In this document: in pieces, positions 1-64,000 of the stretch
Position numbering within the stretch: the first letter of the stretch is position 1
Layout: every line of letters starts with the position of its first letter
Assembly (NCBI GenBank): GCA_003971905.1
Contig: RSEE01000073.1
Span: forward strand, 62,001 to 126,000
Length of the DNA: 64,000 nucleotides
Origin: Moniliella sp. 'wahieum'
Lineage: Eukaryota
Direction: 5' to 3'
Made by a program: the position numbers and the translations under genes
Notes under the pieces: model-generated
What the model was told of the DNA's origin: nothing
What the model saw: the letters and a program-made list of their open reading frames with translations, nothing else
Databases searched by the model: none

Positions 1-1122
1 TATGTCAATGGTACCGGTACCGGTCTGCAGCTCACCCCTGAGGAATTGGCCGCGCTGCTGGTTAAGATGGGTCACCAGACGCGGGTGCCGCAAGGCACCC
101 AGGCTGGGCCTGAGGGTGAGGTCGAGGTTGACATTCCGTGCACCCGGCCCGACGTGCTGGCTGCGTGTGACTTGTTGGAAGATGCGGCGGTGGCATATGG
201 GTTCGATAACTTGAAGCGCCGTTTCCCGGATGTAGGGGGCGTGGGCAAGCCGCTGCCGATCAACAAGTTGGGGGATGTGGTCCGTACCGAACTTGCGCTA
301 GCCGGATGGATCGAAGTCTTGTCGCTCATCCTGTGTTCGGAGGAGGAAAACTTTGCTGCGCTGCGCAAGAAGGATGATGATTCGGCTGTCAAGTTGGAGA
401 ATCCCAAGACGAACGAGTTTGGGGTGGTGCGTACCTCGCTCCTGCCTGGTCTGCTCAAGACGGTACGGGAGAACAGGAAACATGCGCTTCCTCTGCGCTT
501 GTTTGAAGTGCAGGACATTGTGACCAAGACAACTGCTGCTGAGGCCGATCCTTCCTCGCCTCTTTTCCTCCCTGATGCGGTGGATGTCGGATCGAAGAAT
601 CAGCGCCACGCGGCCGTGCTCTATTCCAACCGGACAGCCAACTTTGAGATTGTGCACGGAGCTTTGGACCAACTGATGCGCAAACTGGAGGTGCCTCGAA
701 TCCACTCGCAGGATGCTCAGGCGGACCAGGGGTGGTACCTCGAGCAATCGGACGAGCCTACGTTCTGGCCTGTGCAGTGCGCCTCGATTGTCTACCGCCC
801 TGCCTCCCAGTCTGAGGAAGGGAAGCAGGCTTCAACTTCGAGCGGTACGTCGGCCCTTGAGACGCTTGGCACCAAGTTGGCTGCTGCCCTTCCGGGCCAG
901 ATGGAGAATGCTACGGAGATCACGGGGGGGCCGGAGGAATTTGTCAACCGCACCTCGGCGTCCGTCTCGCTGCGCCGGAAGCCCAAGGCCACCAACCCAA
1001 AAGCCACGAGCCGGGACCGGGTCATTGGTCACATTGGCGTCCTCCATCCCGAAGTGCTGCAGAACTTCTCGATCGACTATCCTTGCTCGGCATTCGAGTT
1101 GGACATTGAGGCGTTCTTGTAA
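1..1122 (+). CDS. FRS1: Phenylalanyl-tRNA synthetase beta subunit (cytosolic), 5'-truncated by window edge
   Basis: B5 motif IPCTRPDVLAACDLLEDAAVAYGFDN, then ENPKTNEFGVVRTSLLPGLLKT, LPLRLFEV and C-terminal IGHIGVLHPEVLQNFSIDYPCSAFELDIEAFL, all typical of eukaryotic PheRS beta. Confidence 0.95.
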   Translation, partial: YVNGTGTGLQLTPEELAALLVKMGHQTRVPQGTQAGPEGEVEVDIPCTRPDVLAACDLLEDAAVAYGFDNLKRRFPDVGGVGKPLPINKLGDVVRTELALAGWIEVLSLILCSEEENFAALRKKDDDSAVKLENPKTNEFGVVRTSLLPGLLKTVRENRKHALPLRLFEVQDIVTKTTAAEADPSSPLFLPDAVDVGSKNQRHAAVLYSNRTANFEIVHGALDQLMRKLEVPRIHSQDAQADQGWYLEQSDEPTFWPVQCASIVYRPASQSEEGKQASTSSGTSALETLGTKLAAALPGQMENATEITGGPEEFVNRTSASVSLRRKPKATNPKATSRDRVIGHIGVLHPEVLQNFSIDYPCSAFELDIEAFL

Positions 1123-1412
1123 TGGGCTGTGGGCTCGCCATACTAGGTTTGGGGGATTGCATGCCAGCACGCTTCATCCTTCTTTGTTCGCCATACGTCC
1201 CATAGGTGGTGGGCTTTCCGTAGAGATGCAAAGGTACACGCGCCTGCTTATTGCGCTAATGTAAAGAGGCCTCTCCAAAGAGGATCACCCTATTAAGTTT
1301 CAGACGAGTGAAAAAAAGCTTCTTTGAGGAGCGTGCATCATCGATCATCCAAAAAAGCCCGCCCCCGCATAATTTTCGCAACTGCTACCTACCTACCACC
1401 TACTCTTCCACC

Positions 1413-3688
1413 ATGCATCCCGGACGGATGGTCGCAGCCCCGACGATGGGCATGCGTACTGGGCTTCTTCGCCGCGCAGGTCTGATCATCCATCCTTTTC
1501 TGCTGGCCAGCCAAGGCCAGCGGAAGACCAGCACTTCCTCCGTCAGAACATCGCCCAGCGCTACGAGTGCCAACCCGCCACCTCCCACCACAGAGCACAA
1601 GGGCGAAACAAAACAAGGGGGAACAGGCCAGCCAACGATGAAGGGGAGGGGAAACAACCGCCTTGCGAAAAAGGGAACCCCAAGATGAGCAAGTGGGTTC
1701 AGGAACGTTCCCATGAGCTGGGCAAGCAAGTGGCTCGTTCGGACTTGAACCAGGGACTTCTGCATAAATCTGAGGGATGGCAGCCCAAGGTTCAACCCGC
1801 CGGGCAGCTTGCCCGTGCCCCACTTTCTGGGGATAGAGGCGATACGCGGAAGCACAAGTGCGCTGTGGTCGTGGGCTATGCGGGGACAGGATACAAAGGT
1901 TCCCAGGTCAACATGGGCGTAGAGACGATTGAAGGGGATGTGTTTGCTGCGATGGCCGCGGCTGGTGCTGTGTCCGAGTCCAATGCTGTCAACCCTGCCA
2001 AGGTGGATATGCGTCGTGCGGCACGAACGGACGCAGGTGTGCATGCGGCGATGAATGTGTTGTCTATGAAGCTTGAGCTGCCCCCATCTGTCATGACTGC
2101 TGCCGAGATGGAAGAGCACTACCATCTCACCCACTCTCCCGTTCACTCCCCCGCCCACGAGAAAATCAAGAGCAAAGGGAGAACGAGTCGAGGTACACGT
2201 CCCATCCCTACGACGTTGGAGGAGGTAACCCAAGCTCAGTCTCTGGCCCAACAAGACTTGCTCCAGCTGCGCACCAAGATCAATCAGTACCTTCCTGCCG
2301 AAGTGCGGGTATTCAGCTTACTACGTTCCCCTCGAGGCTTTGACGCTCGTTCGTTTGCCAGCTCACGCAGGTACGAGTACATTCTGCCTACGTTTGTGTT
2401 TCAGCCACCTTGTCCGCACACATCCATGTACCACCGTTTCGAACAGTGGCGCGACGAGGAGAGGCAGCGGGGTACAGGACCTGAAGAAGTAGGAAGCGAC
2501 TGGATTGGCTCGGTCAATATGCCCTTTTGGATGGCGGACCGGTTCCGCCAAGAAGCTCCGCTGCCATCGTGGGAGTACCTGCTGAACCATCCCTCATGGC
2601 AAGGTCTTGGTCCTAAGCCCGCTGTACCGCCCACACCACCCGTTCCGGACGACTACCGTGCCACGCACCAAATTACGGTTCGTCAGCGTCGCCGCCAGGC
2701 TCGGATGGAACGGCAGGGCGTTGATCTTGGTCTTTCTCCCGAGCAGGAAGCGATGGAGGAATCGCTGATCCAACGTCACTGGTATCGAAAATGGGACGAG
2801 TCGCGCGAACCCTCAGCCGAGGAAAAAGTGGGCAACGAGGACGTGTATTCACGCATGAGGGCGTTCCGTCTACCGGCGTGGCAACTGGAACGGGCGCGGT
2901 ACAACTTGGGCATGATGCTCAGTAAGCACAATTTCCACAACTTTACCGTTCGTCGTCGGGCGAACGATGTGAGTGCGTGGCGGTTCATGAAGGCCTTGAC
3001 CATCTCCGATCCGTTTCTTGGTCCCGACGGGATGGAATACGTCTCGTTCCGCTTGCATGGTGTCTCGTTTATGCTGAACCAGATCCGCAAGATGGTGGCG
3101 GCGGTGGTACTGACGACTCGGTCGCGTACGCCACTCAAGGTGTGGTACCATTTCTTCCAAACCCAGCGACTGCTCATCCCGATTGCGCCTGCTGCGGGCC
3201 TATTTTTGGAGAGTCCCGTGTATGAGTACTACCATCGCGATCTGGCCAAGCGGAGGGAGAATTCGACTCTGCCCTTTTATCCGCCTGTCGGGCCGGACGA
3301 CATGAGCGAGGTAACCGCCTTCAAGCACCGCCACATTTACCCCCACATCTTTGCCGCCGAACGAGAGCTTGGCGTGTTTTCCAACTGGATCAAGTTTGTG
3401 GACCATCACTGGACGCCGCTATTTGGGTACCTGAACCCTTGGGGGGAGCTGCCCGAGACGAGCATCCTGCCCGACCTCAAGGGCACACTTTCATCCCCCC
3501 GCGCCACGCTCCGTCGCCACATTCACGCCGAGGCGGAGCAGCAGCAGGAAGAGGGGAGCGCGCACGATGCGAGGGAGGAAACGTTGGAGTCGGCGATTGA
3601 GACTGCCGAGATGGACGGGTGGGAGCAAACCGAACCGCAGACGGCCAGGGAGGAGGTGTGCTGCGAACGCTCTGAGCCGCGGCGCTAG
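1413..3688 (+). CDS. tRNA pseudouridine synthase, TruA/Pus1 family; probable mitochondrial presequence; apparent frameshift near 1680
   Basis: GYAGTGYKGSQ, catalytic RAARTDAGVHA, FDARSFASSRRYEY, HNFHNFT, HGVSFMLNQIRKMV, IPIAPAAGLFLE. An Arg/Ser-rich N-terminus from ATG 1413 is in another frame; an alternative start is 1685. Confidence 0.88.
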
Positions 3689-3905
3689 CACGGCTGGTGG
3701 TGGGATCTGCGTGGGGCTGTGATGCCCTGAGGCTGCCGCTGTCGGCAACACGCATGGCCAATACAAAGCAATGAATGATTAATGAGCGGTGACTAGGTGA
3801 CTATGACCGGTGAGCGGTGAGCCTCACCGGTGAACCGACGACCGACTGAGTACGTACTGAGTCCGTCGGTGTGCGGGGCGGGGGCTGCGATGGGCTACGT
3901 AAGCG

Positions 3906-3963
3906 CAGCGCGTCCCAGCGCCAGCGCGTCCCAGCGCCAGCGCGTCCCAGCGCCAGCGCGTCC
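3906..3963. repeat. 16-bp tandem repeat (cagcgcgtcccagcgc) x3.6
   Basis: Read directly; lies upstream of the GT90 gene. Confidence 0.9.
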
Positions 3964-4115
3964 TCGAGACTGGCGCGCTGGCTGCCCCAGAGCGAGCGGA
4001 TTATGTCATACATGGGGCGCCACCTGCTCCGGTGGGAGTGAACATATGACCCTTCGCCGACCAGTTCGCTCCGCTCGCCGTCGCTGGAGTTCCCTGGACG
4101 ACGCCAGCCGTACAT

Positions 4116-4147
<32 letters not shown>

Positions 4148-4237
4148 GCCGCCGCCTCCACGCGCGCCCCCACCCCCCCACTCCCACGAGGACGGCGCGT
4201 GCGGCTCCTGCTCGCCGCCCCCACATCCGTCTCCACC

Positions 4238-5743
4238 ATGAAGTCATCCGGGTCTTCCGAGCGCCTGCCGCGTCTCGTGTCTGACCCCCCGCCGTCGGCC
4301 TCGCGCAGCGAGTACCATGCCCGCACCACGCGTATTCGCCACGGGGCGCGTCTTCTCCTCGGCGGCAGTGTCCTTGCGCTCCTTGTCCTTCTTTACTTCG
4401 CGTTTCATCGCTCCCCCGCGCCTGCTGCGCCTCTCCTGCCTGGCTGGTCCTCCTTGCCCCCCCAAACGCGCATCCGCACCTACCCCCCGCCCAAGTACAA
4501 CGATCCTTTCAACCCGGACGATCTTACCTTTACCGAGGAACAGTGTGATGCTTATTTCCCCGGCCTGTGGAAGGAGATCGATCGGAGTGTGGCTTACTTC
4601 CAGCACCCAGACCATCCGTACGTGCCTCTTGCCTCTTGTCTCTTGCCTCTTGTCTCCTCCCCCGTCCCCCACGTGTCTCCCATTGTCCTTCTGCGTTTCT
4701 CTCTCTTCTCTTTCTTCTTCTAACCTATCTCCCCAAACAGCACCCTGACCTGGGACTACCTCAACACGGCTTGCAATGCCACCAACCGAAACCACCTACG
4801 CGTCTTGGCATACAACAGCCGACTCTACATCAAGTCCTACCTTCAATCGGACTTTAGTCGTACGCAGTCGACCTTGGCCCTACTGTACCAATCGCTTGTG
4901 ACGTCGCGAGAGCCTGTTCCCAATGCAGAGTTTTGCATTGGGCTAGAAGATTGGCCTGGGAGAGGCACGTTTGGCCTGGACCGCGCGCCGCAGGATGAGG
5001 AAGTTTGGCTTTTGCCTGACTACTCCTTCTACTCCTGGCCCGAGCATGTGGGCACGTACAATGATGTGCGGCGTCGGATCGAGGCCGTGGAGCAGGAGAC
5101 GCCATGGGAAAAGAAGAAGCCATTGTTGTTCTGGAGGGGCAACATGGGAGTTGGGACTCAAGACCGGACTGGGATGGACCAGGCGGCAAAAGGGTACGCG
5201 TGGAACGACATTAAGCCTGTCAATTGGGCCACGGGCGAAAACTCAGTCAAGATTGAAGACCATTGTCGGTGGAAGTATCAGGCTGTACCAGATGGCAATG
5301 CCTACACGGGAAAGTTGCGGTACCTGTTGAACTGCAAGACGGTTGTGGTTACCCACCGACCTCATTGGATCCAACACTGGACTCATCTGTACAATGCCGA
5401 CTGGTCGTCCCGGACCAAAACATTGTGCTTGTTCCCTACCCTCTGAGAAGAAGGGTGTACCCGTCACGCAAGTCGTACCTGGGAGCTGCTTCCCGAGACG
5501 ATGCACATGCTTCTCAGTGACGACCGACGTGCGCGCCAGATTGCCGAGACGCAATGGGACTATTTCCGTAACCGCTATGTGTCCCCCGCGTCGGCGGCAT
5601 GTTACTGGCGCAAGGCGCTCAAAGGCTACGCCTCAGTGCAGAACTTTACCGTGAGCTTGCATGGCAACGAAACGTCGTACGAAACGTGGAGTCTAAGGGG
5701 CCTACGCCAACGGATTGGCGCGATGGTATCCAGTAACCGGTAA
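4238..5743 (+). CDS. Glycosyltransferase family 90 (CAP10/POGLUT-like), type II membrane protein; intron 4618-4740, frameshift near 5410
   Basis: N-terminal TM (LLLGGSVLALLVLLYFAF), EEQCDAYFPGLWKEIDRS, WLLPDYSFYSWPE, PWEKKKPLLFWRG, EDHCRWKY, GNAYTGKLRYLLNC, FRNRYVSPASAACYWR; intron gtacgt..ctaac..cag. Confidence 0.85.
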
Positions 5744-6135
5744 CCCTATGCTCTCCTCCTCAGATCTCAGACTCAGAGGGAATCCGTTAGTTTCCTACTA
5801 CTTCCTCTTGTTATACCACCCGATTGTCCCCATGCCGCTGTAGTGGCCAGCAGCCGTTCACATCCGAAGCGTAGACGGGCAGTAGAGCAGACAGGCTGGT
5901 AGCGTGGTACGTGTCGTCGGTGGCATTTCAAAGACGCGAAGTCGCGTCACGCGTCCGCTTCAAGTTGACCTAGGGAATCAAATGAAAGAATCAAGAATTA
6001 CAATGTGGGCCGCTCGACGTGGCAGCTGTGTGGGTGAAACTGCCATCTAATTCGCGCGGCAGACCACGTCGTAGCAGCTCATCAGAACCCCTCGCACCTC
6101 CGCTCCGGCGCAGCCACCACCTCCACCCGCTTTCC

Positions 6136-7873
6136 ATGGCACCTCTCCCCGCGGGGCCTGCATCTGCGCGTACAGGCGCTTCCCCCCTGTCCCGCGTGGC
6201 CGGGACGAGCGTCCGCTTCGTCTGGGACACGCTCTTGACTTACCGCCACTTTGGTCTGTTTTGCACGGGCTACCTTTTACTCCAGGCGGCTCTGCTCGTG
6301 CTCGTGGTGCTCAAGGTGCCCTACACTGAGATTGACTTTAGTACGTACCTTGAGCAAGCGCAGCGGTACCTCGATGGTGAGCGGGACTATTCCCTGATTG
6401 GGGGCAAGTCCGGTCCGTGCGTGTACCCTGCTGCGCACCTGTACGTGCATGCTCTTCTGGTCCGCTTGTTGCGCGCCGTTTCGGTTGGGTCCGGTGGTAC
6501 GTTCGAGGGGAAGGTGGTCTATCCTTACCTTGCGCCCGTCCTGGCCCGCCTTCCGCAAAATAGCAATTCGCTCGCTCGGTTCGACCAAGGCGCGCCGAGC
6601 CAGGTCGTTGCTCAAATGGTGTTTGCACTGTTATCCTTGGCCACGTCGGCTATTGTGTTGGACTTGTACCGGCTTGCTGCTGAGGCGGTCGAGCAGCGCT
6701 CGGGCCAGCGACAAGGCAGTTCCATTACGCCTCACCAAGGCTGGCGAGGCAAAGTAGGATTCATTTCGCGTCTGGCTTTGCGTCCTGCGTCGCCTCTACC
6801 GCCGCTTGTGCTTGTGTGGCCGTTATTGTCTAAGCGTCTGCATAGTATTTACGTGTTGCGGATGTTCAATGACCCCTGGGCCTTGGGGCTGTTCTACCTT
6901 TCTATCTGGGTCTGGGTGCGTTTCGATGCGACGTCAACGGCATGCATGTTGTTCAGTACCGCGCTCGGAATCAAGATGAACATCTTACTTTTCCTTCCCG
7001 CGTGGGGGATCCTGCTCGAGCAAAAGTTTGGTCTTGCGGCACTTGTTCCCGCCAGTTCGATTGGGTTGGTGCAGGTGTTGCTGGGCTTTCCTTTTCTGCG
7101 TTCGTTTCCGCGCCAGTACCTGGCCACTGCGTTTGACTTTGGGCGGCAGTTCGAGTACCAGTGGACGGTCAATTGGCGTATGGTCCCCGTTGGCATCTTT
7201 CAGTCGTCGTCATTTGGTCGTGGTCTGCTCCTTCTGCACGTGAGCATGCTCACGTGCTTTGTCCTGGTACGATGGACGCCCATCTGGCGCATCGGACTTA
7301 AAAAGTGGATCGTATCCGATCTGTTCCGGCGATCCCCTTCGCTCTACCGCCCCCCACCAGCCGATTGTCAGTCTCTTCTCCCCCCTCCCCCCTCACCTAT
7401 GCCCTATGCTAGCATCCTTCCATGCCCACTTGAGTCCATACTAACCCACCCTTTTTTCTTTTCTTTTCTTCCCTTTTCATTTGCTTTCTTTTTGGTCGCA
7501 CGCATCCGATCCATCCATCCCATCCCATCCAGTCGTCCTGGTGAGCCTGGCGACCGCCAACTTGATCGGGATGACGTGGAGTCGAAGCTTGCACTACCAA
7601 TTTTTCAGTTGGTATGCGCACCAACTGCCGCTGCTGCTGGTTGCGGCCCAATTGCCGTGGTGGAGCAAGGTAATGGTACCAGTTGGTATCACAGTGGGAT
7701 GGCAAACGTTCCCTTCTACCATCGTCTCGTCCAGCAGCTTACTGCTTGCCCACCTCTTTCTGCTCTGGGGTTTGTGGCGCAGCCCTTGGAGCCAATGTCA
7801 GCATCAGCTCGGTCCGGCTCGTACGACTTCAAGTCCAAGTCCGAATCCAAGTTCACGTGCAAGTGCAACGTGA
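6136..7873 (+). CDS. ALG3: Dol-P-Man:Man5GlcNAc2-PP-Dol alpha-1,3-mannosyltransferase; intron ~7367-7532
   Basis: KVPYTEIDFSTY, GPCVYPAAHLY, SKRLHSIYVLRMFND, GIKMNILLF, AFDFGRQFEYQWTVNWR, ANLIGMTWSRSLHYQFFSWY. Confidence 0.95.
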
Positions 7874-8321
7874 AGCTTGAAGTCGCACCTGACAACGGAC
7901 ACCGAGACCGACAACCCTTTTTCTTTTCTTCTTCTTGCTTTCCCTCCCATTACTCAAAACCGACTGTCACCCGTCAAAATAGCATCCAAATCATCTACGG
8001 GTTCTGTCGCAAGCCCAAAAGAGAGCAGCAGCGATGGCGTGCAGTGGGGGGGGGGGTGAAGCGAATGCGCATAGATTGGCATGAGCTGGGTTCGGGCTGG
8101 CATGTGGCATGTGGCAGTCCAAGACTCAAGAAACCGAGTTCCTTTGCCCGTACCGTGAACAGACGTGCAAGGGTTAAGGAGGAAAGAGGAGGATAGAGGT
8201 GGCGATGGTACAGGAGTCAGCGTACAGCCGCGGTAAGAGCAAGGAGAAAAATCAAGGCCAACCCCGCATCTCATCCCATCCCATCCCACAACCTCATCCC
8301 ACAACCTCATTCCACCACTTT

Positions 8322-8942
8322 TTAAGCATGCTTGTTCTTGGTGGAGCGGAGACGACGGACGTAGTGTTCCAGTTCGTCGCCCTCGAGGATGTAACCGTCG
8401 GCGCGACCCGACTGGCCCGGGCGGGAAGAGATGCAAGCGTACAGACGGCCGGCACCAAACTGCTGTTCGAGAATGGGGGAGATAGCCGCGGTCTGCTGGC
8501 GCTCAGCCAACTTCTTCTGAACCTTATGCGACTGCTTGACGGGTTCCGCATCGTCCTTAGCAAACGACTTCTTAGTCGTGACAGGCACACCATAGTGCTT
8601 CTCATACGCTTGACGGAAGGGGGTAGCGTCGACCTGGATAATGGCATTCTTGACAAGCGTGTTGGTACGGACCAACTCATTGTTCGAAGCGTTGAACACG
8701 ACACCCAGAATACGCGTCTTGGACGTAATGTGTTCCGAGCCCCAGGCAAAGTTGCCCGACTCGAGCCGGAGTGCACGCTGCTTAATGTTGCCGCCGCGGA
8801 CGCGGACGGGGTGGATACGCTTAGGGCCAATACGCGTGTTGGCCGACTGACGACCGAGCTGGTGCGCACGCTTCTTGGCCGGCACCACACGGCGGGCACC
8901 AGTGTGCGAACGCTTGTACCACGAAGCGCGAGTCAAACCCAT
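8322..8942 (-). CDS. RPS8: 40S ribosomal protein S8 (eS8); probable 5'UTR intron 8943-9101 abutting the ATG
   Basis: LGRQSANTRIGPKRIHPVRVRGGNIKQRALRLESGNF, NASNNELVRTNTLVKNAIIQVDATPFRQ, ISSRPGQSGRADGYILEG. Confidence 0.97.
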   Translation of the reverse strand: MGLTRASWYKRSHTGARRVVPAKKRAHQLGRQSANTRIGPKRIHPVRVRGGNIKQRALRLESGNFAWGSEHITSKTRILGVVFNASNNELVRTNTLVKNAIIQVDATPFRQAYEKHYGVPVTTKKSFAKDDAEPVKQSHKVQKKLAERQQTAAISPILEQQFGAGRLYACISSRPGQSGRADGYILEGDELEHYVRRLRSTKNKHA

Positions 8943-10068
8943 CTGTGCCCAGACACATGTCAGCCGGCTGATCTGGGGCTTCGGGACCCTTCTCGCCTGC
9001 CCACCACCGCCAGTGAGGAACCTCAGTGAGGCCGAGCAAGTGCGAGGACAGCAGACGAGCACGGCGAGACGGGACACGCAGCAGAAGGAGGAAGAACGTA
9101 CGTTGTTGCTGGTGTTGGTGCTGGTGCTGGTGTGTAGAGGCGATGGGCGAGGCGGGCGGCGGGGTGGGCCTCACCGCGAGCGAAGCCCAACCCTAGCTTT
9201 TGCATGCGTCTGCTGCGGCATATTTGGCCCTACATAACAGGCAGGGGGACAGTGTTCGCGCGATACTGCCCTCGCGCAATCTTTTTTTTTGCTGGCCTCC
9301 GCTGTCGGCAGCGTGTCACATGTCACATGGCAGCCCAGGAGGGTTGTACCGAGTGGGGCTGCGGAGTACCATCGTTTCACATCGATTCACAACTCCCGAA
9401 TTTCAATCGAGTATCGATTACCCCGCCCCCTCCCCTCCTCGATCGAAGAGGCCAAGTGGAGAATGCAGGCGGCGACACTTGTCTGGCTGCCTATGTAGGA
9501 GGGCTGACTGCTGTATGGTGGCTAACTGTTCTCGCTTCACACGGCGGCGCAAGGGCTCTGAGCAGCGTAGCCCTTCGGCCTTAACCCTGTGGGCACACTA
9601 AGGGCTAGTCCCTAGGGAAGCCGCTGGTGTCTGGTTGCCGGTCGCCTTGTTCAAGAGTGGTAGGATAGCTACGGCAGTCATCGCATCCAAACCTCCAAAC
9701 CTCCAAACCTCCAAACCTAGTAGAAGAGTCTCTGATCGTAGATTCCCCCCCGTGTGGAGAAGACCGACATAATTAAGGCCATCTGGCCAGCCAGCAAAAC
9801 TAGGCGAGACTGGGGAGTGTTGGGGTGGTACGGTGGTACAAGTACAGCAGAATAAGCAGGGGCTCTAGGCGAACCAAGAGGGGAAGAGAAAGAGAAGAGA
9901 CTGAGAGCCGCAGGGGTCAGGTCAGTACTCCGTACTCAGTCTCCCATGCGTGGTTGACGCCATCCCTCGCACCTCGCACCTCGCACCTCGCACCTCACAA
10001 GGCCAAAAAAGAGAGAGCTAGGGAGAGCCAACAAAAAAAGGAAACACACACACAGTGAGAGAGCGAGA

Positions 10069-10071
10069 GAG

Positions 10072-10110
<39 letters not shown>
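10069..10110. repeat. (GA)n microsatellite
   Basis: Long AG dinucleotide run just past the stop codon of the minus-strand membrane protein gene. Confidence 0.9.
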
Positions 10111-10116
<6 letters not shown>

Positions 10117-10133
10117 GGAAACCGGCCCAGCAC

Positions 10134-11602
10134 CTAGACCTGCGGAGCCGGGCTGGGCGCAGCAACATCATCTTCGTCTCGTGGGAGCGATCCGGATCGC
10201 CAGGGAGAGTGAGCCAGGTGGGCATCCCAGCTGCTGCGACCGCGGTGGTGGCGGGGAGGGTAAGGGTGGGGGTGAGAAGCAGAAGCTGCAGCTGCAGCGT
10301 CAATGGTTCCCAAGGCAGATTGAGCCAGGACGAGGTCCAAGTCAACTGCGCTAGGTGGTGCACGTGGGTCGCGCTCTCCCAACGGGTCCGAAGGTAACGA
10401 ACGTAATGACCGAAGTGAGTACCCGTCTTCCCCATGCGACTTGGACGAGCCAACTGCCCCACTAGGTAGGCGGTGATGGGACGTAGTGATGATAGGTTTG
10501 CGGTGGTGCCATGGGCTAGCGGAATCGCTGCTTGTGCGATGGACAGAAGAGGGATCTCGCCTTTCTTCACTGGGGTCTTCCACTCCCGGCGGGAGGAAGC
10601 TTCCGCGTGACACGAGTTCAGGGAGGTACGACTCGTCTCGTGCCTCGTCGGTATATTGAGAAGCGTAGTCCCTTGTATCGTGGGGTTGTTGCGCTTGTTC
10701 TTGTTCGGACATGAGGATTCGGACCACGATGGCACCCTGGACGATTTGGATAGGATTGGCGGCCCAAAAGGCGTTCTGGACGCGGAGCCAAATGATACCG
10801 AGAAGCATAAGCAGGATGATGATGATAAAGTAGCCGACGCTGTGAAAGAGGAGTCTGGGTGCGCGTCAGAAAGACAGGACAAGAAGACACCACAACCACA
10901 AAGAACCCAAGAATGAACGTACTGATGGATGAGTTTGGAAAATCCGTGACTACGGTTCGCGAGGCGGCGCAAAGCGACCGAGATGGTGATGGCACAGAAG
11001 CTATCAAAGATGAGCGACAGGACATAGTACCAAAACTGGGCTTGGTCCACGACGCCGACGCCGCCTTGCGGGGAGCCGGTGGCGTCAGTGGTGCAGATAC
11101 CGTGTTCGGCATGTCCGGACCAAGAGCCAGTGAACTGAGCCTGGACGAGAAAGACCCAGACAATGACTACGTTACCGAGGGTGAGGATGAAGAGGGTGAG
11201 TTGGACGGTGCGTCGTATGGACTGGTTCTGGAGCACGCCACGAACGACGGCGTTGGTGCGCCAAGCCATGGCCAGGACAGCGCAGGAGGAAATGAGGATG
11301 AGGGTGGCGCAAAAAAAGACACTTTGGACAGCACATTGGACATTGGTGTTGCCTGTGCTCCATTGGGTCACGGCATTGACCAAGGCATAGACGACGAGCG
11401 TGTAGCGCAGCACAAGCGTCATGAGCGGGGCGAATTGCCAGCGGAAGGGTCGGAGACGGGTGAGGCGGCGCCAGACGCGCACCTCGGACGGGAAGAGGAC
11501 ACAGTACTCCCACAGCGGGACGAAGGTGGCCAGGGCACTGCCCAGAATGAAGGTCATCAAGCTGGGGAGCCAGACGAACATGGCCCAGTCGGAGGGATCC
11601 AT
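10134..11602 (-). CDS. Multi-pass (~7 TM) fungal membrane protein, DUF6533-like N-terminus, Ser-rich cytoplasmic tail; intron 10840-10922
   Basis: LWEYCVLFPSEVRVW resembles the DUF6533 motif; about seven hydrophobic segments; intron gtacgt..ctgac..cag joins ORFs 9995-11785 and 10134-10808. Confidence 0.7.
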
Positions 11603-14226
11603 GCCGTCGATGCTGGACGACTGGCTGGAGGCGCGGGCGGCAAGCAGGACATGGGGTAGTGGGGGGGCGGGGGGCGGAGGGAGGGCGGGCAGGGCGGGCG
11701 GGGCAGGGCAGGCATGGTGGCAGCAGGCGCAGGCGGCGGGAGGAAGAGGGGCGAGGCGGCGCAGACTATGGGGCGTGGGCGACACCGCAATGCATAGCGA
11801 GGGGATGGAGGTGGGGAAGCGGCGGAGGCGGAGGCAGCAGAGGCAGGGGCCGAAGAAGCAGCAACAGAAGCTGACGAAGCGGAGGAGGTGCGGATGTGGA
11901 CGCCGATGTGGATGCGGATGGGATGCTCCACTGCTGCTGTCCGGGCAGGACTCAGTTCCTAGTGCGATCGAGATGCAGGGCCAAGCGCCAAGCAGTGTGC
12001 TGGGCGGCGCCTCGGCAGCGCTCCGATCGGCCTCAGCAGTGCTCGTCGCCGCTCAAATTCCGCCCCGCCTCGCACCCGCCCAGCCTCGCACCTGCCTCAC
12101 ACCCCGACACTGGTCCCCTGCCTTCGCCAGCCCTGCACGGGGCCACCGTCGCCGCACACTGCGCTGGTGCGCAGTGGAGCCATGTGGTGCAGCCAGGCTG
12201 GCCAGGTGCTGTGGCCCGCACCTGGTGCGCGGCCGCACACTGCCCCCGTCCGCCACCTGCCCAAATCTTATCGATTATCGCCCCGCCTGCGTCGGGCGGC
12301 GCCCAGCGGCTCAGCTGAGTCTCAGCACTTGGCACACACTCCCCCAGTGCTGCTCTGGCGCCCTGACGCTTCACCCTTCGCCCTTCAAGCTTCACCCTTC
12401 GGTCTCCAAACCTGCAACGTACTCCTCGCCACCTCCGTCTCATCCATCCATCCATCGCCACTGTCCCCATCCCATCCCCATCCCCATGTCCATCCCCATC
12501 TCTATCCCACCGCCACCGCCCCACTACGGCTCCACCACGCCCCACCCCGCTTCCCCAGGTGATACTGCAAGTGATGCAAGTGATGCCAGTAGGCACGTGA
12601 GAGCGGAGAGGGAGACCTCTGCATGTGATGCAAGTGATACGGTAGGATGTTCTGACCTTGTGATGGTCCGGCCCAGGGCCGCGAGCGGGACAGCATTAGT
12701 GTTCGTCCCTGTGGCGCTGCGAATGGACCTAGGATAGGAACGCGACAGCACCAGCACGTTCAAGGGGCTATTATAGGCCTGAGAGAAGACATCAATGTCC
12801 ACGACAACTACCCTTATTCCACGCCCGCCTCCGTATATTGTATCGATTGGAATGTTGCTGTCCCCACCGACGCCTCGAGGTCATCGAACCCTTCGAGAGC
12901 ATCGAGACCGTCCCCAGACCAGTTGGCCATTCACTATCCTGGGGCCTCTCCCCGCCGCCCTGCACTCGCACCCTCCCTGCCCGAGCTCACGTTCCTTCAG
13001 TTTACTCACTTGAGGCGGCACGTTACGACGTTCTGAAGCGTCCTTGGGGGAGCATTCATTATATTTACCTTCCGACGAACCAAAAAACGTACAGAGGCGC
13101 CCAAGCGGGGGCAGTTAGTTGCGTTGTGTTAGTTGCGTTGGTTGCGTTGGCTGCGGTGCAAGGACCCCTTAGCCTTAGCCTTGACCCACAGTCACTATAG
13201 TCACTAGTCACTGCATCAGAGGGCGGGGGGGGGTGAGAAGACGGAGACGTCGACGGTTATCCCATCTGCCTCAGACCTCATCGATCATCTGCGTCCGTCC
13301 AACACGGAAGAGCAAGATAGGAAGATAAGATTTCTGATCTCATTCAAATAGATAGGTAGTGGGCAGTCCCATTAGCTGTACATCAGCTATACATCAGCTG
13401 TATATCTGCCACCCCTAAGTACAACGTCTTGGCGAATGAATACTGAATACTGAATACTGAATACTGAATACACCGACGAGAGCCGGAGAACCGAGTGTCG
13501 GTGATGGACTTGCAGTGCAGCGGTCGCCCAACACCACGTATGCATCCGTCGGACGCTGCTCCGCCGCGCTCACGGTACCGTTCGTATATGACAAGTGGAG
13601 CGTGGATTGGGAATCAGGACACCAAAACGGTGGCATGCACGTTGGGTGGTGAACGGTGAACGTTTGGACAGGAGATCAGAGTAGCAGAGATCCTATCGGG
13701 AGGGGGGGGGAAGACGAAGCACACGGTGAGACGTATGGGGATGATCAATGATTAATGAGGCATGGCGAAGGGCAGATTGAGGAATGAGGAATGAGGAATG
13801 GACAAAAGAGGAATGATTAATGAGGAGGAATGCGAACCGAACAAGGCAAGAACAGAGCGAGCAACGGAGCAACGGAGCAACGGAGGAAGGAATCATGAGC
13901 AAAGCAAGGAGGAACAGAATGAAGGCATAGACAAAAGAGATGGAGGACGTGGGGAAGCGTACGTGTGGGAGAATATTTGGGGGAAGCAAGCCGTAGGAAC
14001 CGAAACGCAAAGCATCAAAACGCTTCAAAATGCTTGAAACCCGATCCAAGGCGGGAATGGGAGGTCGTGGAATCGCACCGGATCAAAGAAAGGGGCAAAG
14101 AATCGAACGAATCGAACGCATACAAAGTCGAGCCAGTTAACAAGACGGGCAGACAGGCCCAGAGGAAAAGGAAGCACCGTCGCCAGTACCTAGTCCCTAG
14201 TCACTAGAAACCGAGCCACGGGCCAC

Positions 14227-15760
14227 CTACCGGACCCAAGCGCGGACCTTGCGTGTAGCGCGAACGCGAAAGTGGGCCGCACACTGGCGCAACTGACGAA
14301 ACGGATGCGGCGGGCTCGTGATCCTGCTTCTGCTCGTGCTCATGTTCGTGGTCGTGTTCGTGGTCGTGTTCGTGGTGGTACTTGGGCTTAGACTCCTGGA
14401 CAAGGGCGCGCGTTTACCTCTGCACGCCGTGTCCGCGCCCGCACCTAGTTGGGTCCCCGAGCAGCCGCGGGGAACCAGGTCGTGGAACGAGATCGGTCGT
14501 CGACGCGGACCTGTCGCGCCCAACCGTTCGTCCCGCACGTCCATCTCCGACTCGTCCATCTCCCACTCGTCCTCGTACGACGGGCGGACAAGCTCGGCAG
14601 GGTGGGACAGAAGGATCCATCCGGGCTCGGACCAACGTTGCTCACGGGACGTAAGGATGGGTCTGTGGGGCCCGTCTAACGATTTGAGGCGTTGTAGCCA
14701 GTCGTGCGACGAGACGCGCTTCGGCGCACTCACCCCCGCCTCGATCTCCGACTCTGCCTCCGCCTCCGCCTGTGGCTGTGGCTGTGGCTGTGGCTGTGGC
14801 TGTGGCTGTGCCGCCGCCCGTGCCTCTGCGGCTGGGTGGAGCACGACGCAACCCGGTACCGAGGGAGGGGAGACGGTGGAGGCGAGGGAGGAAGCGCTGT
14901 GGTCTGACGGACATAAGCTCGGGGTGCCCAGCGGAGGGGAAGCGAGTGGGTCGGAATCGGTATCGGAATGGGAATGGGAATGGGAATCGGGATCCGAGTA
15001 CGACACGGTGTGCGGTGGGGGTAAGTAGACCAAGGCCATCGAAGTGCGCAGTGGAGCCTCGCCCGCCCCCACTCCCACCTTCCCAGCAAGCAAGAGGGGT
15101 GCAGCAATATCGACCAATTCGGCTTCGGTGACGGTAAGGCGGTAGTCGAGCAGTGCGAGAAAGGTACATTCCATACGAGTTACCTCGGACGTAGTGAACA
15201 GTTGACTGTACCTTGCCCACGTGCTATTCTTCAAAGCCCGATCGTGGGTCATCTTGGCTGCTATCACGATCGCCGCGAGCAAAAGCCGGTGCGCCGCACT
15301 CTCCCTCTCCTTCTGCTTTTGGTTTGGCTTCTGCTTCTGCTTCTGCTTTGGCTTCTGGGTCTGGGTCTCGCACTGGTCCTGGAAGGGTAGTGCGCGGCCG
15401 ACCCGGAGGGCATACACCAGCGCCACGAGCAAGGTACCGCTAGCTGCGCTAGCGTGGGCCAAGTGTGTGAGCCAGGGCGCGAGGCGGGAGGGCGGGGCGC
15501 AGGGCGGGGAGCCGACCAGCAGCTGGACGTGGGCGGCAACGTGTTCTGTCGGCGGGTCGCCAGGACGAAGGTAGAGGGGGGGGGGAGAACCAAGGTTAGG
15601 ACGGTGGGTGCGCAGAGGGGAGGAGGGGAGACGGACGAGTGAGGTGGGGCTGCAGGGGCTGGGCCAAGAGGTGGAGGAGGGCGGGGGTGTGCTGGCGCAG
15701 CGGGAGGAGCGAGGCCGGGTGGAGGCGCCGGTCGGGCGGGGGCGGGGCGAGGGGGCGCAT
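14227..15760 (-). CDS. Pho85-type cyclin (Pcl1/2 class, Pcl12-like); intron ~15547-15636
   Basis: Exon 1 HPASLLPLRQHTPALLHLL; cyclin box TLLVALVYALRV..SAAHRLLLAAIVIAAKMTHDRALKNSTWARYSQLFTTSEVTRMECTFLALLDYRL. Confidence 0.85.
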
Positions 15761-17283
15761 GGCGGCGGAGGCTCAGCGCGCGGGCGGAGGCGCCGAGCGC
15801 CAGCGGCTTAAGTACAAGTACAAGCAGCGCAGCAGGCGTGCATGCTGGGGGGGGCGACGCGCATCGAGCATCGCCAAGCAGCAGTCGTGGTTGCTGTTTC
15901 CTGGCAGCGCATTCCAAGTCACAACACCAAATACAACACCATGCCAGGCCAGGGCGGTGCTGCTTACGTATGCCGCTGGGCGGCGTAGTGCCTGCGCCCA
16001 GCCGTCGCACACACGCCGCAGTACTCAGCAGTACTCAGTAGTACTCAACCCCCGCGCGCCCATGCCACTTCCAACATGCACAATCCCATCCACAATCCCA
16101 TCCAATCCCATCCACTCCACTCCAGTCCAACCCATCCCACCCACGCCAATCCATTCTCCTGCCTGTTCGGAGCACGCACAACAACAAAAGCGGATGCCGT
16201 CCCACCGTCACTGCTCCTCGCTCCCCTTTTCGCGTCACATGTCACACGTCACACTGCCTCAGCCTCGTATCGGCGCCGTTGCCGCGGCTACTGGCGGCAG
16301 TGGCAAAAACAGAAAACAAGAGCAGACGCACGCCAAGTTCAGCTAGTGACGAGTGCATATCGAATGGCCTGGGAGCGCTGGAGCTTGAGCTTGAGCTTGA
16401 GCATGAAGAATGGCAGCGCTAGCTGAGCTGAGCATATGAGTACTCGTCGAGTGCGCTGCGTACGTGGAGCTAGTGAGCTAGTGACTAGTGACTGATGAAT
16501 GATCGCTGGGTCATGGGAGGGCCAAGCCACAAGGACGCCACGCAAGGGGGGCATTTTCTGTCACACATGCGCAGCCAGGCACCAGGGCTGTGTGCATGGC
16601 GCGGGCGCTCCGGTCCGGTGGTGCCGGCCACGCACGTCGGCGAGCCCCTGTGTTTGGGGTTGGGTTGCCACTTTAATACTTGGTACTTAGTACTTGGTAC
16701 TTAGTACTTACTGCTAGTGCCATAATGCAAACCCACAGTGGAGTGGTGTATTTACCGCGCGGACCTGCCGGTTGTCCCCCTTTTGTTGCCGCCCCGGCCC
16801 CGCCGCAGCCTTGGCTCTCGCTTTGGGCTGGCCAATTGGACTTTGCGCCGCTCGTTGCGGTGGGGAAGGTGGGCGGGGGGTGCGCAGTTTTCCTGTTCTG
16901 GGGTGGTTAACGTACTTGACGTACGTTAATGGTTGTTTGTTGGGCGTGCGTACCGCTGCGCCGTCCACGGGCTGCTGCGAGCGCTCTCCGCCGGACGAAC
17001 GCAGCGGGCAGGCGCGCTAGGCAGGTATAGGAGCGCATAGGAGGCGGATCGGCGGGGCTATCGACTATCTGGGCCGGGGATGGCCTGTGCCATGACATGT
17101 GACGTGTGACGTGACATGTGACAGAGGAGGTGACATGTGATGCATGACAATGTCACTGAGCCAGACGCCATGCGTGACGACATGCACACTTAAGATGTTA
17201 GTGCGCCGCCACATGTGCTCCCACGACACTCTCCTCTGTGTCTGCTCTGCGCCACCACCCTGCCTCCGCTTGTCTTGTGCGCC

Positions 17284-20200
17284 ATGGCCAGCGCGCCGCA
17301 GCTGCTCGACCAAGCCCACCGCCTCGCCTCCCTCCCGACCCCACTGACCGCGACGACACCAACGACCTCGTCCGCCTCGCCGCCTGCGTCGCCCGCCTCC
17401 ACCACGCCCCCCGCACCCCCTTTGGCCTCACCCCCCCCGTCCTTCCAATCGCTCCACTCTGGCTCTCGCTCGCTGCCCCCCCGACGTGTCGTCCAGCCCT
17501 TCCTGTGCCCCCCACGCCCGTCGCGCCCTTGTCCCCCCTCCTCCGCCCCCGCCCCCCCGGCAGCCACTTCCACGAACCCTTCCCGAGCTGTCAGATTATC
17601 CTACCCAGTTCCCCGCGGGCCTCCGTCTGGGCTTGGTGCGCGTCAACCGTGGTGCCCAGACCGGTTGGCTCGTGCCCCCCGCCTTGTCCACCCGTCTACG
17701 CCTGGCCCCGCCTACTTTGAGCCAATGTACGTCGCCCTCCCCTTCCTCTCCCCTGTTGTTGCGGGACCGCAACGCTGGCAAGAACTGACCCAGCGCCGCC
17801 GTAGATGCGAGATCGCCGCCGAGACCTATTCCACGCTTGTCAAGGCTGCAGCGACAGTGACCTGTTGCTTCACCTCGACCAAAGGGGCGAGGTACGAGGA
17901 CAGGCCCGCGCTGCACAGGGTGCTGTGCCAATGGGCTGGGCTCGAGTCGGAGGCACCCCAACAGGCTGCCGTGCAAGTTTTGACTCAACGGTTCCGGCCC
18001 TCGTCGGGGCAGACGCGCGACAATCCACCCAATGTCGCGCGTCACTTCCAAGCCCAGCTTATCGCCCTTACTATCGAGTACAGTATTCGGTGCCAGGAGA
18101 ATGAGCCCAGTGAGGTGGTCAAGGACCTCCAGCGGCGTCGCCAGGCCCTGGCCGACGCAGTGGCAGACAAACCGGACGACAGGCACTTTGGCATGCCAGG
18201 CGGAGGCTACAGGTCCCCTCCACCTCTGCCAAGGGGACCGTGGACGCGATTATGTTGCTTACTGAAACTGCAGACCGGTTGGGCGAGCCAGTGGATTCAG
18301 TCACTGTACGTGACACGTTACTCAAACAGGCTCAAGGGAAGTTTGTCGATGGTTCTATGGACCAGGCGGCTCGCGACCCGTTCTTGCTACCGTTAGCTAC
18401 CTGGCTTCACCGCCTTCACCCTTCTCACCCGCAAATTCTGTTGCTCTTAGCGTGCACGTACTATATGTTGAACGACCTACGTGGCTCGCTGTGGTACAAC
18501 TCGCTGCTGTTGCGTATCAACCCGTCGTATGTTGAGGCGATGAACAACCTCGGTCTCACGCTTCGCTCATTAGGACGTTGGCGCGAGGCGGAAAGTTGGT
18601 GGTGGCGAACGCTGCGCCACCGGGCCTACTGGGACGGGTACGACCACTTGCTCGAGTCGTGTGTGGGCCGCACCAGTGGGTTGAGCCCAAGGTACGAGAG
18701 ATGCCCGAGGACGTACGGGCAGCGCTGCCGGACCTAACGTTGGTGCCGGTACAACCGCTATTGGCACCACATGGGCCTAGACTAGAAGAGGCATTACATC
18801 TTTGTCGGGAGATGGAGAAACGTGCGATGCCATTGAACGTTAAGCCGATCCGTTGTCCTGCCACCTTGGCTCCAGCTCACCTGTGCCGCCTCCAGCACCT
18901 GTACTATGCGATGGGCAATGTGAAATTTGTGCTTCCGCACGAAGGGGTGCAGGAGGCTGTCAAGGACTACGAACGGTCGATCCAAGTGGCCATCTCGTAC
19001 GGCGATGCGGTCTATACCTTATCTGATCTGGTTGTGGCCACGTGCGTAGTATCGATCTTGACATTTGGTGTGCGTGTACCTCCGGAGCGTGCGCATGCGC
19101 TCGCTGAAGCTGTGGGGATCGACCTGGACGATCCTATCCAAGCGGTGTATGTGCACAATGGGGATTACGCCAGTTTGGGCAGCAGCGGGATCTTGGAGCG
19201 GGTGCATGAAGCTGGGGAGCGAGGTGTGCAAGCGTTGCTTGCTGTGGGTGGGGGAAAGTGCCCATTCTCTATGTGCCTCCGCCCAACGCTACTCGTCTGG
19301 CGGAAATCCTGTTCCAACTCACGGAGGGTATCCTTCCTTCGCTCTTCCACCTTTCTCGGGGCACGATCCCCTCTTTACAAGGAGAAGACTGGGGCGATGT
19401 TATCGAGTGTACTGATGACCTTGATCAAGGTGTACCAATCTCCTGTGACGGAGACGCGGATGACACTGGGAGGCATGGAGGCTGGGGTGGGCTTGGTACT
19501 AGCTTGCTTTTATCTGGCCTTTGCGTTGCACCCATCCTCATCTACCTGCAACAACCTCGGTATCCTATTTACGTCTCTTCCAATGAGCATGAGCGTCGTG
19601 AGCGGTACCCGTTCTAGCGCGGTGGAACTGACGGGCCAGCACATGGCGCTGTGGTACTACCGTAGTGGGCTGCTACTTGATTCGAGCGATGCTCATCTGT
19701 ACACGAGCATTGGATCGCTGCTCAAAGACCTTGATCATCTCGGTGAAAGCATCGAGATGTACAAGCGCGCCGTCGACTGTGCACCCAACTACGACGGCGC
19801 TGGCCAACCTAGCCAACGCAATCAAAGACCAAGGTCGGACACAAGACAGCATCGTCTACTACCGTCGAGCTGTGGCGGAGAATCCGGACTTTTCAGCGGC
19901 GGTGTGCGGGTTGGTGAATGCCTTGTTGGCCATCTGTTCCTGGGACGACGTGTACGAAGGTCCGCGTCTGATGGACCGTGTGCAATCCATCTGCGAGCAA
20001 GAGGTGCAAGAGGGGGGGTTGTACGGTGGGGGGATCCTTGCGTCGGACGGAACAAGGGAAGAGTGGGTAGGAAGGATTGCACGTTCACTTGGGTTGGGAC
20101 TGGAAGGTCGCGCAGAATGGAACAAAGTGTTGGCACCGTACTTTACTTCGACACCTGCGCGCGGCGAAGGTTCCTTCCTTCTACGTTTGGTCCAACGTTG

Positions 20201-22210
20201 TGCGCGCGACGGGATGCGGCGATGGTACGTATCTGCCCTCCGGTCTGGCCAGCCGGCCAAGGCAAGCGATAGCGATAGCTGTGCCTATCCGCGTCTGTTG
20301 TTACCGGAGCACCTGGACAGTCCCCCTCTTCCTACCATTCTTCCCTTTCACACGTTCACCTACCCGCTCACGCCGCGTCAAATTCGGATTATCTGTCATC
20401 GCAACGCACTGCGCGTGACCTGGGCCACGCTAACCCAGCCCTGGGTGCCAAAGGAAGTGTACCCCCCTCCGGCGCCACCGGGGCGGCTCAAGGTAGCCTA
20501 CGTCTCTTCGGACTTTGCCAACCACCCTATGGCGCATTTGATGCAAAGTGTGTTTGGCATGCACGATCTGACCCAATTTGAAGTATTTTGTTTTGCCACG
20601 ACGCCCGCGGACGGGTCGCCCTACCGGGAGAAAATCGAGGCTGAGGCCGAACATTTCGAGCAGGTGGCTGGATGGGATAGCGAACGGTTGGTTAATCGGT
20701 TGGTGCAGGAAGGCATCCATATCCTGATCAACCTTCATGGGTACACCAAAGGAGCTCGAAACGAGATCTTTGCTGCTCGACCCTGTCCTGTGCAAGTGGA
20801 GTACATGGGCTTTGCCGGTCCCATGAACAGTAGTTGGACCGACTGGGTTGTGGCGGATCCGATTGTCTGTCCACCTCAAACGACGGGTCCGACGGTAGCG
20901 CGAACCAAGGGGGAGCAAGATCCCGAAGGCGGTGGAAACTGGGTGTACTCAGACCGTTTCATTTACCTACCACCATCGTACTTTGTCACGGACCAAAACA
21001 AGGCTTCCGCGATGACCTTCCGCACGGGTGGGGCAGAGAGAGAAACGACGGTACGAAGCGCGTCGATCACTCTTCCCTCGTTTGCCAGACGATTACTTTA
21101 TCTTTGTCAATGCGAATCAGTTGTGGAAGATGGATCCGGAGCTATTTTCCGTATGGCTGCGCATCCTTAAACGCGTACCTAAATCTATTTTGTGGTTACT
21201 GCACTTCCCACTTGCTGGGAGCCTGCACTTGCGCGCCACAGCACGCCGCTTGGCTGGTGACGAGGTCGCTGCACGAATCGTATTTACCCCTGTGGCACCT
21301 AAGGAGGTGCACGTTGAACGTGGTCGGATCGCCGATTTGTTTCTTGACATGGCTGAGGTACGTCCCCCTTCTCTCCCCCCTTTCCTTTTTCCTTTTCCCT
21401 TTTTCCCTTTTTCCCCTTTCCCTTGACCTTCTGGAGACCCAACTGACATGGCCGCCCAGTGCAATGCGCATACCACTGCCGTCGACATTCTGTGGTCGGG
21501 CACGCCGATGCTCACCTGGCCTAGGCACGAGTACAAAATGTGTTCGGGGTGGGGTGCGTCGTGCGTCGAGGCGACCGGTCGGGGCAGCGAGATGATCGTC
21601 ACTTCTGCCGAGGCTTATGAAGACAGAGCGGTAGAGTTGGCCCAGAGCGTGAGGTACGACTACCTGATGATCAGGGCCACCTGCTTGCTTCACCCGCCGC
21701 CACCTCCACTTCCACCTCCACCTCCACCGACACTTCCACGACATTCCCCTCCACTGACCCTTCCACCGCCACCGACCACCCATCACACCGCCGACTTTGC
21801 AAGCCGACAAGGAGTCGCGCTATGCCGCCAAACCCCCAGCTGAGATGTCAGCGACGGTGGAATTACCGCTCCCAACCGATCCGGAGAGGGAAGGGTTATT
21901 GGATGACAAGTGGATGAGTTCTGTCCGGTTGGGTAGCAGTCCTCCTCGTCCCGCCCAAGCAGCCAGTCGACAGGGACACGGTCAACTAAACGATCTTCGG
22001 CGGCACCTCTATCTGCACCGGGACGAGTCGCGGTTGTTTGATACGCAAGCATGGGTGCGGTCCTTGGAGCGCGGGCTGCAAGAAGCCTGGCGCCGCTGGG
22101 TTGCAGGTACGGACGAGGAGGAAACGTCAGCTGAGTACCGAGCGTTGCCGCCTGATGCGCCCGAGCGGATTAGTCCCCACATTTGGGTCGACCAAGCTCC
22201 GCAGGCGTAA
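17284..22210 (+). CDS. O-GlcNAc transferase-like protein (GT41, TPR repeats); several frameshifts, intron ~21357-21459
   Basis: TPRs (YVEAMNNLGLTLRSLG, ALANLANAIKDQG), ILPFHTFTYPL, LKVAYVSSDFANHPMAHLMQSVFGMHD, HILINLHGYTKGARNEIFAARPCPVQ, NANQLWKMDP, ADLFLD, CNAHTTAVDILWSGTP, LFDTQAWVRSLE. Confidence 0.92.
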
Positions 22211-22744
22211 CGCGTAAGGCCAGCCTCTTGGTCGTCGTGCATTGTAGCATTGTATGCCCTGGAGCTCGAGTGGCTAAGGTTGTCTGAGAAGAAGAGGTTA
22301 GAGAGGCGGGTCTAGATACTCTATAGCCACGCTATGGTCAGGGAAGAACAAACAGGTATGTAAAGCTATCCCCTTTTGTTGCTAGGTCTAGCCAGGGGCA
22401 CGCTGCAACGAACTGAGAACACATTTACCTCCGAAACCCCGCCAGGGGGGCGGTAGGCCGTACATTACTGTGGTGTGGGCCAGAGCCACAGACCGTGTCG
22501 TACGCAATCAAGAGGGCAAAACCAGTGCAGAAAAGTAGAGGTAGAGGGAAAGGGGGCGCGGAAAAAAGATAGAGCGGGGCAGAAGAGGCAGATGCCCCAA
22601 CCCCCCGCAACGGCTCTCAGAGCCACAAGGGGTATAGCCACAAGGGGTATGGATCAAGCGGATATCAAAGGAAGCACAGAGCAAAAATGTGGGTATCACA
22701 GGCGTGGCATCCAGAAGAGGGGGGGTGTGAGTGTGAGTTTCCGA

Positions 22745-23659
22745 CTAGGTGGACGTGTGGGCCTTGTTGGCCATCTCGACAAAGGCATGGTTAATCAACC
22801 CGAGTCGGTCCACATTGTTGGCTGTGGAAGTGGGTGCCGAGGCAAGGGAAGTAAGCGCGGGTGTGGCCACAGGGGTGGCAGCGGGCACGGTAGAGGACGA
22901 AGCAAGGGCAGCGGCAGCGGCCGAGTCAGCCGAAGCGGCCGAAGCGGCCGAAGCAGCGGAAGCAGCGGAGAGGGACGAAATCGAGGCGGCGGATGCGACG
23001 GAGGCTTCAGACTGGACAGAGGCCTTGGAGGCGGACAAGAGGGAAGCGTGAGACCGCGAGGCAGCTGCTTGCGCCACACTTGCTACCGACGCCTTGGACG
23101 CCGCGACGGACGAAACATGTGCCAGCCAAGAGGAGCGAGCCGAGGCACGAGATTCACTGCTGACAGACAAGACGGATTGAATCGAAGCGGAGGCCTTGGA
23201 TGCCGACGAAGCAGCAGCAGCGGCATCGCCAAACACCCACGTGATGCTAATCTTGCCTGCACCCAGAGGGGAAAAGTAGGAGAACAGAGCCTTGGTCATA
23301 TCCAGATCATCACCGCCGCAGTTACCGCCGCCGGTGGGGCACGCATCTGCAATCGTGGCCGTGTGGGACTTTCCGTTGGCGTAGATGGTGATCGTTTGGC
23401 CACAATACTGCGATTGGGCATTCAAGTTTCCGTACATGGGCTGGGCAAGGGCAACGGTGAAGCCGTCAGGGGAAAGAGATCCCCCACAAGCACCCAGGTC
23501 CCCATTCTGGATCTCGTAAAAGGTACCGTAGGTGTCGTGCTTGCCGTCGCGAGGGAAAAGCTCGTGGGCACGGTTCTGATGCGGTGAACGCTGGGGGCGC
23601 AGCTGGTGCGCCAGAGCAAGTGATGGGAGCAGCGCACCGAGCAGGAGAAGGACGCGCAT
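22745..23659 (-). CDS. Secreted RlpA-like double-psi beta-barrel (expansin/loosenin-like) protein with Ala/Ser-rich tail
   Basis: Signal peptide MRVLLLLGALLPSLALA, GTFYEIQNGDLGACG, CGQTITI, ATIADACPTG, DDLDMTKALF, GKISITWVF. Confidence 0.88.
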   Translation of the reverse strand: MRVLLLLGALLPSLALAHQLRPQRSPHQNRAHELFPRDGKHDTYGTFYEIQNGDLGACGGSLSPDGFTVALAQPMYGNLNAQSQYCGQTITIYANGKSHTATIADACPTGGGNCGGDDLDMTKALFSYFSPLGAGKISITWVFGDAAAAASSASKASASIQSVLSVSSESRASARSSWLAHVSSVAASKASVASVAQAAASRSHASLLSASKASVQSEASVASAASISSLSAASAASAASAASADSAAAAALASSSTVPAATPVATPALTSLASAPTSTANNVDRLGLINHAFVEMANKAHTST

Positions 23660-24454
23660 TGTATAGACGGGAAGAGGGGAGGCGGGGAAACGAAACGAAA
23701 CGAAGGTGGTGGCAGTGGGCGCAGGAGGTGCAGTAGGCAGCACTCCTGCTCTGCTCCGTCAAGCTTGAGCCTTGAGTGCGGCCTGCGCTAGGGAAAGACC
23801 ACAAAGATATAACGCCAACGGAGCAGAGGGCAATACATATTAACCCTATCCGTCGATACCGGGAGACGCGCGTGGGCGCCGCAGAGGAGGGCCACAGGGT
23901 CGTGCCTACCGTATCCACTGGCCTGCGGCTGTTCGCGAGGGCAAGCCACCGCCGCCACAAGCCAGCCACAGGAGGAGGCTACTCGCGCGAGGGACAGGAG
24001 CACCACCGGCCCATCGAGGACACACGCTATGCCCAACCGGATTAAAGCAGCCAACACGGAAGCTGCCCCACCCGTGGACTGTTCTCCACACACCCTCGTT
24101 AACATCAGTGATGCATGATGGCAGAGCGCGCTCACAGTATCGCAAATGGTGATCGCCGAGTACTAGAGTACTGCTGAGGTGACCGGTGACTAGGTGAAGT
24201 AGTGACTGCTATGTAGTGACTGTATGGTCAAGCTTCTACTGACCGGCTAGTGCCTAGTAGTTATGCATACTGATGCTATTGCTAGCGATCTGAGATCGGA
24301 CTTCAAGCTTCAAGCATCATGCATCACATGTCACACCGAAGCGCCCCCCTTCGCCCTTTGCGAGCGTCCGAAAACAGAACTCCTGCATCCTCTGCATTCA
24401 CTTTTTGGAGAGGCATCAAATCATCACATTCAAGTCATCTTACCATCACAGGTA

Positions 24455-27400
24455 TCAGATACTCTCGCCATCCAAAAGCTTGGAAGCGGCGCATCCAAAA
24501 AGACAGGCAACTGTTTTCCTTGTGCAAAAAACGAAACGACACAAAATAGAAGAGATAGGTGAGAGGAACCAAAGTGGTGCAAAAGACGGGTACGGAAGAG
24601 AGAACAAATTGGCAAACGGCGTCACGAGCGGAGCTCCTTCCACTCGGGGTTGTTCACCACGTACGGTACATCGCCCAAGTAGACCCCCTGAACCTCGATC
24701 CTCAAATCGGGAACTTGTGCGGCCTTCTCTACTGCCCAAAGGGCAAGCGCCAGCGTATTCGGTCCCCTCGGGTCGATGATTCCAGGCGGTACCGGGAACG
24801 AAGTTTGCGGCCCCCACCGGGCCAGGCGGCGACCGACTTGCCACCCATTCACATACAGCAACGCTCTCCAGTCCTCCGTTGGCGCCGACGCGTTCCCCTG
24901 GAAGACGAGGGCAAGTGGAAGGTCATGGCCGAGGGGTACATCGAGGGTAAAGATGGTCCGGTAAAAGTTCACCCCGGCGCCAGGCAAGCCTTGTTGTGGG
25001 CTGCCTTCGTCCCAAGCTGAATCATCAAAGCCAGGAAGATGCCAGCCCTGACGCTCGCCATACAACCCTCCTTCGTTGAGGTACATCCGAGTCTTGTCCG
25101 GGAACGATTCGCCCCCCTGGTTGCCAGTCAAGAACCAATCGACCTGCACGCCTCCCAGGTCGTACGCAAGAATGCCACGGGGCTGCTTGGTAGTCTCCAA
25201 GGGCAACCCGTCCGGGTTGGGCGTGATGGATCCTGTCTCTTCATGAGCCGTGTCATCCTGCAAGATGGTCAAGACATTGTGTTCTTTCAGTGCATGTGGG
25301 GGGAACGGCCAAGATCCGCTGGCCCGGTCATACGAGGCATTTCCCTCCAACGAGCCGAGGAACTGTTCGTTAATCCAGATCGATGCTGCAAAGTATTTTC
25401 CGCCCTCGAGGGTGAGGCTGATGCTCTTCGGTAGGGTAGAAGCAAATTCACCCTGCCAGATGAGGTTGCCACTGGTGTGGAAGCCATAGACATCAGCAAA
25501 GAGGACTGTACCATGGGTCGAGACGTTTACTTTGTTAAAGAATGGATTCGGAGTCGAGGTCAAGTTGGCCGCCTTCCAGTTTCCATCGCGTTTAAAAGCC
25601 GGAGTGATCTCAGGAAGCGAATCGCGTACCTTCCACTTCCCCAAAGCAGGCGGAGCCCACTTCTGTGCGGCAGCGGTCGGACCAGGAATTTGGGCAGTCA
25701 GCGCGCCGTAGGAAGTGTGATTGGCCGGAACCGTAGCACCATTGAAGGTGACCTTGTTGATATTCGACGGCACGAAAGCAGTTAGAGGAGCAGAGGCATT
25801 GGACTGGCCTTGGATGACAAGTGTGTCTGAAGTCAGCGTCGCATTAGCAATGTGATAGGGGCCGTGAAGAAGGATGCGGTCACCCGTGCCAACGATGGAG
25901 TCGATCGTCCCTTTGGAGGCTAGGGAAACACTCTGTGCCTTGCGAGCCCAAACACGGTCCGACAAAGCCAACGTCACATCGACACCATCCACTTTGGCAC
26001 CCACAAACACCACTTTCCCCTCGGCCGCCGACCAAGTGAGCGTGGCAATGGCGCCATTGGATTGTACCGTTACCCCGTTGGTTGCAGGTACCGTGAGATT
26101 GTGGCTTCCCTTAATCTGAAGCGTGTTGTTTTTCCCTCCTGCTGTGCTTTGCACCAGCAGCACATCTTTCCCGTCGATCGCTGCCACAAAGCTCACATCA
26201 GCTGTGCTGTAGGTGACCGTGGCATGCGAGGCAGGGAGGGTCGTGTTGACAGGCACGATAACCGAGTCCCTCCCCTCAAGGGTAATCGAGTCATTGACAA
26301 ACCGGAGCGGGTACGTGACCGTGGCGGTAGATGTCGAGTCGTTCTGACGAACGACATACCATTGCGTCCCTGTGCGTGAAGGCGAACCCAGATGGGAAAT
26401 ATGGGCACCCTCACTGGTAGTGTAGCGGTCAAGAACAGTAGATGTGGCAAAGTCTGGGAAAGAGGTAAAGAAGGAGCCCAACAGACCATAGTCTCCCAAC
26501 TTATCCCGCTTGATCCGCCGTTCATCCAGGGCCGCACCGTAATCGTAGCTAGTGTACACCAAGCCACCGAACGCGACATTGCCAAAGTTGGTTCCGCCAA
26601 AGCCCATGTAGCGCGAGATCATCTTGACTCCCTGTGCAAGTGCATCCTTATCGAAAGTTTCCACAAAATCGGGGGAAAGCAGCTGGGAACATGCCTCATA
26701 CCCCACTCCGCCATACGGATCGTAGCTCCCTCCCTGGAACTCAGGGATGAACTGAGGGTTGTGAGGCGCAATCCGGCTCAAGTTATAGTAGGTATCCGCT
26801 TTGACGGGGTTCCATTTCGTTGGGTTTCCGCAGTCGAACAATTGTCTGTTTTGTAATGGTACAACAGGGTCAGTATCTTTTCTTTAACAAGGTCGAGCCC
26901 AAATGACGTACGGGTATGAGTCTTGCCCCCAGATGTCGAGCTTGGTGTCATTGGCGTAATCCACGCCCCCCCCAATCTGGTTAAAGGTCGTAGGGACCAC
27001 GATTCCGTTGGCATGGTAGGTATCGATAAGCTGATCAAAGTAAGCCTGCATCGGTCCTGACTGCTGGAACTCGTTCTCAACCTGCACCGCAATCACCGTC
27101 CCTCCTGTCGGGTCAATCTCGCCGTTGTGCACCTTCAACTGGTAGGGGGCTGTGGCTTTGGCCACCGCCGAAATAAAGGGAGTCCAAGCATCCTGCCACA
27201 CTTTGGATCCTGTGCGCAGCTGGGTGTCCAGGTTCTGCACCCACCCAGGCATGCCCCCTCCGTTGACCTCGGCGTTGATGTAGGGCCCAGGCCGGACAAT
27301 CACAAAGAGTCCGACGTCTTTGGCCAACTGAAGGAATGCCGACAGATCGTTCACACCTTCAAGTGCGAGGCTCTTGGGGTCAGCGCTTGGCTGGCTCAGA

Positions 27401-29035
27401 CCCCAGAAAGTGTACATCGACACAGTGTTGAACCCAGCCGCCTTGAGTTTCTCCAGCGCATCCCGCCACAGTGCGGGCACTGGCAGACGGAACGGATGGA
27501 ACTCGAAAGAGTTCAACACAATGTCATGCCCGGCAATCTTGATGTTAGTATTGTCCCAAGTGACAGCGGGCGCGTCTTGCAGGGGCAGGCTCCACGCTGG
27601 AGCTGGAGCAAGCAAAAGTGCTACTAAGGGTAGCAGATGCTTAAGGAGCATGGTTGGGAGGCTATTAGCAGCGGTGTTGGCGTTGATGTATGAGAGGGAC
27701 TGTTGCAAAGACGATGATATTTATTCATCTGATGCTGAGCACTGGGCAATGCACTCCTTCATCGATCTTGTTTTTGCAGCGGGTGAAAAGGCAAAGGATG
27801 CCCGCGATCCCACAAGATGACGGTATGTTGCAGAGATGGGCTCACAGGAACAGAGTCTCAGGGAGGTGAGGCCGGTGAGGGGGCAGCCACGGGGCAGCCA
27901 CACGGTGGTTGGGATCGCCTTAACAGACAACTTTATGCACGGCCCCAGGAACGTGCCAAGGAATGAACGTGTGGCGTGTGGAGACCGAGCACCCCACATA
28001 CTCTCCCAGAATATACCCAAACCTTTTCGTCCGAGTTGTGTGGGGCGAGAGTAGGGGAGAGCTAAAGCTTCCACATGGGCGCGCACTGTTCTGGCTGCAT
28101 GTGATGCACCGGCAACCCAACACTGCTTTGGTGCAATTAGAAGCATGTCCCACCTACAGTAGGACCATGGTAGTAGGCAGGAGGCAGGGCGCGCAGTAAG
28201 CGAGCAGGCGCGAACAGACTTCTACAAGCGAAGGCCGAAGGAAGGCAAGAACAGAGGCGGTGCAAAGCAAACCATAATATGGCGCCCACAATACCATACG
28301 TAAACCCTGCCCGGCTAAAATACACTACGCAGCGAAAAGGCCGAACGCACCGTGTGGATCGAATAACAATATGCGGCAGCGGTGGTTCGTGCGCAGGTCA
28401 AGTATTGGGAGCGGGGAGAACAGGTGTGGGGCCCCAGGATTATTGGGATCCCCTCACCCGGCCATACCAGGCCATGTGGTCCATCATGCATCATGCACAC
28501 CATGATGACACCATTCGCTGTGCGCAGCCAAAAGCTGTCAGCCGGTGTGGGTCGCCATTGAAGAGGCTATATACAACACGTCATTGCGCCGCTGCAACGA
28601 GGAACAGAGCATCACACACACATTCTCCTCTCTCTCTATAACATGCGGAGAAAGAGGAGAGGCGACTTTCCCACAGCGGAAATGCATGCATACCAACTAA
28701 TGAGCGCGAACGGGTGGCAAGTAAAACGAAAGAGGGGACTAGCGATGGTGAGAGAGGCAAAGGGAGGGCGCACCTTCGCTGACACTCACCGAAACCGACG
28801 AAACGATGTGTGAGAATAAGACGAAGCCTTTTGTGCTGTCAACGCCTTGTCACGTGTCACACGCAACACTCTGACCTGTCTGCGCTGACGCGATCCATTG
28901 TCCACAGTCATATCCACATTGGGCTTGTACTTTGCTCAGAAAAGGAGGCGCAGAGGTTAGTTTGACCTTCAAGTCTTGGGCGGGGGAGAAGACTGGTTTT
29001 GTACCGTCAATCTATACTGTGGCCACTGCTGTATT
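24455..29035. repeat. Tandem segmental duplication unit A (GH35 gene plus upstream region)
   Basis: Matches 32901-37120. CDS near-identical; flanking anchors match, e.g. agatactc (24458/32904), ctcacccggccataccag (28453/36819), ttagtttga..ggggag.agactg (~28957-28996/~37017-37057). Confidence 0.85.
24622..27651 (-). CDS. Secreted GH35 beta-galactosidase, copy A (intact); intron 26846-26911
   Basis: Signal peptide; FEFHPFRLPVPALWRD, RPGPYINAEVNGGG, acid/base QVENEF, nucleophile PEFQGG, YTSYDYGA, LNEGGLYGERQGWHLPG, LYVNGWQVG, GPQTSFPVPPGI. Confidence 0.95.
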
Positions 29036-29836
29036 CACATATCATTCGCAGAGCTTAAAAGACAGGGACAAAGAAACGCTGCACCGACCACAGGCCCGCT
29101 CGATTGATGCGATCATTTCTCGTATAGTCATAAGACTTTAATTTTCAGGTAAGAGGCCCACTTGGCTTCTCCTTCTCCATCCAGGCTCTGGTGACCTTCG
29201 GCAACTTCCCTGCCCGCACAGCATCCACAATATATCTCTCAGATTTCTCAAGGTGATCCTGTTGGTCCACTTGTCGGGCTGGTTGCGCTTGGAAATGTCT
29301 TCTCCTGGACGGAAATAGTAACCGTACGTGCGCTTGAACAATTCCATATCGCCGTTGCACTCTCGATAGAACCTGACCAACGCCTTTTTGGCATCAGGAA
29401 GAAGCGTAAAGTAGGCATCGTCGCCCTCCAAGCTCCACCACTGCCAGCGCCATTCGTCTTCGAGTGCATCTTCGAGAGTGGCAGGGACCACATACCCTTC
29501 AGGAATCGTCGTCGTCCGCTCCTTCTCCGCTTCATCCGCCTTTTTGTTGTTCTTGGTTTTTCCCAGCTCGGGGACTGGCCGTCCGGGAACAAAGGCCTTC
29601 CTGAATCTCTTCTTCAACCACGTTTCCGGGCGGGCCAAATCCACTTCAGCTGGGCGTTTCTGAGCATACCTTCTCGGTTGTCGCGTCATGATAAGACGCT
29701 GTGTAGAAACGGACTTGGCTCAGGTAAAGCACGATCAACAATGTATGGGGGGGGGGGCAACTGCAAGACCAGGGTGATAAGCAGGAGCATGTGGTGCAAT
29801 ACCGGTAGGTGTGAGAGTCGGATTATAGGTGGGATT

Positions 29837-30080
29837 TGGAGCAAGAGTCGGAGCAAGAGTCGGAGCAAAAGTCGGAGCAAAAGGAGGAGCAAGAGTCGGA
29901 GCAACGGCAGGAGCCGGTGGTGCAGCAGGAGCTGGTGATGCAGCAGGAGCTGGTGGTGCAGCAGGAGCTGGTGATGCAGCAGGAGCTGGTGGTGCAGCAG
30001 GAGCTGGTGGTGCAGCAGGAGCTGGTGGTGCAGTAGGAGCGGGTGATGCAGCAGGAGCCGGTGGTGCAGCAGGAGCTGGC
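29837..30080 (-). repeat. Coding tandem repeats in the YR linker: 18-bp unit (PAAPPA/PAASPA) plus a 12-bp unit
   Basis: ggtgcagcaggagctggt-type units repeated about 9 times; ggagcaagagtc-type units about 5 times. Confidence 0.9.
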
Positions 30081-30371
30081 AAAGTCGGACCCAGCAGTAC
30101 GGGGGCGGGTGTAGGAAAGGGTGCAGGAATCAGAACAAATGGAGCAGCCGGAAGGACAGGTGTGATTACGGAGCAGTACCAGTCCCCATCTCTGGAGCAC
30201 CTCCTTGATCGCCTTCAACAAGCACTTCTGCATCCTGAGCACGCATCACCTCGGGCTCATCTTCCGGCCCATCTTGAACAATCGCCGCCTCTGGAGCATC
30301 ATCTGGTGGGTTCCGAACAGTATCAACAGCAATTGGAACTGGGGTGCCGGGAGGTGGGTTCGTGGTCACGA

Positions 30372-30612
30372 CAGGTTGCTGGGCAACAACAGGGCTGAGC
30401 AACAACAGGCTGCTGAGCAACAACAGGCTGCTGAGCAACAACAGGCTGCTGAGCAACGACGGGTTGTTGGGTAACGATAGGTTGTTGCGTAACAACAGGT
30501 TGCTGGGCAACGACAGGTTGGGCAGCGACAGGTTGTTGGGCAACGACAGGCTGCTGAGCAACGAGAGGCTGCTGGGCAACAACAGGTTGCTGAGCAACGA
30601 CCCCCAGCAATT
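30372..30612 (-). repeat. Coding 18-bp tandem repeat (QQPVVA) in the YR linker
   Basis: Translation VVAQQPVVAQQPLVAQQP... about 12-13 units. Confidence 0.9.
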
Positions 30613-32571
30613 GATGAATCTGCTTGGACAAAATGACATGTTGCTCAGTCAAGAGGTCGACCTGCTGGTCAACCGGCGGAGATCCTCGCGGTCATCGTTT
30701 CCTTCGATTTCCATGTCAGCGAAGGTTCGTTCATGCCTCACCCGCTTGTTAAGAAGGCAGCGAATCAATGCCGTGTCCTGACAATTCTCTGACCAGCCCC
30801 CCCCATTGCACCTCCACCAACGACTTAGGTCGTTCACCATAATCCTGTAAGGAAACGAGTCAGTAAGGCCGCTGCGAAGTAGACCAATCGCGGCGTCGTA
30901 GGTATGCGTACGGCAGCATACACGTAAGCATCTTGGGCTCCCCCGCGTCGGAAACAATATGTTGAGTAGGACGGTGTGCATTGTGCAAACCGAGGAATAC
31001 ACTTCAGTGTCTCCTTGATCCATCTGTTGACAGTGTTGTAGGCGATTTGATCTTTTGGACGGTTCGGGACCCCCAAAGGACCAAGGGCGGGAAAGACATG
31101 GTCATCTGGATCCATGCGGCACCTTTTACACAGAGGAAGCCCTGCCATTCAGTGAGCGCCTTCACAGCGCTGCACTCGGGACGAGACCCTTCCAGATCCC
31201 ACAGTCTATATTGCGTCACTTGATTAGCGCCATGTTGGTTGGTTTTCCGAAACGAGTTACTAGAGCGAGTTAGTATGGTGTCAAAGCGCCCGAAGGGAAT
31301 GAGCACGTACGTGACGGCGATGCCATGTAAGTATCTTTGCACTTCATTTGGTCGATGGGGCTTCGGTTTTTGGATCCGTTCGATATCCTTCCAGGTCAAT
31401 CTCAATACTTCGCTTAATCGAGCCCACAGACGATATGCGAGGATGCTGACCGTCTTGAGAGAAGTGGTTTCGTCACGTATGGATCATATGGATCATCCAA
31501 CCCTTCCGTTGGCGCACCGTAGATACCTTGATCCAGATGTTGGAGGAGTATCTTGAGATCAGGGTACAGCATAGCCTCGGACGAATGCGAATAGTGAGCG
31601 CGACGACGCAGCCGGTTGTAATATATTAACCAGGTCATCAATGAGGCAGGTGCGCGCAGGATTACCCGTGCATGTATCAGGGCGGAACTGACACAGACGG
31701 TTGGAGTCCTCAAATTTGGCCTGGAAGAACCAGAGAAGAGCAGCGCGCATCGAGGCGATGGTGTGGTGCGCCTGAGGTTTCACAAGCACATGGAACTGAA
31801 ACCACAGCATTGTCACTTCCGCCGTGCGTTCACTCTTCGTCCAGGTCGACCAAGCGGGTTCTTTACCAAGTCCATCCCCATGATCCACGCAATGAACGAT
31901 TTGACCCTCCGCTTGTACGTGCCCACTGTATTCTGTGTGAGTGATGCCCTGGCAACGTCGGTCCTGGTCGTCGTATAGTCGACGTCCAGGTCCGATTTGA
32001 TCCAGAGACGTACAACCTCGTTGTCCTGGGTCGTGTCGTAAGCTTGGGGAGCAAGGCCAAAACTTCTCTTCAATGACCTGTTTCGGAATTGTGCGGCACC
32101 ATTTGGTTCCAACGTTCCCGATCGTACTCCAGGTCCGGATCGTCTGGAACATCCACGTCGGCATCCTCTTCGTTATCGGCTTCGGTGAGGGCAGCGAGAA
32201 ACAGGGCAGTGTCCTCTGGGTGCTCTGGGACCTCGTCAGGGGCCAAGTCGTACATTTCGTCCTCGTATTCAAACGCTGGCTCGCCAAGCGGCTGAGGGTT
32301 GGCAGCAGAACGCGTCGTCCGACCGGGACCACAGCCCGACCCCTGCCCCTGCCCCTTGCTCCGCCCCTGCCTCTGCCTCTGCCTCTTCCCCGGCCCCTCC
32401 CTTGAGGCAGCGCGCGTGCAGCATGAACGGGGTCTCTTGTCGTGGCAACGGGCATGTTGGTGCTGATACGAGGAGGGGGTGGTGGGAACGCGTACAAGGA
32501 ATGCGGGAGAGTCCGATTCGATGATCTCGATGATTACACGCTGGATACGGAATTCCTTGAAACGATGACCG

Positions 32572-32607
32572 GAATTTGAAATTGTTACTGATAACAATTT
32601 CAAATTC
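32572..32607. other. Perfect inverted repeat GAATTTGAAATTGTTA-CTGA-TAACAATTTCAAATTC; candidate recombinase binding or crossover site
   Basis: 16-bp arms are exact reverse complements, AT-rich in GC-rich DNA, ~120 bp upstream of the YR ATG (32455). Confidence 0.75.
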
Positions 32608-32900
32608 GGATAAAACAGCGCCAAAAACGGCAAAGGACTTGGACAAGAAATAAGGCGGGCAGGGACGAGAATGGAAAAGGTGGGGCAAAGGATCCCCACT
32701 GAGTACTGAGTACTGGTCGAGGATGCTTACTGTTGGCTGACCCTTTTTGGTAACCCCCTCATGTTTAAGCCCATCGCGGAAGCAAACGAAGCAAGCGAAG
32801 ACTGTGAAGGCTGCGAAGGTACTAAGAAATAGGACTTCCCCCCGTTTTTCATGATCATTCGCCCGTGCACGTCCTCAGTCCGTTCTCCGCCCCCTTCAGA

Positions 32901-35900
32901 ATTAGATACTCATCATGCAAATATGCAGGGCGCATCCAAGAAAAGCCACTATTTTTCGTTTGGGGAAAAGAAAAAGGGACACAGAGTGGACACCAGCGAT
33001 GGCAAGCAGGGATGGCAAAAAAAGTAACGAAAAAGATGGGCAGGGGAGAAAGCTGGAATGGCAAATGACCACGAAGAGCGGAGCTCCTTCCACCGGGGTT
33101 GTTCACCACGTACGGTACATCGCCCAAGTAGACCCCTAACCTCGATCCTCAAATCGGGAACTTGTGCGGCCTCTCTACTGCCCAAAGGGCAAGCGCCAGC
33201 GTATTCGGTCCCTCGGGTCGTGATTCCAGCGGAGGCGGTAGGGAACGAAGTTTGTGCCCCCACCGGGCCAGGCGGCGACACAACTTGCCACCCATTCACA
33301 TACAGCAACGCTCTCCAGTCCTGTTGGTGCCGACGCGTTCCCTGGAAGACGAGAGCAAGAGGAAGATCATGGCGAGGGGTACATCGAGGGTAAAAGTTGC
33401 GATAAAAGTTCACCCCGGCGCCAGGCAAGCCTTGTTGTGGGCTGCCTTCGTCCCAAGCTGAATCATCAAAGCCAGGAAGATGCCAGCCTTGACGCTACCA
33501 TACAACCCTCTTCGTTGAGGGTACATCCGAGTCTTGTCCGGAACGATTCGCCCCCTGGTTGCCATCAAGAACCAATCAATCTGCACGCCTCCCAGATCGT
33601 ACGCAAAGAATACCACGGGTTCCTTGCCGTTTCAAAAGGCATCCGTTCGGGTTTGGGCGAGATGAATTCTGCCTGTTCATGGGCAGTGTCACCCTGCAAG
33701 ATGGTCAAGACATTGTGTTCCTTCAGTGCATGTGGGGGAAACTTCCAGGATCCGCTGGCCCGGTCATACGAGACATTGCCCTCCAACGAGCCGAGGAACT
33801 GGTCGTTAATCCAGACCGAGGCTGCAAAGTATTTTCCGCCCTCAAGGGTGAGGCTGATGCTCTTCGGTTGGGTAGAAGCAAATTCACCCTGCCAGATGAG
33901 GTTGCCACTGGTATGGAAGCCATAGGCATCAGCAAAGAGGACTGTACCATGGGTGGAGACGTTTATTTTGTTAAAGAAAGGATTCGGAGTCGAGGTCAAG
34001 TTGGCCGCCTTCCAGTTTCCATCGCGTTTAAAAGCTGGAGTGATCTCAGGAAGCGAATCGCGTACCTTCCACTTCCCCAAAGCAGGCGGAGCCCACTTCT
34101 GTGCAGCAGCGGCCGGACTAGGAATTTGGGCAGTGAGCGCGCCGTACGCGATGCGGTTGGCCGGAACCGTAGCGCCATTGAAGGTGACCTTGTTGATATT
34201 CGACGGAACAAAAGCAGTGAGGGGAGCAGAGGCATTGGACTGGCCTTGGATGACAAGTGTGTCTGAGGTCAGCGTCGCATTAGCAATGTGATAGGGGCCG
34301 TGAAGAAGGATGCGGTCGCCCGTGCCAACGATGGAGTCGATCGTCCCCTTGGAAGCTAGGGAAACACTCTGTGCCTTGCGAGCCCAAGCACGGTCCGACA
34401 AGGCCAACGTCACATCGACGCCATCCACTTTGGCACCCACATAGACCACTTTCCCCGCGACAGCCGACCAAGTGAGGGTGGCAATGGCCCCATTGGATTG
34501 TACCGTTACCCCGTTGGTTGCAGGGACCGTGACATTGGGGCGGCCTTGAATTTGCAGCGTGTTGGTTTTCCCTCCTGCTGTGCTCTGCACCAGCACCACA
34601 TCTTTCCCGTCGATCGCTGCCACAAAGCTCACATCAGCTGTGCTGTAGGTGACCGTGGCATGCGAGGCAGGGAGGGTCGTGTTGACAGGCAGCATAACAG
34701 AGTCCCTCCCCTCAAGTGTAATCGTGTCATTGACAAACCCGAGCGGGTACGAGACCGTAGCGGTAGACGTCGAGTCGTTCTGACGAACGACATACCATTG
34801 CGTCCCTGTGCGTGAAGGCGCGCCCAGATGGGAAATATGGGCACCCTCGCTGGTGGTGTAGCGGTCGAGGACGGTAGATGTAGCAAAGTCTGGGAAAGAG
34901 GTAAAGAAGGAGCCCAACAGACCATAGTCTCCCAACTTGTCCCGCTTTATTCTTCGCTCATCCAGGGCCGCGCCGTAATCGTAGCTAGTGTACACCAAGC
35001 CACCGAACGCAACATTGCCAAAATTGGTTCCACCAAAGCCCATGTAGCGCGAGATCATCTTAACTCCCTGTGCAAGTGCATCCTTATCGAAAGTTTCCAC
35101 AAAATCGGGGGAAAGCAGTTGGGAACATGCCTCATACCCCACTCCGCCATACGGATCGTAGCTCCCTCCCTGGAACTCAGGGATGAACTGAGGGTTGTGA
35201 GGCGCAATCCGGCTCAAGTTATAGTAGGCATCCGCTTTGACGGGGTTCCATTTCGTTGGGTTTCCACAGTCGAATCGTTGTCTGTTTTGTAATGGTACAG
35301 GGTTAGTATCGTTTCTTTATCACGGTCGAGCACAATTCACGTACGGGTACGTGTCTTGCCCCCAAATGTCGAGCTTGGTGTCATTGGCGTAATCCACCCC
35401 CCTTCCTACCTGGTTAAAGGTGGTGGGCACAACGATTCCATTGGCATGGTAGGTATCGATCAGCTGGTCAAAGTAAGCCTGCATCGGTCCTGACTGCTCG
35501 AACTCGTTCTCGATCTGCACCGCAATCACCGTCCCTCTCGCAGGATCAATCTCGCCGTTGTGCACCTTCAACTGGTAGGGCGCTGTGGCCTTGGCCACCG
35601 CCGAAATAAAGGGAGTCCAAGCATCCTGCCACACTTTGGATCCGGTACGCAGCTGGGTGTCCAGGTTCTGCACCCACCCCGGCATGCCCCCTCCGTTGAC
35701 CTCGGCATTGATGTAAGGCCCAGGCCGGACAATCACAAAGAGTCCCACGTCTTTGGCCAACTGAAGGAATGCCGACAGATCGTTCACGCCTTCGAGTGCG
35801 AGGCTCTTGGGATCCGCGCTTGGCTGGCTCAGACCCCAGAAAGTGTACATCGACACAGTGTTGAACCCAGCCGCCTTGAGTTTCTCCAGCGCATCCCGCC

Positions 35901-37120
35901 ACAGAGCAGGTACTGGCAGACGGAACGGATGGAACTCGAAAGCGTTCAGCACAATGTCATGCCCGGCAATCTTGAGGTTGTTATTGTCCCAAGTGACAGC
36001 GGGCGCGTCTTGCAGGGGCAGGCTCCACGCTGGAATTGGAGGGAGCAAAACTGCTAATAAGGGTAGCAGATACTTGAGGAGCATATCTGCAAGTGTGCCA
36101 GCAGCGGGGTTGGCGTTGAGAAGTATGAGAGGGGCTGCTGCGAAGACGATGGTATTTACCCATCTGACGCCGAACAGGCAATGCCCTCCGTCGATCTTGT
36201 TGGAGTGGATGAGAAAAGGATGTGGGTGCCCGATCCCCACAACCGATAACCGAGAACATGTTGAAGAGATTGGCTCCCAGGAACAGGGCTGGCCGCAAGC
36301 CATAATCTCGATCATCGATCATCGATAACCGAAGGACAGGGACAGAGACGCGGTGCAATAAGTAAACCCTACCCTTCTCCAATATACTCACCGAAAATAA
36401 GGCCGATTGCATCGCGTGGACCGAATATCGCCATGTGGCAGGGGGGTGGCCCGAGCACAGGATTAGGGGGGCGGCGAAAGCAGGCGTGGCATCAAGGTGG
36501 CTGAATCCCGATGCCAAGCCAAACAGCAATCAAGGTAATCAAGAACTGGAGGTCGACAGACAATAGGGATTGATTGCTGGTGGGCAATAGTAGAGAGTAG
36601 CGGAGAGGGAGGAGGAGGAGGGAGGGGATGAGAGGGAGGACTATAAGCTACGACTGCCAAAACTTCAAAAGGAGGCGGATTGCCTCAGACTTCCGCCCCG
36701 GCGGGGTTAGCGGAGCTGCTGGGAGGAAGTGGTTGGGAGCGCCAGAGTCCGACTATGTTCTTGGCAGACTGCACTAGTGTTTCCTCAACAGTGCCCCCCA
36801 GATTCTTAGGAACCCCTCCTCACCCGGCCATACCAGACAGGCCAGGTAGTCGACAGTGATGACACGATGACGTGTCCGCATCCACTGGCATCTCGACTTT
36901 GGGTGTAACTCACATCTATATCGACTTGGATGGGCATGTTTTCATTGCGGTGTGGCTGGATATACCCGCGGGAATAATCGGATGGAAAAAAGGACTCGAC
37001 TGGGTGCGGAGAGTAATTAGTTTGAGCTCCCCATGATTTGGGCAGGGGAGCAGACTGTTTTCCGACGACCAAATGGCGTTTTGCACCGTCAATCAAACTA
37101 TACTGACTGCGGCTGTACTT
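32901..37120. repeat. Tandem segmental duplication unit B (GH35 gene plus upstream region)
   Basis: Direct-orientation paralog of 24455-29035. Confidence 0.85.
33070..36084 (-). CDS. Secreted GH35 beta-galactosidase, copy B; intron ~35282-35344; 3' ~550 bp broken by many indels (error or pseudogenisation)
   Basis: Same motifs as copy A (QIENEF, PEFQGG, YTSYDYGA); open to ~33620, then fragmented; stop position approximate. Confidence 0.88.
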
Positions 37121-37414
37121 TGATCTCCTCTTCCCGTCGCAGCTAGGCGCCATTACCCGTTGCAGTGGAAATGTGGGACAGCAATCTCTGAAGATGTGCG
37201 ATCTGAGTACACATTCATCAAATTATCAAAGGCACGTCTATAATACCTATACGTAGGAGACAAGGTTTCTGTCGCCTCTCCGGGGATCACTGTCTTTTTT
37301 GTGTGGTCAACATGTCAATTGTAGAGGAGATGGTCCAAGGTCTTGTGGAAGGGAGACCGAGATGAGTCACATATGTGACATAGAGCATGGATCATTGGCG
37401 TTTCCACCACTGGA

Positions 37415-38514
<1,100 letters not shown>

Positions 38515-38630
38515 GGGTGTAAAGTGCGGGTAGGATGATAAGATGGGTTGTGTGAGGTTGCTGGGGCGGTTGCTGTGCAAGAGGGGAGATGCGGATGTGG
38601 TCCTCGTAGCCAAAGGAGAGGAGAGATGCG

Positions 38631-38638
38631 TATATATA
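38631..38638 (-). promoter_or_regulatory. Probable TATA box of GAPDH
   Basis: TATATATA about 120 bp upstream of the ATG. Confidence 0.55.
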
Positions 38639-39585
38639 CGCCTCCCGCTGCAGGCTCCAAAAATAATGCATGGGCGCCAAGCGCGTCGTGTGCTTCACAA
38701 CTGATGGAAAAACAAAAAGCCCCTGGGAAGGGCGCTGTTCAATTACGGCAAGGCTCCAACTTGACCGCCCTCCCGCCTCCGCTTAACGCCGTGGCGTAGA
38801 CCATTTGCGCCCATACGGCGATTAATGAGTTTGCCATGGACTACGCGGACTATTATACACATCGGTCTTCCAACAGAATTTCGGTTTGCACAAAACCCCC
38901 TTGTCTCGTCTCTATCACCCATCTTTCGGTAATGCCTCAAATCTCTCCCCACATCTCCCCACCCCCACCACCAACAAACCACCAAACAGGGAGCACAGGG
39001 GGTCTCCTATACGTTCACGGGCCCTTTGTCGGTGGTCATATTCATAGCTGCGCCTAACTATAGGCGGAGAAACAGCGTTGGTGAGCGTACTCTTGGAACT
39101 ATGTAAGGTAGGGAGTCAACGTCTGTCCTCTGTTTCTCGCATAGTTTGATGAAGCTTGAAGGGGGGGCAACCGCCGTCTTTTTCAGATCTCAGAGTGGTA
39201 CGCAACACCATCTGCATCATCGAAAAAGACATCATTGCATCACATCAGGGCATGCGATGAAACGTACCCCCGTATACCATTACCCCCGCGGGCGTATAAA
39301 TGTACCCGACACCCCTGAAACTGCGCACTCTCGGTGCGTTTTCCATTGGAGGATAGGATCGGCGAGGCTAAGTGAGAACCTTGAATCTTGAAGCTTGAAT
39401 CTTGAAGTTTGAAGTGAGATATGAGAAGTGTTGATTTACTCGGCTCCTGTCGGTTGCTCATAAGGCCCAAGGCTTGTAGCAAGTGCCGTGGGCGCAAATC
39501 AACATAAGGTCACACATCCGTTCATTTATGATTCAAGGTACACGGGGTAGAACGACAACCGTCATTGACTGAAGGTTGCATCCAA

Positions 39586-39657
39586 GGGCGGATAGCTCAG
39601 GGGTAGAGCGCTTGCTTAGCATGCATGAGGTCCGGGGTTCAATTCCCTGTTCGTCCA
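39586..39657 (+). tRNA. tRNA-Ala(AGC)
   Basis: GGGCGGA/TTCGTCC acceptor with G3:U70, TAGCTCAGGGGTAGAGC D arm, TT-AGC-AT loop, GGTTCAATTCC T arm, downstream T run. Confidence 0.95.
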
Positions 39658-40070
39658 AACCATTTTTGCCACTTTTTCTTTTCTGGGTACGCAGGCTGGC
39701 CGAGCATGAACAGGACTATGAGAATCCCCATCTAGGCGAGGGGGATCCCAGTTCCTCCAAGGGAAATCCACGTGTATACCGCTACTTGGTTTTTGACGTG
39801 GGATTGGAAACCGTGAGGTAGGGAGGGGGTTTCTGGCAGCACCCCAGCAAGTGAATTCAAAAATCAGAATTCAGAACTTCAGTTCCCGGATCCGATTCTA
39901 TTTCTCCACCTCTCCTCTCCTCTGATCGGTCGCGGTCACAGTCGCGGTCTCGTTCAGGGTTTCATTCATGGTCTCGTACTCGTTCCAAGCGTAGACATCC
40001 CCTGGCCATGGAGTGGACAAGTGTTCTCAAATGTCAGATCTCAGATCTCAAATCTCATGCGGGTTACAAT

Positions 40071-43000
40071 TTACACCGTAGGCGCCACATGCTCGTACGA
40101 CGCGTCCGAGACGGTCGACTGTTGGGTACTGGTCTTCTTCAACGCCGGGGGGTCGAGCTGTTCCGCCTCCTCTCCCGTCTGACCAGGCTCGTACTGGTAC
40201 GCGTCGCCCGTGCCATGCTCCGGAACTTCGTGCGCTTCACCCGACGTGCCGGCCTCGGCAGCCGCGCGCGGACCACGTACTCCGCCTCCCACACGGCCAT
40301 GGGAACGTCGACCCGACCCGACGCGCAAGCCGCGCTTCAACGACGCAGAGGGGGACACGCTAGCCAGCTCGGGCGGGGGCGACGCAGCATCGTCCTGGGC
40401 CAAGGGCACAGGTGCTGGTTCGTCGGTCAACTGTACGCTGTGGTGGCCAGACGTGTGCGCCGACGTGTCCTCAAGCGAGGTCCCACTCCCACGCTGGTCC
40501 GCCGCCGGGTCCAAGAGCAAGGACTGCGCTTCTTGCATGATACTTTCCGCGGTCGGGGTGATCAGTTCGGTAGACTGGGCCTCAGTAGTGTGGGACGGGG
40601 ACGCGGGCGTGGGGTCAAGTTCCAATCCGAGTCCGAGTCCGTGTGCGTGTTCACGTCCACGTCCAAATCCAAACCCAGACCCAACTCCTGATGCAGGAGC
40701 AGCGGCAGCGGCAGGCGCAGACGCAGGCGGGGGAGGGTGGGCCTGAGCTGCGCGCAAGCGGGCTGCGGCGATCGAGGTACGGGAAGGACGCATATCAATT
40801 GGCCGAGTGCGACGACGGACGGGTACTGCACGTACGCCCCCGCGCACAGAGGAGGAAACTGTCCCGGTGCGTGACGGGTGGGCTAGAGCTTGAGTTTGCG
40901 CCTGCGCTTGCGCCTGTACCGTCTGCAAGACAGCCGGGATGACGGCATCGTAGTATTGGACCAGGTCCTTGGCCAAGAGGTAAGGATGGGACGCGTTGAT
41001 CGTTTGGCTGCCCAGTTCCCGGAGGGGCGGAGCAAGCTGCGGCCCAGGCTGCGGCCCAGTTTGGCCGTGTACAACGGATCGGCGCCCGGGCCGTCGGTGG
41101 CGGCGAGTAACTGCGAAAGATGTTGGGTAAGGGCTGCAAGGGAGGAGATGTGAACTTTGGGCAGTTTGGCCAGGACAGATTGCAAGTCGTTCAAGATCGC
41201 AGTGTGCACTTGGGCTGTCTGGGCGGGAGAGAGGGAAGCTTGGTCCGACGGCGACGGGGTGTCCGATTCAGTTGCCTTGCCCTTACCAGAACGGAGTAGC
41301 GCTTCTTCCTGTGCCGTGGCCGCACGGTACACACTCCAAACGGTGTCCCAAGAAGTTTGTGGGACCAGTGTTTCCTCCAACTCGGCTGCCCAGGTCTTGA
41401 CCAGCGAAGCCAAAACCGGGGGGTCAGCCGGGGCTAGAAGGGCCAAAAGCCGCTCATCGCGCTCGGTCACACTGGCCCCTTCCTCTCCGGGGACCACTTC
41501 CGCCGCTTGATCTTCCTTCAACGCCTGGATCAGACGCGACCGTAGGCCATGCAGCGCTGTCAGAGGCACATCGTACAGCCATACTTTGCGTTTCTCTGCG
41601 TTGCGTGCCTGGAGCAGATTGGCTTCCAGCGTCGCTCGATCGGCCTCTGGCGCCGTGGGGCTCGCCTCACCCGCGCCAGGCGGGGGAGGAAGGGAAAGAA
41701 AGCCAGGAGGTACAGGCCATCGCTCGTCATTGTTATACGCCCGCTCCAATGCGGTGAGCAACAATCGCAACACGCGCGGCGGAGCTGGCAAGCCGGCCGA
41801 TTGACCGGGCGAAGGACTGAGCGTCGTTTGGGCACCCTCCGTGTCGGGGAAGGAGATGGCCAGCGCGCGCGCCCGATCCCATTTGACCAAGTTCATTCCA
41901 AACCCAAACGAGCCCATCCCTTCGAGCGAGTCCAGCTCATGGTGGTAGAAGGGATGGAAAACTTGTGGAAGAGGCGCATAGGGTCCCGTCCCATACCCTC
42001 GGATCAGCGTCGTAAGATCCACCGACGCCTGGTACATTTCGGCTGGGACATGCTTGTGCGCCGCGCGGGCCCCATACACTTTGGTCAGGGGTTTGAATGC
42101 TTCGCTGTACTGGGCCAGCGCTGTGCCGATCGCCCGCGCCCGTTCGGTCTCCCATTTTTCGCAAAGCGAAAGCTGGGCAAAGATGGCCTGTTCCATAGCG
42201 CACCGCGCCTGGTCCAGCTCTTCCACCAACGCTACGTATTTGTCTTCGGCCACCTGAGAGTCTTTGCGCAGACGTACATGTTTCGCCTCCCCCGCCGTGC
42301 CGGAGGCGCTGGCCGAGGCAGCAGCAAACCCACTCGTGACCGCGGCACGCACGTTGCCCCAAATTGAAGGAGGGACATCGGACCCGGCCGAGGCAGAGCG
42401 AGCGGCAGCAGCACCGGCCTGGGCCGCGCGGCTGGCCTCTTCCAGACGGTGAAGGGAGAGGGTACCGGCGCGCTGCAAGCTGGCTCCAAACCCAGCCAGG
42501 CCCGAGGGCGCGAGGTGCGGAGATCCTGCTGGTTTGTCCTCTGCCGTGTTGGTAGGGGCTGGGCCTTGGGTGGGTGTGCGGTCCTTGAAGCCAAATTGGG
42601 CACGGAGGGAGGTTTGATGTGCTTGTTCAGCAGGGTCTGAGCCCGATGGCTCGGCGGGATCGGACGAGGTGACAGAGGAGGTAGCCTCCGAGCGTTCGCG
42701 TAGGTGTTGTCGACGTGCCTCGGTGAGAGAGAGGATGGGTTGTCCGTCCGAGGGGGCGAAGCGAGCGGCCTCTTCTGCCTCATCGGCCAGACGGCACTTG
42801 CTCTCATACTCCTCTCGGAGTTTGTCGACCTTGTCAGACATGCGTTCGAGCGAGTCGAGTTGTTTTTCGATTGCGGTCCAGGCACGGCGGAGACGGCCAT
42901 GGTGCATGAGCGTCCACTGGGAAAAGGGCTCGACAATACGGTTGTCCAACGCCTTGGCGGCCGCGTGGTGGGCGGCGGCCTGGGTATGGGCATCGGACTC

Positions 43001-43413
43001 GGCCTGAGCCCAGGCGCCAGCGGCCGAAGTAAAGCCAGGGACGTTGGAGGCCAGCTTGGCAAGGGAGGTGTAGGAGCGGGCATGCAGGCCCGCTTCGGGG
43101 AAGAGGGGGGTCAAGTCGAGGCCGGTGGGCACCGGCTGGGCCAGGGCGTCTGCGTGGGCACTTTCCGCACGGGCGCGCTGGGATACAAGGGCAACGACAC
43201 GCATGTTGAGGTCGGCGCCGGCCTGGAGGAAAGAAAAGAGACGGACGAGGGGGAGGCGGTAGGTGGCGACGCTGCCCGGGGGGCCGTTGGGGTCGGGCGG
43301 GGGGCGTCGGGGGCGGCAGCGAGGAGGCCGGCGGCGGGGCAGCGGCCCGAGGGCCAGAAGGACGAGGCGATGGTCGCCGGCAGCTGCACGGCGTAGGCCG
43401 AGGGGAGCGTCAT
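40071..43413 (-). CDS. F-BAR plus RhoGAP-like protein (Rgd2/Rga8-like); frameshifts near 43340 and 40990
   Basis: N-terminal IASSFW, coiled F-BAR (RARAESAHA, IVEPFSQW, YESKCRLADEAEE, EKWETERARAI), YGTGPYAP, FGMNLV, EKRKVWLYDVPL, VLASLVKTWAAELEETL. Confidence 0.8.
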
Positions 43414-43816
43414 CGCAGGCAAGGCAGCCCAGGGGGGGTGGTGGTGGTGGGGATAGCCTAAAGCCACCCCACCCCACGTGGCGCACCGGCCCTGCGTGGA
43501 GCCACTGGTCACGTGCGGTGGGCCGCCTGCTGACATCAGCCGCCGCGCGAGGCCGACGAGTGACAGCGTGGCAGGCCGATGGGGCGGGTGGCTGCTGCGG
43601 GCCGATGCAGGCCCAGCTAAAAGCTCGTCTACCCTGCCGCTCTACTTCGCCTACGCTGCGCTGCCCTGCCTGCCTCCCCCCGGCCCAGACGCCGACAGAT
43701 TGGATTCCAAGCAGCAGCCCACACGCTGCCTCGTCTACAGCCGCCGCAGCCGAGCCCTGGCCCTGGCCACGTGCACGCACTGCGCCACGCGCCCAGCCGA
43801 GAGCCACACGCGCCGT

Positions 43817-44818
43817 CTAGTCCAGCTCCATGCTCTCGCCCACCTTGGCGCCCTTGCGTTTCCCCTTGGCCTTGGCCGGCTTGGCCAGTGGCGCGCCCGT
43901 GCGCTTTTTGGGGTCGAAGCTGCGTGGGGGGAGAGGCCAGCAGGGTCAGCCATCGGTCCCCGCACCAATCCAGCACCAGCCTCCGCAGGGACAAGGCAGT
44001 AGATGCAGGGGAGGGAGAGAAGAAAGAGAGAATAAAGAAGAAAATAGAGAGACCAAAAAGACGTACCCAGTAGTCCCCAGACGTTCCGAAAGCGGGATGG
44101 TGATCCGAGACTTGAGCGAAGGGGTGGCGGTGGGCGCCTTGCCATTCTTGGCTGCCTTGGCTGCCATCTGCACCGCCTTGGCCTTCTTCTCCGCGGGGGA
44201 AAGACCGAGTCCCATACGTTTCTGCAAGCTCGGTGGCGGGGGCTTGGTCTCCTTGGCCTTGCCACCAGTATCCTTGGTGTTGTGGGATTTGGCCTGGGAG
44301 CCTCGCGGGCCAGCAGTCGACGCGGCGGGCCCCGTTGCTGGGGCGTGCGCAGGCGGCTGGTTCCCCGACGCATACGGAGCGGGGGAATCGAGCAGGTCAG
44401 GAGCAGCAGCGACGTGCGGCGCCACTCCTGGTTCCAAGCGACCTTGGGCATTCAGTCGTTCGCGTGCGGCGGCACTTGCTTGGCCCGTAAAGCTGGCGAG
44501 GCCGGCACCGAGGTCGGATGTGCGCGGCGCGACGGACAACACCCGTCCATCGGCCAAGCAGCCATTGAGCGATGCACACGCCGCGTTCGCATCGTCCCGC
44601 CTAACAAACGCGACTTCGAAGCTAAGGCTAGGATAGTTGAGTGACGGCGGCGGTCGTTCGGTCACGGCTTCGACCGGGCCAAACGGTTCAAAGGTCAACT
44701 CAATGTCCTCGGTCGTCGTGCCCTTGGCCACGTTGCCCACCACCACCACATACGGGCCACCCGAGCCACGAATGTTGATGGATGTAGGCGGGTAGGCGGG
44801 GGCGTGGTTGCGTGCCAT
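43817..44818 (-). CDS. RRM-containing protein with Lys-rich tail; intron near 43980-44066; start may lie further upstream
   Basis: INIRGSGGPYVVVVGNVAKGTTTEDIELTFEPFGPV..FEVAFVRRDDANAACASLNGCLADGRVLSV; ends KRKGAKVGESMELD*. Confidence 0.75.
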
Positions 44819-45410
44819 GAGTCCAGGAAGAAACGAGGGCGATGGTGGTTGTCCGCCGTTCGGCCTACTAACGCGACTGACGCGCGCACCTGCCCTGTTG
44901 ACGGGGGATGGAATTAGCTCGCTCGGATTTTTTTTTAATATTGTTTTTGTTTTGTTTGTTTTGTTGGTGCTCATCGAACCGATCGTTCGTTCCGACACTC
45001 CGCGCTCGAACCTCCCAAATTTAGTCCTTCTTTTGACACGCTACGAGAGGCTGCCTCGGCCCATGCGGAGAGCAGACAGGCACCTGCCCCGCCGTCCACC
45101 CCCCTCCAACCCCCACCGCTCTGCCAGTCGGACCAAGGCTACCTCAGCAATCGTACGTCTGTCCCATCTCTACCCGGGTGCACTAGGAGCCGCAAAGACA
45201 AACAACCACAAAGCAAAGAGTCCATACAGTCCATACAGCCCGAATGTTCGTCCTGTTGTCTTGATGCCTGTCAGGTGCACGCGCCCCAAACGAGGCTAAG
45301 CCCCCAAACACCTATCAAAGGGGAGGGGGGGAGGAGGAGGGGAGGAAGGAGAGAGGGAAAGAGAAGGGCAAGGGAAAGAGAAAGAGAGGAGGGGCGGGGG
45401 GGGATGGAGG

Positions 45411-47533
45411 TCAAAACGCTGGGAAATGGTGCTTCATGACAAAGTTGCCATAGAGCGAGTAGGTGCGGAGCTGGGTGCCGTGCGTGATTTCGACCTGGAC
45501 CGGCGCATAGGGCACGCGTTCCCCATCAATGGAGATGATGCCGCCCTTGCGGAGCTTGCTACTGCCGCGGGCAAAGTGGGGGGGTGACGCGGAACGCTTC
45601 GGCTTTGACGTAGGAGATAGCTTGGTCATACACCACCCCGCCCGTCTCGGCGCCCATCAAAGCACGCAACTTGGACCAGCGCGTATCTTGCACCATAAAT
45701 GCCAAGTCCACCAGCCCGTCACCGGCGACGGCACAGGGGAACTGGAGCAGGTCCGTGCCACGTACGGCAACTGGCCCGCATACATGCTCATCAACGGCCG
45801 ACGCACCCGTGCCCAGCCTGGTGCGAACGGACGCAGAGCATCCGCCTCGGAACGGACGTAGTTGGGGTCTTTGAGATAGTAGGATTTGGGCCAACTGGGG
45901 TCGTACAGGTCAAAGTCAGGTAACCCTTCCCCACCCAAATCATCAATAGCTGACCCGTGTTGGAGCGGCGGCATGCCCAGGTCCTTGGCGTCGTGCGTCG
46001 TGTCATTTTGGGAAGCGAGGGCGGCCGGGTCCGATTCCGATTCCGATTCGTCCGATTCCGATTCCGGCCCTGGTACGGGAGGCTCACCAGTCGAGGCGCG
46101 GGCAAGCGCACGCGCACGGGCATGGCGTGCTTGCACTTGATCTTGGTGAGCCAATTCGCGTGCGCCGGGCCGTGGGTGGAGGTGCGGGCTTGGTGTTCGG
46201 CGACGCGAGTACGCATCAAGCCGCGCGAGGTGGTCCCGTTGGCTCCCAACTTGATGTCGAGGGTAATGTGAGCCTCGCTGTTCCACAGCACGCCATTGAG
46301 GTAGCCCAAGACAAAGCGCAAGTCGCCTAGTGCACGAAGATGTTCGGTTGCCAATGTCCAAGTCAGCCATCAAGCCACGGTCTGGACAGGAAGGAGTAGT
46401 ACCGCCCACAAACCCATTGCCTCCATCTTGGTCTGCTGTTGTTTGGCACGCGCCAGGCTGTGCAAACGCTTTCATCAAGTCCAGCATGGCGTTGAGGTGG
46501 GATGCTTGGTTGAGGCTCGAGGCAGGTTGGGTGATGGTACAGATTTCCAAGTCGAACCAGTGGCCTTTGATGGCGTTCAGCGCGGCCTGGGCCAAATTAA
46601 AGCCCTGGGCCGGACCGAGCAAGTTGACATTGCATGCATTCCCACTTCCCGCCGGGATGGGCACCACGGCCACCGTGTCGAGCACTTTGCGTGCATCGGG
46701 CCGGGACGCAATCCCATTCAACACTTCGTGCATCAGCCCGTCCCCCGAGAGGTAGAGGATGCAGTCGAACCGATCGGCCAAGTCAGGTTCGTGGTGCACA
46801 ATTTCCAATCCATGGTTCCGATGCGTCGTCAAGGTCATGGTCAATGCACATCCCGCCGCCTCGAGCACCGGTTGGATTTCTTCGCGCCACATTTTTTCCG
46901 CCATGCCACGACCGGCATGCGGGTTGACGAGAACGAGCATGGACCGGTGCGGCTGGATGGGATGACCGCTCAGCGGAGACACGTAGGCCTGTTCAAAGCA
47001 CCGCTGGGCCCATTGCTCGGCCTGTGGCACCACCTTGGCTTCGACATGGACCTGGAGGGTGAGCAAGGCAAGTTGGGAAAAGGGCCCCTCAAGCCACTCT
47101 TGCAGATGCTCACCGCCGGTGAAGAGGGGGGGTTTCGTGCGGGGGGACGAAGGGACAGAAGAAGACGGAGGAGCAGGAGGGAAGAGGTGCTGGTGGAGCC
47201 ATTGAGCTACCTTGCTGCTCCCACGGGGAGGCGCAAGCAGACGGAGAGTGAGCGTGGCACCGTCAGCGTCAGGCTGGACGGAGGTGTTGAGGACGAATGT
47301 GGGGCACGACCAGCTCCACCTGGTTCAGCAGCTCCTCTGGGGATGGTACGTATACGGGTCAGCAAGGGGAGTACTCGGGGGAGGGGGAGGCGTACCGTTC
47401 CAGGAGTGGGCGGTTGGGTCGAGGGGGCTGGGACGAGGTAGAGGAGCTGGGTGTCGAGGACCAAGTGGGCCGGCTGATGGCCGTGGTGGACCGGGAGGCA
47501 GCTGGCGCGGGTGGGGCGCAGGGCATCATCCAT
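45411..47533 (-). CDS. Sphingoid long-chain base kinase (LCB4/LCB5-like, DAGK family); intron near 47060-47210, frameshifts
   Basis: LVLVNPHAGRG, LSGDGLMHEVLNG, PIPAGSGNA, GLMADLDI..EHLRALGDLRF, YAGQLPYVA, GIISIDGERVPY. Confidence 0.9.
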
Positions 47534-48731
47534 CGTGGGCGCGCCGGACGGGAGTGGGGGGCAGGGGCGGCAGGGGCGGCAGGAGGGCAAGCGGAGGGTT
47601 AGGACTGCGAAACGACAGGCGGAGGAAGGCGGCCTGGATGGGGAAGATGCGGTGGGGCGGCCATGGGGAGCGGCCTGTGTACGCAATCGGATGAGAGTGA
47701 ATAAGCTAAGCGCTAAGCCTTAGCGCTAATCGGCGTTGGATCAGCCTCTGGGCCAATCCGCCCATGAGTACCTGAGTACGTTGAGTCCGCTCATTACCTG
47801 ACGCTCACCGGTGACGGACCGATGAGGGCCCGCTGGCTGCCCGACGCTGCGGTGTTGGGGGTTAAGCTTTCAGGCCATTGGCTGCGGCCGCCACCCAATG
47901 CACCGTGCGCCTCCATCACATCCATCACGCCCATCATGCATCATGCATCACATGTCACACCCATCACAGCGTCCTCTCCCTCTGGCTAGCTACCCGCCAG
48001 CCCCATGCAAAGTCTGAGGAGGGTGTGGGGCAGGCGTCCAGCGCCGCTAGGTGCTAGATCCGAAAGGACCACCATCCCAGCGGCCTTCCAAGGGTGGCGT
48101 ACGCTTCATTGAAGCAGCCCTACTGTAGCCTTCCCTCCCGAGACGCTACATCGACTCATCGATCATGCGATCATGCATGCCACATCTCAGATCAATCACA
48201 CGTCACGCGTCACATGTCACATGTCACATGCAGCATCCGTCTTTTCGGGCAACTCATCGATCATCGACCACCAGTCACCGGTCACCGGTCACCAGTCATC
48301 CTAGTCATCAACGTTGCATTGCATCAACCGAACATCGAACAAACAAGAGCACACAAGACGGCGGGACGCGTGATGCTTGGCATGCCACATCATGCATCAC
48401 ACGTCACGCGTGAAACGCCACTGGTGTATTTCCACGTTTCCACGGCGCAGAATTAACGTCACTAATCGATAATCCCAGCTCGTCTCTTTTGGCCCCTCTC
48501 CAAAGCACTCCAGCTCCAGCTTCGCTTCAAACTTCAAGAGCAACAGCAGGTGGCAACAGGCGTATCGTATGGCAGGTGGCAATATAGATGGCAGAGAGGG
48601 AAGGCAAAATTAAGACAACAAAAACAAACCGGGAGCGGTGACCCTGACCTTAAGGGTCAACCTCCGCTAGCGACCGTCCCATCTCAAGTATCAAATAGGG
48701 TGTGTTCCCGACGGTCGCGTTTCCGCGCGCT

Positions 48732-50591
48732 TCACGCTTCAACCGAACTGGTCCGCCTCTCCTCCTCCCGTCCTAGCAAGTGGTGTGGTAGGGGCGACGA
48801 GGAGCGGGACAAGGGCAAGTCAAGCTCCGGTCCGCGTAACGAGTCCGACGAAGGGATGTGGTACAGAGCAGGCGAACCTGGTGGCATGAACGACGGTTCT
48901 TCCCTGTGTTTTTTCCGCGTGAGCGGTGGTGTCTGCTTGCGCGTCCGCAACGGGGTCGGGGTGGTGGGACCGGGTGGGTGAGCGTGGATGGATGGGGAGG
49001 TGGAAGCGGCTCGGCCGAGGGAAGCACGAGGGTACGGATGACTCAAAAGGAACGAATGACCGTCGTGTGCATCGGATTCCTCGTCGATGCGGTCGCCTTC
49101 AAAGTCATACGCTGTCTCTCCACATTGGTCGGCGTCCATACCAATCAACTCGGCCAGTTCGGTAGGGCGAAGCGGACCGACGTAGGGTACGTGGTCAATG
49201 ACAAAGAGCAACAGTAGAGTTACCGCCGCGGTCCAGGCGACAGTGACGGCGCACCAGGCCAGTTGCAAGGGCAACTGGACAAAGTGGCCCGAGAGCCATC
49301 CGGCGGTTGGTGGTAACCCCATCGTTGGCGACCACACTGGCTTGGGCAAAGATGCCCGTGAGCAGGAGCCCCACGATACCCCCCAACCCGTGCAGCGCAA
49401 ACACGTCCATTGCATCGTCCACTCGAACCAAGTTCTTCAGTCCGGTACTCAAGTTGCACACCACGGCCGCCACGACGCCAAACAGCAAGGCGGCCGGCAT
49501 TCCGATGAAGCCAGCGGCGGGCGTGATGGCAACCAAGCCCGAAATGGCGCCGGTGCAAAACCCAACGACGGACCACTTGCGTTCCAATCGGTAGTCCAAT
49601 ACCATCCATGTCAATCCGGCCACCGAGGCAGCAAAGTTGGTTACGGCCATGGCCATTGCTGCCTGCAAGTTGGCCCCAAATGTCGCACCGCCTTCAATCC
49701 CAGCCAGCCGACCCAGAGCAAGACAGTGCCCAAGACAACGTGAGAGAGATTGTGAGGCTGAGAGAGCAACTGTTCCGTTCCGTACCCGTATCGCCGTCCT
49801 AGGTACAGGACAACACCAAGCCTGTCACCCCGGCCGTTACTTCCACCGGCCCACCCCCGGGTAATCTAGCACCCCCCATCGGGAAGCCCAGCCGCGCGGG
49901 TTCCAAATCCACATCGCCACTGGGTCGTATACCAGCGTCGTCCAGAAAAACACAAAGACAAACATGGGCCACAGCCGGGCGCGGTCACACGCCGCCCCCA
50001 ACGCGATGGCCGGCGCGACGCAGGCAAACATAAGCTGAGGGAAGGGTCAGCATGGAGATGTGGCAGGGAGGTTGGGGAGAGGCGGTAACGTAAACGTACT
50101 TCGTAGGAGGCAAGCACAATATGAGGGATGGTGTTGTAGCGGCAGCGGCGGGTTGCTGGAGAACGTGCATGTAGCCAAACTGGCGTAGGTCGCCCCAAAA
50201 GTTAGAAACGTCTTGGGAAAAGATGAGCGAGTAGCGCCAAGAAACCATTGGGGGTGACAACCGACAAGGAGACCAAGTTGAGGAGAAGGAGGTGGGAGCC
50301 CGTTCTTGCGTCGGGCCAGACCCGAGTAGAGGAAGCCGAGACCGGGAACCATGAGCCAGACCAGGACAGTGCAGCCCATGATCCAGGCCATGTCGCCGGT
50401 GCTGTAGGCAATTACCTGGCCGTCGCCATAGGTGACAATGAGGTCGGTCCCTTGGGCTGTGAGGAGACGCGAGCTGTTGGCCAGGCCCGACGGGGCGGAA
50501 AGCAGGCCGTAGCTGCAAGACAAGACAGGGGTTGGCGCTGTGCGGAGAGGAGAGGGGGGGGGAGGGGCTGGACATACGTGATGTTGACCAT
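48732..50591 (-). CDS. Ammonium transporter (Mep/Amt family); introns and frameshifts
   Basis: GDMAWIMGCTVLVWLMVPGLGFLYSGLARRKN, MFACVAPAIALGA, WTTLVYDPVAMWIW, GFCTGAISGLVAITPAAGF, DDAMDVFALHGLGG, GMDADQCGETAYD. Confidence 0.95.
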
Positions 50592-50905
50592 GTGGGCGGT
50601 GCGTGGTCCCGATGGAAGGGGGGCGGGCGGGGCGACGGAGGCGGCGGAGGCGGCGGAGAAGACGGCGGCGGAAGGGGCGAGGCGGCGTACTTAACCGGAT
50701 GTGATGGGCGGGGGTGGTGGCGCCCAACGCCACGGCCGTGCCGCAGAAAACAAGACAAACTTTTTGGGGGGGAATTGAACTGTTCACCTCAGCCATCACG
50801 GTCCACGCGTCACGTGCCGTGGGGGTCCAGTTAGTGCTGTCCTTCTGTGTTGCTGTCTGCTGTCCCTTCCCGGCGGACATTCTCAGCGCGCCCAGCTGCC
50901 CGCAG

Positions 50906-53900
50906 ATGTGGGCCCTCCGCTGCGCCTCGCCCCGCCCGTCCTTGCGTCGCAGCCTGGGCCGCATCGGCGGTGGCGGTGGTGGCGGTGGTGGAGATGGTGG
51001 TGGCGGTGGTGGCGATGGAGGGGGCAGTGGCGTCCGTGCTGCCTGCTGCTGTCGCTGTCTTCATCGTCTTCCTCTTCCTCCTCCTCCTCCTCGCCATCTC
51101 CATCGCCTCCTCCCTCGTCTCGCCTTCGCCCCAGCGACACGCCCCGCCAGCGGCCGTCTGGCCGCGCCGCTCGCCTCCCCTGCAGTTTGTCCTGCCACTT
51201 CGGCCTCCCCCTTCTCCTCCTCCCCTTGCAACCCCCGTCCTGCCCCTCCCCATCAGGACAGATCGGGCGGACGGCGAAGAAGGAGATGGAGGAGGAAGAG
51301 GAGAATGGATGGGACGAGACGCTTGTACCCGACTTTTACCACACCCTTCCTTCGGCTCAGCAGACCAGCCTGGACGAGGCCAGCCAGCAAACCCTCTTGC
51401 GCATCTACGACGCGGCCCAACCCCGCGTCCAGATTGAACAATCGTTTGCCGAGCCCCTGCGGCCCTCCACGTCCCTCTTTCTCCAGCTGCGACGCATCAA
51501 GCAAACGCTCCTGCGCACCTCCCACGCGCTGGCCAAGGACGTCACCGTCGCCACGGCGTCCACGGGCCGTCCCAAACCCCTGCCCTCTCCCTCCAAACCC
51601 AACGTCTTCTCTCCTGGCTTGGATGGCTTTTTCTGGGGATCCGAGGCGATGGACAAAATGCTGGTTGTGGATCAGCTTAACGACCTTGTCTTCTATATTT
51701 CCCGCCTGCTCCCGCTTCCCGACCTGGGAACCCACCAGCCACCACGCAAGTTCCTCCACGATCCCGATACCCACGACATCTTCCGTGTGCCGCCCGAGAA
51801 ATGGGTGGATGTGCGAACGGGGTTGCCGCGTGTCATGCGCGGGCGAGACAAGTTGCGCTGGAATGAGCAATCGGCCACTCGGCAGGGCAGCCGTGGGTGG
51901 CAGATGATTGGCCAAGGCGTGCTCAACAACCGTAGCCTGTTCGAGGCCTATGTCCCGCAGCTCATCCCCGTCTTGCAAGAACTGATGGCCATCGCCGACT
52001 TGGTCGTCTACCCTCCCTCGAGCCGTTTCCGCCGCATCTCCATCCTGCTCGACTTGTTCCAGGGTCACCGCATGCTGCCTGCCACGCTCGAGCGTATAGT
52101 CTATCTCGCCATCGACCTTGAGCATTGGCGCGATGCGGCGATCTATGTCGAAGCTGGTCTGCGCGTCCTCGAAGACCTCGCTCTTCCCCTTCCTACCCAA
52201 ATGGCCAGTCCGGTGCGAAACCGGACCGCTCTGCCTTCACCCGAGGAGATGGAAGCGTACGTGAAAAAATTTACCAAGGCTCGGGATCTACTCCGCTCCT
52301 CCATTGTGGCCCAAGTCCAGATGATGATGTTGTACGGGAAAGGCAAGCAGGCCGAACCGGAGCCAGTGCGGGTGGAAGGGTGGGTAGCCCGTGCGTTTGC
52401 TCACGCTGCTTCACCCGAACAAATCACGCAGTTGGCCGAAGACTTGTTCTTTGAAGGCTTGGCGAGCCAAGACCGCGTCCTGGTGGACACGGTGTTGACC
52501 GAGCTGGCTGCTCTCGACATGATGCCGTCCGACGAGATGTGGGCGATTGTGATGCGCGTCGCCAAATATTCCGGGCAGTATCGGTGGAACGTGGCTGGTC
52601 CCGCTGCGTTGATCAAGGCCTACACGGGCTCGTACCTCAACTCGCGCATGTTGCCACTACAACCGTTTCATCGTCGTGCGCTCCTCCTACTTCACCTCAA
52701 AGTCTTGCCCACCACGGAGCGCGCACTGGTAGAGCGCGCGCGCTGGACTCGTCTTCGTGCGCTGAAACGCGCGTTGGGATACACCCATCTGGATCGCGTC
52801 CGGCCCTACGTCGTCCCATCCGATGCCCAGGCCCGCGCGCAAGGTTCGGCCCCGCTCTTTGTCCCTTACCCTGAGCTGGCCTATGGACTGCACCAGCCCA
52901 TCTTGCGTGGCGAGCCTCTATCGTTGACCCCACGGGCCCACTACGACCGTATCTTGCGCAACCAGCGCCGTCGCTGGCTGCTCAACGTGATCATCCGCAT
53001 GATAAATGGGGACTATGTGTACCGCGGGACACGTTTGCGACTTATGCGCCAGTGGGGGCTCCTCACGTCGATCCAGCCCCTCCGTTCCCGCTTGTGTCGC
53101 AACCTCCGCGCTGCTCCCCCCAAGCCGGAGGACATTACCAAAGAACAGAAAGAAGACCGGTTCCGCTCCTTTGAACGCATCCTGCTTGCCTACGACGATT
53201 CTCAGGTTGGCGTCAACGATCGGGAAGATGTGATGAATGCGCGAGACGCATGGATTGCCGATGCTGATCGAGCGCATACGTCCCAAGCTCGAAACGAGGT
53301 GCGTGCTCTGATGGAAAATCGGATCCAAGTACCGGGTACGGAACGCAAACTGCAACGGCAATGGGGTCGTCGTCTGGCCTGGATCTTTGAAGGCATGAAC
53401 GATCCCGAAACCGAGCTGCGTTTGACCAACGCACTGATCGAAGCCTACCCCTACATCCGTACCCACCGCGTGCAGACGCAGCGTGGATTTGGTCCGATCT
53501 GGAAAGGGAGGGTGGTACTACAGGGTATGCTCTTGCCCGAGTGGCCCTTGGTGCAGGAAGGCGATACGGTTCGCTTTGACAACTTGGCACCTTACTTTTA
53601 CTTTTACGATCCCTTCTCTAACCTCTTGGGCGAATCGGACGCAGCAGAGAGCGTCGCGGCCTCCCGAGCGGCGGGGGAGGTGCCGCTCTACCTCGGCCCG
53701 CACCCGGGACCTGAAACGTACCTCCCCCCCTTGGAGCGGGACGCGTACCTAGCCCGTCTGCACGCCCACCTAGCTGTTGATCCCGTCCGCCCACCCGAGC
53801 CAGAGGACGATTTGGCCCCGGACGAAGTAGACGACATGGTGGCAGACTTGCTGGGCGAGGAGGAAGGGAGTAGTGATCCCCCTCCTCCTGCTGAGCCAGA

Positions 53901-53973
53901 TGGGCCGCCTACTCCTGCCGAGGAAGGTGAAGATGATTGGCTGCACAGCATTTTCCAAGATCCAGAGGAATAG
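50906..53973 (+). CDS. Uncharacterised ~1000 aa protein, probable mitochondrial presequence, acidic C-terminus; probable frameshift near 51240
   Basis: Long ORF with normal protein composition from ~51270 to 53973; ATG 50906 starts an Arg/Leu/Ser-rich leader (MWALRCASPRPSLRRSLGR) in another frame. Confidence 0.7.
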
Positions 53974-54279
53974 CGACACTGCGTAACATCATCAATCCTC
54001 CTTGTCTATTGTAGGTCTCCCATAGTCATCTTATCCGCATGTTAACAATGGTACCCGGGCTTAATGTGAAGCAAAAACTGGATTCGTACATGCACACGAA
54101 CACGGTACAGGTTGTCGACAGGAAAGGGAAGGGGGTAGGAAGGTCCCAAACTCCATATGTGATTACGGGAACGAGGAGGAAGAGAGGAAAATGGAGAGGA
54201 CGTGGGGGGGGGGCGACTAAGTGGAAAAGTTAACGGAGGAAGGGAGGAGAAATGCGGGTGCGAGGAGGAATAAAGGTGT

Positions 54280-57200
54280 CTAGGGTACCAAGGGCCGTGA
54301 CGGCGGCGGCGGGGACAACGATGGGGAAAGCGCGGTGGAGGACGTTCGAGTGAGCTCTTGGGACAAGTGTTGGTTTAAGGCCAAGGTCTTGTCCAGTTCG
54401 TCGCGAGTTGCCTTCAAGGTGTGCTGCAACGCAGCGACTTGCTCCTCCAGCACGGTGACCCGTCGACCCGCCTCCTCCGCCGCCTCGATCTGGGCCCGGC
54501 TGCGCTGGTATGCGGCTTTTTGCTCCGTAATGAGCGCAGCCATGCGCTGCTCCAGCTCCCGGTTTTCTGTGGTCAGTTGCTGGGTGGACGAGGTGGCATT
54601 GGCCAAGCGCGTCTGGAGCACCGACAAGACCTCGGTTCCACTCTGCGCCTCGCTCGTCCCATCGCCGCTCTTGAGCTGCTCCACTTCCTCGGCCAAGCGC
54701 GCGTTGTCCTGCTTGGTTTGGGCGAGCGAATCGCGCATCTTGCGCAACATCTTCTCCGATCCCTTGACAAACGACACAGCCGCATAATAGTCATTCTCCA
54801 ACTGCCGCATGCGCTCCATGTACGATGCTTTTGTGGCAGCCACCTCGCGCTCGCTTGCCGCAGCCCGGCGCGTTGCTTCTTCCACTTCGCTTGACTGTAC
54901 CGCGCCAGCCAGTCTGCGCTGCAACACACTCACCTCCATCCGGGCATTGGCCAACTCGGCACGCAGGGATTCGGCCGTACGTGCCGCTGCATCCGCCTCG
55001 CCCTGGAGGGTCGTCACTTGAACCACCACCGGTATCTCCTCCGTGTCGGTGGGCAAGGGAAGGCCGTGCTCCGTCAAGTGATCGCGAACCAACTGCAACT
55101 CGATCTTGGTTCGTTCAGCACTGCGTTTTGCATCGCGCGCTTCCGCGCTCTGTTGCGCCGCCCGGCTCTTGAGCCGTCCCATTTCCCCAAGCGCGATTCC
55201 CAATTGGGCCCGGACGACCTCCAGCTCCGATTGCAATCCGGTACACTGCTTCTCCAAACCAAGAGTCCGTGCGTGGGCCAGTTCCAGCTCGGCGGTCGCC
55301 TCGTCCACCGCACGGCACGAGGCCGTATGCATCTCCCGAAGTGTACTCACCTCCTCCTCGAGCGAATGCACCTTGCTGTCCCTGTTGGAAGAAGAGGCGG
55401 GCAGCCCGGAGGAGGTATCGTGTGCCTCACGCGTCTGCAGGACTTGGGTCAACCCTGTGGTGCTAGCCAGGCGATGAGCAGCTGCCTCAGCCTCGGCAGC
55501 GGATAAGAGCGCTTCCAGCTCCTGGATTCGCGCTCCGGTCCTGGTCCTCTCCTGAGCCTGCGAGTCCAGTTGAGCTTTGAGAGCCGTGGCGGTCTGCTGC
55601 TGGGTTTGGGCCAAGTCGCGGTGCTGGACATAAAGCCGTTGGTGTTCGTCTGCCCGTGCCGCCGTGGCGGCGAGAGCGGCTTTAAGGTGAAGAAGGCTGT
55701 CTTCATGCGCGGCCACAAGGCTGGTAGCGTCCCGATGCAAGGCACGGGTATGATGGTGGGCGGTACGTTCCTGCTCCAGTTGGGAAGCGAGTGAGGTGGC
55801 CCGTTCCCGTTCTTCCCGCCATCCACTCTCGGCCTCGTACGCCCGTTTCTGCAACCCAGCAATCTGCTCGTACACACTCATCTGCGCCGCTTCTGCCGCC
55901 AACGCTCGCTTGCCCGTCGCGCCCAACCGCTCGTCCGCTGCGTGCCGCAGCTGGCTCTCCAACTTGAGCTGGTCCCGCACTTGTCCTGCTTCCCGTTCCG
56001 CAACAGCCTTGGCACGCAACGTTTCGGCCAACTCGCTCTCCAATGCCCACGTACGCTCTTGCTCCAGTCGCTTGACTTCCGGAAGGTTGCCCTGCTCATA
56101 CGCAAGTAACTTGGCACGGTACCATGCTGCCTCCTTCAATGCCGCTCTCCGCTGCGCCTCGCTCTCCGCCACGGCCTCACTTTCCTTGGCCACCTGCTCC
56201 ACAACCATGTTCTATTTTGGGTTAGTCCTTGTCACGAGCATGAGGGAGGGAGAGAGGAATGGGGGGGGGGGGGGGCGTACTTGTGCCTTGGCCAATTGCA
56301 TCTTAAGTCCCACGATGGCCTGGAGGATACGGGCCTTATCCGAACCTTCGGGAGCGGGGTCGATCCCATCGAGCACACCTTCCCCTCCGTCCAATTGGTC
56401 AGGAGAGAAGAATCCACGGGCCATGGCCACACCAAGAGCAGCTTTGAGCCACGCCTCGCGCTGTTCCTGTCCCTTTGGGTCATTCTGCCCGTTCTGCTCG
56501 TTCTGCCCATTCTTCTGCTCGTACTGCACTTCTGGTACAGGAGCGGACCGAGGGGCGAGCGAACCGTTCGTGAGCGCCGCCGGATTCACCCCAGCTGAGG
56601 GGCTGCGCACCGTCTCGCGCACCTGGGACGCGGGGGCGTAGTCCACACTGCGCTGTTCGGGCGAACGAATGCGTGCGCCCGGCCCGGTATCTGGAACAGC
56701 AGGGAGGTGGTACGGAGAGAAGTATGGACGGAGGGAGAACGTGATTCTTGCCATTGTCCCGGAACTTGCACTTCCTCTTGTCTTTGCTCTTTCCATTGTC
56801 TAGACCCTTGGTTTTGCCCTTGGCTTTGTCCCTGTCCTTGGTCTTGCACTTGCACTTGTCCTTGTCCCTGACCTTGTCCTCCTTGTTCTTGTTCTTGCCC
56901 CTGCTCTGGCTCTTGCTCTTGTGATTGGTGTTGACCTTGTCTTTGTCCTGCCCTCCCGCCTGGGAGAGAGGCGAGCTTCTGCTCCTGTGGGCTTACCGCA
57001 CGCTGCACCGGAGTGGACGCAGGTGCTGCGCTAGCGAGCGCGGTGGTACGATCGGTAGCGGGGGACACGACGGGCCGTTCCGTGATGGGGGACCTGGCAT
57101 GTTCTCGCTCGTTCGAGGGGGAAACATGGGAACGCGCAGACGGAGCCGAGACAACTGGGTTTGGTTCGGTGGTGGACGAGAGTGGCTGGGGCTCGGTAGA

Positions 57201-59212
57201 AGGAGAAACGGCTTGGCGGCGTTCGAGGGGGGGTGAAACCACGGCCGTGTTGCGCTCGGTGGAAGGGGAAGCAACGTTCCGCTGAGACGCAGGAGACGTC
57301 ACGGAGCGCTCCAGGCCAGGCGAGACGACTGGCCGATCGGGCGCCGCGGATGGAGCTGAGGGGGGAGGCGTCATCGAGTGACTAGCCTGGGTCGAGGGGA
57401 ATGGGTGGGGGGGACTGGCACCGGGTCGGACGGCAGCAGCAGCGGTGGGTGCTACCGTGTTGGGAGCAGAACCTGGGGGGGGAGAGACAGAGTAGGAAGC
57501 TGGAATGGTAGGCACCTCTTTGGGCGTGTCGGCCGGGTACTTGATCTTGGCCGTGTCGAGAACATGGAGGATATTGGGATTGTCCACCGTGTCCCCGGTG
57601 AAGGACTCGCCACCGATCACGACCACCTTGTCCTGATACGTGGTAAGGGTGTGCCCTGACCGGCCTGACGGCGCAGGTCCCATATGGGCAAACCTGTACC
57701 ACCGTTTGTTGCTGATTCGGAAACTGGCCAAGTCCCCGAGGTCTCTGCCATCCACACCGCGCCCACCAAAGACGTACATCACATCGCCCACCAGGCTCGC
57801 GGCGTGGCCTCGCGGGCCACGGGAATGTATCCGGAACAGGCCACCTCCGACCAGGTGTTGGTGCTTGCATCGTACATCCACGTATCATTGTAATGGTACT
57901 GTCCGTCGGTGCCACCGAAGATGTAGATACAGTCCTTGTACGTAACGCTAACGTGACCCGTGCGAGCCGGGGGCAAGACAGAATTGGGAAAAATGGGGTC
58001 CCAGCGCGGAGCAGACTTGAGTGTGTTGAGGTCAAAACTCCACATGTCGTTGAGGAACAACCCTTCGGCTTGACCTGCAAAGATGATCACATTACGGTTG
58101 CCAATGATGGAGATGGTGTGGCCGTATCGCCCCACGGGCGAGGCGTTGGGGTTGGGATCGGCGCTTACGACCCGGGTCCATTCGCGGTTGGAAAGATTCA
58201 GCAAGTAGAGACCCACATCCTGCGTGTCCTCGGCGAGCACCTTGGTATCCCCGCCCCAAAGGATAAGAACATTGGAAACGAGCACGGCTGCATGGCCGAC
58301 CCGCGCAAGCGGGATATCGCCAGCGGTCTGGACCAGGGTGGCGGACACGCCACCGGGTGTAGGCTGGGTACTGAGCCAGGTGTTCGATGGCAGGGATGGA
58401 GCAGGATGGGTGACCTGATCGACGCGCAAAATGTAGAGATCGTTCTTGACGGCCTCTGCGACCAAGCCACCAAAAAGGTAGACCTCCCCATTGGGGCTGG
58501 CAGTTATGTTGGCCGCGAGGCCATAACGGGGAAAGGGGTTGGGACTCAAAGCTGTGGTGTGCTGCATGGGGTCAAGAAAGAGAGGGGGCTGAACCGAGAG
58601 CTGGCGCAGACTCCAGGGATAACTAACTGATTGTGTGCGCGCTCGTGGTGCCTGAGCCGGCTGGGTGGGCGGGGAGGCGGCATTGGGGGTAGCATCCACG
58701 GTAGAAAGAGGCTCAGCGGGTGCGTTGGCAGCGTTGGGGCCGCCAGTAAAGGGGACATGCCCACCGTCTCTGGGCTGCGCCGACAAGTCGATGGGGCTGA
58801 CGGTGGGCACAGGCGGCTGGGTAGGCGAGTGAATGCCGGGCGACGGGGTGTGGGAGGAAGGTTGCATTTGGCCATGAGACTGAATTTGGGCTTGAGCCTG
58901 CGCCTGGGCTTGAGCTTGGGCTTGAGCTTGGGCCTGAGCTTGAGCAGCCTGGGCCTGAGCGTGCGCAGCTTGGGCCTGGGCCTCGGCCCGTACTTGGGCT
59001 TGGGCCTGGGCTTGGGCCTGGGCTTGGGCCCGGGCAGCATACACGTGTGCTGAGCGTGCTTCTTCGCTCTGCTTGCGGACGCGGAGGCCAAAGGGAGGGT
59101 GTTTGCCGTTGGGGGGAGGGGGAGGGGGGGTGGCGGTGCCGGGGATGGAGGGGCTGGGGGCGGGGGAGGCCTTGTCCTTGTCCTTGCTGCGCTTGCCAAA
59201 GATGATGGCCAT
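54280..59212 (-). CDS. Kelch-repeat/coiled-coil cell-polarity protein (Tea1/Kel1-like); intron ~56212-56280, frameshifts
   Basis: YPWS..PNPFPRYG, VYLFGGLV..KNDLY, RVGHAAVLVSNVLILWGGDT, GRYGHT, RTGHVSVTY..IFGGTDGQYHYNDTW, GPAPSGRSGH; long coiled coil with ALKEAAWYRAKL and QLENDYYAAVSFVKGSEKMLRKMR. Confidence 0.9.
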
Positions 59213-60362
59213 GGCGAGGGAGGTGGTGGCGGCGAGGCAGGCGGGAGTGGAGGGGACGCGATGGACGGGACGGGATGGGATGGATGGAATGGAATGGGAA
59301 GTGCATGCAGTGGCTGGCGATGCAAAATTGCATATGAAACTTTCCCAGAATGAAATTGCAATCACGCTTTGCTGCTGCAAAGTCTACCAACCCTAACAGA
59401 GTGAATGCTAATGCTAATGGATGTTCTGTTGAATGTCGAAGCGTTCAACGTTGATTAGTGAACAACTATACACCGTGACTAGTGACTAGTGACTCGATAA
59501 TCCCATCCCATCCAGCCCATCGGGTCCAATGGAATCGGGCGCACGTTTAGCATAGATTTCGTCGACGTGCGCGAGAACCTCGCCTCAGGACTCAGTTGGG
59601 AAGATGCGATCAACAGCTCCCATCAGCGTATGAATCACAGCCAGCGCTTTCCGTCTCCATAATATACTCTGGCATAGATCCACACACAGTCCACACGGCA
59701 TCTCACAGGCGAGCCCGGTTGCGAAGAATATGGCTTCGGAACGAGGAAAACACAGAAGCGGCGAGAGGAAAAATTGAGCTTTTATAACCACATCAACCAA
59801 GGTTTATCAGAGGGTTTATCGTGTGGTGCCACACTCTGGTGTAGTATAGTGGCGCCGGTACTTAGCCCAAAAAGAAGCCTGGATTCTTCCGGTGCACATC
59901 CTTCATTCCTCCAATATTCCTTCCTCCTGGCGAGCAGGATTATTCTCTTCCCTCAGGGTAGTTCTCGTGCAATGCCATACACATCACAACTGTCTCTGCT
60001 CTCTGTTCTTCTACAAGTTATGAGCTATACTAGCTTCTTTTCGCCTGAGCATCAGTTTATGGTCACTAGTGCCCGTGCACAGGGTCCAGTGGAGTTGATT
60101 CCAGAGGTGAGCCAGCGTGGTGCCACCCAAGGACTCGAGCAAGAACCACCCGTTCTGTTGCGAACCGGTCCCAGCCTCGAGCGCCTCAGCAACACCACTG
60201 GGAAAGGTCAACGTACGGGTAACCCCCTGTTTGATGCTGCGTAGCATGTTTGACGTGCCTGGCTCCCCAAAATGGGTCAGGTGCTATAATGGACGCGAGG
60301 ATTATTGGGGTAGCCGGGAAGAACAAAAAAGTCTGCTTCCAAGGGCAATGAACCAAAAAAGT

Positions 60363-60457
60363 TGCTTCAAAGGGGAATCGAACCCCTGTCACATCGAAGT
60401 CTCACAGGCACGGGGCCAGTCTGGCAACGATGTAGTATACCACTAACCCATTGAAGC
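60363..60457 (-). tRNA. tRNA-Gly(GCC) with 24-nt intron (60398-60421)
   Basis: GCTTCAA/TTGAAGC acceptor, TTAGTGGTA D loop, CATCG-TT-GCC-A|intron|T-CGATG, GGTTCGATTCC, T6 terminator. Confidence 0.92.
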
Positions 60458-60753
60458 GCTATGATGAGCAAGAAATAGTATGGTTCCACTGATATTGTGG
60501 TAGAGTAGAGCAGTGTCCCTTCGTGTTGCGTCTAGCATCCCTCACTGATTCACTTCCCTTGTGATATACGTAAACTGAGGCCTGACCAACTCCTCTCTAG
60601 ATCGCCCAGTAACATCAATTTTGGGGGCATTGAACCTGATGAGACAAGAGGCATGATGCATGAGAACTACATGAGACGGCAGCGTATGTAAAGATCTCGA
60701 ATCTCAAATTAACGTCGGGGTGCCACACTGCATTGACCTTCTGTCGATCCTCT

Positions 60754-62599
60754 TCACACATAGGGATACCACTCCTTCCAAAACGCGCACCTCTTGCCCC
60801 GTCCGCCTTCCCACGAGCTGGCGTCGGCGAGCTCAAAGGAAGGTTGGAGCGTGGGCCCAACGGGCACCTCGGACGCAGCAACGGACCGAGGAGCTTCAAC
60901 GCTTCCTCGGTACCGCCCGTCTGGTTGAGGTTGAGCAGGTGCGGCGCGGACACGTTCCAAGCGGGCCATTCGACGTTGGAGCCCAACGTTTGGGAGGATG
61001 GCGGCGTAGCCCGAACAATAAAGTGAGCGTAGATTTTCTTGTAGGCCTTACCGTACGCTTCGGAAATCCAAGTTTGAGGCACGCTGGCGGTCCCATTAAA
61101 GAAGGTTCCATTGGAAGGCGGGTCGTTCCAGACGGCAGCTAGGTCAGACGAATGAAGCGCGGGCACGACCGAGTGCTGGAACCGGTGGCTGGCACCGCCC
61201 GCTTTGCCAGCGTACGCATCCGCAAGCCAATACGACGGGCACACAAACGTCAACTCGCCATAAATGTTGTCGGCGCGCGCTTGCTGGCCGACGGAGGTAC
61301 TGCTAACGTCCAGAGCGGTCACATTGCCTTGGCCGGGGGAAGCAAATGGTTGAGCCAAGGGGCTGGGCAGGGTCGGGTAATGGTCAAGGATGGCGTCCAC
61401 GTGGGTGGTGTTGATGTGCGGGTACAGCAGTTGAAGCCAAGCCCGAACGTCGGCCTCGGTGGAGATGTTGCGAGGGACAAAGAGCGCTCCCTCTTCTGCG
61501 TTGTTGCTGATCAACGAACGTTCGCCATTGATCCGGCCCTGTTCCAGCTGGATCGGCGCAGGAGCAACGAGAAGCTTGTCGTCCGTCACCGGTACAAAGG
61601 CCCATTGGCCAAACGCAGTGTTGTTGGAGATGAGCGTGTTGACAGCGGATAGATTGGCTTGGGGGGTAGCACGAGACAGGCAAATGTGTTTCTGCCCTGC
61701 ACAGCCGGTCGCATTAACGACTTGGTCATAAAAGCCATTGTTGATCGGGTCCGAGTAGTGGTACTGTGTCGGCCAGTAGGGAGAAGAAGCAATCAAGCCA
61801 CGGAAGAGAGACGTGCCCTCGGTGCCATTGTACGCCAGAGCGAGGTTCATGGTGGAACCGCCTCCTGCACTTTCGCCACCAATGGTCACCTCGTCGGGAT
61901 TGCCGCCAAAGCGTGAGATGTGCTGCTGCACCCACTGCAGCCCCGCGCGTTGGTCGAGGATGCCATTGTTAAGCGAGCCATGTGCCCACAGGTTCCACTG
62001 AGGAACCCATAAAGGCCCAGGCGGTACTGCAATGAGACAAACACAAAGTCACCGGGAGCTTCGGGGAGAGCGGGACCGGGTCGTACTGGCCATTGCCAAA
62101 GCCGTAACCTATAGAGACGCGTTGAAGGGTCAGAGCGGGACCAAGGCCCAACATAGAGACAGGCGGAAGGGGACTGACCTCCTCCATGAATATAAACGTA
62201 GACGGGCAAGTTTGAGGCGTTGGCAGGGGCCCACACGTTGAGGAAGAGGCAGTCTTCGTCGGTAGGCACATAGTATGGCGAGGGCAAGTCCTGTGCGGCA
62301 GGCGACTGAGGGCACTGGGGGGCGTACTGGGAGGCGTCAATGATATGCGATCGGTTTGGCTGAGGCGGGAGGGGTGCCTGGAAGCGGTTCTTGCCAGTGA
62401 CGGGCTGGGTAAAGCGGATGCCAAGCCAGCGGTTGTAGCCTGAGGCTGGGTCGGCTACGCCGCGGTAGATGCCAGAACCAGCATCGACGACAAGAGAGGC
62501 AGGGGAGGAGCTGGGAGGGGTGAGGGGGCGAGCCGACACGGCGGTGGCGGCGAGGGCGATGGCCACCAAGCGACCCAGGAGCGATGGGGAGCACACCAT
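60754..62599 (-). CDS. Secreted type-B carboxylesterase/lipase; intron ~62110-62179, frameshifts
   Basis: Signal peptide, WLGIRF, EDCLFLNVWAP, LPVYVYIHGGG, QYRLGLYGFL, FGGNPDEVTIGGESAGG (nucleophile), NNAEEG, ALHSSDL. Confidence 0.92.
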
Positions 62600-64000
62600 G
62601 AGGAGAGAATAAAGGACGGAACCGAAGGCGCACACAAGGAAATGTTGATGCTCCCCTAGGTGGGCGTGGGGCGTGGGGAGCTTGAGGCTTGGGGGGTATT
62701 TATGTTGTTCTTAAGAGCCTACGTAGTACAGACGAAAGAAGATTCCAGAAGTATTGACGCGCCAGGCCAGGCCACGCCAAGGGTGGAGGCCGGGTTCGGT
62801 TGGGATCAGGCCGATGAAGCCGGAAGGGACTGGGGGATGGATGCCCACAATGGGCGGCAGCGTGCTGTGAGCACGGCGTAGACCAGGTACCGCCTAACGC
62901 AGTTCACGCGTTCACGGCGCTACGCATCCGAATCCGAGTCGCACAGATCGGCACGCCTCGTCTCCCCATAACAGCGGCAGTGGCTGTAACAGTCGGGGCT
63001 AAACGAGGGAGACCAAGGTCCTGTCAGAGGCGGGGGGAAAGGCAAGATCGTTCGTGGGAGGAAACAGAAGGCATCAGGCAGAGAACAGAAGCAAAAGGGA
63101 AGGGAAGAGCGAGAGACACAGGATGCGGAATTGGAAATTGGAGCGAGCTTAGTCATTCGGTGACAGTGGCCCAGATGGACGATCGGTCGTGGATCGGTGG
63201 CAGCACAGGAGAGCAACCCGGCTGTGGCTGAGTGGGGACATCATGCATCATGCATCACCGGTCACCAACAGCGGTCGCCTGCCTCGACACGGCCAAGGCT
63301 CGGCCCGAGGATGCTCGATCGATAACCCCACAGGATACCCCACAGAGTGGGGTCGGGAGTGTGCGTGCCTGCGCGAGCTGAGTCCTGAGGCTGAGTTCTG
63401 CAAGCGTCGGGTCTCAGGGCAAACGCACTTGCCGGTATATGTCTTGCGTTTGGTGGCTAATACGCGCTACGCACAGTGATGCGCACGTTTTTTCCTGCTG
63501 GGCCGAGCCGAACACAGCCGGTCAAAAAAGCTACACGAGACGGACGAATCAAAGGCCGACAAAACTCAAAAAGGCCGCCTGGGCCACGACCGCCACCGCG
63601 CCAGTGTGGGTGCGCTTTGACAGTGTTCCATATCTGTCGCCGACCTGAGGGGGAGAGGCTGGAAGAGGCAAGGAGGAAGTGGCGCTGGCGGTCAGGCGGG
63701 GGGGGGGGGCGCACAGAACACAACTGAGTGTTCTGTGCTGAGTGGCTGAGTACTATCACAGTTTTGGGGGGCTTTCCCCTCGAAGCCTCACCATTGGGGT
63801 TGTTGGGGGTCGGTTCGCATAGCAAGGTTGTGCGTATGCCCGCAACAAGTAGGACTAGTGTGGCTGTAGATGAGGCTCGGTGCCTGAAACGTTGGCCAGA
63901 AGGTTGACGCAGGTAAAGACCTGAGGGTATGACAGGTCCTGTGATGTCACAGCACTACAACTCCCAACTTTTGTAGTATCGCCGCTGGATCCGTACAGCT

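Follow-up and report, generated by a model that had tools for sequence, protein, structure and literature searches.

An old tandem duplication of a GH35 beta-galactosidase gene with a putative Crypton-like element, or a gene descended from one, between its copies

Two copies of a GH35 beta-galactosidase gene flank a gene that resembles a tyrosine recombinase, and this arrangement raises the question whether the recombinase-like gene produced the duplication or entered it afterwards. In the window, i.e. the whole 64-kb stretch of DNA analysed, a blastn comparison of the sequence with itself reveals one large direct repeat, 24626-27853 versus 33076-36286 (91.5% identity, 3249 columns), which more sensitive alignment lengthens outwards at ~70% identity. 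The left flanks align over 24454-24700 versus 32901-33147 (71.5%, 260 columns, E 1.8e-33), and local alignment pushes the start of homology back to 24443 and 32893. On the right, homology continues in patches (28296-28429 versus 36358-36489; 28432-28520 versus 36796-36887) up to an outermost block, 28948-29051 versus 37006-37142, whose alignment score of 70 was matched by none of 300 shuffles and by one of 277 random pairs of real sequence from the window. Homology thus delimits GH35 unit 1, consisting of the 3' flank, the gene and ~1.4 kb of upstream DNA, at 24443..29051 and unit 2 at 32893..37142; both units and the middle gene share one orientation (minus strand). An earlier note on this DNA had described two direct copies of a GH35 unit with the recombinase gene between them; the self-comparison and the flank alignments bear out this geometry, and its breakpoints (~24455, ~29035, ~32900 and ~37120) are correct within ~20 nt of the alignment limits. 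The locus is bordered on the left by a gene for a secreted small-barrel protein with a Ser/Ala-rich tail, as read from its translation (22745..23758, minus strand; expansin/DPBB-like by eye, with no Pfam match at E<=0.01), and on the right by an unbroken GAPDH gene of 336 codons (37415..38425, minus strand; PF00044, PF02800).

Both gene copies encode GH35 beta-galactosidases according to Pfam, with the Glyco_hydro_35 catalytic domain, BetaGal domains 2 and 3 and all-beta domains (PF01301, PF10435, PF13363, PF13364), and the product is a secreted enzyme, to which the nearest proteins found are only 48% identical. Copy 1 (24622..27651, minus strand) is intact: it starts with an ATG at 27651, contains a 66-nt intron (26846-26911) and comprises 987 codons up to the stop at 24622-24624, all in a single frame that aligns with fungal GH35 proteins and with PDB entry 1TG7 (E 6.5e-102). 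Copy 2 (33076..36084, minus strand; ATG at 36084, intron 35282-35344) stays in frame for ~790 codons and then loses it within the last domain, the first stop being reached at codon 818; here, from 33094 to 33620, it shows 19 small indels relative to copy 1, and 1-nt deletions are locally in excess. A carboxylesterase gene elsewhere in the window is frameshifted as well. Indel errors of the assembly may be involved, and calls of either 'broken' or 'intact' genes are untrustworthy; the locus is a warning that local errors of this kind can look like gene decay.

The divergence between the copies indicates that the tandem duplication is old: dS amounts to 0.197 and dN to 0.029 (dN/dS 0.15) across 785 codons, the introns diverge by about 11%, and the non-coding flanks of the units are only ~70% identical and rich in indels. 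With just two copies, the locus gives no hint that amplification is going on. The same data bear on another explanation, namely that the two GH35 copies, or the DNA that separates them, were wrongly joined in the assembly. The 19 indels that copy 2 has within ~530 nt at its 3' end, roughly half lying in homopolymers, would fit such an artefact, as would the frame breaks in the recombinase gene and the frameshifted carboxylesterase. The copies, however, are 98.75 synonymous and 51.25 non-synonymous changes apart, a pattern that assembly errors do not make, their flanks and introns are distinct, and every junction consists of continuous unique sequence; a misjoin is very improbable.

The DNA between the units is almost entirely taken up by a 3.8-kb segment (29050..32862, minus strand; referred to as segment Y), delimited by the limits of homology, the positions of a short repeat and uniqueness searches, and separated from unit 2 by a spacer at 32863-32892. 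Neither blastn with word size 7 nor tblastx detected a second copy in the 64-kb window, in line with the earlier description of the recombinase gene and its palindrome as the only unique DNA between the units. The distance from unit 1 to the stop codon of the gene (29138-29140) is 87 nt and that from its putative ATG (32455) to unit 2 is 438 nt, close to the ~100 and ~450 bp given before. The N-terminal part (31559..32455, minus strand) comprises an RG-rich start, an acidic stretch and a core-binding-like region with a candidate intron (31796-31866), and its frame changes further near 32300, 32075 and 31600. In the catalytic region (30662..31483, minus strand), recognized by its motifs, there are candidate introns at 31260-31310, 30845-30921 and 30662-30741 and, near 31478 and 31140, frame breaks that leave no space for an intron and may be assembly errors. 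Two low-complexity tracts follow on the minus strand, 18-nt tandem repeats encoding (P-V-V-A-Q-Q)n (30375..30654, frame change near 30400) and Pro/Ala-rich 12- and 18-nt tandem repeats (29826..30130). The 3' end of the segment holds an open stretch of 193 codons (29138..29719, minus strand), which may be the final exon or a separate small gene and for which no family was found in Pfam (E<=10) or NCBIfam and ESM Atlas gave no usable match. The four canonical GT...branch...AG candidate introns agree with the earlier view of an intron-containing gene, and their signals (GTACGT...TACTAAC/TACTGAC...YAG) are common to this gene and the intron of the host GH35 gene.

Weak but convergent evidence from PHROG profiles, ESM Atlas neighbours and motifs suggests that the middle gene probably derives from a tyrosine recombinase. 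Two neighbouring ORFs match the PHROG integrase family phrog_1 collinearly, 31004-31483 at profile positions 289-315 (E 0.099) and 30834-31148 at positions 358-404 (E 0.16), each match being insignificant taken singly. ESM Atlas places the former ORF next to clusters with PF00589 (Phage_integrase), PF12012 (DUF3504) and PF16787 (NDC10_II), with scores of 0.92-0.94. By eye, the R, K, (H/Y)xxR and W motifs occur in the expected order: the box I Arg in ARLSEV (31406-31423), the Lys motif RKTNQ (31235-31249), Y-C-F-R-R-G-G-A-Q (30933-30959), in which Tyr occupies the His position and the second Arg is present, and G-G-G-W-S-E (30787-30804). No nucleophile tyrosine is seen in at least 60 residues after G-G-G-W, and a Cys stands at its expected place; this reading, like that of the His-to-Tyr exchange, depends on our own choice of frame and on a general consensus rather than on a tool alignment. 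Pfam at E<=10, including PF00589, NCBIfam and PDB sequence searches yielded no match for the recombinase ORFs, word-indexed searches with each catalytic ORF no relative, and an exhaustive search with the 119-residue ORF 31813-32172 only one spurious repeat protein; nor were relatives found in metagenome contigs, and the AlphaFold model (mean pLDDT 35) is unusable. The earlier assignment to the tyrosine recombinases stands as probable ancestry; the gene is very divergent and probably disabled. A DUF3435 Starship captain was considered and rejected on the lack of any Pfam match at E<=10, which upholds the earlier distinction from these elements.

Segment Y is framed by a 9-bp direct repeat, ATCATTCGC, at 29041..29049 and 32854..32862 (plus strand), which occurs exactly twice in the 64 kb with both strands counted, in the same orientation and at the edges of the segment. 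By chance, a 9-mer is shared in ~2% of window pairs (26/1257 with the same spacing, 455/19881 random), an expectation to be read beside the several word lengths tried in the search. The four boundaries show no other short direct repeat, and this one encloses the recombinase-like segment alone; the two ends of Y are not linked by an inverted repeat, and no shared word of at least 7 nt links the outer boundaries of recombinase plus GH35 (pairs a-b, a-d and c-d). Since no repeat encloses both, GH35 does not look like cargo, contrary to what had been proposed, and the 9-bp repeat presumably marks the ends of an insertion. Beside the gene, as noted earlier, there is a perfect palindrome (32572..32607; 16-nt arms, 4-nt loop), with 117 nt between it and the putative ATG downstream; an alternative reading gives arms of 14 nt and an asymmetric spacer of 8 nt. 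No other perfect palindrome in the window is as long. Four have arms of at least 10 nt, versus 0-1 in each of five shuffles, and no second palindrome or half-site (<=3 mismatches) was found at any boundary. The repeat is identical in 9/9 positions and the palindrome complementary in 16/16. A repeat as old as the ~30%-diverged flanks would be intact in only about 4% of cases by our arithmetic (0.7^9); both features look younger than the ~70% identical flanks of the units and therefore favour a later insertion.

The locus could accordingly be an old tandem duplication whose spacer is occupied by a Crypton-like element or by a gene descended from such an element, and the following order of events is tentatively preferred. 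A secreted GH35 gene would have been duplicated in tandem together with its flanks long ago. A single-copy element of ~3.8 kb, with the 9-bp repeat at both sides, would then have inserted itself into the spacer in a site-specific manner; judged from its sequence, its recombinase activity has probably been lost, and GH35 would not have been its cargo. Nothing seen indicates that the recombinase-like gene produced the duplication; a causal link is possible given its position at the joint. Indeed, the position speaks against a later insertion: only 0-30 nt separate Y from the joint of the units, where a random insertion into the ~1.6-kb spacer would land only ~2-4% of the time (our arithmetic), a coincidence that favours a mechanistic link.

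Such a link could have arisen by two routes: (a) element copies that flanked GH35 on sister chromatids or homologues underwent unequal exchange, either through homology or through the recombinase, which left GH35-element-GH35 plus a reciprocal deletion, or (b) as the earlier note proposed, a circle carrying the element and GH35 integrated at the resident copy. The absence of anything else between the units and the common direction of all three genes fit this explanation, and tandem direct duplications induced by transposons, such as Ac/Ds in maize, are known to be marked by a transposon at their joint. The palindrome, in its 14+8+14 reading, is built arm-spacer-arm like the sites of tyrosine recombinases, which PMC3212892 describes as 11-13 bp inverted repeats around 6-8 bp. 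The direct repeat, however, encloses the element alone, the repeat and the palindrome seem younger than the flanks, and the boundaries lack a second palindrome or half-site. The stretch after the right repeat does not carry on the homology found at the outer right boundary (its score of 14 was reached by 491/500 shuffles), the catalytic tyrosine was not found by eye, and there are just two copies from an old event. A duplication made by the element is unlikely, and still less likely is its specific form, in which a Crypton-like element left its attachment core at the joint, now occupied by the present copy, and the lox-like palindrome served as recombination site.

The position at the joint would need no coincidence if the middle gene were an old resident, a domesticated Crypton derivative acting as a DNA-binding regulator, which was duplicated in a block with GH35 and whose outer copy was then lost; in a variant, GH35 was copied across the resident gene. 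In either case, the repeat would be due to chance and the palindrome would be the gene's own operator. The apparent lack of the catalytic Tyr with Tyr at the His position, the Q-rich and P/A-rich tracts typical of regulators and the host-like intron signals all suit such a gene, and loss of the catalytic tetrad is the hallmark of domesticated Cryptons according to PMC3212892. Against it, a 9-bp repeat exactly at both edges would be a chance event of ~2%, several frame breaks leave no space for an intron, sequence searches found no orthologue, and two rearrangements are required. Long residence is unlikely, and insertion after the duplication continues to be the preferred reading.

At present, the locus offers a well-delimited, very divergent Crypton-like gene whose candidate ends are clear and for which there is a candidate binding site. 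If segment Y did cause the duplication, small Crypton-type elements could amplify host genes, here a secreted glycosidase; cargo-linked genome change would reach beyond Starships into an Ustilaginomycotina-like lineage, and host-gene amplification in a eukaryote would be linked to a recombinase from an element family without detectable sequence relatives.

Among known systems, alternative transposition of maize Ac/Ds yields the same order, in which the element sits where the two duplicates meet. Its enzymes belong to the DDE cut-and-paste class, and at the present locus nothing indicates that the element was there when the GH35 duplication arose. Starships resemble the locus in that a fungal tyrosine recombinase, or in Y a gene resembling one, adjoins host-type genes. 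They differ in the DUF3435 domain (PF11917) of their recombinase, which sits at one end of a large cargo-bearing element and to which Y has no match, and in size (tens to hundreds of kb versus 3.8 kb), and their target-site repeats surround the whole element, whereas GH35 lies outside the repeat-bounded segment. Moreover, they are established in Pezizomycotina, according to PMC12134995, whereas the GH35 of the present genome groups with Ustilaginomycotina. In the domesticated Crypton genes (Gcr1, Msn1/Hot1, Cbf2/Ndc10; DUF3504), as described in PMC3212892, a core without the full R-H-R-Y tetrad of tyrosine recombinases is, as seems by eye to hold for Y, combined with regulator-type low-complexity regions, and the ESM Atlas neighbours of the Y ORF include NDC10_II and DUF3504 clusters; the Y gene, by contrast, has no Pfam match to NDC10_II, DUF3504 or GCR1_C and no known orthologues, and its frame breaks could reflect decay instead of use. 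Compared with Cryptons proper, segment Y has a repeat of 9 bp instead of 4-6 bp, no GCR1_C domain as in CryptonF (Pfam E<=10; ORF 29138-29719 and other pieces), no detectable sequence relative and, by eye, no nucleophile tyrosine, and its internal perfect palindrome does not feature in the Crypton description of PMC3212892 drawn on here. It nevertheless shares with CryptonF and CryptonS, as characterized by Kojima and Jurka (2011, PMC3212892), one gene with introns whose product resembles a tyrosine recombinase, a length of a few kb, a fungal host, and what appear to be short direct repeats at both ends, with no terminal inverted repeats.

The genes of the two direct units, U1 and U2, that flank the recombinase-like segment are GH35 beta-galactosidases, according to Pfam and a match to PDB 1TG7 at E 6.5e-102. 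Comparison of the window with itself revealed one large direct repeat, 24626-27853 versus 33076-36286, with 91.5% identity over 3249 columns; the repeat families D2-D14, spaced by 8433-8449 nt, belong to the same GH35 duplication. Under more sensitive alignment settings, homology between the units persists beyond this core at ~70% identity. The left flanks align between 24454-24700 and 32901-33147 (71.5% identity, 260 columns, E 1.8e-33), and local alignment places the left limit of homology at 24443 and 32893. On the right, matching patches (28296-28429 versus 36358-36489; 28432-28520 versus 36796-36887) are followed by an outermost block, 28948-29051 versus 37006-37142, whose score of 70 was equalled by none of 300 shuffles and by one of 277 random real pairs. 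These limits delineate U1 as 24443-29051 and U2 as 32893-37142, each with its GH35 gene on the minus strand. Self-comparison and local alignment thus reproduce the breakpoints proposed in the earlier note to within ~20 nt, and the sequence between the units is unique, as stated there: its 3.8 kb have no other copy in the window.

GH35 copy 1 is intact (minus strand, ATG at 27651); it comprises 987 codons with a signal-peptide-like start and a single 66-nt intron at 26846-26911 (GTACGT, TACTGAC and CAG signals), and one frame suffices to align it with fungal GH35 proteins. Copy 2, on the same strand, begins at the equivalent position (ATG at 36084), shares the intron (35282-35344) and keeps its frame for ~790 codons; the first stop is met at codon 818. 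Its 3' end, 33094-33620, carries 19 small indels relative to copy 1, mostly of 1 nt and about half within homopolymers, 16 of them deletions in copy 2. The first 785 codons give dS 0.197 and dN 0.029 (ratio 0.15); in the indel-rich end, 204 gap-free codons yield pS 0.16 and pN 0.052 (pN/pS 0.32), with ~5% substitutions. Both sets of values show that purifying selection acted on both copies through most of their history, and that the duplication is not recent. A cluster of many 1-nt deletions with few substitutions is unlike ordinary decay and suggests either very recent decay or a local assembly error. Gene conversion may have contributed to the contrast between coding sequence and flanks; as its only cause, it is ruled out by the sharp fall of identity at the stop codon and the dN/dS ratio of 0.15.

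In a large protein collection, the closest GH35 proteins, a Logan protein and one from Ceraceosorus, reach only 48% identity, followed by those of Pseudozyma flocculosa, Thecaphora and Meira. From this distance, the host looks like a member of the Ustilaginomycotina without close sequenced relatives; both GH35 copies are lineage-specific. Changes of frame also occur elsewhere in the window. A carboxylesterase gene (PF00135, minus strand) changes frame within a conserved motif at 61960-61990 and is split over ORFs 61889-62710 and 60618-62048, with profile pieces ~26 nt apart, too short for an intron; the gene either carries an assembly indel or is a pseudogene. A TPR plus Glyco_transf_41 (O-GlcNAc-transferase-like) gene at 17194-21840 on the plus strand lies in several overlapping frames, its profile pieces 19-213, 363-451 and 453-516 falling in separate ORFs, which may reflect introns or frame errors.

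Across both strands of the 64 kb, the 9-mer ATCATTCGC has exactly two occurrences, 29041-29049 and 32854-32862, in the same orientation and at both edges of the unique segment; a 9-mer in common is found in ~2% of pairs drawn at random from the window. No word of at least 7 nt is common to the boundaries expected around a unit of recombinase plus GH35 gene. Together, these observations point to an apparent element consisting of the recombinase segment alone, 29050-32862, or 3813 nt including one repeat copy. The proposal in the earlier note that GH35 is cargo of the element does not agree with this placement of the repeat.

The longest perfect palindrome of the window, with 16-nt arms, lies within the segment at 32572-32607. 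A second reading gives it 14-nt arms and an asymmetric spacer of 8 nt, which corresponds to the usual design of tyrosine-recombinase sites (PMC3212892). No second copy or half-site was detected at any boundary; the palindrome is a candidate recombinase site but might just as well serve the recombinase-like gene as its operator. Among metagenome contigs, its arms were found at two loci only, both larger, unrelated AT-rich hairpins without similarity to the segment (L001 5001-5036 and L002 1480-1515, with the same 13-nt arms; chance matches). The window contains four palindromes with arms of at least 10 nt, versus 0-1 in each of five shuffles; the other three, also perfect, have 11-nt arms (7236-7257, 18012-18043 and 63711-63738).

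The gene carried by the segment is read from the minus strand. In translation, a putative ATG at 32455 opens a stretch rich in RG, which gives way to an acidic one; next come a part like the core-binding domain of recombinases, a region of catalytic type (31483-30662), (P-V-V-A-Q-Q)n repeats encoded by a tandem array of 18-nt period (30654-30375), and an acidic tail with its stop at 30166. Downstream are Pro/Ala-rich repeats from an array of 12/18-nt period (29826-30130), whose reading frame is doubtful because its GC3 is only 0.21, versus 0.64-0.77 in neighbouring genes, and a last open stretch (29719-29138) without recognisable family, for which the ESM Atlas returned no usable match. Canonical signals mark four candidate introns, each of which restores the frame: 31866-31796 (71 nt, GTAAAG...CAG), 31310-31260 (51 nt, GTACGT...TACTAAC...TAG), 30921-30845 (77 nt, GTATGC...ACTGAC...CAG) and 30741-30662 (80 nt, GTGAGG...CTGAC...CAG). 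Near 31478 and 31140 the frame changes with no space for an intron; reading by eye, both changes lie at a short homopolymer, and one added base would mend each. Others occur near 32300, 32075, 31600 and 30400.

Is this gene a tyrosine recombinase? Its pieces have no relevant match in Pfam (E<=10) or NCBIfam, nor do the two neighbouring catalytic ORFs, 31004-31483 and 30834-31148, among PDB sequences. Word-indexed protein searches gave 268 candidates for the former, none at E<=0.001, and 174 for the latter at E<=10, none of them a relative; an exhaustive search with the 119-residue N-terminal, non-catalytic ORF 31813-32172 returned only one spurious match to a repetitive protein, and none of 150 pattern matches to recombinase pieces in metagenome contigs was confirmed. 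A single-sequence AlphaFold model of ORF 31004-31483 (mean pLDDT 35) is too poor for use. Three weak lines nevertheless agree. First, both catalytic ORFs match the PHROG integrase family phrog_1, in collinear order (profile 289-315, E 0.099, for 31004-31483; 358-404, E 0.16, for 30834-31148). Second, the ESM Atlas neighbours of ORF 31004-31483 include clusters with Phage_integrase, DUF3504 and NDC10_II (scores 0.92-0.94), the latter two Crypton-derived according to PMC3212892. Third, motifs discerned by eye follow the canonical order: Arg (A-R-L-S-E), Lys (R-K-T-N-Q), Y-C-F-R-R-G-G-A-Q and G-G-G-W-S-E. Recombinase ancestry of the gene is very probable. The catalytic tetrad seems incomplete: by eye, Tyr replaces the His of the H-x-x-R motif, and no Tyr follows within 60 residues of the W motif. 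By eye rather than by a tool alignment, a Cys seems to occupy the position expected for the nucleophile.

Two observations point in opposite directions on how the layout arose. Only 0-30 nt separate the segment from the U1-U2 joint, and a random insertion into the ~1.6 kb spacer would land so close with a chance of ~2-4%; this favours a link between element and duplication, or a segment older than the duplication. The repeat (9/9) and the palindrome (16/16) are perfect, versus ~70% identity in the surrounding unit flanks, and an intact 9-mer pair as old as these flanks would be expected ~4% of the time, which favours later insertion. An empty-site signature, with the outer right boundary continuing across the segment, was not above chance. 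We tentatively rank first a history, held at somewhat less than an even chance, in which an old tandem GH35 duplication would have come first and a Crypton-like element would then have inserted independently into its spacer. That the element itself produced the duplication would explain its position at the joint but is rather unlikely, given the perfect repeat and palindrome. A resident, domesticated Crypton-derived gene, followed by block duplication and loss, is similarly doubtful; its presence before the duplication would fit the joint position. Mis-assembly as the origin of the layout is very improbable. The recombinase-linked amplification module put forward in the earlier note is a possibility, and an unlikely one, not a finding.

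Within the collection of papers searched, none combines Crypton, tyrosine recombinase and tandem duplication. The segment lacks a DUF3435 match and repeats around a cargo-bearing unit, in both of which it differs from Starships, and it failed the Starship test; its gene has no GCR1_C domain and failed the test for CryptonF. PMC3212892 attributes to Cryptons short terminal direct repeats of 4-6 bp without inverted repeats; the apparent element would fit this, with the direct repeat as its putative ends and no inverted repeat joining them, and its 9-bp repeat exceeds that range. The middle segment probably works like a Crypton and probably descends from one.

Follow-up and report, generated by a model that had tools for sequence, protein, structure and literature searches.

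The palindrome and its surroundings

The window analyzed here, that is, the whole 64-kb stretch of DNA, carries on its minus strand a Crypton-like, YR-derived recombinase gene (29138..32455), whose introns and 3′ end are inferred, and a perfect palindrome of 36 bp upstream of it, at 32572-32607. Re-reading the letters confirmed the exact 16-bp arms around a 4-nt CTGA centre, or alternatively 14-bp arms around the 8-bp spacer TACTGATA, that the original prediction had described; a 15+6+15 reading is also possible, and only the central 4 bp are asymmetric. These dimensions are those of a lox/FRT-type site (~11-14-bp arms, 6-8-bp spacer). The gene starts with an ATG at 32455, on the minus strand, and the proximal arm lies 116 nt away, close to the ~120 bp first estimated, so that the palindrome spans 116-151 nt 5′ of the ATG. 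Each arm contains the 10-mer TTTGAAATTG, which is in sense with respect to the gene in the distal arm (32595..32604, minus strand) and antisense in the proximal arm (32575..32584, plus strand). The centre (32585..32599, plus strand) begins with TTACTG and bears a weak likeness to the stretch lying before the matched part in members of the neighboring repeat family.

The palindrome is the longest perfect inverted repeat of the window, the runner-up having 11 bp, and five dinucleotide shuffles of the window gave 9-12 bp at most. Its predicted DNA hairpin fold had a z of -4.4, equaled in none of 200 shuffles. No second copy was found in the window, as had been claimed, and searching the whole 69.5-Mb genome with a 15-bp arm and up to one mismatch returned four occurrences, namely both arms and two unpaired single matches, making the palindrome single in the genome. 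A partner site was likewise not found genome-wide, in an assembly that may be incomplete, nor was an arm-like end found downstream of the gene (best match 9/16 near the gene and 11/16 within 2 kb). In 400 kb of arbitrary genome stretches, perfect palindromes with arms of at least 16 bp were absent and those with 14-bp arms occurred three times, so the palindrome is rare, yet perfect palindromes are not unique in kind. A search for a second haplotype or an empty site of the locus found none, and an Rfam search gave nothing above the gathering score. The arm-gap-arm pattern was absent from viral contigs and occurred in five prokaryotic contigs in 596 Gb; their flanks held no integrase by eye, and we rejected these five as related sites and took them as chance matches.

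Directly distal to the palindrome, starting 18-26 nt from the distal arm, lies a diverged right-end remnant (32625..32846, plus strand) of a high-copy, non-coding repeat of ~1.1 kb, of which three fragments were present in 400 kb of genome stretches. The ends of this repeat (also L002-L030 and L078:5794-6037) are precise and unlike each other, and none of 16 copies is flanked by a target-site duplication; one copy (L003) has inverted ends, and remnants lie upstream of two of the five YR loci in the same orientation. As a candidate non-autonomous partner of the YR genes it was examined for coding or 3′ similarity to them, and none was found. Beyond it, with its 3′ end ~400 bp distal to the palindrome, follows the second copy of a GH35 beta-galactosidase gene (33031..36286, minus strand), 91% identical to the first at 24581-27853; 85 of the 129 coding substitutions between these tandem genes are at third positions. 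An intronless GAPDH gene at 37415-38425 is matched elsewhere in the assembly at least 15 times, with 75-87% identity, and heptamer-type repeats (TCAAGCT, GTCACAT, TAGTCAC, and ATGCATC units) are strongly over-represented in intergenic DNA, for example at 16231, 24310, and 48192 of the window.

The assembly is rich in indels: over 4 kb, two near-identical haplotype stretches showed 66 indels beside 53 substitutions. In the second GH35 copy, homopolymers have repeatedly lost single bases between 33059 and 33652 and not between 33652 and 35297, and this clustering of frameshifts within 600 bp makes them look like read errors. Given an assembly so rich in indels close by, the frameshifts in the YR gene are probably assembly errors as well, and the exact outer limits of the palindrome may be one base off.

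The YR gene and its relatives

The predicted product has a basic, RG-rich N-terminus, a SAM-like core-binding part, a catalytic domain, a low-complexity linker, and a conserved Trp-rich C-terminal domain, to which neither Pfam nor the Atlas gave a name. That the gene adjacent to the palindrome is a YR, as originally proposed, is borne out by homology through a large Agaricomycete family, whose profile matches the window at 2e-13, and by the predicted model of a family member, for which the best Foldseek match is Cre (E about 1e-6). Pfam integrase models yielded only weak SAM matches in the gene itself and detected neither GCR1_C nor DUF3435, a PDB sequence search returned no match, and a first protein search confirmed none of 218 candidates.

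The catalytic Arg of box I (31418..31420), the catalytic Lys (31244..31246), and the second Arg are retained (all minus strand); the H-x-x-R motif reads Y-x-x-R (30948..30959), which is not decisive. By the order of YR motifs, the Tyr that comes last is the nucleophile. At this position the gene has a Cys codon (30757..30759), as does its closest paralogue, L074, whereas L075, L076, L077, and L109 of the same genome have Tyr. R, K, H, R, W, and Y are near-invariant among 120 family proteins, with Tyr in 117 and a gap in three, so that neither the YR gene nor L074 has the R-K-H-R-W-Y active site of a lox/FRT-type enzyme. The identification of this Tyr as the nucleophile draws on motif order and invariance and not on superposition, since the model is of low confidence around the Trp-Tyr segment.

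Despite the loss of Tyr, the YR gene and L074 are under purifying selection. In clean in-frame blocks, their identity is 0.77-0.84 at second positions and 0.36-0.39 at third positions, and two more blocks that cross introns or frameshifts gave 0.61-0.62 versus 0.39-0.45. Such a combination, with the catalytic site lost and the coding sequence kept by selection, is what a domesticated YR that no longer cuts would show. Several Crypton-derived genes are described as domesticated in the accessible parts of Kojima and Jurka 2011 (PMC3212892), among them Gcr1, Cbf2/Ndc10, and DUF3504; those parts contain no occurrence of "palindrom" and no domestication in a basidiomycete. Like Cryptons and genes derived from them, the YR gene is YR-only and intron-bearing with an extra C-terminal domain, its relatives in mushrooms are mobile elements with a short conserved core at the end, and, as in Crypton domestications, catalytic residues were lost and the gene was retained. 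Unlike Cryptons, it has no definable ends or terminal direct repeats; the 4-6-bp terminal direct repeats and multiple copies that mark CryptonF elements were not found, the gene having no close copies. Starship captains resemble it in being fungal YRs with YxxR in place of HxxR, but, according to what is accessible of PMC11162782, they largely conserve the five residues R-K-H-R-Y, among them the Tyr that the YR gene lacks, and Starships are mostly found in Pezizomycotina.

Searches of the same genome recovered seven YR loci related to the Agaricomycete family, or five once haplotype pairs are merged. By eye, the neighbors of L074 are a TBC-like gene on one side and a pyruvate-decarboxylase-like gene on the other. 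A metagenome scan with the paralogues of this genome confirmed no relative among 51 stretches, and a search of representatives with the L075 frame gave no matches. The expectation that homologous YR genes would have comparable palindromes beside them mostly failed. None was present upstream at the six other homologous loci of the genome. From a metagenome set of 80 loci, 62 were scanned, short contigs being left out, and 11 inverted repeats scoring at least 11 were found in 10 loci, none within the YR match; the strong upstream palindromes fell into two families. In L120, L146, L155, and L160, 15-16-bp arms with a 4-nt spacer fall in what is inferred to be the final exon of an XPG-like gene upstream (identified by Pfam matches in L115 and L118). 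The homologue in L118 has one arm only, and L146 and L155 carry the spacer in opposite orientations, so that this palindrome looks, from these alignments, like a template-switch product inside a neighboring gene. A 16+4+16 palindrome can therefore arise near a YR gene without being the site of that YR. In L122, L125, and L126, 92% identity begins at a palindrome ~200 bp 5′ of the YR, and this palindrome is possibly a true element end. After alignment of the metagenome loci, we rejected upstream palindromes as a trait of the family.

What the mushroom family does share is a right end. A motif ending in AAGT, approximately GTAAATTTCTCGACATAAGT, is common to 16 independent loci of 41 examined and lies 340-2000 bp after the YR match (L113, L117, L130, L131, L136, L137, L139, L146, L154, L156, L167, L169, L174, L189, L190, and L191). 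As the flanks differ between copies, these shared ends indicate that the family is mobile. Its end core, TAAGTA, is the reverse complement of a CryptonF terminal repeat listed in supplementary file 1 of PMC3212892. A matrix built from the 16 ends found no end at any of the seven loci of our genome. In many of these elements, the YR is directly preceded by a gene for an XPG/GEN1-like nuclease (L115:1988-2347, L118:8-484, L146:917-1723, L154:1560-1961), and in some of them pieces of host genes (a Prp8 N-terminus, a bromodomain) lie further upstream as possible cargo. In the region of position 3878 of L167, an intact element, the right-end arm of the element itself recurs as a 17/20 inverted copy 45 bp before the YR ATG, and this copy is a candidate site of autoregulation. 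A search of the literature outside subscription journals found no paper on Cryptons of Agaricomycetes.

The word in the palindrome arms

Upstream of L074, TTTGAAATTG occurs once, in sense, at ~220 bp, the same orientation as in the distal arm of the palindrome, and 12 of 16 arm positions match there. Genome-wide, the word is present 209 times and the reversed word 17 times. Markov models predict 52-89 occurrences, an excess of 2.3-4-fold (12-fold against the reversed control), so that chance alone would account for between a quarter and two fifths of the 209 copies. Short cores such as TTGAAAT were not enriched in 400 kb of genome (27 versus 23-25).

We examined the first 30 genomic sites (L192-L221), which are not copies of one repeat and are located where the G/C skew flips. 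CA follows the word, giving TTTGAAATTGCA, at 14 of the 30, against a background of 5.8%; the arms in the window have TT, not this commonest extension, and TT was seen at 1 of the 30. With gene starts judged by hand, the word was 5′ of the gene in about 12 of the 16 sites with a Pfam-named neighbor and inside or 3′ of it in four. Several sites lie between divergent genes, such as CDC45/NDUFA12, UBC/RPB2, and V-ATPase E/Cys-Met enzyme. TTTGAAATTGCA has the look of a promoter element in general use, at housekeeping genes and divergent gene pairs, and TTTGAAATTG would be a protein-binding site in these promoters. No fungal report of the word was found in literature outside subscription journals, and it is apparently an undescribed, frequent promoter word of a basidiomycete. 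We assumed that it might be a CHR-type site read by a tesmin/LIN54 protein; a TCR search for such a reader gave no match, and the controls were likewise without a match.

Head-to-head pairs are another matter. With a spacing of 2-19 nt, TTTGAAAT pairs exist at two places in the whole genome, the palindrome and a subtelomeric locus, where no YR was found within 9 kb. The latter pair (L223:730-1020, on C181, adjoining telomere repeats) belongs to a subtelomeric unit that is partly duplicated 250 bp away.

The arm words also recur in front of mushroom YR genes. Arm 8-mers were found upstream of 8 of 19 such genes, some of these loci being related to one another (1.9 expected, 0/1000 shuffles, p = 0.002 with permuted arms), and arm 9-mers upstream of four (0.5 expected); the downstream control gave 2/19. 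Arm 7-mers, upstream of 10 of the 19 against 6.7 expected, were not significantly enriched (p = 0.07), and AAATTGA, TTGAAAT, and GAAATTG are among the ten most enriched 7-mers there. All eight 8-mer matches are in sense, between -58 and -213, and only L121 has an inverted partner.

Origin and possible roles of the palindrome

We hold it somewhat likelier than its negation that the palindrome is a promoter element doubled by a template switch and not a recombination site. In this explanation, TTTGAAATTG would be a directional cis-element of many promoters in this fungus, present as a single copy upstream of related YR genes and presumably read by a host factor. One copy would be an original part of the promoter of the YR gene, and a polymerase that switched templates would have added a head-to-head copy and brought the arms into perfect match. 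The switch was probably seeded by a short imperfect inverted match at the boundary between the repeat remnant and the promoter. The gene behind the palindrome would be an ancient Crypton-like YR, kept under selection despite the loss of its nucleophile, and since it has no nucleophile, nothing in cis could cut at the palindrome.

The centre of the palindrome resembles the repeat family at the expected place, which is where most of 28 copies have their best local match, so a switch that started at the repeat junction is possible; the similarity reached p = 0.00-0.03 in 7 of 28 pairwise tests and was not significant in a profile test. As reported in the accessible parts of Rozenfeld et al. 2026 (PMC13100816), template switching in yeast promoters commonly turns imperfect repeats into perfect arms of 10-48 bp. 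Our palindrome is like these expansions in arm length, short spacer, promoter position, and overlap with the likely site of a factor, and unlike them in that it is known from one allele, whereas the imperfect ancestral allele is known in the yeast cases described there.

An unlikely rival is that the palindrome is the autoregulatory operator of a domesticated, catalytically dead YR with Cre-like DNA-binding domains. The predicted protein would bind TTTGAAATTG half-sites in roughly 120-150 promoters and sit as a dimer on its own double site. That the arm core word recurs singly upstream of related genes keeps this reading in consideration. The 10-mer lies upstream of both Cys-bearing paralogues and not at the Tyr-bearing L075, L076/77, and L078/109 in the stretches examined, selection acts on the protein without its Tyr, and 14-bp arms with an 8-bp spacer fit the geometry of a YR dimer (11-13-bp arms, 6-8-bp spacer, in the accessible parts of PMC3212892). 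Words resembling the terminal arms of the mobile relatives are mildly enriched upstream of the ATG (mean score 7.0 versus 4.3 +/- 0.65), L167 has its 17/20 arm copy there, and Gcr1 and Cbf2/Ndc10 provide precedents. However, a match to the element's own arm is found upstream in only 1 of 10 loci, the palindrome has no significant score on the end-arm matrix (p = 0.32), and the genomic sites are single and directional, with head-to-head pairs in just two places. The word also lies upstream of distant mushroom transposon YRs that have different end arms, for which a shared host factor is the simpler explanation. In its full version, in which a dead Tyr-to-Cys recombinase, domesticated in this basidiomycete lineage, would read TTTGAAATTG(CA) in well over 100 housekeeping and divergent promoters and control its own gene, we regard the proposal as somewhat less probable again. 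If true, a recombinase-site pair would have turned into a transcription factor-operator pair whose target word can be read from the sequence.

Slightly behind the operator in our estimation comes a functionless junction scar, where the edge of the repeat remnant and the promoter would together have made a quasi-palindrome, template switching would have perfected it, and the match to the word would be incidental. The closeness of the remnant to the distal arm, the alignment of the centre to the expected place in most repeat copies, and the share of the 209 10-mers attributable to chance are all compatible with such a scar, but against it stand the 10-mer at a similar place upstream of L074, with its 12/16 arm match, and the enrichment of arm words upstream of family genes.

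The original prediction allowed for a cognate crossover site or an autoregulatory operator, and so for a possible new recombinase-site pair. A relic or live lox-like site, whether it marks the founding element's left end or circle junction or is cut in trans by one of the Tyr-bearing paralogues, now appears doubtful. In its favor, besides the geometry of arms and spacer, TTACTG at the centre is the terminal repeat of three oomycete CryptonS elements in supplementary file 1 of PMC3212892, although the match can be chance with about 15 words in that list; the family end core is the reverse complement of another published terminal repeat, the palindrome of L122, L125, and L126 sits where their 92% identity sets in, and four loci of the genome itself keep Tyr. 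The system would also be like loxP/Cre and FRT/Flp in having inverted arms around a 6-8-bp spacer beside a YR gene and a family member modeled closest to Cre; it differs from them in that the palindrome is single and asymmetric over 4 bp only, next to an enzyme without the nucleophile. What makes a crossover site unlikely is the combination of Cys for Tyr, the missing partner site, the absence of upstream palindromes at the six other homologous loci of the genome, and the mismatch to the family ends, which score 18.7-35 on the end matrix against -1.8 for the palindrome. Moreover, the matrix finds no end at the seven loci of the genome, the YR gene is single-copy, its downstream side offers no arm-like end, and an unselected end would not have stayed perfect, since third positions are saturated against L074. 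An assembly artefact is barely credible, for the dense 1-bp indels close by (33059-33652) are single-base homopolymer losses, errors that would disrupt a 16-bp inverted match and not create one.

A new eukaryotic pair of the Cre/lox type would be a tool, but the evidence points against one at this locus. As a starting point for an active fungal recombinase and its site, the conserved right-end motif of the mushroom YR family is the better choice. The Tyr-to-Cys pair of YR genes under selection is a candidate domestication in this fungus, with a concrete candidate binding site.
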